Assembly (NCBI GenBank): GCA_038237845.1
Contig: JBBRYH010000013.1
Location: 5,454 to 69,453 of the forward strand
Direction of reading: 5' to 3'
Source of the DNA: Bacteroidia bacterium
Lineage (GTDB): Bacteria; Bacteroidota; Bacteroidia; Palsa-965
Length of the DNA: 64,000 nucleotides
This document shows positions 1 to 64,000 of the stretch, piece after piece. The notes below the pieces were generated by a model that saw only the letters and a program-made list of their open reading frames with translations, was not told the origin of the DNA and ran no database searches. The translations under genes and the position numbers were made by a program. Numbering within the stretch: the first letter of the stretch is position 1; each line of letters begins with the position of its first letter.

Positions 1-71
1 ATAAAATAGATAAGGTGCCCAAATGCTATATAAATCATTTATATACTATATATTAGGGCTTTATAAATACG

Positions 72-1640
72 ATGTCCAAAGAACATTCAGATGCACTTTT
101 TATGCTCATCAAAAGGATGAGCAAAAGCGAAAAACGTTTTTTTAAGCTTCGTGCTTCCCGATCAGGTGGTAACAAGAAAAAATTTGTGATTTTATTTGAC
201 CGATTGGAGCGAATGAAAGAACATCAAGCTTTTGTTATGCTGAAAGCTGAAAGATCATTTGATGCAAAACAATTGCCGAATCTGAAATTATTCCTTTACA
301 ATTATCTTTTAGATTGTTTAAGAACATGCAATACAACCGACTCAATAGATTTACAACTTACGGAACTGTGCAGTAATGTTCGAATATTATATGACAAATG
401 CCTTTATCGCGATTGTATTAAAATGTTGGATCGTGCAAAAAAAATAGCGCTTAAATATGAAAGATCCTCCCGACTATTAGAACTGTTGGAATTGGAGAAA
501 TTAGTTATTCGGCAAACTGTAAATGTTAATCATGCAACTCGGGTAGAAGAATCGGTTTCCAAAACACAAGAAGTTTTGTCGGAAATTGAAAATGTAAGTC
601 AATTTGAAAATCTCTCTATTCGATTAAATGTGTTTTATGTTCAAACCGGATTTATTAGAGATAGGAATGATCTTGTCAAGGTCGAGCAATTTTTTAAGAA
701 AAATCTCCCGCCCTATAAAAAATCGGAACTGAACTTCCTGGAATCACTTCATTTAAATTTTGCATTAGCAGGATATTATTTCTACATCCAGGATTTTAAA
801 AATGGATACCGAATTGCAAAAGATTCCGTTGAATTATTTAATGAGAATCCCGAAAAAATAATGCACCATACAGAGTTTTATATTCGGGCGCTCAATAGTT
901 TATTAGTGGTATTAAATAAATTGCATGATCTTGAAGAGTTTGAAGTAATTCACAAGGAACTAGTTGCCTTAAAAAGAAGATCGGACCTCATTCATACTGA
1001 AAATATAAAACTCAACCTTTTTAAGGCCATATATGTTCATGAAATAAATCGTCATTTTCTCCGTGGTGAGTTCAGATCCGGAACTCGTATAGTAGGGCGT
1101 TTGGAAAATGAATTGAACAAATTTGTCCCTTTGTTGGATCACAATTCTTTGCTCTTACTTTATTACAAAATTTCCTGTCTTTATTTTGGTGCCGGGCAAT
1201 ATAAAAGCGCACTTGTTTGGTTGAATCGAATTATTCTGGAAAAAGATATTTCTGTAAGAGAAGATTTACATGTATTCGCTAGAATTCTAGAATTGATTTG
1301 TCATGATGAATTAGGAAATGATCGAATAGCTGAAGCACACATAAAATCATTGTATCGATTCATTTTGAAGAAAGCTCATGCTTCTGGTGGAAAGAAAATT
1401 TCTGTTTACAATCGATTGATACTAGCTTTTATTCGAAAACTGCATCGGAATCTCTCTGCAAAGCAAATGAAAGTTCTTTTTCAGGACCTAAAAGAAAAAT
1501 TACTTCCATTAACTTCACAACGATTTGAAAAAAGAGCATTTTATTATTTCGACATTATTTCATGGCTGGAATGCAAGATTGAAAAACGTACTGTGGAAGA
1601 GGTTATAAAAAGTAAAATTAAGCGTAAAATATCTAACTGA
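72..1640 (+). CDS. conserved hypothetical protein, helical-repeat (TPR-like) architecture, function unknown
   Basis: Uninterrupted 522-aa ORF with an ATG start. The sequence is Leu/Lys/Glu-rich and helical in character. I recognise no signal peptide or catalytic motif. Confidence 0.55.
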   Translation: MSKEHSDALFMLIKRMSKSEKRFFKLRASRSGGNKKKFVILFDRLERMKEHQAFVMLKAERSFDAKQLPNLKLFLYNYLLDCLRTCNTTDSIDLQLTELCSNVRILYDKCLYRDCIKMLDRAKKIALKYERSSRLLELLELEKLVIRQTVNVNHATRVEESVSKTQEVLSEIENVSQFENLSIRLNVFYVQTGFIRDRNDLVKVEQFFKKNLPPYKKSELNFLESLHLNFALAGYYFYIQDFKNGYRIAKDSVELFNENPEKIMHHTEFYIRALNSLLVVLNKLHDLEEFEVIHKELVALKRRSDLIHTENIKLNLFKAIYVHEINRHFLRGEFRSGTRIVGRLENELNKFVPLLDHNSLLLLYYKISCLYFGAGQYKSALVWLNRIILEKDISVREDLHVFARILELICHDELGNDRIAEAHIKSLYRFILKKAHASGGKKISVYNRLILAFIRKLHRNLSAKQMKVLFQDLKEKLLPLTSQRFEKRAFYYFDIISWLECKIEKRTVEEVIKSKIKRKISN

Positions 1641-1753
1641 ATTGTCCTAACTTACAGGTATGAAAGCACCTCTACTTTGCGATATTGTTATAAACTCAAG
1701 GAATGTCATAACTACTCGAAAGTTTGAGGTAATTCATTCTGCAAATTAATTTC

Positions 1754-3331
1754 ATGAAATACTTTTGTGCTGTTATTTTTATTTTATTATTTCATATTGG
1801 TTATTCTACCAATGAAGTGATTTATTTATGGAGCGGAGGTCTGACAGATACTTCTGTTAACATAAATGCAAAACTTACGGATTCAACTTCTGCCGCAAGA
1901 TTAATTCTTTCGACCAATCCTCAATTTACTTCCCCTTTGTTTTCCGCTTATTATCACGTGGATTCTACAACGAATATGATGGTTGCAATGACGATTTCTG
2001 GTTTAACACAGGATACAAAATATTATTATGCAGTGGAATCAGATGGAATCGCCGACACTTCAGCTGATGACATAGGAAGTTTCAAAACATTCCACACGGG
2101 ATATTTTTCTTATTACTTTACAACCGGTTCTTGTTGTTTATACTCAGATCATGTTGTTTATGATGTAATGAGCAATTGTAATCCACTTTTCTGTGTAGTT
2201 ATTGGGGATTTACATTATGCAAATCCTAATAGTGCTACTGATATAAATGTTCATCGAAGTCCTTACGAAACTCAAGTATTATCAAAACCTCGTGCTGCTG
2301 CTTTTTATAAAAAAGTTCCATTTGAATATGTTTGGGATGATCATGATTTTTGTGGAAACGATTGTGATAGTTCTTATGTCGGTAAAGTGAATGCAAGACA
2401 AGCCTATCGCGAATATGTTCCGCATTATCCATTACCAGCAGGTACTGGAAATAATGCAATTTATCAAACGTTTACGGTTGGGCGTGTACGTTATATTCAT
2501 ACTGATTTACGTTCCGATCGTTATGGAACTTCAATGATGGGAGCGCAACAAAAAACGTGGTTTAAAAATGAATGTATTATTGCTCGAGATAGTAATCAGA
2601 TTATATGTTGGATTAGTTCGGTTACCTGGAATGGAAATTTAAATGACAATTGGGGTGGATATCAAGCAGAACGGATGGAACTTTCAAATTTTTTCAGAGA
2701 CAATTCTATTGTGAATATGTTTATTCTTTGTGGTGATGCTCATATGTTGGCAATAGATGATGGATCACATGGTGATTTTTCAAACGTTTTATCAAATCCA
2801 TATCAATATCCGATTTTTAACGCAGCTGCCTTGAACATGACGGGTGGTTACAAAGGCGGAACTTTTTCTGAAGGTGGAGTTTTCCCAAATCCAAGTTATA
2901 ATTGGGGCCAATTCGGGATTGTTACAGTTAATGATACTGGTGGAAGTTCGATATGCATTGATTTAAATGGTTACCGTACTGATAGTATTGCTGATCAGAT
3001 AACGCTTGTAAATCATTATTCATTTTGTAGAAATCTTGGACCATCATGGAGTGGCATCCCCATAGTTTCAATTGTAGAAAATTATTCCAAAGTATTTCCT
3101 AATCCGAATGAAGGCGAATTTGTTTTTCAAACTAGTCTTGAATTAATCAATCCACAAATTTCAATTGTAGATTGTTCAGGAAGAAACGTAAATATGGATT
3201 ATACTTTTGCAATAGAAAGAGGAGAAATTAAGTTTGATGTGAGAAAGTTTACTTCCGGCATCTATTTTGTCAAAATCATTGAGGGAAAGCAAATTCAAGA
3301 AAAGAAAATTGTAATTATTAATCAAGAATAG
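1754..3331 (+). CDS. PhoD-like metallophosphoesterase / alkaline phosphatase family protein with T9SS type A C-terminal sorting domain
   Basis: N-terminal signal peptide (MKYFCAVIFILLFHIGYS). Metallophosphoesterase-type motifs VIGDLHYAN, WDDHDFCGND and CGDAHML. C-terminal VFPNPNEGEFVF...GIYFVKI matches the Por_Secre_tail pattern. Confidence 0.55.
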   Translation: MKYFCAVIFILLFHIGYSTNEVIYLWSGGLTDTSVNINAKLTDSTSAARLILSTNPQFTSPLFSAYYHVDSTTNMMVAMTISGLTQDTKYYYAVESDGIADTSADDIGSFKTFHTGYFSYYFTTGSCCLYSDHVVYDVMSNCNPLFCVVIGDLHYANPNSATDINVHRSPYETQVLSKPRAAAFYKKVPFEYVWDDHDFCGNDCDSSYVGKVNARQAYREYVPHYPLPAGTGNNAIYQTFTVGRVRYIHTDLRSDRYGTSMMGAQQKTWFKNECIIARDSNQIICWISSVTWNGNLNDNWGGYQAERMELSNFFRDNSIVNMFILCGDAHMLAIDDGSHGDFSNVLSNPYQYPIFNAAALNMTGGYKGGTFSEGGVFPNPSYNWGQFGIVTVNDTGGSSICIDLNGYRTDSIADQITLVNHYSFCRNLGPSWSGIPIVSIVENYSKVFPNPNEGEFVFQTSLELINPQISIVDCSGRNVNMDYTFAIERGEIKFDVRKFTSGIYFVKIIEGKQIQEKKIVIINQE

Positions 3332-3334
3332 AAG

Positions 3335-3709
3335 TTAGGATTTATATTTTATTCTGTAGAACGCTTTTTGTAAAGCACGAATAATTAGCACTTCGGCCAC
3401 TCTAATTTCGAAAACTTCTTTCGCTTCTTCGTTAAGTAAATCTTTTAATTTTGATTCTGGAATATCCGCTCTGTAAAGCAAGCGATAGAATGTTTCAGAA
3501 CCAGGTCCGCCTGTTTTTACTATTTCCCTTGCAATAAGTTCTCTTAAGTCAAAAACATCACCAAAAATCTTTCCTGCAAGTTTTAACTCTAATCCAGCGG
3601 TTCTAAAATCATTTTCTAATAATACAAGCGCATCAGGTAATAAGAAATGTGTTAGATCATTTTCTGCCAATGAAGATGGCGGAAGTTCAGGCAAATTAGA
3701 AATGCTCAT
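3335..3709 (-). CDS. hypothetical protein, co-transcribed with the upstream ferredoxin gene
   Basis: 124-aa ORF whose ATG overlaps the upstream stop by 4 nt (ATGA at 3706-3709), which suggests translational coupling. No recognisable motif. Confidence 0.5.
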   Translation of the reverse strand: MSISNLPELPPSSLAENDLTHFLLPDALVLLENDFRTAGLELKLAGKIFGDVFDLRELIAREIVKTGGPGSETFYRLLYRADIPESKLKDLLNEEAKEVFEIRVAEVLIIRALQKAFYRIKYKS

Positions 3710-4041
3710 TTATTTTTTTTAAACCGTAGTCTTTCTACAACGCGATTATTTAAAATGTGTTCGGAAATAATTTCATCCACATCGCTTAATTCTACGCCGA
3801 CATAAAATGTTCCGTCGGGATATATTGCAACAGTTTGTCCATAATCACAGATATCCAGACAACCAGCTTTTTGCGCCCGAATGGGAAAGTTTACTTGATG
3901 TTCCTTTAATTTCTTTTTGAATGCATCAACAATTTCCATTCCATGTGCTTCACCACAACTTCTTCTTGGTGCTCCTGCTGCACGTTGATTGGTGCAAATA
4001 AAAATATGTTTATCGTAAATAAGTTTTTCTGATTCAGACAT
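3706..4041 (-). CDS. thioredoxin-like [2Fe-2S] ferredoxin
   Basis: 111 aa with the characteristic Cys pattern (FICTN...RSCGE...AGCLDICDYG) and the IYPDGTFY segment typical of this family. Confidence 0.7.
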   Translation of the reverse strand: MSESEKLIYDKHIFICTNQRAAGAPRRSCGEAHGMEIVDAFKKKLKEHQVNFPIRAQKAGCLDICDYGQTVAIYPDGTFYVGVELSDVDEIISEHILNNRVVERLRFKKNK

Positions 4042-4076
4042 GTTGTATCTTTAATTGTTAATACTATTTCAAATAC

Positions 4077-4084
4077 AAAGCTAA
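4077..4084 (-). promoter_or_regulatory. candidate Bacteroidota -7 promoter box (TAGCTTTG, consensus TAnnTTTG) for the ferredoxin operon
   Basis: Exact TAnnTTTG match on the minus strand about 35 nt upstream of the ATG at 4041. Confidence 0.3.
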
Positions 4085-4090
4085 GTCTAA

Positions 4091-4993
4091 ATGAACATTC
4101 TTATCACAGGCGCTTCAGGTTTAATTGGTCATCATTTGACAAGTAAGTTTTTGATGGCAGGACATAAAGTAGCGCATCTGGGACGGACTAAATCGAGTAG
4201 TGCAATAATTCAACAGTTCCAATGGGATTTGAAAAGTCAAACGATTGAGGAGGGTGCTGTAACTTGGGCGGATGCAATTGTAAATCTTGCTGGAGCAAAT
4301 GTTTCAGAAGGGCGATGGACGGATAAAAGGAAGTTGGAAATTATTGAAAGTAGAACGGAAGGCACTAAACTTATTGCAAAAGCGATTCAGCGAGAAAAAG
4401 CAAAAGTCAAATGTTTTGTTTCGGCTTCTGCAGTCGGTTATTACGGAATGATTACCACAGATAAAATATTTTCCGAAACGGCAGCTCCTTCAACTGATTT
4501 CTTTGGTGTTTGTTGTTCCAAATGGGAATCTACAATTGACTTGCTTGAGGAAATTGGTTTGCGTACCGTTAAACTTCGAATAGGTGTTGTGCTTGCAAAA
4601 GAAGGTGGCGCTTTACCTAAATTGATCTTGCCTGTGAAATGGTTTATAGGTTCTCCACTTGGTTCAGGGAAACAATGGATGCCGTGGATTCATATTGATG
4701 ATCTGTGTGAGCTATTTCTAAAAGGAGTTGAAGATGAAAAAATGTCTGGTGCCTATAATGCAGTCACATCGAATCCAGTTACCAATAAAGAATTTGTAAA
4801 ATCAATAGGTAAAATTATTCATCGGCCTGTGTTTCTTCCTGCAGTTCCGAAATTTGTTTTGAAAATGATGCTAGGTGAAATGTCAGGTATTGTTACAGAA
4901 GGTTCAAGAGCTTCAAATGAAAAGATTCTCCAAACGGGATTTCTTTTCAAATACAATAATTTAGAAATGGCTTTGGGAAATTTATTGAACTGA
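4091..4993 (+). CDS. TIGR01777 / YfcH-type NAD-dependent epimerase family protein (SDR with C-terminal DUF1731)
   Basis: N-terminal Rossmann motif ILITGASGLIGHHL. About 300 aa long. The C-terminal GSRASNEKILQTGFLFKY segment is typical of the DUF1731 tail. Confidence 0.8.
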   Translation: MNILITGASGLIGHHLTSKFLMAGHKVAHLGRTKSSSAIIQQFQWDLKSQTIEEGAVTWADAIVNLAGANVSEGRWTDKRKLEIIESRTEGTKLIAKAIQREKAKVKCFVSASAVGYYGMITTDKIFSETAAPSTDFFGVCCSKWESTIDLLEEIGLRTVKLRIGVVLAKEGGALPKLILPVKWFIGSPLGSGKQWMPWIHIDDLCELFLKGVEDEKMSGAYNAVTSNPVTNKEFVKSIGKIIHRPVFLPAVPKFVLKMMLGEMSGIVTEGSRASNEKILQTGFLFKYNNLEMALGNLLN

Positions 4994-5006
4994 TTTGAAA
5001 TTGAAA

Positions 5007-7166
5007 TTATCGGACCAGATTTACATGGCCAATCACAGCCATATTCTCGCCAGAAACTAGATTGGTGTAATCAATCTTCCACACATAAACATCCTCCTGG
5101 CATTTGTTTCCTTTGAATCGTCCATCCCAACCTTGATACGTATCATCCGTTTCAAAAATCAACATTCCCCAACGATCAAAAATCATAAAGTGAAAATCTT
5201 CCACACCCATAATAGCCGGCATAAACAAATCGTTTAATCCATCACCATTAGGTGTAAAAGTATTCGGAATGAAAAAGCGATATTCAGGAAGCACTTCTAC
5301 TAAAATATGTGCAGTATCAGTACATCCGAATTCATTATACACAACTTGTGTTATCCAATAATTTCCATAGGCCCAATAGGTATGCATGGCGTTACAATCG
5401 CTTGTAATAAATCCATCACCATAATTCATAACACAAGAATCTGCATTCAAACTATGGTCAATCGTCCCTATGAATGGCGCAAAAATAGAAACAGAATGAG
5501 CCGTCACATCAAATCCCGCAGTTGGACTAGGAAATACATTTACCATTCCAGGAACAGAAAACGTATCTACACCAATACACCCATTGGAAGTTGTAATAAT
5601 TAAAGAGACATCATAAGAGCCGGTATCAGTATAAATATGAGTTGGATTTGAAAGTGTAGAAGTATTTCCATCTCCGAAATCCCATTGGTAAGTAATAGGA
5701 GTACCAGCATTTGAACTGTCAACAAATTCAACCGTAAAAGGAACGCAACCATAGAGAGGAATGGCAGCAAAGTTTGCGGTAGGTGTTGGATAAACTGTAA
5801 CACTATCTGTAAATACTCCTGTACATCCGTTTTCTACAACTGTAAATGTCACTGCATAAACTCCCGGTGCATTATAAGTAACATTTTGCGGGTCGGGAAG
5901 ATTACTGGTTTGCGGAGTTGCATTTGGTCCGAAATTCCAAAGGAATGTTCCATTGCCCATAAATTGTCCGCCGGCAACAAAATTAAAACTGTTTCCAATA
6001 AAACATTCTCCGGCAGGTGCAACATAAGAAGGAACAACAGGAGGAAAAATCTGGAATGTAGAAGTGTTCGTATCTGCGCAAGGTGTTCCAGGATTACAAT
6101 AAAGTGTAACGGTAAAATGACCGGTATCGGAGTAAGTATAATTTGGAGTAAATAAATTGGAAGTGTCAGAGGAAGAATTAGGATCGCCGAAATTCCAGGA
6201 ATAGGTTGTTGCGTTAAAACTGTTATTTAAAAATTGAACATTAAATCCTGCACAAAAAATTGTTTGACTTGGAATTGAACTTACAGTCAACAAAGGACAA
6301 GGAGTAACGTTGAATTGAAAATCTCTTTTGTTTACACAAATTAAAACACCATTTCTATATTCACTACAACAAACACCCACAACCCATTGCCCTGCTAAAT
6401 TTGGTGTCCCAGTTAATAATCCAGTAACGGGATCTATGGCCATAGCGGGATTTGAACTCATCGGATACGATCCGTTATAGGGCGCATTGAATGGAACGAA
6501 TGCATAAGGCGGACCAGCGGGAGGTTGCGGCATTGGTAAAGCTGCCGTAGCTCCGTCGTAAGGATCACACAAACCATAAACTAAAGAATCACCGTCAGGA
6601 TCAGAAGCGGAATGATCAAAAATAAGTGGAGCGCCCTGACAAAGATAAATAGGAGGAAAACTATTATAACGTGCACTATGATTACAAACGGCCAAATTAG
6701 AAGTAGGAATAATTATTTGATAAGTTGAACCGACACCACCTGGATTGACAAGATTTAGGATAGAATTATTTCTGCAGCATCGTTGATAGGTAAGATATAA
6801 TCCTCCTGCAGGAATAGCAGGCATCATTTTTATTTCAGAGTAAATTGCTTCTTCTACGCAAACACTGGTCGGAGGTGTGTAACAAGGCGTATTGATCGTA
6901 GGTGGAACCAATGCAGATCCGGGGAAAAGCATAGCAAGGGTGTCCAATAAGTTTCCATTCTGATCAAATATTCCTACTGAGGCAGGGTTGTCATATGGTG
7001 CAACTCCGTTAATACAATCGCGATACACTTTTAAAGTAATGCGATACATATTACCACCAAGACAATCGTAATAAATTTCACCTCCCACAATATGTGTTGC
7101 TTTGACTCCTGTAGATGACAGAAGGAAAAGCAACACAAAAAGACAGAAGCGCCGAAGCAAAGTCAT
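5007..7166 (-). CDS. T9SS type B sorting-domain protein with PKD repeats (large surface protein)
   Basis: Signal peptide. Three PKD-like units (WNFGD.../WNFGPN.../WDFGDGN...). Canonical gliding-motility C-terminal domain FTPNGDGLNDLF...FDRWG...GWDG...GHVNLVR. Confidence 0.85.
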   Translation of the reverse strand: MTLLRRFCLFVLLFLLSSTGVKATHIVGGEIYYDCLGGNMYRITLKVYRDCINGVAPYDNPASVGIFDQNGNLLDTLAMLFPGSALVPPTINTPCYTPPTSVCVEEAIYSEIKMMPAIPAGGLYLTYQRCCRNNSILNLVNPGGVGSTYQIIIPTSNLAVCNHSARYNSFPPIYLCQGAPLIFDHSASDPDGDSLVYGLCDPYDGATAALPMPQPPAGPPYAFVPFNAPYNGSYPMSSNPAMAIDPVTGLLTGTPNLAGQWVVGVCCSEYRNGVLICVNKRDFQFNVTPCPLLTVSSIPSQTIFCAGFNVQFLNNSFNATTYSWNFGDPNSSSDTSNLFTPNYTYSDTGHFTVTLYCNPGTPCADTNTSTFQIFPPVVPSYVAPAGECFIGNSFNFVAGGQFMGNGTFLWNFGPNATPQTSNLPDPQNVTYNAPGVYAVTFTVVENGCTGVFTDSVTVYPTPTANFAAIPLYGCVPFTVEFVDSSNAGTPITYQWDFGDGNTSTLSNPTHIYTDTGSYDVSLIITTSNGCIGVDTFSVPGMVNVFPSPTAGFDVTAHSVSIFAPFIGTIDHSLNADSCVMNYGDGFITSDCNAMHTYWAYGNYWITQVVYNEFGCTDTAHILVEVLPEYRFFIPNTFTPNGDGLNDLFMPAIMGVEDFHFMIFDRWGMLIFETDDTYQGWDGRFKGNKCQEDVYVWKIDYTNLVSGENMAVIGHVNLVR

Positions 7167-7250
7167 AAGGTTAATTCAACATGCCCCTTGTTTTCAATCG
7201 GGAGAAATTCAGCGACTATAAAAGCAGTAGCCGGAAAACAAAAGATTATT

Positions 7251-9173
7251 TTATTTAATAATAGTCAGGAATCCAGTCATGGTTGTTCCATCCGTTTGCA
7301 TCAAAATGTAATAATACGTCCCATCACTCACGCCAGAACCATTCCAATCATTGCGATAGTCAGAACTTTCGTAAATTTTATTTCCCCATCGGTTATAAAT
7401 GTAAAGCGCCGTATTCGGAAAATTGTCAAGACCAAAGAATACAAGATTGTCATTCGTTCCATCTCCATTTGGCGTAAATACATTCGGTGGAATTACATTA
7501 CAATCGTGAATTGAAATATTAAACGTATCCAATCTAAATGCATTACAACCATCTCTAGTTACCACCATATAGGTTCCGTTAGCAGAAGGAGTAAATGAAT
7601 TCGAATTCCCGTTTGGATTTGGAAGAATTTGCGTTCCTGCTAGCGTTGTCCAGCTATAGGAATACGGTTGAGAACCACCCGTCGCAGTTACCGCCATCAT
7701 TGCAGGATCGCCGCTGCAAAGAATTAGATCAGGTGTTTGGAAAGTTGTAAGTGGACTTGTTGAAGGAAGATAAACCGTTACTGTATCAAAACCAGTTGGA
7801 CTTCCACAAGGATCTGTTACGGCAACAATATAACTCGTGGTTACTGTTGGTGAAACCGTGATCGAACTCGTAGTAGCTCCAGTACTCCAGATGTAATTGT
7901 AAGGTTCAACACCACCAGTAACAATTGTATTAATTGTAATTGGAGCAGGGGAACAAATGGCAGTATCAGGACCAGCATCAACATCAATTGGTAAAAAATC
8001 GCTGATGTAAATGGTCAATGAATTTACACTTTGCACACAAGGTCCTGTAGTTGTAGAACTGATTGTAAGTGTTTCTAATCCTTCTGGTACTAAATCTTGT
8101 AAGGCAGATAAACAAAGTACAATGGAATCTTGACCTGGAAGGAAAATTACAGTAGAAGGAATCTGTGGAATAAAATCAGTTCCATTATTTAATGCAGTTC
8201 CACCAATAACAAGAGAAACAGTATCCGCTAAAGCTGTGCTTCCTTGACGCGCAAGAATAATACAGGCTTGTCCGCAACCTTCATAAAGTGTTGAATCGTT
8301 GTTGCTACCATAGCTGATTTCGGCAGATACATTTACTTGTCCTGCAGAGAAACTTCCGGCTTCGAGGAATACGCCTGAGTCATAAATGAAATCAGATGCA
8401 TCAGCAATTGCGATTTTGATATGATAGGTTTCTCCGCATATTACAGGATATCTGGCAGTTAATACATGTGTGAAGCCATCATATTGAATCAATGGATAGG
8501 GACCTGCTGTCATTGGATTGTCATTGAAATATGCACAATTCATACAAGGCCCAGTTGCAAATGCAGGTCCGAATGCAGATCCGTTGTTAACATTGTTAAT
8601 TGTGACAGGTGTTGAAGTACTTGGAATCAGTGCGATGTTAGTTGCGGGTAATGGAACACTGACCCCTGATAAAATAAAAGCGAATACATCGTTAATGGAA
8701 TTTACAAAATCGTCATATTCCTCAGAGCCGAAAACATATCTGAATTTGACGGAATCGGATAATGGAATAAAATCAAATTCAAGTACAGCAGCATCGTGAG
8801 TAGTTGTACTTCCTATAGCATCCAAATCAGGGTCACCTGGAAAATTACAGTTCACACCATCACTTCCGGATGAATTAGGTCCCATCGGTCCAAGATTTCC
8901 AAAACCTAATGGATCATTTGCAATAACACTTCCTGATGTCATCACAATACCTGAGTCGATACCAAGCCCCGTATTGACTGAAGTGAATTTTCCAATAGCA
9001 TTGGCATAACCAGTAAATGTAATATTGAATGCCTGAATTCCTTGACCAAGAAGGACATTCTGAACAAGTTGGGTAGGAGTGTAGGCGGTGCTGGTGGTTA
9101 ATTGGGCCATTGCCGAAAAGGGCATAACTGCCAAAAGAACAATAAAGAAGAAATTGGATAGAGAATTTTTCAT
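7251..9173 (-). CDS. choice-of-anchor-L-like domain protein with T9SS type B sorting domain
   Basis: The ORF track starts at a TTG (9209). The ATG at 9173 gives a clean signal peptide ([24 protein letters not shown]). The N-terminal [15 protein letters not shown]...GIVMTSG resembles choice-of-anchor L. The C-terminus is [15 protein letters not shown]...YNRWGNKIY...WNG...GTYYYIL. Confidence 0.75.
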
Positions 9174-9257
9174 GTGACATTCAAATGTTTGCAAAACAAA
9201 TGTAGTCAATTCTTTAAAGGATTAAAAGTCAGGCACTTGCTTTTTTGACCTGATTTT

Positions 9258-9294
9258 AAAGAAAAACGGGAATAGAAATAAATCTATCCCCGTT
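9258..9294 (-). terminator. rho-independent terminator downstream of the 1359-aa ORF
   Basis: 11-bp stem (aacgggaatag / ctatccccgtt, one mismatch) with an 8-nt loop, followed on the minus strand by a T-run. It lies about 20 nt after the stop at 9315. Confidence 0.6.
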
Positions 9295-9314
9295 AAGTAA
9301 ATTTAATTTTAAAG

Positions 9315-12300
9315 TTAATGCTGAACAATAATTCTCTTTGTAGATCTTAATTGATCATTTTCAGTTACCAGAATATAAATACCATTTTCATAAGTACTAA
9401 AATCCAATGATAGTTCACCATTCTGATCCTTATCGGAAACAACCGAATAAACAATTCTTCCGGAAATATCTGATATGGAAATTTTAATTGGACTCACAGG
9501 TTTAGTTTTGAAAACAAGTGTTAACAGACCTGTTGTAGGATTTGGAAACACATTCAATTCATTTTGTTCAGTAGTGATTGAATTCGGAGTGATAATATTT
9601 TCTGATAAGTCAGGATTTCCAAGACGGAAGAATGTGGACGTGTTGCTCCGGGCGATAAATCCCTGGTATGCTGTCAATGCAGTAAGCGGAGGTCCATTAA
9701 AAGTAACGCTTGGATAAATCGATCCACATGAAGCAAATACAGCCAGTGAACCGGCAGTAAATATGGAGCCGGATGAGGCATTTACTGATATTCCCATACC
9801 AGTATTTTTTCCTGCACATCCCGTTGTTGTAGAAAATTCAAGGAAATCCGGAATTCCTCCGTTTAAGATTCGGGCAACAAATACTTCATATCCGCCTGCA
9901 ATGGATGTTACCGTGGTAGGTGTAAATCCTGCAAAAGTTGATCCACTATATGCAAGCCCAGTGAAGTAAACATCGTTATTATAAACTGTTATGCTATTGC
10001 CCGATTCAAGAGTACTCGATGCATTTGTCGAACCATAAGCATAGGACCATGTTCCAGTAAACGATAAAGCACTTGTGGCAAAACCTACATAAATATCAGG
10101 TGTTGCAGCGATTGTGAGTGTAGATCCTAAAGTCAATGCCCCCTTATAAGCACCTGTTATATAGCAACGTCCGGTGGCATCAACAAACAGATCTTTAAGA
10201 AATACATCATTGGTGCCATTTCCGCGAATTACATTTGATCCTCCATAAGCTCCGGTTCCAGGAATCAGCTTAACAATGAATAAATCAGTTGTGCCAGCCG
10301 TTGTATTCGTGGCAGCAACGGGGGCAATTACGCTACCACTCACAGAACAACCAACATAAAGATTCCCTGAAGCATCGGTGCCGATGCCGCCAGCAACATC
10401 GGGTTTTGTTGCGAAAGAAGAAGCTATTTTTGTTGACCATATTTCGGTTCCAGAAGAATTGTAGCGAGTAACAAAAACATCTCTGTTGCCTGATGTTGGG
10501 ATGTTGGCAAGATTTCCGAATTTTACCGTTCCTTCAAAATCTCCGGTTACAAAAATTGCATTGTTGACAGCGTCATATTTTATTGCTTTCCCAATTGCTG
10601 AAGATGGAGAACCAGCAATCGGACTTGTGGATTGACGGGCATAGATTGTATTGCCTGTGGTTTTGTCAAGCTTTAAAACAAATACTTCTGTCAAAGAACC
10701 AGAAGGCGATGTTAAAATTTGACTATTTCCAAAATTGATATTTGTTCCTGCAAAAGATCCTGTTACAAGGACATCCCCGTTGTTGTCAAGTGTAATATCA
10801 TATCCTGAACCACCATTATTCGAAATAGTACGGATCCAGATTCCTCCACACTGTTCATTGTATTTTACAATGACAATAGCGTCCTGTGTATAAGTTCCAA
10901 ATGATGGAATATTAGAAGTCTGACTAATTCGACCGGTAGCATAGACATTTCCGATTCCATCAGTAATAATGCCATTAAACAAACTTCTATTATTCAGTCC
11001 TGTAATATATTTTGGCCAACTGCCCGGGCCAATACCCGGATTAACTACAATTGTAATTTGTGCACTCGCCGGACAACTTCCAACATTTCCGGTCCAGTTA
11101 ATTAGGAAAGAGCCAACACCTGAAATTGCAGGATCAAATTGATTACCCACAACACCTGTTCCACTGAAAGTTCCCGTTCCTTGGGAAACTGTTAGGTTCT
11201 GCGCTGGGTCATATTGACACAATGGACCGACAGGAGTAATTGTTACCACTGGCGCAGGATTAACAACAACATTTGTATTTGCAGAAAGTGTACATCCTCC
11301 TTGAGTTACTGTATAAGTCAATGTGAATGTACCGGTTCCAACTGCGCTAGGATTGAATTGATTGGCAGTAATTCCCGGACCACTCCATGTTCCACCTGTC
11401 GGTTGTGCAAATAAGTTTTGAGGTCCCTGAGAACTGCAATATGGGCCATTAGCACCAAATACAATTGTAAAGCTTGCTGTAACAACAATATTGGTAGTCA
11501 CTAAAGTTGTACAACCTGCAAATGGTACATAGTTATAAGTGATAACAAATGTTCCTGATCCCGCAGTGGAAGGCGTAAAAACTCCTGAACTGTTTACCCC
11601 GGTTCCAGTCCAGAAACTTCCTGATGCGGTTGGTGTTGCTACAAGTTGATGACCTACCGCATCATTAGAGCAGAAAGGTCCCGCAGGAGTAATTGTTGGA
11701 ATAGCGCTTGGCGTCACTGTTACAGTTCCGCTTGCAGTTTGCGTGCAGGCGTAATTAACTGTAGCTGTAAAAGTTGTTGTGGCAGTAATTGGACCAGATG
11801 TAACATTATAACCATTTAAATTTCCGGGATTCCATGTGTATGTGGCGTTACAAGGTAGGTAGGGAGTTGGTAGAGCAGTTAATATTGATGAACTTCCATT
11901 ACATACTGTAGTAGGGTTTGCTGTTGCGTTGAGAGTAACAGGTGGTGGAGTTGGATCAATCTGTTTTAAAGAAATATTGTCGATGAAAGTACAATGGGTT
12001 ACTGTATAAACGGCAGGTGAAAAAGTATTTCCTAATGGAGTACCTACGCTTCCTGTACCTGAAACAACAATTGTGGGTGTAACAATTCCTTCAACAAGCA
12101 GATTCATATAGTAAGTGGGATCTCCGCAATACTGGAAATCAAAAACAACATGTTGCCAAGTATCCGGAGTAACTGTAGAAATTGTTACCTGAACAGGTGC
12201 TGTATAATAAAGTTGGGAATGAAAACCGGGGAAAGGATTATTGGTAAACTGAAGCTGGAATTGGAAAGTCTGTCCGACTGCAAATCCCGTCTTTTCAAAA

Positions 12301-13394
12301 TTCAGGTCACATTCAAAATGATAAACATTACAACTGGAAACAGGGTTGATTAATGTTGAATAATTGTATGCATCCTGAAAATGATGGTACCGTTGGTTTG
12401 TTCCTGTTGTCGTCGGAATAGGATATAGAAAGCCACCATAATTTTGAAGGTTCCAATCACTAGAAGGAGACCCGTAATAACCGTTTTGTGGAATAGTACC
12501 CATGAAACAGCCATACCAAGGATTTTCTGTGACATCCCCGCCCGCGATATTCCACCAGTTAGTCCAATAATTAAAATTATGCCCACCTGAAAAATTCTGT
12601 CCTGCAAATACACTTTCATATTGCCCATCTGCAAATTGGGTGTTCTCAAAATTCGGATTGAGTGTTCTTTGACGCAATTCGGTTCCATCCTCCATGTCAG
12701 GATATACAACGAGTTGGTTTCCTGGGGTGACCGTATAATTTGAAGTAGGTGTAATGTCGATTGTGACAATTCTCAAAGCGCCTCGTTCGTGACCATCCCA
12801 TAAATAAAAACCAAATTGCGCACGACCATGAAAACCTGGAATGGGTGTATATGTAAATGCATCTCCTAATGCTGATACCGCAACGCATAAGTGATTATTT
12901 GCACCTGTGCCATTTCCTCCATCAGAAACTCCACGAATTCCAAATAAGGAATTGGGCATTATACGTATCAGGTTTAACTCATTGTCAGCGACATTTGAAA
13001 TTGCTGCTACTGTTGTTGTCCATGAAGAAGTTGGTGTCTGATTTGGAATATTTGCATTCGTCATTGTATGATCACTTTGCATCAATTCCATAAAATTGTA
13101 AGGTGTATTATAAGACAACATTGGAGTACCAGGGTTTGTTCGGTATGCTGGAGTATTTACCAAAATGGTGCTATTCAAATCTAAAGGATCATATGGGTTT
13201 AAGGTTGCGGCATTCCAAAAAGTTGGATTTATTTGATACCCCAAAGCCATAAGTGTCCTTATTTCCGGAATTGTCCATTCTCTTTTTCGTTGAGACACAC
13301 CGACCGCAGGCCCCATTACATAATTGGGTTGATAACCAGGTGAAACCTGACTCATTCCTGTGAAAGAAAGCGTGTTTGCATTCAAATGTGACAT
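9315..13394 (-). CDS. C-terminal portion of a giant T9SS type A cargo protein (Ig-like repeats, SBBP beta-propeller repeats, Por_Secre_tail)
   Basis: 1359-aa ORF with no signal peptide. Three tandem modules of about 60 aa (GPFCSND.../GPYCSSQ.../GPLCQYD...). Repeated xVTGxFxG / VFVxRYN segments typical of SBBP repeats. C-terminal VFPNPTTGLLTL...NGIYILV CTD. The frame stays open upstream to the TAG at 13461-13463. Confidence 0.8.
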   Translation of the reverse strand: MSHLNANTLSFTGMSQVSPGYQPNYVMGPAVGVSQRKREWTIPEIRTLMALGYQINPTFWNAATLNPYDPLDLNSTILVNTPAYRTNPGTPMLSYNTPYNFMELMQSDHTMTNANIPNQTPTSSWTTTVAAISNVADNELNLIRIMPNSLFGIRGVSDGGNGTGANNHLCVAVSALGDAFTYTPIPGFHGRAQFGFYLWDGHERGALRIVTIDITPTSNYTVTPGNQLVVYPDMEDGTELRQRTLNPNFENTQFADGQYESVFAGQNFSGGHNFNYWTNWWNIAGGDVTENPWYGCFMGTIPQNGYYGSPSSDWNLQNYGGFLYPIPTTTGTNQRYHHFQDAYNYSTLINPVSSCNVYHFECDLNFEKTGFAVGQTFQFQLQFTNNPFPGFHSQLYYTAPVQVTISTVTPDTWQHVVFDFQYCGDPTYYMNLLVEGIVTPTIVVSGTGSVGTPLGNTFSPAVYTVTHCTFIDNISLKQIDPTPPPVTLNATANPTTVCNGSSSILTALPTPYLPCNATYTWNPGNLNGYNVTSGPITATTTFTATVNYACTQTASGTVTVTPSAIPTITPAGPFCSNDAVGHQLVATPTASGSFWTGTGVNSSGVFTPSTAGSGTFVITYNYVPFAGCTTLVTTNIVVTASFTIVFGANGPYCSSQGPQNLFAQPTGGTWSGPGITANQFNPSAVGTGTFTLTYTVTQGGCTLSANTNVVVNPAPVVTITPVGPLCQYDPAQNLTVSQGTGTFSGTGVVGNQFDPAISGVGSFLINWTGNVGSCPASAQITIVVNPGIGPGSWPKYITGLNNRSLFNGIITDGIGNVYATGRISQTSNIPSFGTYTQDAIVIVKYNEQCGGIWIRTISNNGGSGYDITLDNNGDVLVTGSFAGTNINFGNSQILTSPSGSLTEVFVLKLDKTTGNTIYARQSTSPIAGSPSSAIGKAIKYDAVNNAIFVTGDFEGTVKFGNLANIPTSGNRDVFVTRYNSSGTEIWSTKIASSFATKPDVAGGIGTDASGNLYVGCSVSGSVIAPVAATNTTAGTTDLFIVKLIPGTGAYGGSNVIRGNGTNDVFLKDLFVDATGRCYITGAYKGALTLGSTLTIAATPDIYVGFATSALSFTGTWSYAYGSTNASSTLESGNSITVYNNDVYFTGLAYSGSTFAGFTPTTVTSIAGGYEVFVARILNGGIPDFLEFSTTTGCAGKNTGMGISVNASSGSIFTAGSLAVFASCGSIYPSVTFNGPPLTALTAYQGFIARSNTSTFFRLGNPDLSENIITPNSITTEQNELNVFPNPTTGLLTLVFKTKPVSPIKISISDISGRIVYSVVSDKDQNGELSLDFSTYENGIYILVTENDQLRSTKRIIVQH

Positions 13395-13460
13395 GAACGA
13401 CCCCGGATTAAAATTATAATTCGGGTCTACAACTCCTGCATAAACCGGTTGGTTTATGGG

Positions 13461-14471
13461 CTACGGTGAGTTGTTTAGCCAAATCATATTAGATCTCAAA
13501 GGATTTGTAAAACTGCTCATTGCAGAATTGATTACCGGGCCCGAGGGGTCAACAACCTGTACGAAACCTGATGGAGAAACTGGTGTACCATACCAATTAA
13601 AAAACCTGTCGTAACCAGAATAACTATTGGCAGCATTTCCACATTGAGCTGTTAAAGTAAATGGGTCTTCAACCACTGTACTTAGCCATCCCATTGCATG
13701 GGTTACCTCATGTAGCATTACAGTGAAAAGATCAAAGCGGCAGGTTTGAGTTGTATTCAAATAATTGTTCCAATAAGAAATGGGGAAAAAACTACTTGTT
13801 GAAGCATCAAAATATGAATCGAAGTTTACCTCAATATGCCCATCGTATTGACACCATTCAGGATCTATGCCTGTTGTCGCATGCGTGAATACATGCCCGT
13901 CAAAATATCCTTGTGTGAACCCAAATGTTCCGGGGGCATAATATGGACCAGCTCTTGCCAGAAAGTTATCGGCAACTGTGGCAGGATTATAAGTTGCGAT
14001 TGAACGCATAATATAGATGTCGATATAATCTGCTGGTGGGCTAACCTGAACATCTATAACGCTTTCAACATAATCTAGCGATGCTAACAACGTATTAATT
14101 CTGTCAAGTCCATAGATTGGATCAGCAAATCCATCGCCTGTATTCATATTAATATCTTCAAAAAAGACTCTGAATTTTCCATTGCTACTCATGTTGATCT
14201 TGACAGCATTAGGACTCTGCGATAGCATATCACAAGGATTGGTGTATATGCTTGTTGCTTGAGTTTCATCATCTGCTTTGTGGTGAGCAACTAAATTCGA
14301 TAGGTTTACATAATCAGGTGTAATCCCACAAAAATATAGTATTTCCCTTGAGGTAATATCTAAATGATTGGTTGGCACCGCAGTCGGCAATGATTGAGCG
14401 AATGTAAAACCAGAAATTAAAAAAAGCGTTGAAATGCAGATTAATCTGTAAGAAGAAAGTATTGAATTCAT
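13461..14471 (-). CDS. N-terminal portion of the same protein: signal peptide plus zinc-metalloprotease-like domain (HEVTH)
   Basis: Signal peptide MNSILSSYRLICISTLFLISGFTFAQ. HExxH motif (MLHEVTHAMGW). It ends at a TAG in the same reading frame as the downstream 1359-aa ORF. Confidence 0.7.
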   Translation of the reverse strand: MNSILSSYRLICISTLFLISGFTFAQSLPTAVPTNHLDITSREILYFCGITPDYVNLSNLVAHHKADDETQATSIYTNPCDMLSQSPNAVKINMSSNGKFRVFFEDINMNTGDGFADPIYGLDRINTLLASLDYVESVIDVQVSPPADYIDIYIMRSIATYNPATVADNFLARAGPYYAPGTFGFTQGYFDGHVFTHATTGIDPEWCQYDGHIEVNFDSYFDASTSSFFPISYWNNYLNTTQTCRFDLFTVMLHEVTHAMGWLSTVVEDPFTLTAQCGNAANSYSGYDRFFNWYGTPVSPSGFVQVVDPSGPVINSAMSSFTNPLRSNMIWLNNSP

Positions 14472-14706
14472 GAGTAATAGATTTAATGTATTTCAAAAAT
14501 AGACCATTTGGCATAAAAACAAAGCAATAATTAAAAAATGACATGAAAAGTTTAATAATAAATGTGTTTCCTATTTTAATGTTTGTTTATCAGTACATTA
14601 CGAATGTTCTCGTGTTACATGAATAAAATCTGCATTCTTTAATTAAATAGGTGAAGAATTGTTGCCCTAATAAGAATATGATGTCGATATTTGAAAAAAA
14701 AACAAC

Positions 14707-16098
14707 ATGTCCTCGCAAATCGAATACATCAACCAGAATAAAGACCGTTTCCTAAACGAACTTTTTGAACTTTTACGCATTCCATCCGTGAGTGCAGATC
14801 CAAAATATAAAGGTGATGTTCTTAAAACTGCTGAAGCAGTGCGAGCTAAACTTGAAGCTGCAGGTGGTGAAAAAACTGAATTGATTGCAACCGATGGATA
14901 TCCTGTTGTCTACGGAGAAAAAATAATTGATCCTAAACTTCCAACCGTTTTAGTTTATGGTCACTATGATGTGCAACCTGCAGATCCTTTAGAACTTTGG
15001 ACAACACCTCCTTTTGAACCGGTCATTCGCAAAACAGATATTCATCCTGATGGAGCAATTTTTGCGCGTGGATCTTGTGACGACAAGGGACAAATGTTTA
15101 TGCATATCAAAGCATTGGAAGTAATGTTGCAAACCAATACTCTTCCTTGTAATATGAAAATAATTATTGAAGGAGAAGAAGAAGTTGGTTCCGCAAATCT
15201 CGGAGGTTTCCTTCAGAAATATAAAGACAAATTAAAAGCAGATGTGATTCTGATTTCTGATACTTCCATTATTGCAAATGATACACCATCTATTGATGTT
15301 GGTCTTCGTGGATTGGCCTATATGGAAGTGGAAGTTGTTGGACCAAATCGCGATTTACATTCCGGTGTTTATGGTGGTGCGGTTGGAAATCCAATCAATG
15401 TGCTTTGTAAAATGATTGCATCTATGCATGATGAGAACTTTCATATTACCATTCCTGGTTTTTATGATAATGTTTTGAATTTGACAGATGCTGAAAAAGC
15501 AGATTTGAATCGTGCTCCTTTTGATCTTGAATATTATAAAAAAGATTTAGCTGTGGATGATGTTCAAGGTGAAATTGGTTTCACAACACTTGAGCGTACT
15601 GGTACACGTCCGACTTTAGATGTAAATGGAATATGGGGTGGTTACACTGGAGAAGGTGCAAAAACTGTATTGCCATCCAAAGCGAATGCGAAAATTTCAA
15701 TGCGCCTTGTTCCTAATATGACTTCAAGTGAAATTCAGAAAAAGTTCGAAGATCATTTCAGAAAAATTGCTCCTAAATCTGTAAAAATAAAAGTTGCAGT
15801 GCATCACGGCGGTGAACCTGTTGTGGTTTCTACAACTTCACAAGCTTATCTTTCTGCGGCCCAAGCAATGGAAGAGACTTACGGTAAAAAACCAATTCCA
15901 ACTCGTGGTGGAGGAAGTATTCCAATTGTTGCATTATTCAAATCTGTTTTAGGATTGGATTCTGTTTTATTCGGATTTGGTTTGGATTCAGATGCTTTGC
16001 ATTCACCAAACGAACATTATGGAGTTTTTAATTATTACAAAGGCATTGAAACTATTCCATTGTTTTATAGGAATTATGTTGCGATGACGAAAAAATAA
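14707..16098 (+). CDS. M20 family dipeptidase (ArgE/DapE/CNDP-like)
   Basis: 463 aa. YGHYDVQPADPLELWTTPPFEP, GSCDDKGQ and IIIEGEEEVGS are typical M20A metal-binding and catalytic segments. Confidence 0.85.
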   Translation: MSSQIEYINQNKDRFLNELFELLRIPSVSADPKYKGDVLKTAEAVRAKLEAAGGEKTELIATDGYPVVYGEKIIDPKLPTVLVYGHYDVQPADPLELWTTPPFEPVIRKTDIHPDGAIFARGSCDDKGQMFMHIKALEVMLQTNTLPCNMKIIIEGEEEVGSANLGGFLQKYKDKLKADVILISDTSIIANDTPSIDVGLRGLAYMEVEVVGPNRDLHSGVYGGAVGNPINVLCKMIASMHDENFHITIPGFYDNVLNLTDAEKADLNRAPFDLEYYKKDLAVDDVQGEIGFTTLERTGTRPTLDVNGIWGGYTGEGAKTVLPSKANAKISMRLVPNMTSSEIQKKFEDHFRKIAPKSVKIKVAVHHGGEPVVVSTTSQAYLSAAQAMEETYGKKPIPTRGGGSIPIVALFKSVLGLDSVLFGFGLDSDALHSPNEHYGVFNYYKGIETIPLFYRNYVAMTKK

Positions 16099-16125
16099 TT
16101 AATAATTTGAAAAGTGTATAGAATC

Positions 16126-16175
16126 ATGGCAGGGCTTTTGTAGTTTAATTACTAATTAAGGTTCTGCCATTTTTT
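16126..16175 (+). terminator. possible rho-independent terminator after the M20 gene
   Basis: 7-bp stem atggcag/ctgccat followed by TTTTT. The loop is long (about 31 nt), so support is weak. Confidence 0.35.
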
Positions 16176-16198
16176 AGAACAATTTTAATTTCTATTGC

Positions 16199-16657
16199 AT
16201 GAAAAAGTTCCTTCCCTTTCTTCTCATTCTTCTCATCTCAGGATGTAAACTTGAACCCATTGTGCCTTCGGGTGTACAGGATGTAAAGTTCGGTAAGATG
16301 GATATGATGAGTGGAATAGTTGAAGGAACTTTAGGATTGAAAATTAATAATCCAAATAAGTTTGCAGTAACAGTTTATGGTATTGAATTAGATATTACGG
16401 TTGCAGGTGTTTCTTTAGGTCATGTAAAACTGAATGACAAATTCAAAATTGAAAAAAATACGGAGACTGTCTATCCGATTAAGGTAAGTGCAACCATGAC
16501 CGACCTCTTGGGCGGAATTCCAAAAATCCTTGCTGCTATTCAAAAACGGCAATCAAATGTTACGATGACTGGTCATATCAGAGTGGGAAGTGGAATTTTT
16601 AAACATACTTTCCCAATTAATATCAATCAGGATAAAGTAGCCACTTCGAAAAATTAA
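16199..16657 (+). CDS. LEA type 2 (WHy/LEA_2) family lipoprotein
   Basis: Lipoprotein-type signal (LLISGC). LKINNPNKFAVTVYGIELDITVAGVSLG matches the NPN-x-F hallmark of bacterial LEA_2 proteins. About 150 aa. Confidence 0.6.
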   Translation: MKKFLPFLLILLISGCKLEPIVPSGVQDVKFGKMDMMSGIVEGTLGLKINNPNKFAVTVYGIELDITVAGVSLGHVKLNDKFKIEKNTETVYPIKVSATMTDLLGGIPKILAAIQKRQSNVTMTGHIRVGSGIFKHTFPININQDKVATSKN

Positions 16658-16676
16658 TTGTTGGGCTTAAGGGAGC

Positions 16677-17270
16677 TTGCGGCTAAAAGAAAGCCTAAAT
16701 TTGTTCGTGCAACTGAATCATTCCGCTTTAGTCGATTTACTCAAACAAGCTTACTCCGCTGAAAAAGCAGCAGCATTCGCTTATATCGGTCACGCAGGAG
16801 CAGTGAAAAACTTGGAAGAGAAAAAGGCAATTCATCAGATTGAAATGGATGAATGGGGACATCGTGAAGAAGTGTTGAAGATCATGAAGCAGTACAATGT
16901 TCCGATTTCAAAATATTACGAATTCAAATTTCACATTTTAGGAAAAGTTATTTCCGGCAGTTGTTATGTCATTGGATGGTTCATGCCATTTTATTTTGCT
17001 GGAAGATTAGAAAGTGGAAATGTTTGTGAATATTTTCGAATGATGCATTTCTTTCATGAGCTTGGAATAAAAGAACATGATGACGTTTTATACGCAATGG
17101 GAATTAAAGAAAAAGAACATGAAGTTTATTTTCTGGAACAAATTAAAAATAAAAAGTTAACGCCATTTTTTGAAAAGCTTTTTTCTTGGGGCAATAAGAA
17201 AAGTATGAATGATGTAGATCTGGATAAAAAATATCCAGTGGAGAAATCAGATCTGTATTGCAAGAAGTAA
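16677..17270 (+). CDS. ferritin-like (di-iron carboxylate) domain protein
   Basis: TTG start. Two ExxH motifs (EMDEWGHREE and EKEHEVYF) in a helical context. Confidence 0.55.
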   Translation: MRLKESLNLFVQLNHSALVDLLKQAYSAEKAAAFAYIGHAGAVKNLEEKKAIHQIEMDEWGHREEVLKIMKQYNVPISKYYEFKFHILGKVISGSCYVIGWFMPFYFAGRLESGNVCEYFRMMHFFHELGIKEHDDVLYAMGIKEKEHEVYFLEQIKNKKLTPFFEKLFSWGNKKSMNDVDLDKKYPVEKSDLYCKK

Positions 17271-18134
17271 TTAATTTCTATTTATTCCGTAATCTGGGAG
17301 CGTGCTTGTTAAATCTTGTTTCAATAAATTTTTGAGCACACTAAATAATTCAGGAAGTTTTTCCTTGAACTCAAGCGGCGCCTCAAAAAAGTGTTCTACA
17401 CTCACCGCAAAAAATTCATGCCGATTTGTAAATGCATAATCACGCAAAAAATTATCTGCAAACTTTCCTTTTCTAAGCATTTTGTCTGATTCCTGGAGAT
17501 AAGGATAAATATCTTGCTCTGTCATTTCTTCCTCTCCCGTATTCGCCTCTTTTAGAAATTCCATAAACAGCGCATGTCCTAATTCATGCAATCCAACATT
17601 CAATTTATCCGATGGATTTGCGAAACCTTGGTCAAAATCTTTAATGGAAATTCTTATAATTCCATTCGGAGTGGTTGCCCCTTTCATTAATGGGCCGCCT
17701 TCCTGCAAACGAAAAATTCCAGGAAAGAGAATGATGGTTTCAAAGTAGGAAAATGTAAAATCTTCTAGCCCAAATGTAAGTTGGGTAGCAGCAGCTGCAA
17801 CATGAATTTTTGCATTCAAACTCGGTTCAAATTCACCCGTACCTTCAATGTCATGTGATTCAAGAAAATTTATAACCCGTTGAGCAAACTCAGCTTTACG
17901 AGCGGCTGTCAATTTTCGAAAATAAATGAAATCATTTAAGTGAAAAATTACTGCTGAAGTTGATTCTGTCGTTGGACTACCTTCCTTGTTGCCATTTGAA
18001 AACACAAGTCCCAATCCTTTGAGAAATAAAAACAATAGATAAAAGGCAGGAAGCAAAAGAATAAACAAAACCACAGTTGAAACAGTAGGATTTTTGTCAA
18101 TACCCCAAAGTAATACTATCCAAAAAGCCTTCAT
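17271..18134 (-). CDS. M90 (MtfA-like) zinc-dependent peptidase with N-terminal membrane anchor
   Basis: HELGHAL zinc motif. The C-terminal NRHEFFAVSVEHFFEAP...LPELF is typical of the MtfA/M90 family. Hydrophobic N-terminus. Confidence 0.7.
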   Translation of the reverse strand: MKAFWIVLLWGIDKNPTVSTVVLFILLLPAFYLLFLFLKGLGLVFSNGNKEGSPTTESTSAVIFHLNDFIYFRKLTAARKAEFAQRVINFLESHDIEGTGEFEPSLNAKIHVAAAATQLTFGLEDFTFSYFETIILFPGIFRLQEGGPLMKGATTPNGIIRISIKDFDQGFANPSDKLNVGLHELGHALFMEFLKEANTGEEEMTEQDIYPYLQESDKMLRKGKFADNFLRDYAFTNRHEFFAVSVEHFFEAPLEFKEKLPELFSVLKNLLKQDLTSTLPDYGINRN

Positions 18135-18195
18135 TTGACTTTAGTAATGTTTAAATTTGTCTTACAAGAATACACATTCAATACCCGATTACGAA

Positions 18196-20229
18196 ATGTC
18201 AGTAGAAGAAAAGAAATATACAAATGAACTGATAAAGGAATCAAGTCCTTATTTACTTCAGCATGCGCATAATCCTGTAAATTGGTTTGCATGGAATGAT
18301 AGAACATTGCAGATGGCAAAGGACGAAAATAAATTAATGCTCGTCAGTATCGGTTACTCTGCATGTCATTGGTGTCATGTCATGGAACATGAATCATTCG
18401 AAGATGAAAAAGTGGCGAAGATGATGAATGAATTATTTGTTTGTGTAAAAGTTGATCGTGAAGAACGCCCAGATATTGATCAGGTGTATATGGCAGCAGT
18501 GCAATTGATGACAGGAAGAGGTGGTTGGCCTTTGAACTGTTTCACCTTGCCTGAGGGAAAACCGCTATATGGTGGAACTTATTTTCCTAAAGAGAAATGG
18601 AAAGAGATATTATTAAACCTGGCTGATCTCTGGAAAAATGATCCTGAAAAATGTTTTCAATATGCAGGTGAATTAACAGAAGGAGTAAAACATTCGGAAT
18701 CCATTGTAATGGAAGATGCTGGAGAATCCTTTTCAAAAGAAACACTAGGACTTTCTGTTGAGCAATGGAAATTACGTTTTGACAATGGCGAAGGCGGACC
18801 AAACCGAGCACCTAAATTTCCACTACCGAATAATTATCAATTTCTTTTACGATTTGCGCATTTGAATCAAGATGATTTATTGATGAAGCACGTTGAACTT
18901 ACGCTAGATAAAATGGCGATGGGAGGAATTTACGATCAGATAGGAGGAGGGTTTGCAAGATATTCTACCGACATGCTTTGGAAAGTTCCTCATTTTGAAA
19001 AAATGCTTTATGATAATGCGCAACTTGTTTCTTTATATGCTGAAGCTTATCAAAAACATAAAAAACAATTGTATAAAGATGTTGTTTATCAAACATTACA
19101 ATTTGTTGCACGTGAATTGACAGCAAGCAACGGCGCATTTTATTCAGCCTTAGATGCAGATTCGGAAGGAGAAGAAGGAAAATTTTATGTTTGGACCGAA
19201 AAAGAATTGAAAGAAAATCTCGGAGAGGATTTTAAAATTGTAGCAGATTATTATTCGATCAACAGCATTGGACATTGGGAGCATGGAAATTATATTCTGC
19301 TGAGAAGAGAATCGGAAGAAATTATAGCCGGAAAAAATAAAATCAGTGTGGAAGAATTGCGCGCATTAATTTCTAAAGTGAATGCACAATTACTTTCCGT
19401 TCGAGCGAAAAAAATTCGACCGGGCCTGGATGATAAAACACTCACATCTTGGAACGGAATGATGTTGAAAGGATTCGTGGACGCATATGCGACATTTGGT
19501 GAAAATGAATTTCTTTTGGCTGCGCTGAAAAATGCACGTTTCATCAAAGAGATTCAATTAAGAGCAGATGGAGGACTATGGCATTCCTATAAAAATGGGA
19601 AAAGTACGATTAACGGTTTTCTTGAAGACTATGCTTTTGTAATTGACGCATTTATTTCACTGTACCAAATTACCTTTGATGAGACTTGGCTAGATCACGC
19701 AAAAAAGCTTAGTGAATATGTATTCCTGCATTTTGATGACAAATCTTCCGGAATGTTTTTCTTTACTTCAAATGAAGATGCTGCCCTGATTGCACGTAAA
19801 ATGGAGTTGTCGGATAATGTAAATCCCGCCTCTAATTCAGTGATGGCAAAGAATCTTTTTTACTTAGGCCATTTCTTCGGAAACCCTGACTGGATCGAGC
19901 GTTCAGCGCAAATGCTTCGTCAGGTAAAACAGGAATTAATTGGATATGGGGGAGGATATTCTAACTGGATGATGCTTCAAAATCATTTCGTATTCCCATT
20001 CAGAGAATTGGTCATTGTTGGTAAGACTGTTGATAAAACAATGACCGACATGCGACAGGATTACCTTCCAAATCAAATCTTTGCAGGAAGTGCCGGTTCG
20101 TCTGAATTGCCGTTGCTGCAGAATCGATATGTTGAAGGTAAAACGCTGATTTATGTTTGCGAAAATAATACCTGCCTACAGCCAGAAGAAGATGCAGCAG
20201 TTGTAATTGAAAATCTCCGGGTACACTAA
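18196..20229 (+). CDS. thioredoxin-domain protein, DUF255 / YyaL family (N-acylglucosamine-epimerase-like fold)
   Basis: [17 protein letters not shown]...[20 protein letters not shown] is the DUF255 signature. The track start at 18157 is a TTG. The ATG at 18196 (MSVEEKK) is the more likely start. Confidence 0.85.
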
Positions 20230-20234
20230 CCCAG

Positions 20235-21221
20235 ATGCTGAGAAAAATATTTTTTATTTCTTTTACCTGCCTCCTGCCGCTTTTCTCAGCTGCGCAATTA
20301 TTTTTGCCTATTGATGATGATCCGTTTGCAGTGCCTGTGAAATTTAATGCAGACAGTATTCTCCATCATCGTATTCGTTCCATAAAAACAAATATTCAAT
20401 ATAAACCTGACGAACATATTATTGACGATAAAGGACTGAAAGAATATTATCAGTTTGATTCTATCGGTCGCATTCAATTGTATTGGCGAAACAAAGTGAG
20501 AACCTATACTTCTGATGTTGTATTGCATCCTGCCACTTACAGGAAAGGAAAAAAAATACGAGGAGAATATTCTGAATTCCGTAATTATTATGTTTACGAT
20601 ACTGTTTTTGTAAATTATTATTACGACTATAAAAATCAATTAGCTTGTCGACGTGAAGCGGATGGCGATTTTTATCATACTTGGTATTATATCTACAATA
20701 CGGATGGATCAATAGCAAGGCAAACGCATTGCAGAGAAACAAATGTCGGACAAGGACATTGGAATTTTCGTTTAGGTGTACAAACGATTATTTCACAGGA
20801 AGATTTTTCTTATCAGAAATTTTCTCCTACCCAAATAAAAAAACTTTGTTTGAATGATGAAGGCAAGCCTTACAAAGAAACAATGATGTTGTTTGATAAA
20901 TCAGGCCGCATTGTTGATTCAAGAGAATCGTATACCGCTGGAGGAATTCGAATCGTTACCACATGGAAATATGATTCCTTAGGTCGAACTGCTTCTACCT
21001 CTTATACTTCAAATGCAGGCGATGCCATTGCAGATATTACGCAATTCAATTATGATGCGCTTGGAAGAATTGAATCCATGAAAAGATTTCACAATGCAGT
21101 GTTGACGGATGAGTTCAGTTATCTGTACGAAGGAAATGCTGCCATCGCACATGCGTATATCAATCGCCGGCACCTGGAATTGGGAATTGATATTGTGAAG
21201 ATGGATATTGTGTATTGGTAG
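20235..21221 (+). CDS. hypothetical secreted protein with YD/RHS-like short repeats
   Basis: Signal peptide (FISFTCLLPLFSAAQ). Recurring YDxxGR-type segments (FDSIGR, YDSLGR, YDALGR). Starts 5 nt after the upstream gene. Confidence 0.5.
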   Translation: MLRKIFFISFTCLLPLFSAAQLFLPIDDDPFAVPVKFNADSILHHRIRSIKTNIQYKPDEHIIDDKGLKEYYQFDSIGRIQLYWRNKVRTYTSDVVLHPATYRKGKKIRGEYSEFRNYYVYDTVFVNYYYDYKNQLACRREADGDFYHTWYYIYNTDGSIARQTHCRETNVGQGHWNFRLGVQTIISQEDFSYQKFSPTQIKKLCLNDEGKPYKETMMLFDKSGRIVDSRESYTAGGIRIVTTWKYDSLGRTASTSYTSNAGDAIADITQFNYDALGRIESMKRFHNAVLTDEFSYLYEGNAAIAHAYINRRHLELGIDIVKMDIVYW

Positions 21222-21234
21222 AAATCAATTACTT

Positions 21235-23595
21235 CTAAAAAGAAATCTTAAAACTAGGCACAACCAACAATCCTGTTTGATGACTCGTAACAATGGAGTT
21301 GGTAGCCGCATCATAATCCTGCGTAAATACATTTTTATGATTGGTCGCATTCAGAAACTCAACTGATAATTGCTGAGTAATGTGTTTGCCATTATGTATC
21401 CAGCCTATTTTAGAATCAATTCTGAAATATCCATCATAGCGACTTTCAAAAGCGTGGCTGTAATCATAAACTGCATATCCGGCTAACTGAGACGCGGCGA
21501 GATTAATTGGAATATATCTTTTTCCGCCTGCAGCATTCATTTTTAGATCAAGAGAAATCGTATTCTTAGTATTCAATTTAAATTCTTTACCACCTAAAAG
21601 ATTCACAACATAATTTCCTGAAAAAGCAGTTTGCCTTTCAATATTATCATAAGGAGTGCAATAGGAGCGATAAAAAGAAGTCGTCAATAAAAAATAATAT
21701 CCTTTGCTGTAGAATTTTTCCACGGTTAATTCTATGCCATAATTTCTTCCAGTTCCACTGTTTAACAAACTGTCAATTCCAGGAGCATCAAAATTTGCTC
21801 CCTCATTTAATCCGGAATAAGTTGGGTATTGTGAACGAACAGGAATGTCATAGAGATATTGATAATAAACTTCTGCTTTTAATCGCATGTTCTTTGCAAA
21901 ATTCCAATCGTCTGCCAATACATAATGAATGGCTCTTGAAAAATCAACATCCTTATTTGTTAGGACATAAGATCCGTCAGTCATTAGCGTCTGATTGAAA
22001 TAAGTGAAAATACTTTGCATCTGACTATGCATTCCGGCTCCAATGGAAATAGAATTTTTTTCATTCGTTTGCCATCTGAAACCACCACGAGGTTCAACTG
22101 CATAAGAATTATTTAAAAGCAATAATTGTCCGTGTACACCCAAATTCAACGTAAGGCGATCGGTGAATTTATGTTGCCATTGTGAATACCCTTGTAATAG
22201 CAAAGTGACTTTATCAATATCACGAATAGTATGATCTAGAACGCCATTCAAAAATGCTGTATCATGGAGATTGACAAAAATATCAGTTGCAGTAACTCCT
22301 GACTTCAACGTATTCTTTGAATTAAATTTTTCCAGAAACATATAATTCGCAGTAATTTTTCTTTGAAGAAATACACTTCCGTAACTTCTCCATTTTGAAT
22401 TGTCAGCACGTGAAAATGAATCCTGTCGAGTAAGATTCTGCATTCCTGTTGCTGCAATGGTGAATTTGCTCAGCCCTGTTGAACCAACGATATAAGTATG
22501 CGTAATGCCAGTCATTCCAGTTTTGGTTCCATAGTCTGTGTCATAACCTCCTTGTGTATAGAGGTTGAGTTTTGTAGTATCAATATCACTATCCCATAAG
22601 GCAATGAAGCTGATGCCACCAACTCCCCAGATATTAAAATCACCGAATTTATTGGTCGGAAAATTTAAATTATAAGAAAGATCTTGATATTTTGGAATGG
22701 CACTTCCTGTTCCGAAATCAACTCCTATTTTTTGAAATAATACCAATGATGAAAAACGATAATTTACTAAAAAGGAGGAACCCATTTTTTTTGAAATCGG
22801 TCCTTCCATTCCGCCTTCAAATCCATTAAAGCCAACTTGAGCCATGAACTCAAATTTTTCATTATTCCCTTTGCGCATTCTCAAATCAAAAACTCCCGAA
22901 GTTGCATTTCCATATTCAGCCGGAAAAGCACTGGTCATAAAGTCGGAATTGTCAAGCACGTTATTATTTAACATACTTACAGGGCCGCCTGTGCTACCGA
23001 AAGAACCAAAGTGATTTGGATTCGGAATGTCGGCACCATTCAATCGCCATAAAACGCCAAGTGGAGAGTTGCCTCGTATTACAACATCGTTTCTTGAATC
23101 ATCAGCTCCGCTAACACCCGCATAATTTTGTGCCATTCTCGAAGGATCACCTAGGCTTCCAGCATAACGTTGTGTTTCTTCGATGGTAAATGATCTACCA
23201 CTCACGGAAATCATTTCATTCAAGGGTTTTGTTTTTTCTGATTCACCGGTAATAACAACTTCTTCTCCATTAATTACCGACTCTTCCATTTCAACATTCA
23301 GTACAATTTCTTTTCCAGAGGTAACCACAACTGGCATAGAACGGTCTTTGTATCCAAGATATTTAAACACCATTAGATGTCGGCCGATCGTTACATTTTC
23401 AAAGCGAAAATTTCCATCAACATCTGTGGACGTATTGCGCATGTTTACACCCGTATCAGCTAATAAAACGATTACCCCAACAAGTTCGCTTTTGGTTTGA
23501 TTATCCACGATTTGACCACGAACAGTTTGTGTCGGAATTTGCGCCAGGATTTCAAAACCTGAAAAAAGAAATAAGTAGAGGAAAATATTTTTCAT
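21235..23595 (-). CDS. TonB-dependent receptor with N-terminal carboxypeptidase-regulatory-like domain
   Basis: Signal peptide, then VRGQIVDNQTK...GNFRFENV (CarboxypepD_reg-like), a plug segment (VVIRGNSPLGVLWRLNG), a long beta-rich region and a terminal aromatic residue (KISF). Confidence 0.8.
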   Translation of the reverse strand: MKNIFLYLFLFSGFEILAQIPTQTVRGQIVDNQTKSELVGVIVLLADTGVNMRNTSTDVDGNFRFENVTIGRHLMVFKYLGYKDRSMPVVVTSGKEIVLNVEMEESVINGEEVVITGESEKTKPLNEMISVSGRSFTIEETQRYAGSLGDPSRMAQNYAGVSGADDSRNDVVIRGNSPLGVLWRLNGADIPNPNHFGSFGSTGGPVSMLNNNVLDNSDFMTSAFPAEYGNATSGVFDLRMRKGNNEKFEFMAQVGFNGFEGGMEGPISKKMGSSFLVNYRFSSLVLFQKIGVDFGTGSAIPKYQDLSYNLNFPTNKFGDFNIWGVGGISFIALWDSDIDTTKLNLYTQGGYDTDYGTKTGMTGITHTYIVGSTGLSKFTIAATGMQNLTRQDSFSRADNSKWRSYGSVFLQRKITANYMFLEKFNSKNTLKSGVTATDIFVNLHDTAFLNGVLDHTIRDIDKVTLLLQGYSQWQHKFTDRLTLNLGVHGQLLLLNNSYAVEPRGGFRWQTNEKNSISIGAGMHSQMQSIFTYFNQTLMTDGSYVLTNKDVDFSRAIHYVLADDWNFAKNMRLKAEVYYQYLYDIPVRSQYPTYSGLNEGANFDAPGIDSLLNSGTGRNYGIELTVEKFYSKGYYFLLTTSFYRSYCTPYDNIERQTAFSGNYVVNLLGGKEFKLNTKNTISLDLKMNAAGGKRYIPINLAASQLAGYAVYDYSHAFESRYDGYFRIDSKIGWIHNGKHITQQLSVEFLNATNHKNVFTQDYDAATNSIVTSHQTGLLVVPSFKISF

Positions 23596-23796
23596 GAGCG
23601 TGTAAATTTAGTCAATCTTAAACGAACGTAAAAAGGCTCTTTTGGGCTTAAAAACGGATGATTCTGTCTGAATTCTGTAGAAACCCTTGCTTTGGAGTAA
23701 AAGAGTAAGTTTACATTGCAATAATCTTAAATTTACATTCGGAATTATTTAGGGTTCTACATTCATTCAGATTTGCCATTATTAAACGAATTAAAA

Positions 23797-25476
23797 ATGA
23801 AAAAAATCTTTGCATTATCATCCATGTTGTTCTTTGGCTCACTAGTCTTAAATGCGCAATGGAATCCTAGCCCAACTATAAATAATCCTGTCTGCATGCA
23901 AACAAATGATCAGAAAGATCTTCGAATGATTTCTGATTTTCGTGGGGGTGCAATTATTACTTGGATAGATTTCAGAAACGATCAGAATTCTCCTGGAGTA
24001 TCAGCAGATATTTTTGTGCAGCGTATGAACTCAAATGGAACTGCTCAGTGGACTGCAAATGGCACTGCAGTTTGTATCGATGGTGCAAATCAAACCTTTC
24101 CAGTATTGGCAACAGATGGTAAAAAAGGCGCTATTATAACTTGGCAGGATTGGAGAAGTGGGGATCGTGATATTTATGCTCAACGAATAGATTCTTCTGG
24201 AAATATACTTTGGACTTTAAATGGAGTTGGGGTTGCCGTAAAAAACGCACATCAAAAAAGTCCAAGAATTGCGCCTGATGGAATGAATGGTGCTTTTATC
24301 GTTTGGGAAGATTCTATTAATGGATCTTGGGATATTTATGAGCAGCATATTGATGCTAATGGATTTGCCCAGTGGGCTGCAGGAGGAGTGGCGGTTTGTA
24401 CCAGCGCAGATGAACAAATCAATCCTAAAATGGTCGTAGATGCTGCAGGAAATTCTTACATCACTTGGCAAGATAAACGAAACAGTGTAGATTATGATGT
24501 GTATTGCCAGAAGATGAATTCAAGTGGGGTTGCACAATGGACTGCAAATGGAATTCCAGTGGCAGTAACCACGAATACGCAATCCAATCCGAAAATTGTT
24601 TTGGATTATACTGGAATGGTAATAATCGGCTGGCAGGATAAACGAAATAACATTGATTATAATATCTATGCACAAAGAATAAGTTCTTTAGGTGTTGTTC
24701 AATGGGCTTCTAATGGTGTTGCAGTTTGTAATGCTGTTGGAAATCAAAGTGCAATTGATATGACTACAGAAAATATTACGGATGGTGCTATTATTTCCTG
24801 GAAAGATGGTAGAAATGCAAATGTGAATATTTACTCACAGAAAATTGATTTGTATGGAAATTTCCCATGGTCTATTCCAGCAAACGGAGTTTTGATTTCT
24901 GCTGCAAGTAGAGGTCAAATTAATCCAAACAGTGTTGGAGATGGATATGGAGGAGCAATTGTAGTGTGGCAGGATTCTTTAGCTGGTGTGTGGAACGTTT
25001 ATAGTCAACGAATTTCAACTTATGGAGGATTGCTTTGGACAGCAGGCGGTGTAGCCATTGGAACAGCAGTAGACAATCAAACAAGTCCAAAAAACATTGC
25101 AGATGGAAATGGTGGATGTATTTTTGCATTTCAGGATAAAAGAAATGGCGATTTTGATGTTTATGCTTATAAACTAGATTATGCAGGAGTAGTTTCTTCT
25201 ACAAATGAAATTACCGCTGAAAATAATACATCAATTAATGTATATCCAAATCCATCTTCAGGAGAGATTAATTTTGTTTTGCAAAATCCAGATCCTACAA
25301 ATACAACTTGGGAACTTAAGATTTTTGACATGACCGGGTCGCTTGTATTTTCAAAAGAAATTTCAGGAACGGATCATTATTTAATGAATGAAAATCTTGA
25401 TGCAGGATCATATTATTTTCAAACCATAAATTCAAAAGGTGTGAATAGAATTGGAAGATTTGAAATCATTCATTAA
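23797..25476 (+). CDS. T9SS type A cargo built from eight repeats of about 55 aa (predicted beta-propeller)
   Basis: The ATG at 23797 gives the signal peptide MKKIFALSSMLFFGSLVLNAQ (the track start at 23773 is a TTG). Eight copies of W-[TA]-x-[NG]-G-x-[AP]-V...Q..P...DG.GGAII.WQD.R....D[IV]Y.Q[RK][IM]...G...W. C-terminal VYPNPSSGEINF...GSYYFQT CTD. Confidence 0.8.
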   Translation: MKKIFALSSMLFFGSLVLNAQWNPSPTINNPVCMQTNDQKDLRMISDFRGGAIITWIDFRNDQNSPGVSADIFVQRMNSNGTAQWTANGTAVCIDGANQTFPVLATDGKKGAIITWQDWRSGDRDIYAQRIDSSGNILWTLNGVGVAVKNAHQKSPRIAPDGMNGAFIVWEDSINGSWDIYEQHIDANGFAQWAAGGVAVCTSADEQINPKMVVDAAGNSYITWQDKRNSVDYDVYCQKMNSSGVAQWTANGIPVAVTTNTQSNPKIVLDYTGMVIIGWQDKRNNIDYNIYAQRISSLGVVQWASNGVAVCNAVGNQSAIDMTTENITDGAIISWKDGRNANVNIYSQKIDLYGNFPWSIPANGVLISAASRGQINPNSVGDGYGGAIVVWQDSLAGVWNVYSQRISTYGGLLWTAGGVAIGTAVDNQTSPKNIADGNGGCIFAFQDKRNGDFDVYAYKLDYAGVVSSTNEITAENNTSINVYPNPSSGEINFVLQNPDPTNTTWELKIFDMTGSLVFSKEISGTDHYLMNENLDAGSYYFQTINSKGVNRIGRFEIIH

Positions 25477-25489
25477 TTCAAAGGAAATA

Positions 25490-25528
25490 AAAAGTCCGGA
25501 TAGCATTAGATTTCTATTCGGACTTTTT
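25490..25528 (+). terminator. strong hairpin terminator after the 8-repeat gene (probably bidirectional)
   Basis: 14-bp stem aaaagtccggatag / ctattcggactttt with one G-U pair and a 10-nt loop. An A-run precedes it and a T-run follows. Confidence 0.65.
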
Positions 25529-25534
25529 CGTGAA

Positions 25535-25636
25535 TTAACTTTCAGATCTCTTCGGTCCCGGTTGAAAAGTTTTCAGATAAAACGGTTCGAAATAAGCAAG
25601 ATCTTCAAAATCATTTGCGAGAAATTTGGTTTCTGC
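25535..25636 (-). pseudogene. tsaB: orphan 3-prime fragment of tsaB (33 codons plus stop); left copy of the direct repeat bounding the islet
   Basis: The minus strand encodes AETKFLANDFEDLAYFEPFYLKTFQPGPKRSES-stop, matching the C-terminus of the intact tsaB at 32710-32811. Positions 25557-25636 are identical to 32732-32811 over 80 bp. Confidence 0.8.
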
Positions 25637-25717
25637 GTGTGTCATCATGTTTTTTGATGAACAATTTCCCACTTAAGTTCAGATTTATAAATAACAACCC
25701 AATCATTTGTTTTTGTC

Positions 25718-27538
25718 TTGAATAGTTATAAATTAGCATTTCAACCACAAAAAACGCATCATGAAAATTACCCCCCCCCCTTCAAAATTTTAGGAACTCT
25801 TTCCTTTTTCTTATTAGTAATGTCGGCTGAATCTTTTGCGCAGCAAGGAGCAAAATGGGCAACTGGAGGGAACTCCATTTCTAACGTAGATTTTTTAGGC
25901 ACAACAAATAATTTTCCACTTCTGTTTAAAGTCAACAGCACACAAAAAATGTCGTTAAGTACGACAGGTGTTTTGCAATTGAATTCACTTTCTGGAACAG
26001 GAATCGGTTTTGCGTGGTTTGATGCAAATGGAAATTTATCACGCACAAATTTTCCGAACGATACAAATAAAGTGTTGACTGGTAATGGAACGTTTGCCAG
26101 TTTTTCTTCCGCCGGAGGTTGGGCACATAGCGGAAATAATATTTACAATTCAAATTCCGGATTTGTAGGAATAGGAACGAATAATCCGCAAGCACTTCTT
26201 CATGTAAACGGAAATGCAATTGTCAACGGAACTTTATTTTCGACGGCAATTGCCGGTGTGCAAAGTTTCAGAGCAGATACGATTTTGGGTGCGGTAGAAA
26301 TGATGGTTGCTAATATATTGTGCATGGAAGGAGGTGCGCTTGCGGGAGTTTGTACAAAAACAGGCGATCTTACTTTACAAAGTCATATTGGTTCAAATGG
26401 CAATACGATTATGAACGCAGGTACATTCGGTAATGTTGGAATTGGAAATTTTTCACCGCAATATAAATTAGATGTGAATGGTGATGCGCGATTCAGTGGT
26501 AGTATTAGAACACAACGCATCAGACCTTTGCCGGGTGACACTGCTGTAATTATCGGCGACAGTTCAATCTGGATAAGTACGAGCAATAGAATTTTTCCTT
26601 ATGGTCCAAGCACGATTTATAAAGGCATCGCAATCGGGAATTTGAATTCTACTGCACGAGGACTGAATTCACTTGCGTTCGGAACAGGTGTCTGGACAAC
26701 TTCAACTGCAAATTATGCGGTAGTACTTGGTTCTGGTGCTCCAACAGCCTCCTTGAAAAATGATATTGCTAATTCATTGATGATTGGATTCAACAGTAAT
26801 ATCCCAACTTTATTTGTTGGACCGGCAAGTGGTGCAGGAACTTATGGAAATGTGGGAATCAGGACAACCAATCCGCAAGCAGATTTTCAGGTAGGAAATA
26901 ATGTACAAAAAGTGACAATGGGTTCTTCTTATGGCATTGTCGGATCAAATGGAAATACTTTTAGCAATGCATACATCGGATTTAATGTGGCCCGAACGTC
27001 TCCGGGGCAATGGGGAACAGAAAATGATGGCGGAGGAAATGGCGGAGTTGTTTTATTAGGCGATATGGGCGGAGGTTTCCGCATAAGTGGTATTCCAACA
27101 ACAGGTCCATCAAATCAAACTTTGAGTGATCAATTTATAGCAGATCACACAAAATTTTATGTGCGGAATGATGGTAGAGTAATAATTGGCTCGGAAACAA
27201 TGGTAAATGGGCCTCATGATCAGCCATCAACTTTATTGACTGTAGACGGTACTGCAATCTGCAGAGAACTTTTTGTTACACAAAACAATTGGGCGGATTC
27301 TATTTTTTCTCCTGACTATAATCTTATGCCGTTAACTTCCCTGCAAAATTATTTGGATTCTGCAGGACATTTACCAGGTGTTCCAAGTGCAACAGAAGTA
27401 CAAAAAGATGGTAATAATGTCGGACAAACTGAAATAATTTTATTGGCAAAAATTGAAGAGTTGACTTTATATATGTTGCAATTGCAAAAGCAGAACGCAG
27501 AAATGCAAAAAGAGTTGGACGAAATGAAAGTGAGATAA
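25718..27538 (+). CDS. tail-fibre-like surface protein with a conserved Bacteroidota C-terminal module and terminal coiled coil
   Basis: 606-aa ORF. Repeated VGIGTNNPQALLHVNGNA / VGIGNFSPQYKLDVNGDA / VGIRTTNPQADFQVGNN motifs are typical of trimeric fibre proteins. The C-terminus is WADSIFSPDYNLMPL..L..YL...GHLPGVPSA.EV.K.G.NVG......L.KIEELTLYML plus a coiled coil. The start is ambiguous: TTG at 25718, or ATG at 25761, which is out of frame at the C10 tract. Confidence 0.7.
   Translation: MNSYKLAFQPQKTHHENYPPPFKILGTLSFFLLVMSAESFAQQGAKWATGGNSISNVDFLGTTNNFPLLFKVNSTQKMSLSTTGVLQLNSLSGTGIGFAWFDANGNLSRTNFPNDTNKVLTGNGTFASFSSAGGWAHSGNNIYNSNSGFVGIGTNNPQALLHVNGNAIVNGTLFSTAIAGVQSFRADTILGAVEMMVANILCMEGGALAGVCTKTGDLTLQSHIGSNGNTIMNAGTFGNVGIGNFSPQYKLDVNGDARFSGSIRTQRIRPLPGDTAVIIGDSSIWISTSNRIFPYGPSTIYKGIAIGNLNSTARGLNSLAFGTGVWTTSTANYAVVLGSGAPTASLKNDIANSLMIGFNSNIPTLFVGPASGAGTYGNVGIRTTNPQADFQVGNNVQKVTMGSSYGIVGSNGNTFSNAYIGFNVARTSPGQWGTENDGGGNGGVVLLGDMGGGFRISGIPTTGPSNQTLSDQFIADHTKFYVRNDGRVIIGSETMVNGPHDQPSTLLTVDGTAICRELFVTQNNWADSIFSPDYNLMPLTSLQNYLDSAGHLPGVPSATEVQKDGNNVGQTEIILLAKIEELTLYMLQLQKQNAEMQKELDEMKVR
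25771..25780 (+). repeat. homopolymeric C10 tract within the first codons of the tail-fibre-like gene
   Basis: Ten consecutive C residues, starting 10 nt after the A of the ATG at 25761. It is the only long G/C homopolymer I saw in this AT-rich window. Confidence 0.9.
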
Positions 27539-27541
27539 GTT

Positions 27542-28102
27542 ATGAGGGTTTTAGTGCTGTTTTTTGTTTTGTTATCTATATCTGGTTTTTCTAGGAATAC
27601 TGGTGATACTCTATTGCCAAGAAATTCACTTTGCATTGGTGTGGCTGGCCGTTTTGTGGAAGGAATTGGGTTTAACTATGAATTCATATTGGCTAAAAAG
27701 AAATTAAACAATTATCCTAAAGTCTTTACTTCCCTTGAAGCAAATTTGGGTTATGCTGGATACATTTTTGTAATTTCTGGCATTGGCATTTCAAGAAATT
27801 GGTCATTAATGAAAAATCACAGAATGTATTTTAATGTTGGAGTTATTGGTTCTGGCTTAATTGCTTTGCCCCCAACACCAAAATACATTAGGGAAATGTA
27901 TAAAAACACTTCGAATATTCCAGTTGAAGTTCTTCATCCAATTGAGCCCTGGCTTTTTGGAAATTTTGGGATGAGGTATTTTTTTCACCGTTATTTTATT
28001 CAATTGAGTTTTACACCTTTCCTTTTTTACGACAGAGTTTATAAACATAGGTTTTACGAAAGCCCTTGGGGTGAAATTTCCTTTGGAATAAATTTTAACT
28101 AA
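27542..28102 (+). CDS. hypothetical secreted beta-rich protein (possible small outer-membrane beta-barrel), paralogue of the next gene
   Basis: Signal peptide MRVLVLFFVLLSISGFS. Alternating hydrophobic/aromatic pattern and an aromatic C-terminal segment (ISFGINF). Starts 3 nt after the upstream stop. Confidence 0.6.
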   Translation: MRVLVLFFVLLSISGFSRNTGDTLLPRNSLCIGVAGRFVEGIGFNYEFILAKKKLNNYPKVFTSLEANLGYAGYIFVISGIGISRNWSLMKNHRMYFNVGVIGSGLIALPPTPKYIREMYKNTSNIPVEVLHPIEPWLFGNFGMRYFFHRYFIQLSFTPFLFYDRVYKHRFYESPWGEISFGINFN

Positions 28103-28123
28103 CATCATTTTAAAAAAAAGAAA

Positions 28124-28813
28124 ATGTACATATCCAATCGAATTAATATAATTAGTGTGTTCCTATTGATCTGCGTAAAACTTTCTGCACAGTATAGTGA
28201 GAACTTTGTGCAGAATGGTGGATTCGAAAATGTTGCTTCAGGTTATAGTTGTGTGTGGTGTCCGACTAATTCTCAAAATTCCGGCGATACACTCAATTCC
28301 AAGAATTCCATTTACGTTGAAATCGGAGGTGTAGGCGTTTTTTATTCTATTAATTATGAGCGAATGCTTTTTCAAAAAAATAATTGTAACATCAGTTTTA
28401 ACTCAGGAATAAGTTGTGACCCTTTTATGGTTGGGTATTCGAATCTAGATAATTACTTCTTCCTGTTTCCCAATGCTATTTCTTTTCGCATAGGTAGACA
28501 TTCTTCCAAATTAGAATTTAAATTTAATGGATCATTATTAATCAATCCAAAATTCTTTCCAACAAATATGCCTGAGCGACTTGACCTTAGAAAAAATTAC
28601 ATTTATGGTTATACCTATAAACCACTATGTCAGTTTGTGTTTAACCCGATTCTATCATATCGGTACGAAAAAAACATTTTTTTTTATACATTGAGTTACA
28701 CGCCTTTTCTATATCGACAGTTTGAAAAAGTATCATTTGGCCCTTTTGTAAAAACAGTGTTTTTCTCATGGGCGGGACTAAGTGTTGGTTATCATTTTAA
28801 AAAAACGAAATGA
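28124..28813 (+). CDS. hypothetical secreted beta-rich protein, paralogue of the 27542-28102 product with an extra N-terminal NGGFE module
   Basis: Signal peptide ending in SAQ. It shares GDTL..[RK]NS, [FI]NYE, LS[FY]TPFL[FY] and W[GA]..S[FV]G[IY].F blocks with the upstream protein. Confidence 0.6.
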   Translation: MYISNRINIISVFLLICVKLSAQYSENFVQNGGFENVASGYSCVWCPTNSQNSGDTLNSKNSIYVEIGGVGVFYSINYERMLFQKNNCNISFNSGISCDPFMVGYSNLDNYFFLFPNAISFRIGRHSSKLEFKFNGSLLINPKFFPTNMPERLDLRKNYIYGYTYKPLCQFVFNPILSYRYEKNIFFYTLSYTPFLYRQFEKVSFGPFVKTVFFSWAGLSVGYHFKKTK

Positions 28814-29250
28814 AAAAATCAGTTTTGATCACGGGAATTTTGGTAATGACTTCGGTTTTTACAGTCATTGCTCAAACTAATTTGGTTCCAAATCCAAGTT
28901 TTGAAGATGTCACTGGAGGAAATTATTGTGAGAGTGCAGGGGATTGGAGCTCTGTAATAAGTTGGAAACTACCTGACGGAGGAAATACTTGCGGCCCGGG
29001 AACCGCAGATTATCGTAATTCAATTTGCGGTGGAAATAATAGTGCGCGAAATGGAACTGGGTGGGCATTTTGTTTTATTCAACCTGACCAAAATTATTAT
29101 GAGTATATAACACAAGAATTGTCAAGTACATTAATAGTTGGCCGCAAATATTATGTTTCCTTTTATGTCCAATCATTATCAAATTCGGGAAATACATTTG
29201 GAGCAATTCTCACTTCTACTAGACCAAATCAACTGGAGTTAATAATTTAG
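28810..29250 (+). CDS. truncated NLVPNPSFE-type N-terminal domain protein (probable gene remnant)
   Basis: Overlaps the upstream stop by 4 nt (ATGA). Signal peptide plus QTNLVPNPSFEDV...YYVSFYVQ is homologous to the N-terminus of the 30352-31869 protein. It stops after 146 aa with no CTD. Confidence 0.5.
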   Translation: MKKSVLITGILVMTSVFTVIAQTNLVPNPSFEDVTGGNYCESAGDWSSVISWKLPDGGNTCGPGTADYRNSICGGNNSARNGTGWAFCFIQPDQNYYEYITQELSSTLIVGRKYYVSFYVQSLSNSGNTFGAILTSTRPNQLELII

Positions 29251-29302
29251 TTTGGATAGCTACTGACAAAGGTTTGGCGAGTTATCAGCAATAATTTAAA
29301 TA

Positions 29303-30340
29303 ATGAAACGAACTAAAAAAATATCTATCCTTTTCTTTTTCCTTCTCGGAGGATATTTATTGCTTTTCTCAAAGTGTAGAAAAGATCCGCCTATTCACAA
29401 AAGTTTTCCCGGATGGAAAGTATATACTGCACGAGAGATGGGACTTCCTTATGATGATATTACAGTGATCGTTATTGATCGTTTGTCAAATGTGTGGTTG
29501 TACGGAGGTGTATATTTGGTGAAATATGATAATTCCACCTTCCGAGTAATTCCACCTCCGGCTTCACATCCGACCGCTTTTATCTGTAATTGTGGCGTGG
29601 GTAAGGGAGATTATATTTGGTTCGGCAGTAGTGATGCCGGATTATACAAAATGAATATTTTCGATAATAGTTTGCAACTTTTTACTCAGTCCAATTCCGG
29701 ACTCCCGTCCAATGTGGTTTTTGATTTGGCAGCAGATACTGCGAGCAATATACTTTGGATAGCTACTTCAGGTGGTTTAGTTTTTTTTGATGGAAATAAC
29801 TGGCAGGTATTTGATCAGTTTAATTCACCGATGACAGCTACTGAATCAAAGGCTATTACAATTGACGCGTATGGCTCTAAATGGTTTACTGTTAAAAGAC
29901 ACCCATTGTCGCCTAATGATACTTCGGCATATGTAAAGTTCGACGATCAAAATAATGCATGGAGTTTATTTAATACTTCGAACTCCCCATTCCCAATTTA
30001 TGGCGCCTGGGATGCGGTTGTCGATAATGATAATGGAGTTTGGTTTTCAGGTGTTGGATTAGATCGATATTTCCAAGGGGATTGGATAAAATATAACTCA
30101 ACTAATGTTCCCGGATTTCCAAATGATCAGGTACAATGGCTCGCAAAGGATAATAAAGGAAAAATTTGGATTACAACAGCTCATAATGGGTTAATGACAT
30201 TTTACAATGGACAATGGGAACACCTTACTACAGAAAATTCCGGCTTACCTACCGACACAATTTCGTCTCTTGCAATAAAACAAAATGGAGAGGTGTGGAT
30301 CGGAACTATACATGGAGTTGCGGTATTTGATAATCACTAA
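29303..30340 (+). CDS. stand-alone two-component-regulator-propeller (Reg_prop) repeat protein with N-terminal signal/anchor
   Basis: Repeated ...D..GN[IV]W[IF].T..GL..[FY]DG..W units (NILWIATSGGLVFFDGNNW, KIWITTAHNGLMTFYNGQW, EVWIGTIHGVAVFD). No kinase or DNA-binding domain. Confidence 0.7.
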   Translation: MKRTKKISILFFFLLGGYLLLFSKCRKDPPIHKSFPGWKVYTAREMGLPYDDITVIVIDRLSNVWLYGGVYLVKYDNSTFRVIPPPASHPTAFICNCGVGKGDYIWFGSSDAGLYKMNIFDNSLQLFTQSNSGLPSNVVFDLAADTASNILWIATSGGLVFFDGNNWQVFDQFNSPMTATESKAITIDAYGSKWFTVKRHPLSPNDTSAYVKFDDQNNAWSLFNTSNSPFPIYGAWDAVVDNDNGVWFSGVGLDRYFQGDWIKYNSTNVPGFPNDQVQWLAKDNKGKIWITTAHNGLMTFYNGQWEHLTTENSGLPTDTISSLAIKQNGEVWIGTIHGVAVFDNH

Positions 30341-30351
30341 AAGTCATTGTT

Positions 30352-31869
30352 ATGAAAAGAATTAGCAAATATTGTTTTTTGGTTTTTGCAATTTGTTTTT
30401 TTGTTAAAGCAAATGCTCAAACAAATCCAAACCTCGTTTCAAATCCCGACTTTGAAAGTTATACCCAATGCCCTATTGCTAATTTTAATAGTTTTTTTGT
30501 AACAAATTGGAATCAAGTTACATTTCAGGGTGGATCGTCAGATTATTTTAATGCCTGCAATAACATGCCAAACGGAAATGGAGACATGGGTGTGCCTAAT
30601 AACAATCTCAATAGTAATAATCCAGCTGGTTTAAACGCGAATTCTGGCGTTGCTTATTCAGGACTTCTATCTCGAGAATCTCTTAATGAAATTGAATTTA
30701 TTTATACAACAGTACAGTTAACAGCCGATGTTAAATATGATGTTTCTTTCTATGTTAGTTTAGCCTCCGTTTCAGCATATGCAACTCCTTTGTCAATAGC
30801 GTTTACACAAAATTCTCTTATAACGAACGACCCGCTAAATAATTTTTCCAATGCAAATTTCCGTACATCGCCCTCTGTAATAGATAATAGCGAAACTTGG
30901 CAACAATTGACTTTTGACATTACTCCGAATTCAAGCGGAATATATTATTTGGTAATTGGAAATTTCTCCACCAGTAACGCAGCCCTTTCTACAACAGGTT
31001 GTTTTGCTTGTAGCGATTTCGCCTATTACTACATCGACGATGTTGTAGTAAAAGAACATGAAGGATGTTGTCCTGAAAATCTCACCATTAGTAATACTAC
31101 TCTAACGGGGAATGAAATATTCGGCGCAACAAACACCATCACTGTTGGACCAAATGTAATTACAGAACCAGGAGCCCAGATAGATTTGATTGCAGGAAAT
31201 TCAATTACGTTTCTTCCCGGTTCTGATATCGGCCCGAATGTGAACGCGATGATTGGAGAATGTCCGGGAGCATTTCAGAATGCTTCGAGTACATTACAAA
31301 ATTATATTGTTACGCCCGACGGCGATGGAATTAATGACGAAGTATGTATTGCAATATCCGGCAGTCCAACATATAATGTACAAGTCACGAATATTTTGGG
31401 ACAAGTAATCTTTAATGGTGGTGGAAATGTAAGCGCACAACCACTATGTGTTTGGAATGGAACTTGTAATTTCGGGACATTATGCAATAATGAAAGTGTT
31501 GCAGCTGGGTATTATTTTCTAACATTAACTATCATTGGTTGCGATGGCCTGCCGGTTATTCAGACTTATGACATTTTAGTCTCTTATCCAGGCGGAAGGA
31601 TTTGCTTAATAAATGAAGGTATAGTTGACTCAACTGAAAATGGAAGTTTAATTATTTTCCCAAACCCCGCCACAAATTCAGTTCACATCAACAATATTTC
31701 AGCGAATTCCCAAATAAAGATTTTAGATGTAAAAGGTCAAATTATTTCTGAATTCATTTCTGAAAAGCAAGATATTGATATTGATTTGAAAAATATTTCG
31801 GCAGGAATTTATTTTGTTGAAGTAAATGATGGTCAGAAAAAAGCGGTTAGGAAATTGGTTGTTTATTAG
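30352..31869 (+). CDS. T9SS cargo protein: NLVSNPDFE-type N-terminal domain, internal type-B-like module and terminal type A sorting domain
   Basis: Signal peptide. QTNPNLVSNPDFESY N-domain. Residues about 317-412 (IVTPDGDGINDE...VWNGT...AGYYFLTLTI) resemble a type B CTD. The terminal IFPNPATNSVHI...AGIYFVEV is a type A CTD. Confidence 0.8.
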   Translation: MKRISKYCFLVFAICFFVKANAQTNPNLVSNPDFESYTQCPIANFNSFFVTNWNQVTFQGGSSDYFNACNNMPNGNGDMGVPNNNLNSNNPAGLNANSGVAYSGLLSRESLNEIEFIYTTVQLTADVKYDVSFYVSLASVSAYATPLSIAFTQNSLITNDPLNNFSNANFRTSPSVIDNSETWQQLTFDITPNSSGIYYLVIGNFSTSNAALSTTGCFACSDFAYYYIDDVVVKEHEGCCPENLTISNTTLTGNEIFGATNTITVGPNVITEPGAQIDLIAGNSITFLPGSDIGPNVNAMIGECPGAFQNASSTLQNYIVTPDGDGINDEVCIAISGSPTYNVQVTNILGQVIFNGGGNVSAQPLCVWNGTCNFGTLCNNESVAAGYYFLTLTIIGCDGLPVIQTYDILVSYPGGRICLINEGIVDSTENGSLIIFPNPATNSVHINNISANSQIKILDVKGQIISEFISEKQDIDIDLKNISAGIYFVEVNDGQKKAVRKLVVY

Positions 31870-32065
31870 TTAATTGTTTTTCATTTACCAAATGTGAAAA
31901 CCGAAAAAGAAGTGAAAGAAAACGGATCTAATCTTGAAGAGAACGTGGCATTCGAGAAGAAGATTTTACTTATTTGCCCGTTGGCTTATATTTCTATAAC
32001 ATTTTGGGTAATCAAAACTCATCGGGGAAATTTATAATCGAAAAATAAACTGGTTAGCCCCAAAA

Positions 32066-32740
32066 ATGAGATTCTTTCTTTTCACCTTAATTATTGCATC
32101 CTATTCATTTGTGCATGCGCAATGTTTTCCTCGTCTTTCAATAAAGCTTGGCACAAGTATTTCCGGGCAAATAAAAGAGCCTCAATATTTTGAAGACGGG
32201 GGCATTAAATATGGTTTAGCAGTTTCGGTTGAAACTACAATAATAAGTTTTGGAAAACAAAAACAATTTGATCTGAGTGCAGATATTTCCTTTATCCAGA
32301 AAGGAGGTGGTAACTATAGTCCAATCACAGCACCAAGTGGAGGTACAGGAGGTGAGCGATACCCAGTGACCATCAGCTATTTTTTTTTCGCCGGCATTTA
32401 AATGGAATTTATTTAAGGTGCTTTTTGTAAAAGCAGGTCCAAGGATCGACGCGTTAGTGAATTTTGATACAAAAGACATGTTTGCATCTGATCCCAGGAC
32501 AAGAAAAAATTTAACTCCACCACATTTGGTATAACATATGGGATCGGAATTTGTGCTGGGAAAAAGACAACAAAATTTATATTTGAGCTTGTAGGTCAAA
32601 ATGTTTTTTCGAATTCATCTTACAATCCTGCATCACGACAAACGTTTCGGAATTTTTGTTACTTGGTGAATTTGGGAATTACTTTCTCTCTGAATAAGGA
32701 ATATTTTTTTTACGCCTCTGATCTTTTCGGCCCCGGTTGA
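32066..32740 (+). pseudogene. outer-membrane beta-barrel (OMP_b-brl_2 / porin-family-like) gene disrupted by two frameshifts
   Basis: Frame 0 (32066-32401) has a signal peptide and beta-strand pattern, then stops just after a T9 run (32380-32388). The sense continues in frame +1 (SPAFKWNLFKVLFVKAGPRIDALVNFD...). It returns to frame 0 near an A6 run (about 32503-32508) with FGITYGIGICAGKKTTKFIFELVGQ...YLVNLGITFSL. Confidence 0.5.
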
Positions 32741-32811
32741 AAAGTTTTCAGATAAAACGGTTCGAAATAAGCAAGATCTTCAAAATCATTTGCGAGAAAT
32801 TTGGTTTCTGC
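32710..32811 (-). repeat. right copy of the 102-bp direct repeat (inside intact tsaB)
   Basis: 32732-32811 is identical to 25557-25636. 32710-32731 matches 25535-25556 with 7 mismatches, mostly at synonymous positions. Confidence 0.9.
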
Positions 32812-33393
32812 AATCGACATTAAATGTTTCGCGGAACAATATCCTGAATCAGTAAAAACCGCATTCGGAAATTTACTCAGCATTTCTTTTGCCTTCGGCA
32901 TTCCATCACCGGAAAAAAGGATGCGGTCTTCTGCAAGCAAAATGGAAAATGAATCTTCGTTTAAAATATGTGGTTCTACTTTTTCAATTTCATTTCCTAA
33001 GTGATCATAGATTGCACAATACACTTCCATTCTTCTAGCATCTAACATTGGACAAAGAAGATCGCCGGGTTTTGCTTCTGTCTGCATGCCGCAAGCCATT
33101 GCTTCTAAAGTTCCAATCGCAATTAAAGGTTTTGTTAAAGCGTAACAAATTCCTTTTGCAGCCGAAACTCCAATTCGCAATCCTGTATATGAACCAGGCC
33201 CTTTGCTAACTGCAACCGCATCTAAATCTTTAAAAGTAATACCAGCTTCCTTAACAACCTCTTCACAGAAAACAGTTAGCACTTCTGCATGCCGATTGGC
33301 TTCATTTATTTCGCGAAAAGAAATTATTTTTCCATCCCGCGATAATGCGACAGAACAGATAGTAGTAGACGATTCAAGTAATAAGATTTGCAA
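32710..33393 (-). CDS. tsaB: tRNA N6-threonylcarbamoyladenosine synthesis protein TsaB
   Basis: 227 aa. MQILLLESSTTICSVAL...GPGSYTGLRIGVSAAKG is the TsaB/YeaZ signature. Confidence 0.9.
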   Translation of the reverse strand: MQILLLESSTTICSVALSRDGKIISFREINEANRHAEVLTVFCEEVVKEAGITFKDLDAVAVSKGPGSYTGLRIGVSAAKGICYALTKPLIAIGTLEAMACGMQTEAKPGDLLCPMLDARRMEVYCAIYDHLGNEIEKVEPHILNEDSFSILLAEDRILFSGDGMPKAKEMLSKFPNAVFTDSGYCSAKHLMSIAETKFLANDFEDLAYFEPFYLKTFQPGPKRSEA

Positions 33394-33418
33394 AATTCAA
33401 AATTGAAATCAGAAAAGA

Positions 33419-34798
33419 TTATTTTTCAATTACGGATAATTGTTCTTTAGTCACCTTGTCCACCTTTGCCCCATTAAACAAAAGTGTACTAATGGATTTG
33501 TAGGGAGCACTTACAACTTCATCATTTTCTTTCAGTCCCGAAACAATTTCTATGAACATATTATCTTCCACTCCTGTTTTAACAGGAACCAATTTTACAG
33601 TTCCATCGCGATAAACGAAAACACATTCGATCGGTTTTTTCTCTTCTTTCTTTTCTTTGTTTTTAGAATCGCCAACAACAATAGATTGATTTTCATCACC
33701 ACCTGGTCCGCCCGACATTTTATCATCCTTTTCACCTACACCATGTTTAGTTGTTGTATCCAATCGAGTAGTAACAGATTGAATCGGAATAGTAATAACT
33801 CCATAAACAGATTTTGTTTGAATTTCCACTGTTGCAGACATGCCGGGAAGAAAACAATAACGATCAGGATGTAGAGGATCAATAAGATCCAGATATGAAT
33901 CTCTAAGAATGCGAATTTTCACAGGGAAATTTGTTACTTGATCACTGGAAACACCAAGTGTATTTGCTGAGTTTGCAACTTCAGTTACAATGCCTTTAAA
34001 TTTTCTATTGTTGTGTGCATCTACTTCAATTAATGCGGTATCACCTTCCATCACGCGCAGAATATCATTTTCATTGACATCAACCTGAACTTCCATTTCA
34101 TTTAAGTTAGCAAGACGCATAATTTCTGTTCCTTCCATTTGAGCCATACCGATGATACGTTCGCCTTTGCGCTTATTTAATTTGGAAATTGTTCCATCGA
34201 CAGGAGCATAAATTGTCGTTTTAGCAAGGTTGTCGTTTGCTTCTTTCAAAGAGGCTTGGGTACTGCTAACATTAAAATCTGCACTCTTTACACTTTCTCC
34301 TGAAGCGTTAACATCTGCAACAGCACTTTCGTAAGTTGCTTTTATCTGTTCAAATTCTGCATCAGAAATAGCTTGCTGATCATGCAATTTTTTATTTCGA
34401 TTATAATTTGCTTCAGCATTTAGAAATTGTGCTTTGGATTGTTCCATTCTTGCAGAGCTATTCGCCAATTGTGCCTTTGCGCCGTTTAATGTAGAAGACA
34501 TTCGTTGTACTGCTGATTGATAAATAATAGGATCAATGCGCAATAATAAATCTCCTTTACGAACGGTGTCTCCTTCTTTTACAAGCAATTCAACAATCTC
34601 TCCTGACACATCAGAAGAAATTTTCACTTCTACTTCAGGCTGCACTTTTCCGCTTGCAGAAACAATTTCAGTGATGTCTCTTTTGGTGGCATTTTCAGTT
34701 GCAACTTTTAGTGTTTCTGCCCCGGAACCTTTTTTCCAAATGACAATAACAATAAGTAACGCTATCAAAATTCCGCCGATGATTAAAAATCGTTTCAT
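33419..34798 (-). CDS. efflux transporter periplasmic adaptor subunit (HlyD/MacA-type membrane fusion protein)
   Basis: N-terminal membrane anchor, lipoyl-like segments (VKEGDTVRKGDLLLRID), a long coiled-coil region and a beta-barrel C-terminal part. Confidence 0.85.
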   Translation of the reverse strand: MKRFLIIGGILIALLIVIVIWKKGSGAETLKVATENATKRDITEIVSASGKVQPEVEVKISSDVSGEIVELLVKEGDTVRKGDLLLRIDPIIYQSAVQRMSSTLNGAKAQLANSSARMEQSKAQFLNAEANYNRNKKLHDQQAISDAEFEQIKATYESAVADVNASGESVKSADFNVSSTQASLKEANDNLAKTTIYAPVDGTISKLNKRKGERIIGMAQMEGTEIMRLANLNEMEVQVDVNENDILRVMEGDTALIEVDAHNNRKFKGIVTEVANSANTLGVSSDQVTNFPVKIRILRDSYLDLIDPLHPDRYCFLPGMSATVEIQTKSVYGVITIPIQSVTTRLDTTTKHGVGEKDDKMSGGPGGDENQSIVVGDSKNKEKKEEKKPIECVFVYRDGTVKLVPVKTGVEDNMFIEIVSGLKENDEVVSAPYKSISTLLFNGAKVDKVTKEQLSVIEK

Positions 34799-34825
34799 GA
34801 TTTGAATATAATTAATTGAATGATT

Positions 34826-36334
34826 TTAGAAAGTAAGTGGTTTTCCTTGATAATAATCAAGCACCTTTATTCTGAAAATGTAATCGTATTTAGATTGAAC
34901 AAGATTGGACTCAGCTATTGTCAGATTGTTTTTAGAATTATTATAATCAATGGAGTTAAGTGAACCAAGATTAAATTTTTCTTCGTTGTACATGAATGCT
35001 TCTTTAGCTGCGTCAACTGCTTTTTGTGTTGCCTGGTATTTCAAATAGGCTGCCTGAGCATCTGCATAAGCTTGAGAAATGTTTTTATGTAATTGTTGTT
35101 CTGATAAATCAATCGTTAATTGTGCACTTTCTCTCTGAATTTTTGCTCTAGAAATTGAAGTGTTGACTTGGAATCGATTGAAAATTGGAATGTTTAGTTG
35201 CAAACCCAAACTTTTATTTACGTTGTTATTAAACTGATCTCCAAATGGAGTAGTTGCATAAGTATTGCTAAACGAAGGAATTAAAACATAATCGCCTGCC
35301 GTAGTAATTCCAAAAGTATCGACACCAAGTGTTGAACTGGTAACATCTTTTGCAAGTCCTGAATATCCAGTACCAATCGATCCTTGTAAAGTTAATTGCG
35401 GACTTAAAGCTCCGTAAGCGATTGCAACACCTTTATCCGCACTTAAATAATCCAATTGTGCCTTTTTAATTCCGGGTTGTGAAGTAAGTGCTGTTTGATA
35501 AATCTGCGCAGGTGTAACACTCAAAATATTTTCGTTTGGGATTTCAAAAATAGGTTTAACAATATTAAATCCTTCTGTCGTGTCGAGGTTCATTAATTGA
35601 GTGAGATTTAAATACGCCATGGTTACAGAACTTTGTGCAGTAACTTCATTCACCTGTTCATTCGCTAACTGCGATTGCAAATTCAAAAGTGTTCCTTTTG
35701 ACTGCGCCCCTGCCGTTACAAATTTTTGCATTCGATCAACTTGAGCTTGCGTTTGTATGGTCTGTTGTTTTGCAAGTTCTAATTGTTCCATCGTATACAA
35801 AACATTCAAGTAGGCGCTAGCCACATTCATTCCAATATCATATTGCGTTTGCATTACCTGAAAACGATTTGCTTCTAAAGAATATTTTGATTGTTTAAGG
35901 GTATTGACATTCTGCAATCCGCTGAAAAGCGTAACGGAACTACTGACATAAAAATTTTCAGAGAGCACCTGACTATTGGCAAATGTATTTGTGTAACGAT
36001 CAACCGTTCTTCCATACTGATACGTGTGCGACATACCGGCATTCAAATTGGGAAGAAAATTTCCCTGACTTGATAATACCTGAGCCTGAGAAAGCTGAAC
36101 ATTTAATTGTTGCTGTTGAACTGATAAATTATGTACTTGTGCATAATCCACACATTCCTGCAAAGTCCAAGCCTGCGTAATGTCGCGTAAATGCAAAGTT
36201 GTATCCTGTGGTACTAGCGTGTTCGACCAATTATAAGTTTGTTGCGGCTCCAAAGGACCATTTTGGGCAAAAGCAAAAGCAGACACAACGGTTGAGAGGA
36301 CGAAACTGACGAAAAAAGATTTTAGTTGCTTCAT
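34826..36334 (-). CDS. TolC family outer-membrane efflux protein
   Basis: Signal peptide. Two-repeat OEP architecture (LTLQECVDYAQVHNLSVQ...; ...YDYIFRIKVLDYYQGKP). Confidence 0.85.
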   Translation of the reverse strand: MKQLKSFFVSFVLSTVVSAFAFAQNGPLEPQQTYNWSNTLVPQDTTLHLRDITQAWTLQECVDYAQVHNLSVQQQQLNVQLSQAQVLSSQGNFLPNLNAGMSHTYQYGRTVDRYTNTFANSQVLSENFYVSSSVTLFSGLQNVNTLKQSKYSLEANRFQVMQTQYDIGMNVASAYLNVLYTMEQLELAKQQTIQTQAQVDRMQKFVTAGAQSKGTLLNLQSQLANEQVNEVTAQSSVTMAYLNLTQLMNLDTTEGFNIVKPIFEIPNENILSVTPAQIYQTALTSQPGIKKAQLDYLSADKGVAIAYGALSPQLTLQGSIGTGYSGLAKDVTSSTLGVDTFGITTAGDYVLIPSFSNTYATTPFGDQFNNNVNKSLGLQLNIPIFNRFQVNTSISRAKIQRESAQLTIDLSEQQLHKNISQAYADAQAAYLKYQATQKAVDAAKEAFMYNEEKFNLGSLNSIDYNNSKNNLTIAESNLVQSKYDYIFRIKVLDYYQGKPLTF

Positions 36335-36400
36335 AGTTTTACGAACGCAAAGTTATCGATTATGCGTTACTAAGTAAGGGCTTTTGTACCTTTATATTCT

Positions 36401-36979
36401 ATGAATTTTCTGGCCCATTTCTACCTTTCCGGGGATAAGGAACACTTATTGATTGGCAATTATATTGCTGATTCCGTTAAGGGGAATAACCTGGAAGCCT
36501 TTGATGGTGCGGTACAGGAAGGAATTCGAATGCATCGCGAAATTGATTATTTCACGGATACACATCCTATCACTTCCAGAAGTAAAGCCCGTTTACGGGA
36601 AACCTTTAATCACTTTTCGGGTGTAATTGTTGACATTTTTTATGATCATTTTCTGGCCAAAAACTGGCATGAATTTTCAAAAGAGCCTCTTGAGGATTAT
36701 GCGCAGAGGATTTATTCATTTTTAGAAAAAAATCAAACTCTTTTTCCGGAGGAACCGCGGAGCATGTTGGTTTTTATGAAAAAGCATAATTGGATAATGG
36801 CTTACACCGAAATTGAGGGCATCCGTAGGGTCTTGACAGGAATGTCGAAAAGAGTAAAGGTTGATTCCAAGATGGAATTAGCTGCAGATTACCTAGAAAA
36901 GGAATACCTGTTATTTGAAAAAGATTTCAGAGACTTTTTTCCTGATATAATTCGGCATACTGAAAAATACAGACGATGA
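36401..36979 (+). CDS. acpH: acyl carrier protein phosphodiesterase (AcpH family)
   Basis: The N-terminal MNFLAHFYLSGD matches the AcpH hallmark (MNFLAHLHLA in E. coli). About 190 aa. Confidence 0.7.
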   Translation: MNFLAHFYLSGDKEHLLIGNYIADSVKGNNLEAFDGAVQEGIRMHREIDYFTDTHPITSRSKARLRETFNHFSGVIVDIFYDHFLAKNWHEFSKEPLEDYAQRIYSFLEKNQTLFPEEPRSMLVFMKKHNWIMAYTEIEGIRRVLTGMSKRVKVDSKMELAADYLEKEYLLFEKDFRDFFPDIIRHTEKYRR

Positions 36980-37079
36980 TTTTCGGTCTTAACATTTGAA
37001 CCGATTTCTAAACAATTCATTCATTTTGTCTTCTTGTTCTAATAATATAGATCATAGTAATTTGTGAAAACAAAAACCT

Positions 37080-37250
37080 ATGATGTCTTCAGAAAATCTT
37101 TCTCTGTTTATTCTACTTGTAATCATTGTAGCGTTCGTTGGTCTGGCGCTTTTACCAGTTGAAATTATTGTTGCAGATGAGAATAAATTTTCCGAAGAAG
37201 ATAGTTTAACCACGGACAATTACCTTCCAGCAAAGGAATTCAGTAATTAG
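37080..37250 (+). CDS. possible small single-pass membrane protein (56 aa)
   Basis: ATG-ATG start and one clear hydrophobic helix (LSLFILLVIIVAFVGLALLPV). Below the ORF-track cutoff, with no other support. Confidence 0.2.
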   Translation: MMSSENLSLFILLVIIVAFVGLALLPVEIIVADENKFSEEDSLTTDNYLPAKEFSN

Positions 37251-37896
37251 AATCTTTTTGGGATTTTCCGTGGTTATTTTTAGTCCATTTATCAGCGAAG
37301 TAAAAAGCTAATAGGGAAAATAATGGAGCAGAAATAATGTCAATGACGTAATGTACACGTTGAGCAGCCAATAAAATTCCTGCAATAAAAGCAGCAGCAA
37401 CAAGCAATCCTCTAATCCACTTGCTAGAGAGAATAGGAATGAAGAGAATAATGGTGGCAACGTGACCTGAGAAAAACAAATCTTTCAAGTTTGGTCGACC
37501 ATTATAAAATGTAGCATGCAAGAAGGGGTCCTGAAGTGGAATGATATTCGATGGTGGGTTGAGTGGAAAAATCAATAGACAAATCATTCGAAGTAATTGG
37601 AGTAGGAGATAGGTGCGAATTAATAAAAGGGTAGTTGTAGGATTTCGCAAACAAAAAATCAATCCGAGTAAAGCAGCTGCATAGGTAATCGAAAAAATAT
37701 AGGGTGAGAAATCCTGTGGTGAAATAATTCCATCTAACCAACCCTTTTCAATGACAAAGCCATTTCGATTTTCAGAATATTGTAAAACAAAAAAGAAACC
37801 GGTCATCACCAAACCAAACAATAATAAACTCATTGCAAGTTTTTCTCTGAATGTTTTATCCTTCAGAGCAGCAGACCAGTTTTCTACGCTTAACAA
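37240..37896 (-). CDS. PAP2-related (sphingomyelin-synthase-like PAP2_C) integral membrane protein
   Basis: Multi-pass membrane protein with SGH (FFSGHVAT) and HYxxD (RVHYVIDI) motifs, corresponding to the C2/C3 phosphatase motifs. Confidence 0.55.
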   Translation of the reverse strand: MLSVENWSAALKDKTFREKLAMSLLLFGLVMTGFFFVLQYSENRNGFVIEKGWLDGIISPQDFSPYIFSITYAAALLGLIFCLRNPTTTLLLIRTYLLLQLLRMICLLIFPLNPPSNIIPLQDPFLHATFYNGRPNLKDLFFSGHVATIILFIPILSSKWIRGLLVAAAFIAGILLAAQRVHYVIDIISAPLFSLLAFYFADKWTKNNHGKSQKDSNY

Positions 37897-37921
37897 ATTT
37901 GCAAATTAAAATATTAGCTTA

Positions 37922-38641
37922 TTATAAAGACATCATCTCTTTTAATTTAACGGCCTGTCTTCTCGAAATCTCTACTGTTTCTCCTCCACGTAATTTTACA
38001 AGCAATCCTCCATTGAACCAACTTTCAATATTTTCTACCCACTGCAAATTAATAATATGTTTTCTGCTTGCTCTGAAAAAGGTTTTATTGTTTAATCGTT
38101 CATCTAAATAATTTAATGAACGCAGAATTAAAGGCTTGCTAGTTCCAAAATATAAACGAACATAATTTCCTTCTGATTCAAATAATCTGACTTCACCAAG
38201 TTTTACAAACCAACAACGCTCTCCGTCTTTTACAAATACTTGGTCTGTTTCAGATAATGTATTGCTGTTTTCGGGAGCGTCTTTCTTTTCCGCTAAATGA
38301 GAGTTAAGTTTTTGAATGGTGTCGGAAAGCCGTGCAGGTTGAACTGGTTTTAATAAATAGTCCATCGCACTGACTTCAAAAGCCTTGATGGCGAATTCAT
38401 CATGGGCCGTTACAAAAACAACTTCCGGAACAAAAGTCAATTCCTCCAATAAATCAAAACCCGTTTTGCCGGGCATTTGTATATCTAGAAATATAACATC
38501 AGGCTTTAGCGAATTTACATTTTCAATAGCAGTCTTTACATCTCCACATTCCGCAATAATTTCAATACCGGGATAAGTTGACAGCATTGATTTCAATTCC
38601 TGTCTGGCTAATCGCTCATCATCAATAATAATAACTTTCAT
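37922..38641 (-). CDS. LytR/AlgR family response regulator (REC + LytTR DNA-binding domain)
   Basis: MKVIIIDDE...DVIFLDIQMPGKTGFDL receiver domain. C-terminal LytTR-type segment (FFRASRKHIINLQWV). Confidence 0.9.
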   Translation of the reverse strand: MKVIIIDDERLARQELKSMLSTYPGIEIIAECGDVKTAIENVNSLKPDVIFLDIQMPGKTGFDLLEELTFVPEVVFVTAHDEFAIKAFEVSAMDYLLKPVQPARLSDTIQKLNSHLAEKKDAPENSNTLSETDQVFVKDGERCWFVKLGEVRLFESEGNYVRLYFGTSKPLILRSLNYLDERLNNKTFFRASRKHIINLQWVENIESWFNGGLLVKLRGGETVEISRRQAVKLKEMMSL

Positions 38642-38653
38642 GTTATTTAGATA

Positions 38654-39718
38654 TTAGTTTGTTGAAGAAGAAATAAATGGGATGCTGAGTTTTGTTATTA
38701 CTGTTTTTGCGTCCTCATTTAAAATTTCGAATTTCGCTTTGTCTGCATATAATAGTTGTAATCGATCGATCGTATTCTTCATTCCATAGCCACTTTCAGG
38801 AATTGCAGAGGAATTATATTGTCCTGAATTACGAATAATAATTTCTAATGTATCAGATAAACGTTTTGTTTCTATGGAAAGTGTGCCACCCTCAGGCAAT
38901 TTAGCAATGCCATGTTTTATTCCATTTTCAACTAAGGTTTGAATCATCAATGGAGGAACTTCAATGGTTTCAGTAATCGGATCAATATTCCAAACTAAAT
39001 TTAAACGTTCTTCCAAACGAATTCCTTCAATAGCTAGATAATCTTTTACGGCGCTTAATTCTTGAGACAAAGGGATGAATTTCTGTTTTCCCATTTGCAA
39101 GGTATTTCGAAGAAGATTTGAAAATTGTGTAATAGCTTCTTTTGCTTTTATCGGATCTTCAGCTACTAATGCACGAATAGAATTCATTGCATTAAACATA
39201 AAGTGTGGATTGAGCTGAGATTTTAATTTATTAAGTTCAGTTTCCTGAATTGCAGCCATCCATTTGAATTTTTCAATTTCGGATTTCTTATAGTCCGAAA
39301 CATAATGAACCATAAAATAAATAATTGACCAGAATAAAAAGAATAAGGTGTAATTGGAAACGGTAAGTACCCAAACTGAATTGCTCATAGAAATAGCGAC
39401 ACCCGTCGCCGCTCGATCAAACCCGGTTTGAATGAAAGTCATTCCAAAGGCCATCAGAAAATTACTCACAAGTAGAAGCGGAATAACTTTTGGAATTGAA
39501 AGCTGAAGCCAATTAAAACGAATAATAAAAAAGCGAAGAGTCTGTGTAAGAATAATTCCAAAGAGGAAAATGAAGATCAATGAAAAAGCAAAAGTGGAAG
39601 TAAACTGATCTTTAAGAAAAACATAAAAACCATTTAGTAAAACATAGAACATCCATCCGCCAAGTTGGCACATCCAGTAGATCTGGCGCTTTTCATATGG
39701 GATGGTGAATTTTTCCAT
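38654..39718 (-). CDS. sensor histidine kinase, LytS/YehU-type (His_kinase PF06580-like) with polytopic N-terminal sensor region
   Basis: Several N-terminal TM helices, then LKSQLNPHFMFNAMNSI (H-box of the LytS family) and an HATPase_c region (LVENGIKHG). Confidence 0.85.
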   Translation of the reverse strand: MEKFTIPYEKRQIYWMCQLGGWMFYVLLNGFYVFLKDQFTSTFAFSLIFIFLFGIILTQTLRFFIIRFNWLQLSIPKVIPLLLVSNFLMAFGMTFIQTGFDRAATGVAISMSNSVWVLTVSNYTLFFLFWSIIYFMVHYVSDYKKSEIEKFKWMAAIQETELNKLKSQLNPHFMFNAMNSIRALVAEDPIKAKEAITQFSNLLRNTLQMGKQKFIPLSQELSAVKDYLAIEGIRLEERLNLVWNIDPITETIEVPPLMIQTLVENGIKHGIAKLPEGGTLSIETKRLSDTLEIIIRNSGQYNSSAIPESGYGMKNTIDRLQLLYADKAKFEILNEDAKTVITKLSIPFISSSTN

Positions 39719-39733
39719 TGAGTTAAAGGATAC

Positions 39734-41572
39734 TTAACGATTGATCCAGGCTTTTCGCAATTTTAATTGTTGCGGAGTTGGATTTGCCATTGGAGTCAAA
39801 ATGTGTTTTTTAGTCACCGTAACTTTATGCATCGTTCCCTTTAATTTTTTTGTTTTCCATTTCCCGTTTTCCTGACGTTTTATTTTCATAATTACTTTTG
39901 AGCCATCTTTAGCATTAGCGGCATAATCATTTACTATCTCATCCAGATTTGCCAAAGTAATTTTCTGCCCATTTAATGAAACAGGAATATCTCCTTTTTG
40001 GTAACCCATTTCTTTTCCAAAATCATTTACCGATTCTGGCCACAAACGAAGATTTCCATCCTGATCCAATCGGAATCCATAACCGCCGAAGGGATCCATG
40101 ATTTCCTCAGTGCCACGACGCTTGTATTCGATTCCTACGGCTTCAAATAATTCTGCATAAGGTAACGTCTCAGTGCCTGCAACATATCGATTAAAAAAAT
40201 CTCCGATTTCTGGATAAGTAAGTTTAACGATGTCGCTAAATAAAGAATCATCTACGAACGATTTATCCTTTCCATATTTCTTGGAAAGATCCATCATCAT
40301 ATCTTGTGTTCCATATTTTCCATCTGACAACTGTCGTAGACGAATATCCAAACACATTCCGATTAAAGCACCTTTCTGATAAACATTATTGTATTCATCT
40401 TTATATTTATCTAAACAACCTTTGCTCATCTTTGTCATCGAAAGATCTTCATCATATTGCTCGGCAGTAACCATTTTCCCTCTCATACTCGCCAAAAAAT
40501 CCTCAAGCGTTAAGTTGCCATATTTTATTTGAACATGATGTGCTGCATACTCTGTTAAACCTTCGTACATCCAAAGATGCTTCGACATTTGTGGATTGTT
40601 ATAATCAAAATCTCCAATTTCGAAAGAATGAATACTCAGCGGCGTGAGTGTGTGAAAAAATTCGTGTGCAGAAACATCAATAATAGTTTGTGCAATTCTC
40701 GCCTGTTCCATTTCAGGTAAACAATACATGGAAGAATAAGAATGTTCCAAAGCTCCGAATGATCCCGACTTAAATCCTTGCGGATTTCCATTCAAATAAA
40801 TTATAAATGCATAATTTTTTACCGGCAAAGTTCCGCCAAGATATTGTCGTTGCAAATCCAAAAGTTTTCGCAAACTATCAGCAAGAAATTTTACACTCAC
40901 GAGTTTGTGCGGTGAATAAACGGAAATTAAAACATCAGCGCCGCCAACAAAAATGTGGGCCGTATCAGGACGATTGTACATCATTGGACCATCAACCAAT
41001 TGCATGTAATTCGAAATAGTGTAGGTGTCTTTATTTCCATTGCGTTGCACATCACTTAAGCCGCTTGCACCGAAAAAACCTTCTGGATGAATAATATTTA
41101 CTTTGTAGGTATTACGTTTCATTCCATCAAAATAGCCATAGAGACCATGATTATTTAAAACAAAATTGGTGTCGACTTGAAAATTTGTCCCTGCAGGTTC
41201 AAAAACAAATTCACCCTTTACATCCGTGTCCCAAGTATCTTCCACTTCATAAGAAATAGACGCGAGATTTTTAGCATTTGGAATTTTCCAGGAATTTAAA
41301 TCTGTTTTAGTTGTGGTAATTTCTTTTCCAGTATTATCAAGTGCTTTGAATTTGGAAATCCATTTTCCGAAATCATAAACTTTATAAGTTCCAGGAACCA
41401 TGGCAGGCATATGATAAATGATGGTGTCTACTGCCATTTTTGGAGTAACGAGATTCACCGTCAATAAATCAGAATGACATTTGGTGAGATCAACTGTAAA
41501 TTGATAGGAATTGTCTTGCTGCGCAATTGAAAATAAAGGCAGCATTAAAAGGAAATAAAAAATTTGTTTCAT
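39734..41572 (-). CDS. M61-like zinc metallopeptidase with C-terminal PDZ domain
   Basis: Signal peptide. HEFFH zinc motif followed by EGLTEY. PDZ-like segment GYQKGDIPVSLNGQKI near the C-terminus. Confidence 0.7.
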   Translation of the reverse strand: MKQIFYFLLMLPLFSIAQQDNSYQFTVDLTKCHSDLLTVNLVTPKMAVDTIIYHMPAMVPGTYKVYDFGKWISKFKALDNTGKEITTTKTDLNSWKIPNAKNLASISYEVEDTWDTDVKGEFVFEPAGTNFQVDTNFVLNNHGLYGYFDGMKRNTYKVNIIHPEGFFGASGLSDVQRNGNKDTYTISNYMQLVDGPMMYNRPDTAHIFVGGADVLISVYSPHKLVSVKFLADSLRKLLDLQRQYLGGTLPVKNYAFIIYLNGNPQGFKSGSFGALEHSYSSMYCLPEMEQARIAQTIIDVSAHEFFHTLTPLSIHSFEIGDFDYNNPQMSKHLWMYEGLTEYAAHHVQIKYGNLTLEDFLASMRGKMVTAEQYDEDLSMTKMSKGCLDKYKDEYNNVYQKGALIGMCLDIRLRQLSDGKYGTQDMMMDLSKKYGKDKSFVDDSLFSDIVKLTYPEIGDFFNRYVAGTETLPYAELFEAVGIEYKRRGTEEIMDPFGGYGFRLDQDGNLRLWPESVNDFGKEMGYQKGDIPVSLNGQKITLANLDEIVNDYAANAKDGSKVIMKIKRQENGKWKTKKLKGTMHKVTVTKKHILTPMANPTPQQLKLRKAWINR

Positions 41573-41579
41573 AAATCAG

Positions 41580-42569
41580 TTAGCGATAAAGTTTTGAGAA
41601 ATCCCATTTGTTGGTAAAGGAAAGTAGGGTCAGAAGAATAAGAAATGAAACGAGAAGGGTAATATTATCCGCCACTGGATTCATTCCTTTTGCCAACCAG
41701 ATTGTATTGGCTTGAATTGCGCTGCTTGAACTTGTGACTGCAAATGTTCCGAAAAGATTATTTGCAAAATGCATTCCCATGGCGCTTTCTAATCCTTCGT
41801 CAAGAGAAGCCATAATAGCGAGACAAATTCCGGGAATCAAATAAGCTGGGAACATCGCCATTACTCCATATGCTGAAACTTCCGGATTGAACATGTGAAT
41901 GCCAGCAAAAAGAAATCCAGTAATTAAAATCGGTAAAATTGCATTTTTTGTTAGCAATCCAATTCCTTGAAAAATATAACCTCTGAAAAAAAACTCTTCC
42001 CACCAAGTTTGAATCGGTAGAAAAATAACAGCAATCAAAAGTGTAAGTAGAAAAGGTTTTAAATTAAATACAACTGAATAATTGTCGGGATACATTTTCA
42101 TAGAAATAAGTTGCCCTACAAAACATAGAATCATCCAGCTGAAAGCTGTAATTGCAAATCTTTTCCAACGAATTTTTGGAGCAGAAGTAATAACAGATGT
42201 AAATTTTTTTCGATGAAGTTTTGTGATCACAATCCACAAGGCAAACATGGCAGCAACGAAAATGAATAATTCTAGAATCAGAAATAAATTGGCATCGACA
42301 TGGATAATTTCCGGATTCAGAATTTTCGTATTTAAATCTGGATCAAATTTATTTACATAACCTTTTGAGATCGCCCATAAGGCAACAATGGTAAGCGGTA
42401 CTTGTCCAATCAGGAAATATCCGCCAACAATTACGATGATAATTCCAACAAGATATCGCCAAGCCTGATTTTTGCCAGTTCTTCCGATTTCAAGAAATGA
42501 ATTGAAAAGCGGAATGACTTTTTTTTCTTCAGAAGACAGAATAGGATTTTCATTGTTTTCCATACACAC
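41580..42569 (-). CDS. CPBP family intramembrane glutamic endopeptidase (CAAX protease / Abi)
   Basis: Polytopic membrane protein with EEFFFRG, FAGIHMFN and HFANN motifs. Confidence 0.8.
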   Translation of the reverse strand: MCMENNENPILSSEEKKVIPLFNSFLEIGRTGKNQAWRYLVGIIIVIVGGYFLIGQVPLTIVALWAISKGYVNKFDPDLNTKILNPEIIHVDANLFLILELFIFVAAMFALWIVITKLHRKKFTSVITSAPKIRWKRFAITAFSWMILCFVGQLISMKMYPDNYSVVFNLKPFLLTLLIAVIFLPIQTWWEEFFFRGYIFQGIGLLTKNAILPILITGFLFAGIHMFNPEVSAYGVMAMFPAYLIPGICLAIMASLDEGLESAMGMHFANNLFGTFAVTSSSSAIQANTIWLAKGMNPVADNITLLVSFLILLTLLSFTNKWDFSKLYR

Positions 42570-42579
42570 AATAATAGCA

Positions 42580-42606
42580 GAAAACCACGCATTAAACGTG
42601 GTTTTC
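42580..42606 (-). terminator. hairpin terminator between ppiB and the CPBP gene
   Basis: Perfect 10-bp stem gaaaaccacg / cgtggttttc with a 7-nt loop. T/A-rich flanks. Confidence 0.5.
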
Positions 42607-42693
42607 TTTGTTAAAGATTTATTGTAAAGATGAAAGGCAAGTAATGAGGATTAGTGGTTTTTTATATTGATATCCCAACCTTACATTCTTCAA

Positions 42694-43146
42694 TTAATCG
42701 TGAATGATAATTTTATCAATTGTATCGCCCTGGCGAATGGTATCCAAAACATCCAAACCTTCGGTAAGCTTTCCGAAGCAAGTATGTTGTCCATCAAGAT
42801 GCGCAGTTTTTGCACGACTTAATACCACAAAAAATTGTGATCCGCCTGTGTTACGACCAGCATGTGCCATTGACAAAACTCCTTTGTCATGATATTGATT
42901 TCCTCCTGTGGTCTCACATGGAATTTGATAACCGGGGCCACCAGTTCCAGGCATTCCTGTAGCACCTTCACGTGTATTTGGACATCCACCTTGAATTACA
43001 AAATCAGGAAGTACACGATGCCATTTTAATCCATCATAATATCCGCTCTTCGCAAGTTTTACAAAGTTTGCTACTGTTCCGGGAGCATCAGTTTCATAAA
43101 AAGATGCTTTCATTGTTCCTTTGTTGGTAATAATTTCTGCTGTCAT
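42694..43146 (-). CDS. ppiB: cyclophilin-type peptidyl-prolyl cis-trans isomerase
   Basis: 150 aa. FHRVLPDFVIQGG...GVLSMAHAG.NTGGSQFF signature. Confidence 0.9.
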   Translation of the reverse strand: MTAEIITNKGTMKASFYETDAPGTVANFVKLAKSGYYDGLKWHRVLPDFVIQGGCPNTREGATGMPGTGGPGYQIPCETTGGNQYHDKGVLSMAHAGRNTGGSQFFVVLSRAKTAHLDGQHTCFGKLTEGLDVLDTIRQGDTIDKIIIHD

Positions 43147-43251
43147 TGGTTGATTGATATAGTGAATTGAAAAATTTCTGTTGCAAAGATCGTGAATAGT
43201 CTTTGTAATAGGAGGATTAAGAAAGAAAATATTTACTTTAAATCAGCATTA

Positions 43252-44904
43252 TTATTTAGCAATCGAAATTTTTTCAATGCTGAATAACTGTCCATTTACA
43301 AGAAGTCTAGACAAATAGATTCCCTCTGCTAATTCTGTTCCGTTTATATAAATTCTTTTTTGGCTTGGAAGTATTTCCACATTTCTAACCAATTTACCTG
43401 TCATGTCAAAAAGTTGAATGCAGCCTTTACTTCCTTCTTCTATTGAAACAGAAAAAATCATTTCTCCATTCGTAGGATTCGGACTTACTGAAAAATGATT
43501 TGGCGAATAGATTTCATTTGGCTGATTTGAAAGTATAATATTTGACAAACAATAATCAGGAATTCCATAACCTTTCAAATTGTCGGGAGTCGACCATTGA
43601 TCGGAACTCATTTGAATAGCATGAAGTAATTGCATGGCTGAATAACTTGGAGCAGATTGCCATAAACAAGCAGCGCCACCAGCAGAAAGGGGAGTAGCAA
43701 ATGAAGTGCCGCTTGCGGTAGTTACTGATCCGCTTGAATTTACAACAATTGCGTTTACGCCCATTGCGCTGATGTCGGGTTTAATTCTTCCATCGGCAGA
43801 AGGACCGCGAGAAGAAAAGTTTGCAAGATTTCCTAAAGCATCAACCGCACCTACTGCAAGAATACTATCTGCATCAGCAGGTGAACCAATATAAAACCAG
43901 GGTGAAGTTCCAGAGTTGCCTGCGCACGCAAATGTTAACATGCCAACGCGTGCCGTGAATATTGCTGCACGTGCACATACTGTAGTACGTCCATCCATAT
44001 CTGCATAAACATGATTTTGTGAAGCATCATCGAATTGTTCGTAATACAAAGAAGTAGAAATAATATCCGCTCCAACACTGTCCGCATATTCTGCTCCTGC
44101 AACCCAATTATCTTCTTCAATAATATATTCGGTTGCGGCCTCTTCTGTACGTAACAAATAATATTGTGCGCCAGGTGCAGTTCCAATAATTTGACCAGGA
44201 AGATTAGCTGCCATGTCCGACAAACATAAGGTTCCATGTCCGCCAACACCGTAAACATTTTGTACGCCAGCAACAAAATCATACGTTCCTAAAATCTGAT
44301 TATTTAATCGAATGCTATCAAAAGCAGGAATTACATTCACATTATTAAATCCATCATCTAAAACAGCAATAATTTTTCCTGCGCCATTGAATCCCATTCC
44401 GTGAAGGCAATCCACATTGATTTGTTGTACTTGCCCGAGTGAAGCACCATAATTATAAGAAAGTAAAGAATTACTATTTCCTATTCGCTGCGTATTTGTT
44501 GCAGGAATTTCATCTGCTTCTTCAGAAAAATAATCAGCATGTTTTACTCTGAACACAGGGCCAACATTCACCACAAACGGAAGTGCATTGATTGCAAGTA
44601 ACGCATTCGCATCAGAAGTCGTAATCGAAATCGCGTTCATCCATTTTGATTTGTAGTTTAAAGTCACAGCTCCTGTTGCTAAAACCTGTGCTATATAATT
44701 TGGGTCAACCGGAAGATCATAACTCGTAATCGCAATTCCCTGATTCTGTCTACGAAGAATCGATCGACTTGAGAGAAATGCGGATGGATTTGAAGTAGAA
44801 TAGGGAGTTGAGTTTTTATCCGTGAATACAATCCAGTATTTCGTTGAAGCGAAAACTTCGGAACTCATCAGAATAAAAAGAGAAAGGGTAATTATTTTTT
44901 TCAT
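43252..44904 (-). CDS. S8 family (subtilisin-like) serine peptidase with T9SS type A sorting domain
   Basis: The ATG at 44904 gives the signal peptide MKKIITLSLFILMSSEVFA (the track start at 44943 is a TTG). Catalytic motifs VLDDG, GGHGT and GTSFATP. C-terminal SPNPTNGEMIF...GIYLSRL CTD. Confidence 0.85.
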   Translation of the reverse strand: MKKIITLSLFILMSSEVFASTKYWIVFTDKNSTPYSTSNPSAFLSSRSILRRQNQGIAITSYDLPVDPNYIAQVLATGAVTLNYKSKWMNAISITTSDANALLAINALPFVVNVGPVFRVKHADYFSEEADEIPATNTQRIGNSNSLLSYNYGASLGQVQQINVDCLHGMGFNGAGKIIAVLDDGFNNVNVIPAFDSIRLNNQILGTYDFVAGVQNVYGVGGHGTLCLSDMAANLPGQIIGTAPGAQYYLLRTEEAATEYIIEEDNWVAGAEYADSVGADIISTSLYYEQFDDASQNHVYADMDGRTTVCARAAIFTARVGMLTFACAGNSGTSPWFYIGSPADADSILAVGAVDALGNLANFSSRGPSADGRIKPDISAMGVNAIVVNSSGSVTTASGTSFATPLSAGGAACLWQSAPSYSAMQLLHAIQMSSDQWSTPDNLKGYGIPDYCLSNIILSNQPNEIYSPNHFSVSPNPTNGEMIFSVSIEEGSKGCIQLFDMTGKLVRNVEILPSQKRIYINGTELAEGIYLSRLLVNGQLFSIEKISIAK

Positions 44905-44960
44905 GCTCAGGTAATTTAGCTTATCGAAGTTAAACAAAACCAAGCTGCCTCAATGAAAAA

Positions 44961-45734
44961 CTAAAAACTAAACTGCATGATTACATCAAATAATTCATCA
45001 GGCTTATCGGCATGCACCCAATGTCCAGCGCCGGCAATGGTTTTGATAGATGCTCTAGGAAAAACACGCATAATTTCAGCGTCATCTTCTTTCGTGATGT
45101 AGTTTGATTTTTCTCCTCGAACAAAGAGAGTCATAACATCACTTCCTGCTGGTTCATCCGTTGCGTCAGAAACAACTTCGAGATTTTTACTAATGACAGG
45201 AAGATTAAAACGCCAAGCAAGATGTGAAGTTCCGTTCGCTTCCTCTTTATGATATAGATTTTTTAATAGAAATTGAATGGTGCCTTGATCTTTCAAATCT
45301 TTCGACAAAATGTCTTCGGCCTCTTTTCTGGAAGCTAGTTTTTCAGGATGAACTTTAAGTAAAGCCGCAACGACATCTTCATTTCCAATTGGATATTTTT
45401 TTGGAGCAATATCTAAAACAATCAATCGAGAAATATATTCTGGAGAATCAAGTGTCAAATACATCGCCACTTTTCCACCCATAGAATGGCCAATAAGAAT
45501 TACATCTTTTAATTCTTCTTTTTGAATTAATTCAAGAACGTCTTCAGCCATGATCCAATATTTCCATTGATCCGAATGAGGTGATTGTCCATGATTTCTC
45601 AAATCAACAGTATAGACTGTATAATGATCAGAGAATTTTTTTGCAAGTGTTGCCCAATTATCTGAAAGTCCGAATAAACCATGAAGAATTATCATTGGTT
45701 GACCGGCGCCTGATTTTCTGAAGAAGAGATTCAC
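44961..45734 (-). CDS. alpha/beta fold hydrolase (YbfF-like esterase)
   Basis: ILHGLFG oxyanion region, GHSMGG nucleophile elbow and C-terminal GHWVH. Confidence 0.8.
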   Translation of the reverse strand: MNLFFRKSGAGQPMIILHGLFGLSDNWATLAKKFSDHYTVYTVDLRNHGQSPHSDQWKYWIMAEDVLELIQKEELKDVILIGHSMGGKVAMYLTLDSPEYISRLIVLDIAPKKYPIGNEDVVAALLKVHPEKLASRKEAEDILSKDLKDQGTIQFLLKNLYHKEEANGTSHLAWRFNLPVISKNLEVVSDATDEPAGSDVMTLFVRGEKSNYITKEDDAEIMRVFPRASIKTIAGAGHWVHADKPDELFDVIMQFSF

Positions 45735-45760
45735 AATAGAAAAGTTTTGAGTGAAGATTT

Positions 45761-46483
45761 TTATTTTTTATTAAGTTCCCGTTTGTACATCATTATTGTA
45801 TTTTCCAATCCAAAATAAAGCGAATCAGAAATCAATGCATGTCCAATGGAAACTTCCATAAGATTTGAAATGTTTTGTGCAAAGTAAGATAGATTTTCTA
45901 AATCAAGATCATGTCCCGCATTTACTCCAAGACCCACTTGTTCAGCTGCACGACTTGCATCAATGTATGTAGCAATGGCAGCTTCTTTTCCTTCATGAAA
46001 ATGTTTTGCGTAAGCTTCCGTGTATAATTCAATTCGATCTGTGCCCGTATTTACTGCACCTTTTACCATTGCCACTACCGGATCTACAAAAATGGAAGTT
46101 CTAATCCCGCGCTTTTTAAATTCAGAAATAATATTTTTGAGAAAATCTTTATTTGCAATCGTATCCCAACCATGATTAGAAGTTAATTGATTGGTTGAAT
46201 CCGGAACTAAAGTAACCTGATGTGGTTTCAATTCTAAAACTAAATCCACAAAGCGTTGTTCGCGTGGATTTCCTTCAATATTAAATTCAGTTTTCAAAAG
46301 TGGACGCAATGCCCTTGCATCGCTATACTTTATGTGTCGCTCATCCGGTCGAGGGTGAATGGTTATTCCTTCGGCCCCAAATCTTTCACAATCCAAGGCA
46401 GCTTTAATCAAATCTGGGTTATTGCCACCGCGACTGTTTCGAAGCGTTGCAATTTTATTAATATTGACGGAAAGGTTTGCCAT
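45761..46483 (-). CDS. pdxJ: pyridoxine 5-prime-phosphate synthase
   Basis: LSVNINKIATLRNSRGG...HPRPDERHI...EFNIEGNP...NAGHDL are PdxJ signatures. Confidence 0.9.
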   Translation of the reverse strand: MANLSVNINKIATLRNSRGGNNPDLIKAALDCERFGAEGITIHPRPDERHIKYSDARALRPLLKTEFNIEGNPREQRFVDLVLELKPHQVTLVPDSTNQLTSNHGWDTIANKDFLKNIISEFKKRGIRTSIFVDPVVAMVKGAVNTGTDRIELYTEAYAKHFHEGKEAAIATYIDASRAAEQVGLGVNAGHDLDLENLSYFAQNISNLMEVSIGHALISDSLYFGLENTIMMYKRELNKK

Positions 46484-46501
46484 TTATTTAGTTGAGAGCG
46501 A

Positions 46502-46509
46502 CAAAGGTA
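46502..46509 (-). promoter_or_regulatory. candidate -7 promoter box TACCTTTG for pdxJ
   Basis: Exact TAnnTTTG match on the minus strand, 18 nt upstream of the pdxJ ATG. Confidence 0.35.
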
Positions 46510-46630
46510 GTGGGAAAAAGGTAGATGGTATAGGGTAGAAGGTATCTAGTTTTTTTTTGTCCTGATACGAATACCAGATAACATATAGTAGCTACCAGAT
46601 ACCCAACTCCTTAAAACAATTTCTCCTGCG

Positions 46631-47362
46631 ATGCGTTATATTCTGAAAGAAGTAAATACCTTTGCTAAACGCCGATTCCGATTGGATAGAAATGACCCTA
46701 TGTTAGCTAGCGATTTAATTAACGAAGATATTCCGCCACTTAAGATTCAGGATTCTGCAGAGAAAGCTTTGAGTTGGATGGACGAATTCCATGTATCACA
46801 TTTGCCTGTTGTGAATGGAACACAATTTATTGGAATGATTTCTGAAGATGAATTGTATGATCTCAATGATCAAGACGCACCAATTGGTTCTCATAAATTG
46901 GCTTTAATAAAACCACATCTTTTAGGAACACAACATCCTTACGATGTGTTGAAATTAATGGCAGAGCTTTCTTTAGATGTAATTGCCGTAAGCGACGATA
47001 AAGGAAATTTTTTAGGCTCCATTACTTTACCACAATTGGCGGAAAAGCTTTCTTCCTTAGCTGCTGTCCGTGAACCTGGTGGTATTTTGGTGCTCGAAGT
47101 AAATAATGTCGATTATTCCTTATCGCAGATTGCACAAATTGTAGAAGGAAATGATGCTAAAATTTTGAGCGCTTACGTAGCAAGTATTCCAGACTCTACA
47201 AAAGTAGAAGTGACTTTGAAAGTAAATCGCGATGATTTAACACGCATTCTTCAGACTTTTTCTCGTTACAATTATACCGTTAAAGCAACTTTTCATCAGA
47301 GTTCATACGAGGAAGATATGAGAAGCCGTTATGATGAGTTTATGAATTACATCAATATGTAA
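46631..47362 (+). CDS. CBS domain-containing protein
   Basis: Two CBS-like units (HVSHLPVV.G..FIGMISEDEL; LDVIAVSDDKGNFLGSITL). The true start may be the Met at 46700. Confidence 0.7.
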   Translation: MRYILKEVNTFAKRRFRLDRNDPMLASDLINEDIPPLKIQDSAEKALSWMDEFHVSHLPVVNGTQFIGMISEDELYDLNDQDAPIGSHKLALIKPHLLGTQHPYDVLKLMAELSLDVIAVSDDKGNFLGSITLPQLAEKLSSLAAVREPGGILVLEVNNVDYSLSQIAQIVEGNDAKILSAYVASIPDSTKVEVTLKVNRDDLTRILQTFSRYNYTVKATFHQSSYEEDMRSRYDEFMNYINM

Positions 47363-47381
47363 AGTCAAAACACATTTTTTT

Positions 47382-47429
47382 AAATCCAAATCCCAAAGTC
47401 TCTCAATCATTTGGAATTTGGATTTTTTT
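47382..47429 (+). terminator. rho-independent terminator after the CBS gene
   Basis: 16-bp stem aaatccaaatcccaaa / tttggaatttggattt (one mismatch), a 12-nt loop, then a T-run. Confidence 0.7.
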
Positions 47430-47449
47430 ATTTGGCGGTTTTTAGCATG

Positions 47450-47457
47450 TATATTTG
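47450..47457 (+). promoter_or_regulatory. candidate -7 promoter box TATATTTG for the Omp85-like gene
   Basis: Exact TAnnTTTG match. It lies only 7 nt before the first ATG, which favours the second Met (47498, MRFFKSPF...SSAQ signal peptide) as the real start. Confidence 0.3.
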
Positions 47458-47464
47458 TTAACGA

Positions 47465-48952
47465 ATGAATTCCCCCCTTCAATTTTTTGTTTTTAAAATG
47501 CGGTTTTTTAAATCTCCATTTTCGGCTAAGCTTTTTTTTGTGGCTGTCACCTTTTTCCTTCCGTTTATTTCGTCAGCGCAAGATTCAATTCTATCGGATT
47601 CTGTAAAATATCATATTGTAAATGTTGTGTATTCGGGAAATAAACAAACCAAAAATTTTATTATCGAACGTGAGCTTGCATTTAAACTAAATGATACTTT
47701 ATCCGGAAGCAAAATAAAAATTGCTGCGAAACATTCAGAAGATAACCTTCAAAATACTTCCCTTTTTAATTTTGTAACTGTGTTAGCAACACCGGTTGGG
47801 GAGACTTCCTCAAATGGAATTACACCAATAATTATTTCAGTTTCCGTGAAAGAACGTTGGTACACTTGGCCCACTCCAATTTTTGATGTAGCAGAACAAA
47901 ATGTAAATGTTTGGTGGAGAAACGGGCATAATTTTCAGCGTGCGAGTTATGGTTTTTTCCTTTGGAGATATAATTTCCGTGGACGAAAAGAATCAATCGC
48001 TTTGATTTGCAGATTTGGATATTCACAACAATTTGGAGGACAATATGCAATTCCGTCTTTCAATAAAAAACGAACATTTGGAGTCACTTTGACAGGAACT
48101 TATACAAGAAATCACGAAGTTTCTTTTGCAACCAGAAACAATAAACTAGTTTTTTATAAAGATAATATCAATAGAATAAGAGGAGAAACATCAGGAAGTA
48201 TTTTGTTTTCATATCGTAAAGGTGTTTACTGGAAACAAACGTTTGATTTGCGATTTACAAATCTTACCATTTATGACACGGTAGTGGATCTTAATCCTGA
48301 CTATTTTGTAAATGGAAGATCACAAATGGAATACTTTACCATTTCCTATCATTTGGTTCATGATAGCAGAGACATCAAAGCCTATACGCTAAGAGGAAAT
48401 TTTGAAGATTTTGAAATTACAAAACACGGACTTGGCATTCTTGCTGATGAAAAGTTGAATCTTATTGCAATGGCAGCGAGCTTAAGAATGTATCAGGAAA
48501 TTTATCCTCGTGTATTTTTGGCGGAGATGATTCGCGGTAGATGGAATCCTTCACGAAACATACCATATTATCATCAGCGGGCTTTAGGTTTTGGAACTTA
48601 CATTAGAGGTTATGAATATTATGTAATTGATGGCGAAAGTTATGGTGTTGCTAAATTTTCGGTTCGTTACCAATTGTTGAAGCCCCACATTTATAAATTT
48701 CCCTTTTTACCCGTTGAAAAGTTTAACACATTTCATCTTGCCGTTTATGGTGGACTTTATGCTGATGCCGGTTACGTTCAGGATAGAGAATCTACACTTT
48801 CCGACCATAATGAATTGGGGAATTCACTCCTTTTTGGATATGGCGCCGGTATCGATGTTGTAACTTATTATGATGTTGCGATACGTTTTGAATATTCTTT
48901 TAATATCAAAGGCGAGAATGGTTTTTTCCTTCATTTTGGAGCTTCTCTTTAA
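47465..48952 (+). CDS. Omp85/BamA-TamA-like outer-membrane protein (POTRA-like N-terminus plus beta-barrel)
   Basis: Signal peptide. IVNVVYSGNKQTKNFIIERELAFKLNDTLS POTRA-like segment. Beta-rich C-terminus ending FFLHFGASL. Confidence 0.6.
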   Translation: MNSPLQFFVFKMRFFKSPFSAKLFFVAVTFFLPFISSAQDSILSDSVKYHIVNVVYSGNKQTKNFIIERELAFKLNDTLSGSKIKIAAKHSEDNLQNTSLFNFVTVLATPVGETSSNGITPIIISVSVKERWYTWPTPIFDVAEQNVNVWWRNGHNFQRASYGFFLWRYNFRGRKESIALICRFGYSQQFGGQYAIPSFNKKRTFGVTLTGTYTRNHEVSFATRNNKLVFYKDNINRIRGETSGSILFSYRKGVYWKQTFDLRFTNLTIYDTVVDLNPDYFVNGRSQMEYFTISYHLVHDSRDIKAYTLRGNFEDFEITKHGLGILADEKLNLIAMAASLRMYQEIYPRVFLAEMIRGRWNPSRNIPYYHQRALGFGTYIRGYEYYVIDGESYGVAKFSVRYQLLKPHIYKFPFLPVEKFNTFHLAVYGGLYADAGYVQDRESTLSDHNELGNSLLFGYGAGIDVVTYYDVAIRFEYSFNIKGENGFFLHFGASL

Positions 48953-49110
48953 TTCAAACCCTAACCTAGGCTCCTTTCAAATTGCTTTTGCAATTGAATT
49001 GCGGATCATAAATAGTAGTCACCTTTTCTAATTTTTCATCTACCTTTGGGGCAACCTTTCTGGAGTCCACTCGTCTTTAAATCAGGACAGACTGTATAGG
49101 TTACAAAGCC

Positions 49111-49992
49111 ATGAAAGTTGCTATTTACGGCCGAATAACGGATCGAAATCTGCCTCCCATTTTACAGGGGCTCTTTGACAAACTGGAAAAAAACGGTTGT
49201 GAACTTTTAATCGGCACCGAGTATTTTAAGTATCTCGAATCTCAATTTACACTTGGGAAAAAGATAAAAGCATTAGATGATTTTAATGCAATCAGAGGTC
49301 AGGCAGATTTTTTATTGAGCTTGGGTGGAGACGGAACGATTCTGGAAACTATTATTTATGTGCGCAATTCTGGAATACCAATTCTGGGAATTAACACAGG
49401 GAGATTAGGGTTTTTAGCAGGCGTTACAGTGGAAGAAGCAGTTGAGCATGCTGTAGAGCGATTGAAAGAAAGAAAATTTTCAATTGATAAACGTTCCTTG
49501 CTGAAACTCGAAACCAAAAAGAACCTATTTGGAGAAATCAATTTTGCTTTGAATGAATTTACTGTTCAGCGAAAAACTTCTTCAGCCATGATGACGATTC
49601 ACACTTCTATCAATGGGGAATTTTTGAATTCTTATTGGGCAGATGGATTGATTATTTCAACACCAACAGGATCAACGGCCTATTCTTTAAGTTGTGGAGG
49701 ACCTTTGATGGTGCCTGAAGCTAAAAGTTTTGTTATAACACCACTTTCACCACACAATCTCAACGTACGACCACTGATTATTCCCGAAGACAGTATCATT
49801 TCACTTCGTGTAGAAGGAAGAAGTTCAGAACATCTTGCAACACTCGATGCGCGATCAGAAATTTTTACAGAAGAAGTTGAACTGACCATCCGTAAAGAAG
49901 ATTTTAAAATCAGTCTAGTTCGTTTCAGCGATCATCATTTCTTCAATACAATACGTGAAAAATTGATCTGGGGTCACGACGCTAGAAATTAG
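49111..49992 (+). CDS. nadK: NAD kinase
   Basis: LGGDGTIL motif, TPTGSTAYSLSCGGP motif, 293 aa. Confidence 0.9.
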   Translation: MKVAIYGRITDRNLPPILQGLFDKLEKNGCELLIGTEYFKYLESQFTLGKKIKALDDFNAIRGQADFLLSLGGDGTILETIIYVRNSGIPILGINTGRLGFLAGVTVEEAVEHAVERLKERKFSIDKRSLLKLETKKNLFGEINFALNEFTVQRKTSSAMMTIHTSINGEFLNSYWADGLIISTPTGSTAYSLSCGGPLMVPEAKSFVITPLSPHNLNVRPLIIPEDSIISLRVEGRSSEHLATLDARSEIFTEEVELTIRKEDFKISLVRFSDHHFFNTIREKLIWGHDARN

Positions 49993-50311
49993 CATTTTCG
50001 ACTTCTTTTTAGGATCAGCCAAAAGCACCCAAAACCGTTATTATATTCTTCAACTTTTACACCTTTGGACGACTTACAATGTGAATCCAAAATGTAATTT
50101 TATTGAATTTGTGTAATACATTGATATCCAGTTTACAAGATGCTAATAAGTGTTCAAAAATCTTACTCACTAAGGATGTTAAATTGAGATTACGAAAGGG
50201 CAAAACGGCTATATTTGCAACTATCAAAAAAAGACATACCAATTCTGATAAATAAGCGTTTTAGAATTGAAATATATTTCAGCTTGATTCGCAAAAAAAA
50301 ATGATTAAAAA

Positions 50312-51112
50312 ATGAAAAAAATTCTCTTTTTTATTTTCTTGTTTTGCTCCTCCTCACTTTTAAACGCACAGCGTTCCGATGAAATTGGAATAATGCTGGG
50401 AGGTACTTACTATATTGGAGATTTAAATCCAACAAAACATTTCAGCAGCCTAACCCGTCCTGCTGGAGGGATAATTTTTCGTCACAATTTGAACATGCGA
50501 TTTGCCTTGGCAGGTTCCATTTTATTCGGAAGTGTACAAGGGATTGATGAACGTTCAAGTTCATTTGAACAACAACAAAGAAATTTAAGTTTTCGCTCTA
50601 CGATCTATGAATTAGCAGTTCGTGGAGAATTTAATTTCATTGAATACAAAATTGGCGTCGATAAGCATCAATTCACTCCCTTTATGTTCCTAGGAGTAGG
50701 TGTTTTTGATATGAATCCAAAAGCCTCATTTGGAAATCAATGGGTTCCCTTACAACCTTTACATACCGAAGGACAAACAAAAGCGTATTCAAAAATTCAA
50801 ATGGCAATTCCATTTGGCGCAGGAGTTCGCGTAAATCTTGCTAAGAGAATTGGTTTAGTAGCAGAGTGGGGCATGCGCAAAACTTTTACAGATTACATTG
50901 ATGATGTAAGTACCGTTTATGCAAACCCAGCAGACCTTGCAACCTATGGAGCTCTTTCGGCTGCTGTTGCCGATAGAAGTAATGTTGGAGCAGCAAACAT
51001 CGGTCGTCAGCGTGGAAATCCTAGAAATAAAGATTGGTATTCATTTGCGGGAATTACCCTGACGTTTCAATTAGCTGACAAACCGCACAAGTGTTCAGCA
51101 TATCAATACTAG
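50312..51112 (+). CDS. outer-membrane beta-barrel protein (DUF6089-like), conserved upstream of uppS in Flavobacteriia
   Basis: Signal peptide ending in NAQ and an alternating beta-strand pattern. The position between nadK and uppS matches the synteny I recall. Confidence 0.55.
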   Translation: MKKILFFIFLFCSSSLLNAQRSDEIGIMLGGTYYIGDLNPTKHFSSLTRPAGGIIFRHNLNMRFALAGSILFGSVQGIDERSSSFEQQQRNLSFRSTIYELAVRGEFNFIEYKIGVDKHQFTPFMFLGVGVFDMNPKASFGNQWVPLQPLHTEGQTKAYSKIQMAIPFGAGVRVNLAKRIGLVAEWGMRKTFTDYIDDVSTVYANPADLATYGALSAAVADRSNVGAANIGRQRGNPRNKDWYSFAGITLTFQLADKPHKCSAYQY

Positions 51113-51121
51113 AGGAATTTT

Positions 51122-51922
51122 GTGGTGATGAGCCTGAAAGAAAAAATTGACACTTCGCGATTGCCAAAACATGTGGCTGTGATAATGGACGGAAACGGAC
51201 GTTGGGCGCAGCAACAGGGAAAAGTGCGTGTCTTTGGACATCAAAGTGGTGTTACTGCTGTGCGAGAAACTTCAGAAGCTGCGGCAGAATTAGGAGTAGA
51301 GTTTTTAACGCTTTATGCATTCTCAACTGAGAACTGGAATAGACCTAAAGAAGAAGTGGATGCATTAATGGAATTATTAGTTCATACCATTCACGCTGAA
51401 ACTGAAACACTGAATAAAAATAATATTCGTCTTGCTACTATTGGTGACACAGAAAGTTTACCAGAAGCTTGTCGCAAAGAATTAGACGAAGCAATTGCCA
51501 ATACATCTAAAAACACTCGGATGACTTTAGTGCTTGCTTTGAGTTACAGTTCGAGATGGGAAATAATTGAAGCAACGAAAAAAATTGCAAAACAAGTAGC
51601 AGAAGGAAAATTGGCGGTAACAAACATTGATGCGGATTGTATTTCAAAATATTTAAATACTTCAGCATTTCCTGATCCGGAATTACTCATTCGCACGAGT
51701 GGTGAACATCGTGTAAGTAATTTTTTACTTTGGCAAATTGCCTATTCTGAATTTTATTTCACCGAAACATTATGGCCCGATTTTGATAAAGAAGAATTTT
51801 ATAAAGCGATTCTCGATTATCAAACGCGTGAACGTAGATTCGGCAAAACAAGCGCACAGCTTGATGCAACATTAACAGCACTCACCGGCGGAACTTCCAC
51901 TGGTGATCACATTACCCGCTAA
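51122..51922 (+). CDS. uppS: isoprenyl transferase / undecaprenyl diphosphate synthase
   Basis: HVAVIMDGNGRWA, FSTENWNRP and RTSGEHRVSNFLLWQ signatures. The ATG at 51128 is the likely start. Confidence 0.9.
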   Translation: MVMSLKEKIDTSRLPKHVAVIMDGNGRWAQQQGKVRVFGHQSGVTAVRETSEAAAELGVEFLTLYAFSTENWNRPKEEVDALMELLVHTIHAETETLNKNNIRLATIGDTESLPEACRKELDEAIANTSKNTRMTLVLALSYSSRWEIIEATKKIAKQVAEGKLAVTNIDADCISKYLNTSAFPDPELLIRTSGEHRVSNFLLWQIAYSEFYFTETLWPDFDKEEFYKAILDYQTRERRFGKTSAQLDATLTALTGGTSTGDHITR

Positions 51923-51936
51923 TTGGCGGATTCGAT

Positions 51937-54423
51937 ATGAAAAAAGTATTTTTTGCATTCATTTTTATTCTATTCGCTCGTAGCATTGCTGCGCAGTCTA
52001 CCATCATTGACTATACAAAGGTGAATGACTATACACTCGTTGCTGTTTATGTGCATGGTTGTCATCTGGTTGATTCCAATGTTGTACGCTTAATTTCCGG
52101 TTTACCAATCGGGGATAAAATTTCTGTACCAGGAGAAAAAGTTGCAAGTGCAATTGACAATCTCTGGAAGGAAGCCATGTTTGAAGATCTTACAATTGAA
52201 GTGGCAAAAATTGAAGGCGAATATATTTGGTTAGATATTATTGTTGTTGAAAAACCAAAAGTTTTTGGAGTTGATTATTCCCATTCTCCAACACATCTAA
52301 AGAAAAGTGAGATTGAAGATTTGAATAAAAAAATCGGATCGCTTTCTGGACTAATGTTGACAGAATACCGCAAACGTCATATCATCGAAACCTGCAATGA
52401 ACATTTTGTTGCAGATGGTTATATGAATTGCACTACTTCACTTGTTGAATTGCCAGATGCTGAACATCCTGGAATTGTAAAACTTCAAATCAATATCAAC
52501 AAAGGAAAAAAAGTAAAAATTGAAAATCTTGTTATTACTGGAAATAAAGATTTTAAAACTGGAAAAGTTCGACGCAGTTTGAAAGACACAAAACAAAAGC
52601 GTTGGTACACATTCTTTAAGTCATCAAAATATCTCGAAGAAAATCTGGAGAAAGACGAAGCGAAATTATTGGCAAAATATAGTAAGAAAGGATATCGTGA
52701 TGCAAGGATTGTTCGTGATACTGTTTATCCATCACCTGATCAGCCAAATCGTGTTATTGTTGAAATAACAATTTCAGAAGGACACATCTACAAATTCGGA
52801 AACATCAATTGGATCGGAAATACAAAATATTCTTCTGAGCAGTTAAATGATCGTCTTGGAATTAAGAAAGGTGATATTTATAATCAAGAACAATTGGAAT
52901 CACGCTTGTTCATGAGTGCCCAGGGAAACGATGTAAGTTCATTGTACATGGATGACGGTTATTTGTTTTTTCAGGTAAACCCTGTGGAGGTAAATGTGCA
53001 TGGCGATTCTATCGATTATGAAATGCGTGTTTACGAAGGACGTCAAGCAACTATAAGAAATGTAACCATCGTTGGAAATACGAAAACAAATGACAAAATT
53101 ATCATGCGTGAAATTCGTACGCGTCCAGGTCAACTGTTCCGTCGTTCTGATGTTATTCGTTCACAAAGAGAATTAGCGTCTTTAGGATTTTTTGATCCGG
53201 AAAAAATTGAAATCAATCCAAAGCCAAATCCATATGACGGTACAGTTGATATTGAATATCGTGTTGTAGAACGTCCTTCAGACCAAGTTGAACTTTCCGG
53301 TGGATGGGGTGCGAATCGTATTGTGGGAACTCTTGGTGTCTCGTTTAATAATTTTTCTACAAAAAACATTCTTGATCGTACGGCATGGCGTCCTCTTCCT
53401 TCCGGCGATGGACAAAAATTAAGTATCCGTGCACAATCAAACGGATTATATTTCCAATCCTATAATGCTTCCTTCACAGAGCCATGGTTGGGAGGTAAAA
53501 AACCAAATTCACTTTCTGTTACACTTTATCGTTCGGTGCAATCCAATGGTTTGAAATCGAGTGATGAAAATCGTCAGGATGTAAAAATCACAGGAGCTTC
53601 CGTTGGATTTGGAATGCGTTTGAAACGACCAGATGACTTTTTCCAGTTGTATCAAGAGGTAACTTATCAATATTATGATTTGAATCACTTCACTTCTGTT
53701 TTTGCATTCTCTGATGGGTATTCCAATAACTTAAGTTATCGTGTTACCTTAAATAGAAATTCTACGGATCAACAGATTTATCCAAGAAGCGGATCGGATA
53801 TCAAAATTATCGGTCAGTTTACTCCACCTTATTCGCTGTTTAATAACAAAGATTACTCCACCCTTTCCGTTCAGGAGCGTTATCGATTTGTAGAATATTA
53901 CAAATGGAAATTTACTTCTTCTTGGTACACTCGTTTAGTAGGAAACCTTGTTTTGAATACACGTGTTGGTTTCGGTTACCTTGGAATGTATAATCAGGAA
54001 GTTGGATTATCTCCTTTTGAACGTTTTTATCTTGGTGGTAGCGGTTTAACGGGATATGCATTGGATGGTCGTGAAATTATTGCTGATCGAGGATATGATG
54101 ATCAATCATTGACAGCATCCAGAACAGGATCGCCAATTATTGCAAAATATACATGGGAACTTCGTTACCCAGTTTCATTGAATCCAAGTGCTACTGTTTA
54201 CGGACTTGCCTTTGTTGAAGCAGGAAATACATGGAATTCAGTTAAGGCTTTTAATCCTTTTGATGTATACCGTTCAGCAGGAGCAGGTGTCCGTGTATTC
54301 CTTCCAATGTTTGGTTTATTAGGACTTGATTGGGGTTATCGTTTTGATGATGTTCCTTCGGCACCATTTATGCAAAAATCACAAGTTCACTTTACAATTG
54401 GAATGAATCTTGGAGAACTCTAA
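51937..54423 (+). CDS. bamA: outer-membrane protein assembly factor BamA
   Basis: 828 aa. Signal peptide, multiple POTRA units (ITGNKDFKTGKVRR; IVGNTKTNDKIIMREI) and an Omp85 barrel with a C-terminal aromatic-rich segment. Confidence 0.9.
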   Translation: MKKVFFAFIFILFARSIAAQSTIIDYTKVNDYTLVAVYVHGCHLVDSNVVRLISGLPIGDKISVPGEKVASAIDNLWKEAMFEDLTIEVAKIEGEYIWLDIIVVEKPKVFGVDYSHSPTHLKKSEIEDLNKKIGSLSGLMLTEYRKRHIIETCNEHFVADGYMNCTTSLVELPDAEHPGIVKLQININKGKKVKIENLVITGNKDFKTGKVRRSLKDTKQKRWYTFFKSSKYLEENLEKDEAKLLAKYSKKGYRDARIVRDTVYPSPDQPNRVIVEITISEGHIYKFGNINWIGNTKYSSEQLNDRLGIKKGDIYNQEQLESRLFMSAQGNDVSSLYMDDGYLFFQVNPVEVNVHGDSIDYEMRVYEGRQATIRNVTIVGNTKTNDKIIMREIRTRPGQLFRRSDVIRSQRELASLGFFDPEKIEINPKPNPYDGTVDIEYRVVERPSDQVELSGGWGANRIVGTLGVSFNNFSTKNILDRTAWRPLPSGDGQKLSIRAQSNGLYFQSYNASFTEPWLGGKKPNSLSVTLYRSVQSNGLKSSDENRQDVKITGASVGFGMRLKRPDDFFQLYQEVTYQYYDLNHFTSVFAFSDGYSNNLSYRVTLNRNSTDQQIYPRSGSDIKIIGQFTPPYSLFNNKDYSTLSVQERYRFVEYYKWKFTSSWYTRLVGNLVLNTRVGFGYLGMYNQEVGLSPFERFYLGGSGLTGYALDGREIIADRGYDDQSLTASRTGSPIIAKYTWELRYPVSLNPSATVYGLAFVEAGNTWNSVKAFNPFDVYRSAGAGVRVFLPMFGLLGLDWGYRFDDVPSAPFMQKSQVHFTIGMNLGEL

Positions 54424-54493
54424 TGATCTAAATATTGTACTTTAGCGCCGCCTTTTGCGGGTTTATTGTCATCAACCGAATAAAAACAGCAAA

Positions 54494-55042
54494 ATGAAAC
54501 AGAAAATTATCGCTTCTTTAATTGCGTTTATCGCTTTAACAGGTTTTGTGAATGCACAAAAATTCTGTTTTGTAGACACCGATTATATTCTTAATCAAAG
54601 TTCTGCTTATCAATCAGCGCAGGATCAATTAAATCAATTGTCGGTAGGCTGGCAAAAGGAAGTAGAAGGAAAATATGCAGAGATTGACTTGCTCTATAAA
54701 AATTTCCAACAGGAACAGCTTCTATTAACGGATGATTTGCGTCAGAAACGTGAAGCTGAAATTGTCGAAAAGGAAAAAGATGCAAAAGAATTTCAGAAAT
54801 CTAAATTTGGAGTAGACGGGGAACTTTTCAAAAAACGTCAGGAATTGGTTAAGCCAATCCAGGATCAGGTTTATAATGCCGTAAAAGAAATGGCTGACCG
54901 TGGAGGTTATGGTATTGTTTTTGACAAGGCTAGTGATATCACCATGTTATATACCAATTCAAAATATGATAAAAGCGATGACGTTCTGGAAATTTTGGGC
55001 TGGAAAAAAGCCGGAGGATCTTCAAAGCCATCAGGAAAATAA
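54494..55042 (+). CDS. OmpH/Skp family periplasmic chaperone
   Basis: The ATG at 54494 gives the signal peptide MKQKIIASLIAFIALTGFVNAQ. Coiled-coil, Gln/Glu/Lys-rich body. Sits directly downstream of bamA. Confidence 0.8.
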   Translation: MKQKIIASLIAFIALTGFVNAQKFCFVDTDYILNQSSAYQSAQDQLNQLSVGWQKEVEGKYAEIDLLYKNFQQEQLLLTDDLRQKREAEIVEKEKDAKEFQKSKFGVDGELFKKRQELVKPIQDQVYNAVKEMADRGGYGIVFDKASDITMLYTNSKYDKSDDVLEILGWKKAGGSSKPSGK

Positions 55043-55099
55043 TAAATTTAATACTAATCAATAAACAAGCAACCAACCACACATCAACATAATTCTAAT

Positions 55100-55669
55100 A
55101 TGAAAAAGTATCTCTTAATCGCTGTTGCAGCTCTTTTACTTGTATCAGTCCCGAAGACTTCAAATGCTCAAACAAAAGCATCTCCTACAACTGTAGCCCA
55201 CATTAACCTTGATTCGCTTTTGGATATCATGCCCGCTTTTAAAAAGGCAAGCGATTCTGCGCAACTTTTCTACGGCCAATTGGAACAGATGATGTACCAA
55301 ATGAATCTTGAATTGCAACGTAAAGGCAATGAATACGATTCTTTGAATAAATCATGGAGCCCACCGATCAAAGCCATCAAAGAAAAAGAAATCACTGATT
55401 TACAGCAACGAATTCAGGATTTCCAGCAAACCGCTCAGGATTCTTACACACAACGTCGTACAGAATTGCTGGTTCCTATTTTTGAAACCATCCAAAAAGC
55501 AGTAAAAGATGTAGCGCTTGCTAAAGGATATAAATATGTTTTAGATAGCAGCAAATCGGCAACCGTTGTACTTTATGCAGCCGACAGTGATGATATCTTT
55601 ACGGATGTGAGAATAAAATTAGGAATTCCATTACCTGCTACACCAGCACCAAAAACTCCTGGTCACTAA
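55100..55669 (+). CDS. OmpH/Skp family periplasmic chaperone (second copy)
   Basis: Signal peptide ending in NAQ and the same coiled-coil architecture. Confidence 0.8.
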   Translation: MKKYLLIAVAALLLVSVPKTSNAQTKASPTTVAHINLDSLLDIMPAFKKASDSAQLFYGQLEQMMYQMNLELQRKGNEYDSLNKSWSPPIKAIKEKEITDLQQRIQDFQQTAQDSYTQRRTELLVPIFETIQKAVKDVALAKGYKYVLDSSKSATVVLYAADSDDIFTDVRIKLGIPLPATPAPKTPGH

Positions 55670-55691
55670 TCGTTTTTGATAACGTCTTTTT

Positions 55692-55732
55692 CAAATCCCG
55701 AAAACTGAAAGGTTTTTGGGATTTGATTTTTT
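55692..55732 (+). terminator. rho-independent terminator ending the uppS-bamA-skp operon
   Basis: 14-bp stem caaatcccgaaaac / gtttttgggatttg (one G-U pair), a 6-nt loop, then ATTTTTT. Confidence 0.7.
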
Positions 55733-55746
55733 CGGAACTTTGTTAA

Positions 55747-56541
55747 ATGCATGAAATGAAATCTAATGCAATCGGTGTTTTTGATTCTGGAATCGGAGGA
55801 GTGAGTGTACTTCGTGTGATTCGTGAATTGTTGCCGCATGAAGATTTGATTTATTTTGGCGATAATGCGCATATGCCCTATGGAGAAAAATCCTTAGATG
55901 AAATTCAACTTCTTTCTGAAAACGTCACGAATTTTCTGCTTGAAAAAAAATGTAAAATAATTGTCATTGCATGTAATACAGCTTCTGCTTCAGCCCTAAA
56001 ACATTTACGCCTTATTCATCCACAAGTAAGTTTTGTTGGAATGGAACCAGCAGTAAAACCTGCTGCGGAACAAACACAAAGTGGTGTAGTTGGAGTAATT
56101 GCGACGACAGCAACTTTTCAAGGAGAATTATTTGCGAGTGTTGTAGAAAGATTCGCAAAGAGCGTCACAGTTTTGAAACAGCCTTGTCCCGGGTTGGTCC
56201 AGCAGATAGAAGAAGGTAAAGTCCAAAATGCTGATACCGAAAAAATGTTGCGCGGTTGGTTAGAGCCAATGATGGAAAAAAATATTGATACGCTTGTTTT
56301 AGCTTGTACACATTATCCATTTGTGGTACCTATGCTTCGGAAAATTTTGGGTGAAAAAGTAGCCATTATAGATCCAGCTCCTGCGGTAGCAAAACAAGTA
56401 AAAAAAATCCTTGAGGAGAAAAAATTATTGAACGAAGCGGGCGGAACGATAACCTATTTTACAAGCGGAGATGTCAAACATTTTTCGGATACGTTTTTTA
56501 TGTTGACAGGAAAAAATATCATCGTATCGAAACCTGATTAG
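55747..56541 (+). CDS. murI: glutamate racemase
   Basis: IGVFDSGIGGVSVL, IVIACNTASA and LVLACTHYP signatures. Confidence 0.9.
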   Translation: MHEMKSNAIGVFDSGIGGVSVLRVIRELLPHEDLIYFGDNAHMPYGEKSLDEIQLLSENVTNFLLEKKCKIIVIACNTASASALKHLRLIHPQVSFVGMEPAVKPAAEQTQSGVVGVIATTATFQGELFASVVERFAKSVTVLKQPCPGLVQQIEEGKVQNADTEKMLRGWLEPMMEKNIDTLVLACTHYPFVVPMLRKILGEKVAIIDPAPAVAKQVKKILEEKKLLNEAGGTITYFTSGDVKHFSDTFFMLTGKNIIVSKPD

Positions 56542-56631
56542 TCTAACTTTAATTTCATGATTTTTCCAAAATCTAGAAAAGATTTCTGCTTAACATTTTT
56601 GCAGAAAAGTAATTCTTATTATCAGATTTAA

Positions 56632-57144
56632 TTATTTAAACCAGCTGGAATACATTACGTAATTATTCGCAATACGTTCAACTTCTCCTTTTTGAAGCTC
56701 GGAAGAAATATCTTTAATCTTTCTTGCAGGAATACCTGCATAAACACTATTGGGTTCACACTTCATACGCTCCGTTACTACACTTCCTGCTCCAATAATT
56801 GTATTACTGCCCACTTCTGCATTATCCATAATGATCGCACCCATTCCAATAAGTACGTTGTCATGTAAAGTACATCCATGCACCAAGGCATTATGGCCAA
56901 TTGATACGTTATCTCCAATTACAACTTTTGTCTTTTGATAAGTACAATGAATTACCGCGCCATCCTGCACATTTACTTTATTACCCAGTCGAATACTATT
57001 CACGTCACCACGAACAACGGCGTTAAACCAAAAAGAACATTGTTCGCCACAAATTACATCTCCAACAATAGTTGCGTTTTCTGCGACATAACAATCATTG
57101 CCTAACTGAGGTGTATGACCATTTACTTCTTTGATTAGCGCCAT
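56632..57144 (-). CDS. gamma carbonic anhydrase family protein (left-handed beta-helix, YrdA/PaaY-like)
   Basis: 170 aa. Hexapeptide repeats and conserved His residues (VIHCT..., GHNALVHGC). Confidence 0.85.
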   Translation of the reverse strand: MALIKEVNGHTPQLGNDCYVAENATIVGDVICGEQCSFWFNAVVRGDVNSIRLGNKVNVQDGAVIHCTYQKTKVVIGDNVSIGHNALVHGCTLHDNVLIGMGAIIMDNAEVGSNTIIGAGSVVTERMKCEPNSVYAGIPARKIKDISSELQKGEVERIANNYVMYSSWFK

Positions 57145-57171
57145 CCTTATACTTTTTGAATTTTTTGAATT

Positions 57172-57549
57172 TTATTTAGTTGAATCGGCTTTTGGTTTTG
57201 GCTGGCAACAAGCAGGCAAATCACGTTGGGCACGATTATTTGCTTTAACATCATCAGCATCATATCCGATTTCGGCAAGTGCTTTTCTGAGTTTATCCGG
57301 CGAAGTTTTTTTAGTAATATATTCTACCGTCACATCTTTGGTTGCAACATCAAGAGTTACCTTTTTTACTCCCGACATTTTTCCAAGGGTAGATTCAATT
57401 TTTTCCTTACACATATCACATTCACCGCTTGTTTTAATAACAACCGTTGCGGTTTTGGAAGGACTTGCTGGGTTTTGCGCCTTTAAATTCACAAAAGAAA
57501 ATAACGCGAGAACAAGGGTAAGTAGGGTGATGTTTTTTAGATTTTTCAT
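57172..57549 (-). CDS. secreted heavy-metal-associated (HMA) domain protein
   Basis: Signal peptide. SGECDMCKEKIE CxxC metal-binding loop in a ferredoxin-like HMA fold. Extra C-terminal CC pair (PACCQPKPK). Confidence 0.8.
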   Translation of the reverse strand: MKNLKNITLLTLVLALFSFVNLKAQNPASPSKTATVVIKTSGECDMCKEKIESTLGKMSGVKKVTLDVATKDVTVEYITKKTSPDKLRKALAEIGYDADDVKANNRAQRDLPACCQPKPKADSTK

Positions 57550-57584
57550 TTTGTTTTATTATTGGTTGAAGATAGTTTGTTTAT

Positions 57585-59789
57585 TTAAATTTTAAATCGA
57601 AGTCCTCCATAAATAACGCGACCATCTGTTGGACCGTATACCTGAGAAGCATCAAAATGTGGGCCGAAAGGATCAATTGCATCAATAATCGGATTAAGTT
57701 GCATAAAATTTAGGATATTTTCTACTCCTACATAAAGATCCATTCGACGAAATTTTCTAGTAACGTGAGTTCCTAGTAGGAAAAAAGAAGCGCTTTGTTT
57801 TTCTGGATAAAGATAGCTCTGCGGAAGCCTTGTTGGTCCCATCCATTTAGTAGTAAAATCGAATGACCACTTATCATATTTTGTTGCATATGCCAAATTT
57901 AAAAATGCACGGTGTGAAGGAGTGAGTGGTTTTTGTTTCAAAACTCCTGAATAAGTAGTTTTGACTTCATAATATTTATAAGCAATTCGAACATCAAATC
58001 GTTTTATAGGTTGAAGGGTGAGGTCAGCCTGAAAACTATTTGCAAAGGAAAGACCATCTAGATTATAAATTTTTAATAGGCCTTGAGTTTCCATATCAAT
58101 CACAACTTGATTAATAAAATCAGTCCTAAAAAAATCGACAACAAATGTTGCGTCATTTTTCAAAAATTTAAATTTCTGTTGAATACTTCCTCCATAGTTC
58201 CAAGCAATCTCTGCATTCAGTTTTTCGGAAATGATCAATTGACGGGAACTAGCAAATACACTTGAGTTTTCTGTAAAAATATTTGAAGTACGGAAACCTT
58301 TTCCTGCTGAAAGTCGCAAAGCAGTGGTTGGCGTAATGTCGTACTTCATATGTAATCTAGGAGTTACTTGAAACCCTGCAGTAGAATGTAAATCGCCACG
58401 AATTCCGGCAACTACTGTAAACTTTGAAGTCAGATGTCCTGTATATTCTGCAAATATTCCGGGAACAGTTTCCGTACGGTTGAATGTTGAATCATTAAAC
58501 TTTTCATGGTAACTATCATATAGAAAACTGAATCCTGTTTTATACATGTGATTGGTATTTCCAATCATATCTTGCCAGATAGCATTCAAATAAATACTTT
58601 GCTGTTCTGCTTTGTACGTTTTTAGTCCAAAGAACATATCTTCCTGATGCAAACGTGCAGAGAACATTGTTCCTATACTTCTTGCTGGTGCCTTAAAAAC
58701 AAATCCTGTTTTATTAAATATTTCTGCTTGTTTATTTTTTACACCAACACCATAAAATTGTGTTCCACCAAAATCGCGTGCTTTTTCAAAACTTCCTTGC
58801 CCACCGATTTTATCATCATAAACAAATCGTGCACCAAATTCTCCTTGAGCTGGGCCTTTGCTTATCCAATTCCATCTGTTCAATACATTGTATTGTGTAT
58901 ACAATGGCATATCCAGAAATCCATCGTGATTGTTATCACTTTTCAGTTGTAGTGTGCTGGCATGGGTCAATAAAGTAGTTCCCCAGTTCGGATTAATTTT
59001 TTTGTTCAAATGAAAATTAGCTTCCGCTCTTCCGAAATTATTTCCATAAAAATTCGCAAAAAATTTATCTGCTCCTTCTTCAGGTTTTAATAAATCAATA
59101 TTTAATTGCCCTGCGATGGATTCATATCCATTCACAACAGAACCAGTTCCTTTTGTAATTAGAATCCCCTTGATCCACGTTCCTGGAACATATGAAAGTC
59201 CATAGGAAGAAGAGAGTCCGCGAATAAGTGGCAGGTTTTCAAAAAGAATTTGTGAGTAAACACCATCAAGTCCCAAAAGTTGAATTTTTTTCGCTCCTGA
59301 AACGGCATCTGTAACTGCAGCATCAACTGTTGGATTTGTTTCAAAACTTTCCGAGAGATTGCAACACGCTGCTTTTCTCAAACCTACAGTAGTTATATTT
59401 TCTGCCATAATCGGATTGATAAAAGAAAATTCTGAAGCATCTCTTTTATCACTGATCGTAACCGTTTCTAGGGAAGGGCCTTCAATCAAATCGACTTTGA
59501 TCTGATTCGGATTTTTTCCGGTGAAGACAATTCCTTTGCTTTTAAATCCGGTGCAACGAACAATTAAGGTGGCAGGGAAGGAATCTGGCCAGGCAAGAAT
59601 AAAATCGCCCAAGGAATCTGTAGCTGTTCCTATAAGTGTATGTTCCCAAAGAACAATAGCACCCGGGACTTTTTCTTTCCCTTGTTTGGAAGTAACGGTT
59701 CCCATTAAATGGTCCATCGCATTTAAATGCGTACTTCCAAATAGAAAGAGCAGAATAAATCTGAATAAAATGTTTTTATGATTTTTCAT
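57585..59789 (-). CDS. TonB-dependent receptor with carboxypeptidase-regulatory-like N-domain
   Basis: Signal peptide. GTVTSKQGKEKVPGAIV N-domain, plug region, long beta-barrel and terminal GGLRFKI. Confidence 0.85.
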   Translation of the reverse strand: MKNHKNILFRFILLFLFGSTHLNAMDHLMGTVTSKQGKEKVPGAIVLWEHTLIGTATDSLGDFILAWPDSFPATLIVRCTGFKSKGIVFTGKNPNQIKVDLIEGPSLETVTISDKRDASEFSFINPIMAENITTVGLRKAACCNLSESFETNPTVDAAVTDAVSGAKKIQLLGLDGVYSQILFENLPLIRGLSSSYGLSYVPGTWIKGILITKGTGSVVNGYESIAGQLNIDLLKPEEGADKFFANFYGNNFGRAEANFHLNKKINPNWGTTLLTHASTLQLKSDNNHDGFLDMPLYTQYNVLNRWNWISKGPAQGEFGARFVYDDKIGGQGSFEKARDFGGTQFYGVGVKNKQAEIFNKTGFVFKAPARSIGTMFSARLHQEDMFFGLKTYKAEQQSIYLNAIWQDMIGNTNHMYKTGFSFLYDSYHEKFNDSTFNRTETVPGIFAEYTGHLTSKFTVVAGIRGDLHSTAGFQVTPRLHMKYDITPTTALRLSAGKGFRTSNIFTENSSVFASSRQLIISEKLNAEIAWNYGGSIQQKFKFLKNDATFVVDFFRTDFINQVVIDMETQGLLKIYNLDGLSFANSFQADLTLQPIKRFDVRIAYKYYEVKTTYSGVLKQKPLTPSHRAFLNLAYATKYDKWSFDFTTKWMGPTRLPQSYLYPEKQSASFFLLGTHVTRKFRRMDLYVGVENILNFMQLNPIIDAIDPFGPHFDASQVYGPTDGRVIYGGLRFKI

Positions 59790-59849
59790 ATGAATTACTT
59801 AAAAATTTATACTTCGCACTAGTTTTATAGCGAACTAAAATTCAAGTAA

Positions 59850-60254
59850 TCAGATGCGAAAAGTACCAAGCAATGAAAGCTGGGAATTGGCCGAAAGTAA
59901 ATCAGGAGGGTCCTGATATTTAGTGGATTTAAATTTCGAATTTGAAAATTTTGGAACGGAAAATAAAAGTTCTTGGTATAAAATCGGAGAAGAAATTTGG
60001 GAACATTTTATCTGAACCTGATTCTGACTTACAAATTGATGATGTTGAAACGTTAGATTATTCAAGTCGCAACATTGACCTTTAAATTCAGTTTTTCCTG
60101 ACTCATCTTTGCAACAATCCTTCGCTTCAGTAGTAGAAAGCAAAACTACTCCAGATTTTAAACAAACCATTTTACCTATGACCAAACCAGAGCCGCTCAC
60201 GAGAATAATCATCGAGAGGAGCAAAGAAGTGGAAATGCTAATGAGTTTGTTCAT
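59850..60254 (-). CDS. small membrane-anchored Cys-rich protein (resembles the HYC_CC_PP family found next to metal-related TonB receptors in Bacteroidota)
   Basis: N-terminal hydrophobic anchor. Two CC pairs (DCCKDE, GQCCDL), a PP motif (QDPPDL) and a C-terminal TFRI. The family assignment is from memory, not a search. Confidence 0.45.
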   Translation of the reverse strand: MNKLISISTSLLLSMIILVSGSGLVIGKMVCLKSGVVLLSTTEAKDCCKDESGKTEFKGQCCDLNNLTFQHHQFVSQNQVQIKCSQISSPILYQELLFSVPKFSNSKFKSTKYQDPPDLLSANSQLSLLGTFRI

Positions 60255-60315
60255 TTATATAAAATTACTTCTTTTGCAGGTGGTACACAATGTAAATAAT
60301 CATAATTTAACTTAA

Positions 60316-61881
60316 TTACTTTACAGGTGGATAGTCAAGCGAATAATGTAATCCACGACTTTCTTTTCGCTCTCTCGCTTGCTTAATTATAATGTAGGCC
60401 ACGTTAATAATATTTCTTAATTCACAAACTTCTTGAGAAAGGGTGATTTTTTTGTAAAGTGCTTCATTCTCATTCCAAAGAATTTCTAAACGATCATGTG
60501 CACGTTCCAAACGTAAGTTAGAACGAACAATTCCAACATAACTGCTCATGATAGATTGAACTTCTTTCATGCTTTGTGTAATCAAAACCATTTCTTCGGG
60601 CGCATCTGTTCCTTCAATATTCCAATCGGGAATGTTTTTTTGAAATGCTATTTCCTTGAAAGTTGAAATAGCATCTTCACTCGCCTCGTGCGAATAAACA
60701 ACAGCTTCAAGAAGTGAATTAGAAGCTAATCGGTTTGCACCATGAAGTCCGGTACAAGAACATTCGCCTACTGCATAAAGATTTGTAATACTACTACGAC
60801 CTTTTTTATCCACTTTAATTCCACCGCACAAATAATGAGCAGCAGGAACCACAGGAATGAAATCTTTAGTGAAATCAATTCCGACTGTCAAACATTTCTC
60901 ATAGATATTCGGAAAATGTTTTTTCAGATCTTCTGCTTCCAGATGCGTACAGTCGAGATAAACAAAATCATCTCCTGAGATTTTCATTTCACTATCAATT
61001 GCGCGTGCAACAATATCTCTTGGTGCTAAAGATTTTCGAGCATCATATTTTTCCATGAATTCTTTTCCCAAACGAGTTCGAAGAATTCCTCCGTGGCCAC
61101 GCATCGCTTCTGTAATTAGAAAAGAAGGTTTCGCGCCGGGATTATAAAGTGAAGTAGGATGAAACTGCATAAATTCCATATTCTCGACTTTCCCTTTTGC
61201 ACGATAAACCATTGCAATTCCATCACCAGTTGCAATGGTTGGATTGGTAGTGGTGGAATAAGCATGGCCAGCACCGCCAGTAGCAATTAAAGTGCTGCGC
61301 GATAAAATGGTTTCTACTTTTCCTGTTCGCACATCCATGACGTAAGCACCATAACAAGTAATGCCTGGTGTGCGTGAATTGACTTCTATACCAAGATGAT
61401 GTTGGGTAATAATTTCGACCGCAAAATGATGATCAAGTATTTCAATATTCGGATGCGAATGAATTTGTTTTAAAAGTGCGCGCTCAATTTCAAAACCTGT
61501 TATGTCTTTGTGATGAAGAATACGATGTTCCGAATGACCTCCCTCACGCGCAAGTTCATAATCGCCATCGGGAGTTTTGTCAAAATTTGCGCCCCATGCT
61601 GCTAATTCTGTAACGCGTGCAGTGGATTCGCGGATTACCATTTCCACTACGGAAGTGTCGCAAAGTCCGTCACCACAAATTAAAGTGTCTTCAATATGTT
61701 TATTATACGAATCCGGTTTATACATCACTGCGGCAATGCCACCTTGTGCATATTTGGTATTTGATTCGTCTTCGTTTGCTTTAGTTATCATCAAGACTTT
61801 ACCATGCGCAGCAACTTTTAGTGCATAGGTAAGACCCGCTATTCCGGATCCGATAATGAGGAAATCTGTTTCTCTTGACAA
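60316..61881 (-). CDS. nadB: L-aspartate oxidase
   Basis: TTG start. DFLIIGSGIAGL FAD motif, AQGGIAA and GLHGANRLASNSLLE signatures. 521 aa. Confidence 0.9.
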   Translation of the reverse strand: MSRETDFLIIGSGIAGLTYALKVAAHGKVLMITKANEDESNTKYAQGGIAAVMYKPDSYNKHIEDTLICGDGLCDTSVVEMVIRESTARVTELAAWGANFDKTPDGDYELAREGGHSEHRILHHKDITGFEIERALLKQIHSHPNIEILDHHFAVEIITQHHLGIEVNSRTPGITCYGAYVMDVRTGKVETILSRSTLIATGGAGHAYSTTTNPTIATGDGIAMVYRAKGKVENMEFMQFHPTSLYNPGAKPSFLITEAMRGHGGILRTRLGKEFMEKYDARKSLAPRDIVARAIDSEMKISGDDFVYLDCTHLEAEDLKKHFPNIYEKCLTVGIDFTKDFIPVVPAAHYLCGGIKVDKKGRSSITNLYAVGECSCTGLHGANRLASNSLLEAVVYSHEASEDAISTFKEIAFQKNIPDWNIEGTDAPEEMVLITQSMKEVQSIMSSYVGIVRSNLRLERAHDRLEILWNENEALYKKITLSQEVCELRNIINVAYIIIKQARERKESRGLHYSLDYPPVK

Positions 61882-61952
61882 ATGAATATGATTTCTGTAA
61901 AGATAAAAATATAGGTACGTTGCAAACCATCTTCTGGTTTTTTGTTTTTTTT

Positions 61953-62045
61953 GCGTGAGGGATGCGTAGGGTTAAGTGCGCAGCACCGAAACGAATGTGT
62001 AGCCCGCAGCAGCCCGACCCTGCGCCTAGGCGTAGGGGCACGCCC
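61953..62045. repeat. GC-rich element of about 93 bp in the nadB / nfu divergent intergenic region
   Basis: My hand count gives about 62 of 93 G+C (about two-thirds) against AT-rich flanks. Internal direct repeat gcgtaggg (61964-61971 and 62030-62037) with an inverted copy ccctacgc at 62086-62093. A T/A homopolymer tract abuts it at 61938-61952. Confidence 0.5.
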
Positions 62046-62124
62046 AATCAATTTTATCTATACATGAAACAAGTTTCTCCGAATTCCCTACGCTCAACTC
62101 CAAACTAAGAACTACCTTTATACA

Positions 62125-62745
62125 ATGGAAACGAAACCAATTGCAGTAGTTATTTACGCCGAGAGTACACCCAATCCGGCCTCAATGAAATTTGTTGCGA
62201 ATCATATGTTGATTGCGGAAGGTGCGACAGCGCAATATTTATCTGCAGCAGAAACTTCAAAGGCACCATTGCCTGCGAAACTTTTTCAGTTTCCATTTGT
62301 GAAAGGAATTTTTGTTTCTGCAAATTTTATCACCGTAACAAAAAGTGATATTGTTTCCTGGGAGGATATTACACATGAGTTGCGTGAAGTGTTGCGCGAT
62401 TATTTATCGAAAGGACTTCCAGTAATTGAAGAATTACCAACAAAACAAGTAGCAACAGATTCGTCCTTCAAACAAACCACAACAGTTTTTACTGAACATG
62501 CAGTTCCTACAACAGAAGACGAAACCAAAATTGTAGAAGTGTTAGAACAATACATTCGTCCAGCGGTAGAGCAGGATGGAGGACTTATTACTTTTCAATC
62601 TTTTGAGAATGGAATTGTAACCGTTCAGTTAAAAGGATCTTGCAGTGGATGTCCTTCTTCAACAGTAACCTTGAAAGCAGGAATTGAAGCGTTGTTAAAA
62701 CGAATGGTGCCGAGCGTGAAAGAAGTTGTGGCGATGGCTTTGTAA
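62125..62745 (+). CDS. NifU/Nfu family iron-sulfur cluster protein (Nfu_N plus NifU C-terminal domain)
   Basis: N-terminal TPNPASMKF motif. C-terminal IRPAVEQDGGLITF...GSCSGCPSS CxxC motif. Confidence 0.85.
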   Translation: METKPIAVVIYAESTPNPASMKFVANHMLIAEGATAQYLSAAETSKAPLPAKLFQFPFVKGIFVSANFITVTKSDIVSWEDITHELREVLRDYLSKGLPVIEELPTKQVATDSSFKQTTTVFTEHAVPTTEDETKIVEVLEQYIRPAVEQDGGLITFQSFENGIVTVQLKGSCSGCPSSTVTLKAGIEALLKRMVPSVKEVVAMAL

Positions 62746-62814
62746 ATTGTCAGCATTCGATACACTTTGCTAATTAGTCTAACAACTAAAGAGTTTTAAG
62801 AATAACAATATTCG

Positions 62815-62852
62815 AAATCCGTGAAAGAGAAATCTTTCATGGATTTTTTTTT
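62815..62852 (+). terminator. rho-independent terminator after the Nfu gene
   Basis: 13-bp stem aaatccgtgaaag / ctttcatggattt (one G-U pair), a 6-nt loop, then a T-run. Confidence 0.7.
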
Positions 62853-62913
62853 GTCAGTTTGCATTAGGTTTGTTTCACCTTGAAGTGGAAATGGAATTCA
62901 AAAATCAAATCTC

Positions 62914-62964
62914 ACTTTGTCAGACTGAGTGCCGAGGAACGAGGTGTATCGAAGGCTGACAAAG
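62914..62964. repeat. palindromic REP-like element with a GC-rich interior
   Basis: Perfect 9-bp arms ctttgtcag / ctgacaaag enclosing actgagtgccgaggaacgaggtgtatcgaagg. The interior recalls the CTGAG...TCGAAGG palindromic repeats I remember from Bacteroidota genomes. Confidence 0.4.
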
Positions 62965-62969
62965 ATTTT

Positions 62970-64000
62970 TTATCGAATCAAAGATACGTGCCCGATCATT
63001 TTATGTTTCTTCTGATGTTTATCGGTATATAAAATCCGCCACACATAAACATCTTCTTGGCAAACATCACCTTTATACGTTCCATCCCATCCGTGATTGA
63101 TATCAGTGCTTTCATACAACAAATTTCCCCAACGATCGAATACAAGCATTTTGAAATCGGTAACATTTGTTCCGTAAGCAAAAAACAATTCGTTCGTTCC
63201 ATTATTATTTGGTGTGAAGGCATTCGGAACATAAATCATTGTTTCCTCTTCAACAATGATTGTCATATATAAAGTGTCGTTGCAGCCGTCGGCATTCGTA
63301 ACAACCAACATCGACAAATAAGTTCCAGCCGAAGGATAAATATGCGAAAGACCATTGAAGTTGCAGGTATTGATCGAATCCCCATCACCGAAATATAAAG
63401 TGCAATTTGTGCCACCAACTGAAAAGTCGGTGAACAATACCTCAGGCGAAAGTTCACTCACAACTGAATCACTAACGCCGAAATTCGCATTTGCAAAAGC
63501 CGGAATTACAACTGCGGTATTAATGGTCATCGTATCAGAACATCCACCTGCATTGGAAACGATCAAAGTAACATCGTAATTCCCCTGTTGACCATATGTA
63601 TGTGTCGGCGTTTGCACGGATGAAGAATTCGTAGCAGAAGTCGGATCTCCGAAATTCCAATTGTAAGTTAATCCACCAATGGAGGTATTTGTGAATCCAA
63701 CAATCGCTGGTGGACAAGCCGGCGGTCCAGCAGTAAAAGCTGCGGTAGGAGTAGGGTTAACCGTTACAGTAAAGGCTTGTGTTGTATTACAACCATTTGC
63801 ATCTGTTACCGTTGCATTATAAATAGTAGTAGTGGCTGGAGAAACAGTTTGATTTAAACCATTCGGTAAACTGTTATCCCAAGTTACGGAATAAGGTCCT
63901 GTTCCACCTCCAGTAATTGCGTTTATACTTGCAGGATTGCCACCGCAAATTGAATCGATCCCTGTTAAAGATAAAGTTACTGCGGAAGGTTGTGTTACAA
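62970..64000 (-). CDS. T9SS type B sorting-domain protein with PKD repeats (5-prime end beyond the window)
   Basis: The frame is open from the stop at 62970 to the window edge. The track start at 63617 is only an internal Met. PKD units (YNWNFGDPTS...THTYGQQGNYDVTLIV). C-terminal FTPNNNGTNELF...FDRWGNLLY...GWDG...GHVSLIR. Confidence 0.85.
   Translation of the reverse strand, partial: VTQPSAVTLSLTGIDSICGGNPASINAITGGGTGPYSVTWDNSLPNGLNQTVSPATTTIYNATVTDANGCNTTQAFTVTVNPTPTAAFTAGPPACPPAIVGFTNTSIGGLTYNWNFGDPTSATNSSSVQTPTHTYGQQGNYDVTLIVSNAGGCSDTMTINTAVVIPAFANANFGVSDSVVSELSPEVLFTDFSVGGTNCTLYFGDGDSINTCNFNGLSHIYPSAGTYLSMLVVTNADGCNDTLYMTIIVEEETMIYVPNAFTPNNNGTNELFFAYGTNVTDFKMLVFDRWGNLLYESTDINHGWDGTYKGDVCQEDVYVWRILYTDKHQKKHKMIGHVSLIR

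Follow-up and report, generated by a model that had tools for sequence, protein, structure and literature searches.

A duplicated tsaB 3′ end among surface-protein genes of an uncultured Bacteroidia bacterium: a candidate recombination scar in a hotspot without mobile elements

Many hotspots of gene turnover carry no mobile-element genes. Recombination within the core genes on either side is the presumed source of their diversity, but a clean double crossover leaves nothing to be seen. A duplicated gene end is also left by integrative elements: e14 or phage 21 integrate at the 3′ end of icd in Escherichia coli and supply a replacement end, and ICESt1 and ICESt3, together with integrase-less CIMEs, are found at fda in Streptococcus thermophilus. 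Diversification of hotspots without mobile elements by recombination at the core genes on their borders has been described at the level of a species pangenome (PMC5635113). In addition, illegitimate displacement leaves orphaned 3′ regions, e.g., the orphan toxin ends of Rhs/CDI systems and the T6SS immunity arrays of Vibrio cholerae (PMC5361080), and homology-facilitated illegitimate recombination occurs in Acinetobacter, Streptococcus pneumoniae and Pseudomonas stutzeri (cited in PMC5361080).

The locus considered here lies within a 64-kb window, i.e., the whole stretch of DNA that was analysed, and contains an intact tsaB gene as well as a second copy of its 3′ end. This orphan copy has the same orientation as intact tsaB and lies downstream of it, about 7 kb away. 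As in the hotspots without mobile elements, variable accessory content is found between the same two core genes, and integrases, transposases and tRNA genes are lacking; signs of recombination in a flanking core gene may be a further likeness. However, the hotspot model involves clean double crossovers without a scar, whereas here a truncated core-gene copy and two stacked fillings are present, and the species pangenome is replaced by one genome and relatives at 69–86% TsaB identity, a comparison that gives no turnover rates. The likeness to the displacement orphans is that a 3′ fragment is retained in the same orientation downstream of the intact gene and beside its presumed former downstream partner, that there is no recombinase, and that the proposed event combines a homologous anchor at one end with an illegitimate joint at the other. 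In contrast to the polymorphic toxins and arrays of those systems, the gene concerned here is a housekeeping tRNA-modification gene with a single orphan and no evident selective rationale such as retained immunity.

The two tsaB ends were identical at 80 of 80 positions (25557–25636 against 32732–32811) upon direct alignment, and from this core to the stop codons (25535–25537 and 32710–32712) exactly seven mismatches were found, four of them synonymous third-position changes in G, K, S and E codons and three in the last codon (GCG Ala against AGT Ser). On these points our alignments agreed with a preliminary description of the locus. This description had set the length of the duplication at 102 bp and let the orphan diverge beyond 25636; the divergence is real, but the tsaB homology does not end there. 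Twelve further tsaB codons, diverged and still in frame, extend the orphan upstream to about 25672, where it reads VGNCSSKNMMTH and intact tsaB reads SGYCSAKHLMSI, the TsaB proteins of relatives having GNCSAK[HN]... at the corresponding stretch. The full direct repeat therefore amounts to about 135 bp, or 44–45 codons plus stop (25535 to about 25672 against 32710–32847), and a repeat search returned 25542–25669 against 32717–32844 at 88% identity. On both sides of the core the identity of the flanks drops to about 63% (about 37% divergence), and given this level the perfect 80-bp run is far beyond chance. A short identical stretch, ATTGTTC, occurs at the 5′ limit of tsaB homology. The stop codon of the orphan is located 6 bp from the bidirectional terminator of a convergent gene encoding an 8-repeat T9SS cargo protein (Table 1); the hairpin, already noted as strong in the preliminary description, folds on both strands, with −17.9 kcal/mol (z −4.0) on one and −14.7 kcal/mol (z −3.5) on the other. 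The compact arrangement of orphan, terminator and 8-repeat gene suggests a formerly native gene pair.

Table 1. Features of the tsaB–g786 interval and its flanks (window coordinates)
Feature	Position	Strand	Description	Evidence or remark
g786	21235–23595	-	Core flank gene; CarboxypepD_reg-domain outer-membrane protein, 786 aa	Pfam
8-repeat gene	23773–25476	+	Beta-propeller-like T9SS cargo, 567-aa ORF, Por_Secre_tail	Pfam, NCBIfam
Terminator hairpin	25489–25528	.	Bidirectional intrinsic terminator, A5-stem-T5	Common to convergent 8-repeat gene and orphan tsaB end
Orphan tsaB 3′ fragment	25535–25672	-	44–45 codons in frame plus stop, cut at about codon 183	Second-allele flanks
Identical core, orphan copy	25557–25636	-	80 bp	80/80 to 32732–32811; derived Thr shared
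i1	25761–27538	+	Cassette gene; surface or fibre-like protein family, about 590 aa	No Pfam match
i2	27542–28102	+	Small predicted outer-membrane protein	Cassette gene
i3	28124–28813	+	Small predicted outer-membrane protein	Cassette gene
i4	28810–29250	+	Truncated N-terminal remnant (146 aa) of a CHU_C/T9SS cassette protein of about 690 aa	
i5	29303–30340	+	Reg_prop beta-propeller protein, 345 aa	Pfam, NCBIfam
i6	30352–31869	+	T9SS cargo with CHU_C and Por_Secre_tail, 505 aa	Pfam
i7	32066–32704	+	Pseudogene of a 212-aa signal-peptide gene	Two frameshifts, at about 32396 and 32530
tsaB	32710–33393	-	Intact, 227 aa; second core copy at 32732–32811	TIGR03725, 167 bits (cut-off 69.3); Pfam TsaD
HlyD-family gene	33419–34798	-	Core flank gene; membrane-fusion protein	Syntenic in all relatives

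To determine how the interval between tsaB and g786 is filled elsewhere, 17 genomes were compared, i.e., the window and 16 relatives with TsaB identities of 69–86%. The slot occurred in five states. In 12 of the 16 relatives (L002–L007, L081, L082, L143 and L148–L150) tsaB directly adjoins g786, with a gap of −4 to 130 bp. L001 carries i7 only, without the genes i1–i6 and without the orphan, L144 and L145 harbor two ORFs (221 aa and 59 aa) unrelated to these genes, and L142 has a cassette of i1, an i2-like gene and a CHU_C gene in the same slot as the window, without the repeat. None of the loci compared had the 8-repeat gene within 10 kb of tsaB, and the best homologues of this gene (at most 58% identity) are located elsewhere, heading a VTC/DUF4956/DUF2490 operon. 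As the empty site is thus tsaB next to g786, the 8-repeat gene represents inserted material as well, which places the orphan in the middle of about 8.4–9 kb of extra DNA and not at its edge. The neighboring junction between the HlyD-family gene and tsaB is also variable, with AbiEii inserted in L143, L001, L004 and L150. Within the Pfam lists of L142, L144 and L001-type loci, no mobility-associated proteins were found. Four intergenic junctions of the window (23560–23800, 25440–25560, 25640–25770 and 31860–32070) had no homology to any fetched locus.

The genes between the two tsaB ends, hereafter the islet, are all located on the plus strand, and three of them are decayed. Homologues of i1 (54–64% identity) form the first gene of the same cassette in L139–L142 and are followed there by one to three i2-like genes, one of which matches OMP_b-brl. 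The truncated i4 aligned solely with the N-termini of 681–695-aa proteins of these cassettes, no counterpart of i5 was found in them, and the C-terminal part of i6 matched CHU_C proteins of the cassette in relatives. At the other end of the islet, i7 is convergent with tsaB, the two stop codons being about 5 bp apart, and its homologue in L001 (10687–11325) is intact. From the end of intact tsaB through its 3′ UTR to i7, the order is that of L001, at 79% nucleotide identity and with contiguous homology from position 33387 to 32059 of the window.

The flanks of the core differ between orphan and intact gene at 20 of 54 nucleotides. Despite this, the orphan has lost none of the 11 family-conserved residues, an outcome reached in none of 200,000 random placements of the changes. 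Random placements also rarely attained the observed amino-acid identity of the flanks (p = 0.0012), no stops occur in the orphan flanks, and the changes are biased to synonymous ones. Judged by these codon patterns, the flank divergence accrued under purifying selection, and the earlier view of two diverged and coding-competent tsaB ends is upheld. The retention of all conserved residues despite this divergence indicates that the orphan derives from a once-functional second tsaB allele, and thus that foreign or second-lineage DNA was involved. In line with two alleles, the orphan flanks matched those of relatives at up to 37 of 52 positions and the native flanks at up to 36 of 52, but only 32 of 52 positions were shared between the two; the orphan also kept the ancestral GNCS motif where intact tsaB has GYCS. 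The core behaves differently: its two copies agree at 80 of 80 positions against at most 69 of 80 with the tsaB of any relative, and both share a derived Thr in AETKF. This indicates a tract of gene conversion or of heteroduplex repair. When 120 TsaB homologues were compared at their C-termini, none matched GNCSSKNMMTH...RSES, so that no donor allele of the orphan was found, and likenesses were partial (e.g., P0135 with KNMM). Upstream of g786 no further remnant of tsaB was detected, the local alignment score lying inside the shuffle range.

Taking slot and alleles together, we lean towards reading the orphan tsaB end as a recombination scar in a core-flanked hotspot without mobile elements rather than as a mark of integration, and consider this somewhat likelier than its opposite. 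The tsaB–g786 interval is a variable slot in an uncultured Bacteroidia/Flavobacteriales-like clade, and in this reading the cell's own recombination machinery exchanges different accessory genes for surface proteins there. We infer the following as to how the DNA recombined, in which direction it was transferred and how many events took place. The window would hold two slot fillings in tandem, one comprising tsaB, the i7 gene and the T9SS surface-protein cassette (i1–i6), the other the terminator and the 8-repeat T9SS gene. The orphan may represent the seam between them, namely the 3′ end of a tsaB that once belonged to the second filling and either stemmed from a related lineage or was resident before replacement. 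The joint would have been produced by aberrant recombination between two diverged haplotypes, either by a homologous anchor in a flanking core gene combined with an illegitimate joint at about tsaB codon 183, i.e., homology-facilitated illegitimate recombination, or by a single Campbell-type crossover inside the short tsaB homology. The central 80 bp may have been made identical by heteroduplex mismatch repair or by later gene conversion from the intact gene. Acquisition by homologous recombination had been offered as a fallback in the preliminary description, and it is in this direction that the evidence points.

Several observations count against the recombination scar. Neither of the parental haplotypes, tsaB–terminator–8-repeat gene–g786 and tsaB–i7–cassette–g786, was present in any database searched. 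The nearest relative has 86% TsaB identity; none closer was found in genomes, metagenomes or a search of 5.8 billion proteins, and an exact-protein look-up of the window TsaB gave no match. Sliding-window comparison of g786 and of the HlyD–tsaB region with the relatives, whose phylogeny is star-like, revealed no resolvable mosaic. With a homology of about 135 bp at roughly 80% identity, recombination or conversion should be a rare event, all data come from one metagenomic contig, and an integrase, too, would leave direct repeats in this arrangement.

The last point leads to the explanation initially put forward, namely that a tyrosine or serine recombinase integrated the islet at the tsaB 3′ end, supplying a replacement end, and was later lost or acts in trans, as in CIMEs. 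The locus does resemble the icd and fda elements in that direct repeats of a gene 3′ end (the 80-bp core inside the 135-bp repeat) bracket 7.1 kb of accessory genes, and in that the copies are coding-competent and differ mostly synonymously; the three decayed genes would fit an old element, and ATTGTTC could be a crossover site. We nevertheless regard integration as unlikely. Profile searches (Pfam, NCBIfam, PHROGs) agreed with the earlier finding of an islet with plus-strand genes and without integrase, recombinase or transposase genes, and likewise revealed no integrase or recombinase among the ORFs of 150 aa or more elsewhere in the 64 kb, which also lack transposases and, as alternative att targets, tRNA genes and Rfam RNAs. 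Unlike at icd or fda, there is thus no integrase in cis; no recurrent use of the target is seen, as 0 of 137 other Bacteroidota tsaB loci have a second 3′ end of this gene within 10 kb; and homology extends to both sides of the identity block, so that the repeat is a gene fragment and not an att core with unrelated arms. The end supposedly supplied by the element, together with the 3′ UTR and i7, is collinear with L001, which has neither islet nor orphan. In L142 the slot is filled by the same surface-protein cassette, which is found at other loci without integrases, and beside the cassettes of L139–L142 neither direct repeats nor gene fragments were present. An integrated islet predicts an empty site in which tsaB adjoins the terminator and the 8-repeat gene; no such site was found, and the 8-repeat gene is itself inserted. 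Strand exchange would also leave unexplained how 80 identical bp came to lie between sides with about 37% divergence. Searches for att-like occurrences of the core in viral contigs and for the islet in plasmids and phages gave no match, and a composition shift suggested as a further sign was not observed, since the islet GC content is 0.364 against 0.369 and the tetranucleotide distance lies inside the background spread; a normal composition is as expected for a same-clade donor. The more specific proposal, that the tsaB 3′ end is an undescribed Bacteroidota attachment site, with the 80 bp as att core of an integrase-less, trans-mobilised (CIME-like) islet of T9SS cassettes, is slightly more doubtful still; literature searches gave nothing relevant on tsaB/yeaZ as attB or integration site and no known element family targeting tsaB.

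An assembly artefact appears less probable again. The contig might be chimeric, with parts from two related populations that occur together, or contain a mis-resolved repeat, so that the two tsaB ends would not occur in this order on one chromosome. The structure is known from one occurrence, in a metagenomic contig of 70,255 bp, de Bruijn graphs typically branch at exact repeats such as these 80 bp between diverged flanks, and the C10 tract in i1 and the paired frameshifts of i7 could be sequencing errors. However, the copies become distinguishable within about 35 bp on each side of the core, so that ordinary 150-nt reads span the repeat, and the joint at 25672–25700 has no sequence in common with either tsaB or the cassette-upstream regions of relatives and therefore offers no k-mer substrate for a false join. 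On both flanks, moreover, the gene order is the one expected from synteny with relatives. Least probable of all, in our view, is an old in-situ duplication with the orphan as a drifting pseudogene whose center was kept identical by recurrent gene conversion: the identical core between diverged flanks is a conversion signature and the composition is native, but the flanks have not drifted, with conserved residues kept, no stops and a synonymous bias, they are no further from relatives than those of the functional gene, nothing else in the interval is duplicated, and an orphan at this position, which according to the preliminary description would be conserved across the family in such a case, is absent from 16 of 16 relatives.

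If the recombination scar is real, a truncated second allele trapped between alternative fillings would be a rare physical footprint of hotspot recombination, here in uncultured Bacteroidota. The locus also teaches that a duplicated gene end around accessory genes is not to be equated with an att site without comparative data. With T9SS surface proteins as cargo and a possible switch in one of the cargo genes, variation of the cell surface is a plausible selective driver of slot turnover. The candidate switch is the poly-C tract at 25771–25780, a run of ten C that puts the ATG of i1 at 25761 out of frame, as determined by frame analysis.

The preliminary description had reported that intact tsaB and a stray tsaB 3' fragment, referred to here as the orphan, share a perfect repeat followed by seven mismatches up to the stop codons. 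Both statements hold: the two copies of this core are identical at 80/80 positions, and exactly 7 mismatches lie between core and stop codons, four being synonymous third-position changes and three falling in the last codon (Ala vs Ser). The proposed terminator, an A5-stem-T5 hairpin between the stop codons of the orphan and the convergent 8-repeat gene (encoding a beta-propeller-like T9SS cargo), was likewise found to fold well on both strands (z = -4.0 and -3.5). The orphan had been described as diverging beyond position 25636; it does diverge there but still reads as tsaB for 12 further codons, which had been overlooked. As homology to the tsaB genes of relatives reaches to about 25670, the orphan represents a 44-codon in-frame gene fragment of ~135 bp. 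Its protein end runs ...VGNCSSKNMMTH-AETKF...QPG-PKRSES-stop, and the same stretch of intact TsaB SGYCSAKHLMSI-AETKF...QPG-PKRSEA-stop. The perfect core is flanked on both sides by homologous but strongly diverged sequence.

The locus was compared with those of 16 relatives (TsaB identity 69-86%); no conspecific genome occurred in any collection searched, and the closest TsaB was 85-86% identical. Conserved in the 16 relatives are, on one side, M61 peptidase, His kinase, LytTR, PAP2, ACP phosphodiesterase, OEP, HlyD and tsaB, and, on the other, g786 (a 786-aa CarboxypepD_reg-domain outer-membrane protein gene), a 328-aa gene, DsbH and M90 peptidase. The interval between tsaB and g786, the slot, is empty in 12 relatives, in which the g786 homologue directly follows tsaB with a gap of -4 to ~130 bp. 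In L001, DNA homology to the window (79%) is contiguous from inside tsaB, past its stop codon and 3' UTR, up to where i7 starts; i7 is a pseudogene, its intact L001 counterpart encoding a 212-aa signal-peptide protein. The filled slot of L142 contains neither an orphan tsaB end nor an 8-repeat gene. Taking the ancestral tsaB-g786 arrangement as reference, the window therefore holds ~9 kb of extra DNA, within which the orphan lies between the cassette (genes i1-i6) and the 8-repeat gene. The predicted empty site, with 8-repeat gene, terminator and tsaB adjacent, was absent from the relatives' data, the actual empty site being the tsaB-g786 junction. Nowhere was a homologue of the 8-repeat gene found close to tsaB; those located elsewhere, with identities of no more than 58%, stand first in a VTC/DUF4956/DUF2490 operon. 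On the reading with the best support, tsaB-g786 forms a variable slot between core genes, the window would stack two alternative fillings, and the orphan would mark their seam. The closest known frame for the slot is provided by gene-turnover hotspots without mobile elements, which diversify via recombination at flanking core genes (PMC5635113).

Features of the window and of related loci (L-numbers)
Locus	Feature	Position	Strand
Window	g786	21235-23595	-
Window	extra DNA in slot	23596-32709	
Window	8-repeat gene	23773-25476	+
Window	terminator hairpin	25489-25528	both
Window	orphan tsaB end (stop 25535-25537)	25535-25672	-
Window	core, orphan copy	25557-25636	
Window	cassette, i1-i6 (i1 ATG at 25761)	25761-31869	+
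Window	C10 homopolymer	25771-25780	
Window	146-aa ORF	28810-29250	
Window	Reg_prop gene	29303-30340	
Window	i7 (frameshifts near 32396 and 32530)	32066-32704	+
Window	homology to L001	33387-32059	
Window	intact tsaB (stop 32710-32712)	32710-33393	-
Window	core, tsaB copy	32732-32811	
L002-L007, L081, L082, L143, L148-L150	slot empty (tsaB then g786)		
L001	slot: one extra gene, intact 212-aa homologue of i7		
L144, L145	slot: unrelated ORFs of 221 and 59 aa		
L142	slot: cassette, same orientation as in window (i1 homologue, 54% identity; two i2-like genes; 681-aa CHU_C/Por_Secre_tail protein)		
L148	tsaB stop/g786 start overlap	10681-10684	
L143	AbiEii toxin gene	9046-9991	
L001	AbiEii toxin gene	~9279-9947	
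L004	AbiEii toxin gene	2994-3377	
L150	AbiEii toxin gene	1135-1810	
L077	split tsaB match	10001-11098	
L139	palindromic repeat	1998-2083; 9693-9785	

Variation was also observed around and within tsaB itself. In L148, a relative with a 4.96-Mb genome, the tsaB stop overlaps the g786 start by 4 bp, which suggests that both genes were ancestrally co-transcribed; if so, g786 would have been cut off from that promoter by the window's insertions. Several relatives carry an AbiEii toxin gene between HlyD and tsaB, preceded in L143 and L150 by a 94-aa ORF, and the HlyD-tsaB junction is therefore also variable in the clade; the gap in the window measures only 25 bp. In four more distant Bacteroidia MAGs (L077-L080), ~400-480 bp interrupt the tsaB match between residues 103-109 and 112, which could be due to an intein-like insertion, to an intervening sequence or to insertion of a domain.

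Integration into the 3' end of a gene is known for e14 at icd and for ICESt1 and CIMEs at fda, and the DNA between the two tsaB ends, the islet, had been attributed to such a site-specific event. An integrase-mediated islet, now decayed or mobilised in trans, would have the right geometry, and three islet genes are broken; however, among the testable defining features of this class only the repeat was found, rendering this origin unlikely. In line with the earlier description, Pfam, NCBIfam and PHROGs gave no integrase, transposase or other recombinase in the islet; none was found among the ORFs of 150 aa or longer across the 64 kb either, and neither tRNA genes nor Rfam matches were detected. 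The core proved absent from viral contigs, no plasmid or phage resembled the islet, and the islet's GC and tetranucleotide composition is indistinguishable from the remainder of the window. Of 137 other Bacteroidota tsaB loci, none carried another tsaB end within 10 kb. The core copies match each other at 80/80 positions vs at most 69/80 to any relative and have a derived Thr (AETKF) in common, where relatives have AEKKF and similar. Such a sharp identity tract within diverged homology is characteristic of gene conversion or of crossover heteroduplex repair, and is not what integrase strand exchange leaves.

An assembly artefact is unlikely: the two copies are distinguishable within one read length and no k-mer is shared at the truncation joint. 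Outside the core, orphan and intact gene differ at 20/54 nt, but 11/11 family-conserved residues (G, C, S, K, M ... G, P, K, R, S, E) are kept; random placement of 20 substitutions kept all of them in 0/200,000 trials and attained the observed amino-acid identity of the flanks with p = 0.0012. The orphan has also kept the GNCS motif of the family (GYCS in intact tsaB), and its flanks match relatives at up to 37/52 positions (intact gene up to 36/52; copy vs copy 32/52). Thus, the orphan is no drifting copy of the resident gene; it is the end of a second, separately evolved and once functional tsaB allele. An old in-situ duplication is very unlikely, being contradicted by this selection signature and by every relative lacking the orphan.

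As a scar, the orphan comes closest to displacement through homology-facilitated illegitimate recombination, which has been proposed to leave 3' regions orphaned at Rhs/CDI loci and in V. cholerae T6SS arrays (PMC5361080). The finding would be a neat footprint at a single locus and not a new mechanism. The orphan lies 6 bp from the bidirectional terminator that it shares with the convergent 8-repeat gene; so compact an arrangement suggests that the two were once a native gene pair. Three variants of the stacking of two fillings fit equally well. In variant (i), a relative's fragment (tsaB'-terminator-8-repeat gene-g786') would have been anchored in g786 of a resident tsaB-i7-cassette-g786 locus, its other end being joined illegitimately upstream of i1. 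In variant (ii), a donor HlyD-tsaB-i7-cassette fragment would have been anchored upstream in a resident tsaB-terminator-8-repeat gene-g786 locus and joined illegitimately at resident codon ~183. Both would require a later 80-bp conversion. In variant (iii), a circularised donor fragment would have entered by a single Campbell-type crossover within the 135 bp of homology; co-directional mismatch repair acting on symmetric heteroduplex would then yield the identical core in one step. Sliding-window comparisons of g786 and of HlyD-tsaB with nine relatives each gave a star-like pattern with no breakpoints, and neither parental haplotype was found. Parsimony slightly favours variant (i), since each of its components has a counterpart among the relatives: tsaB-i7 in L001, the cassette within the slot in L142.

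The cassette is unannotated and recurs in the clade (L139-L142 and the window) in at least four chromosomal contexts, with two copies in L140. It adjoins recG in L139 and L140 and lies elsewhere in L141; neither flanking repeats nor mobility genes were present at any other cassette locus (L139-L142). It is made up of three parts: a ~590-aa protein that matches no Pfam family, between one and three small outer-membrane-like proteins (~190 aa each), and a ~690-aa CHU_C/Por_Secre_tail protein. In the window, the 146-aa ORF matches only the N-terminus of the relatives' ~690-aa CHU_C/T9SS protein and is therefore a truncated remnant; the Reg_prop gene following it does not belong to the cassette at other loci. 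The pseudogene i7 contains two compensating frameshifts with ~130 nt out of frame, and its stop lies ~5 bp from that of tsaB, likewise in L001. The C10 tract, the sole C or G run of at least 8 in the 64 kb, lies 3 codons past the i1 ATG and throws it out of frame; with one extra C, i1 would read MKITPPPFKILGTLSFFLLVMSAESFAQQ, a signal peptide resembling those of its homologues. The tract is either a phase-variation switch that works by slipped-strand mispairing and is in the OFF state at present, or an error in sequencing the homopolymer; no similar tract occurs in the L139-L142 homologues. L139 has two copies of a ~90-bp intergenic palindromic repeat that matches in both orientations and resembles a REP element; one of them immediately precedes the cassette.
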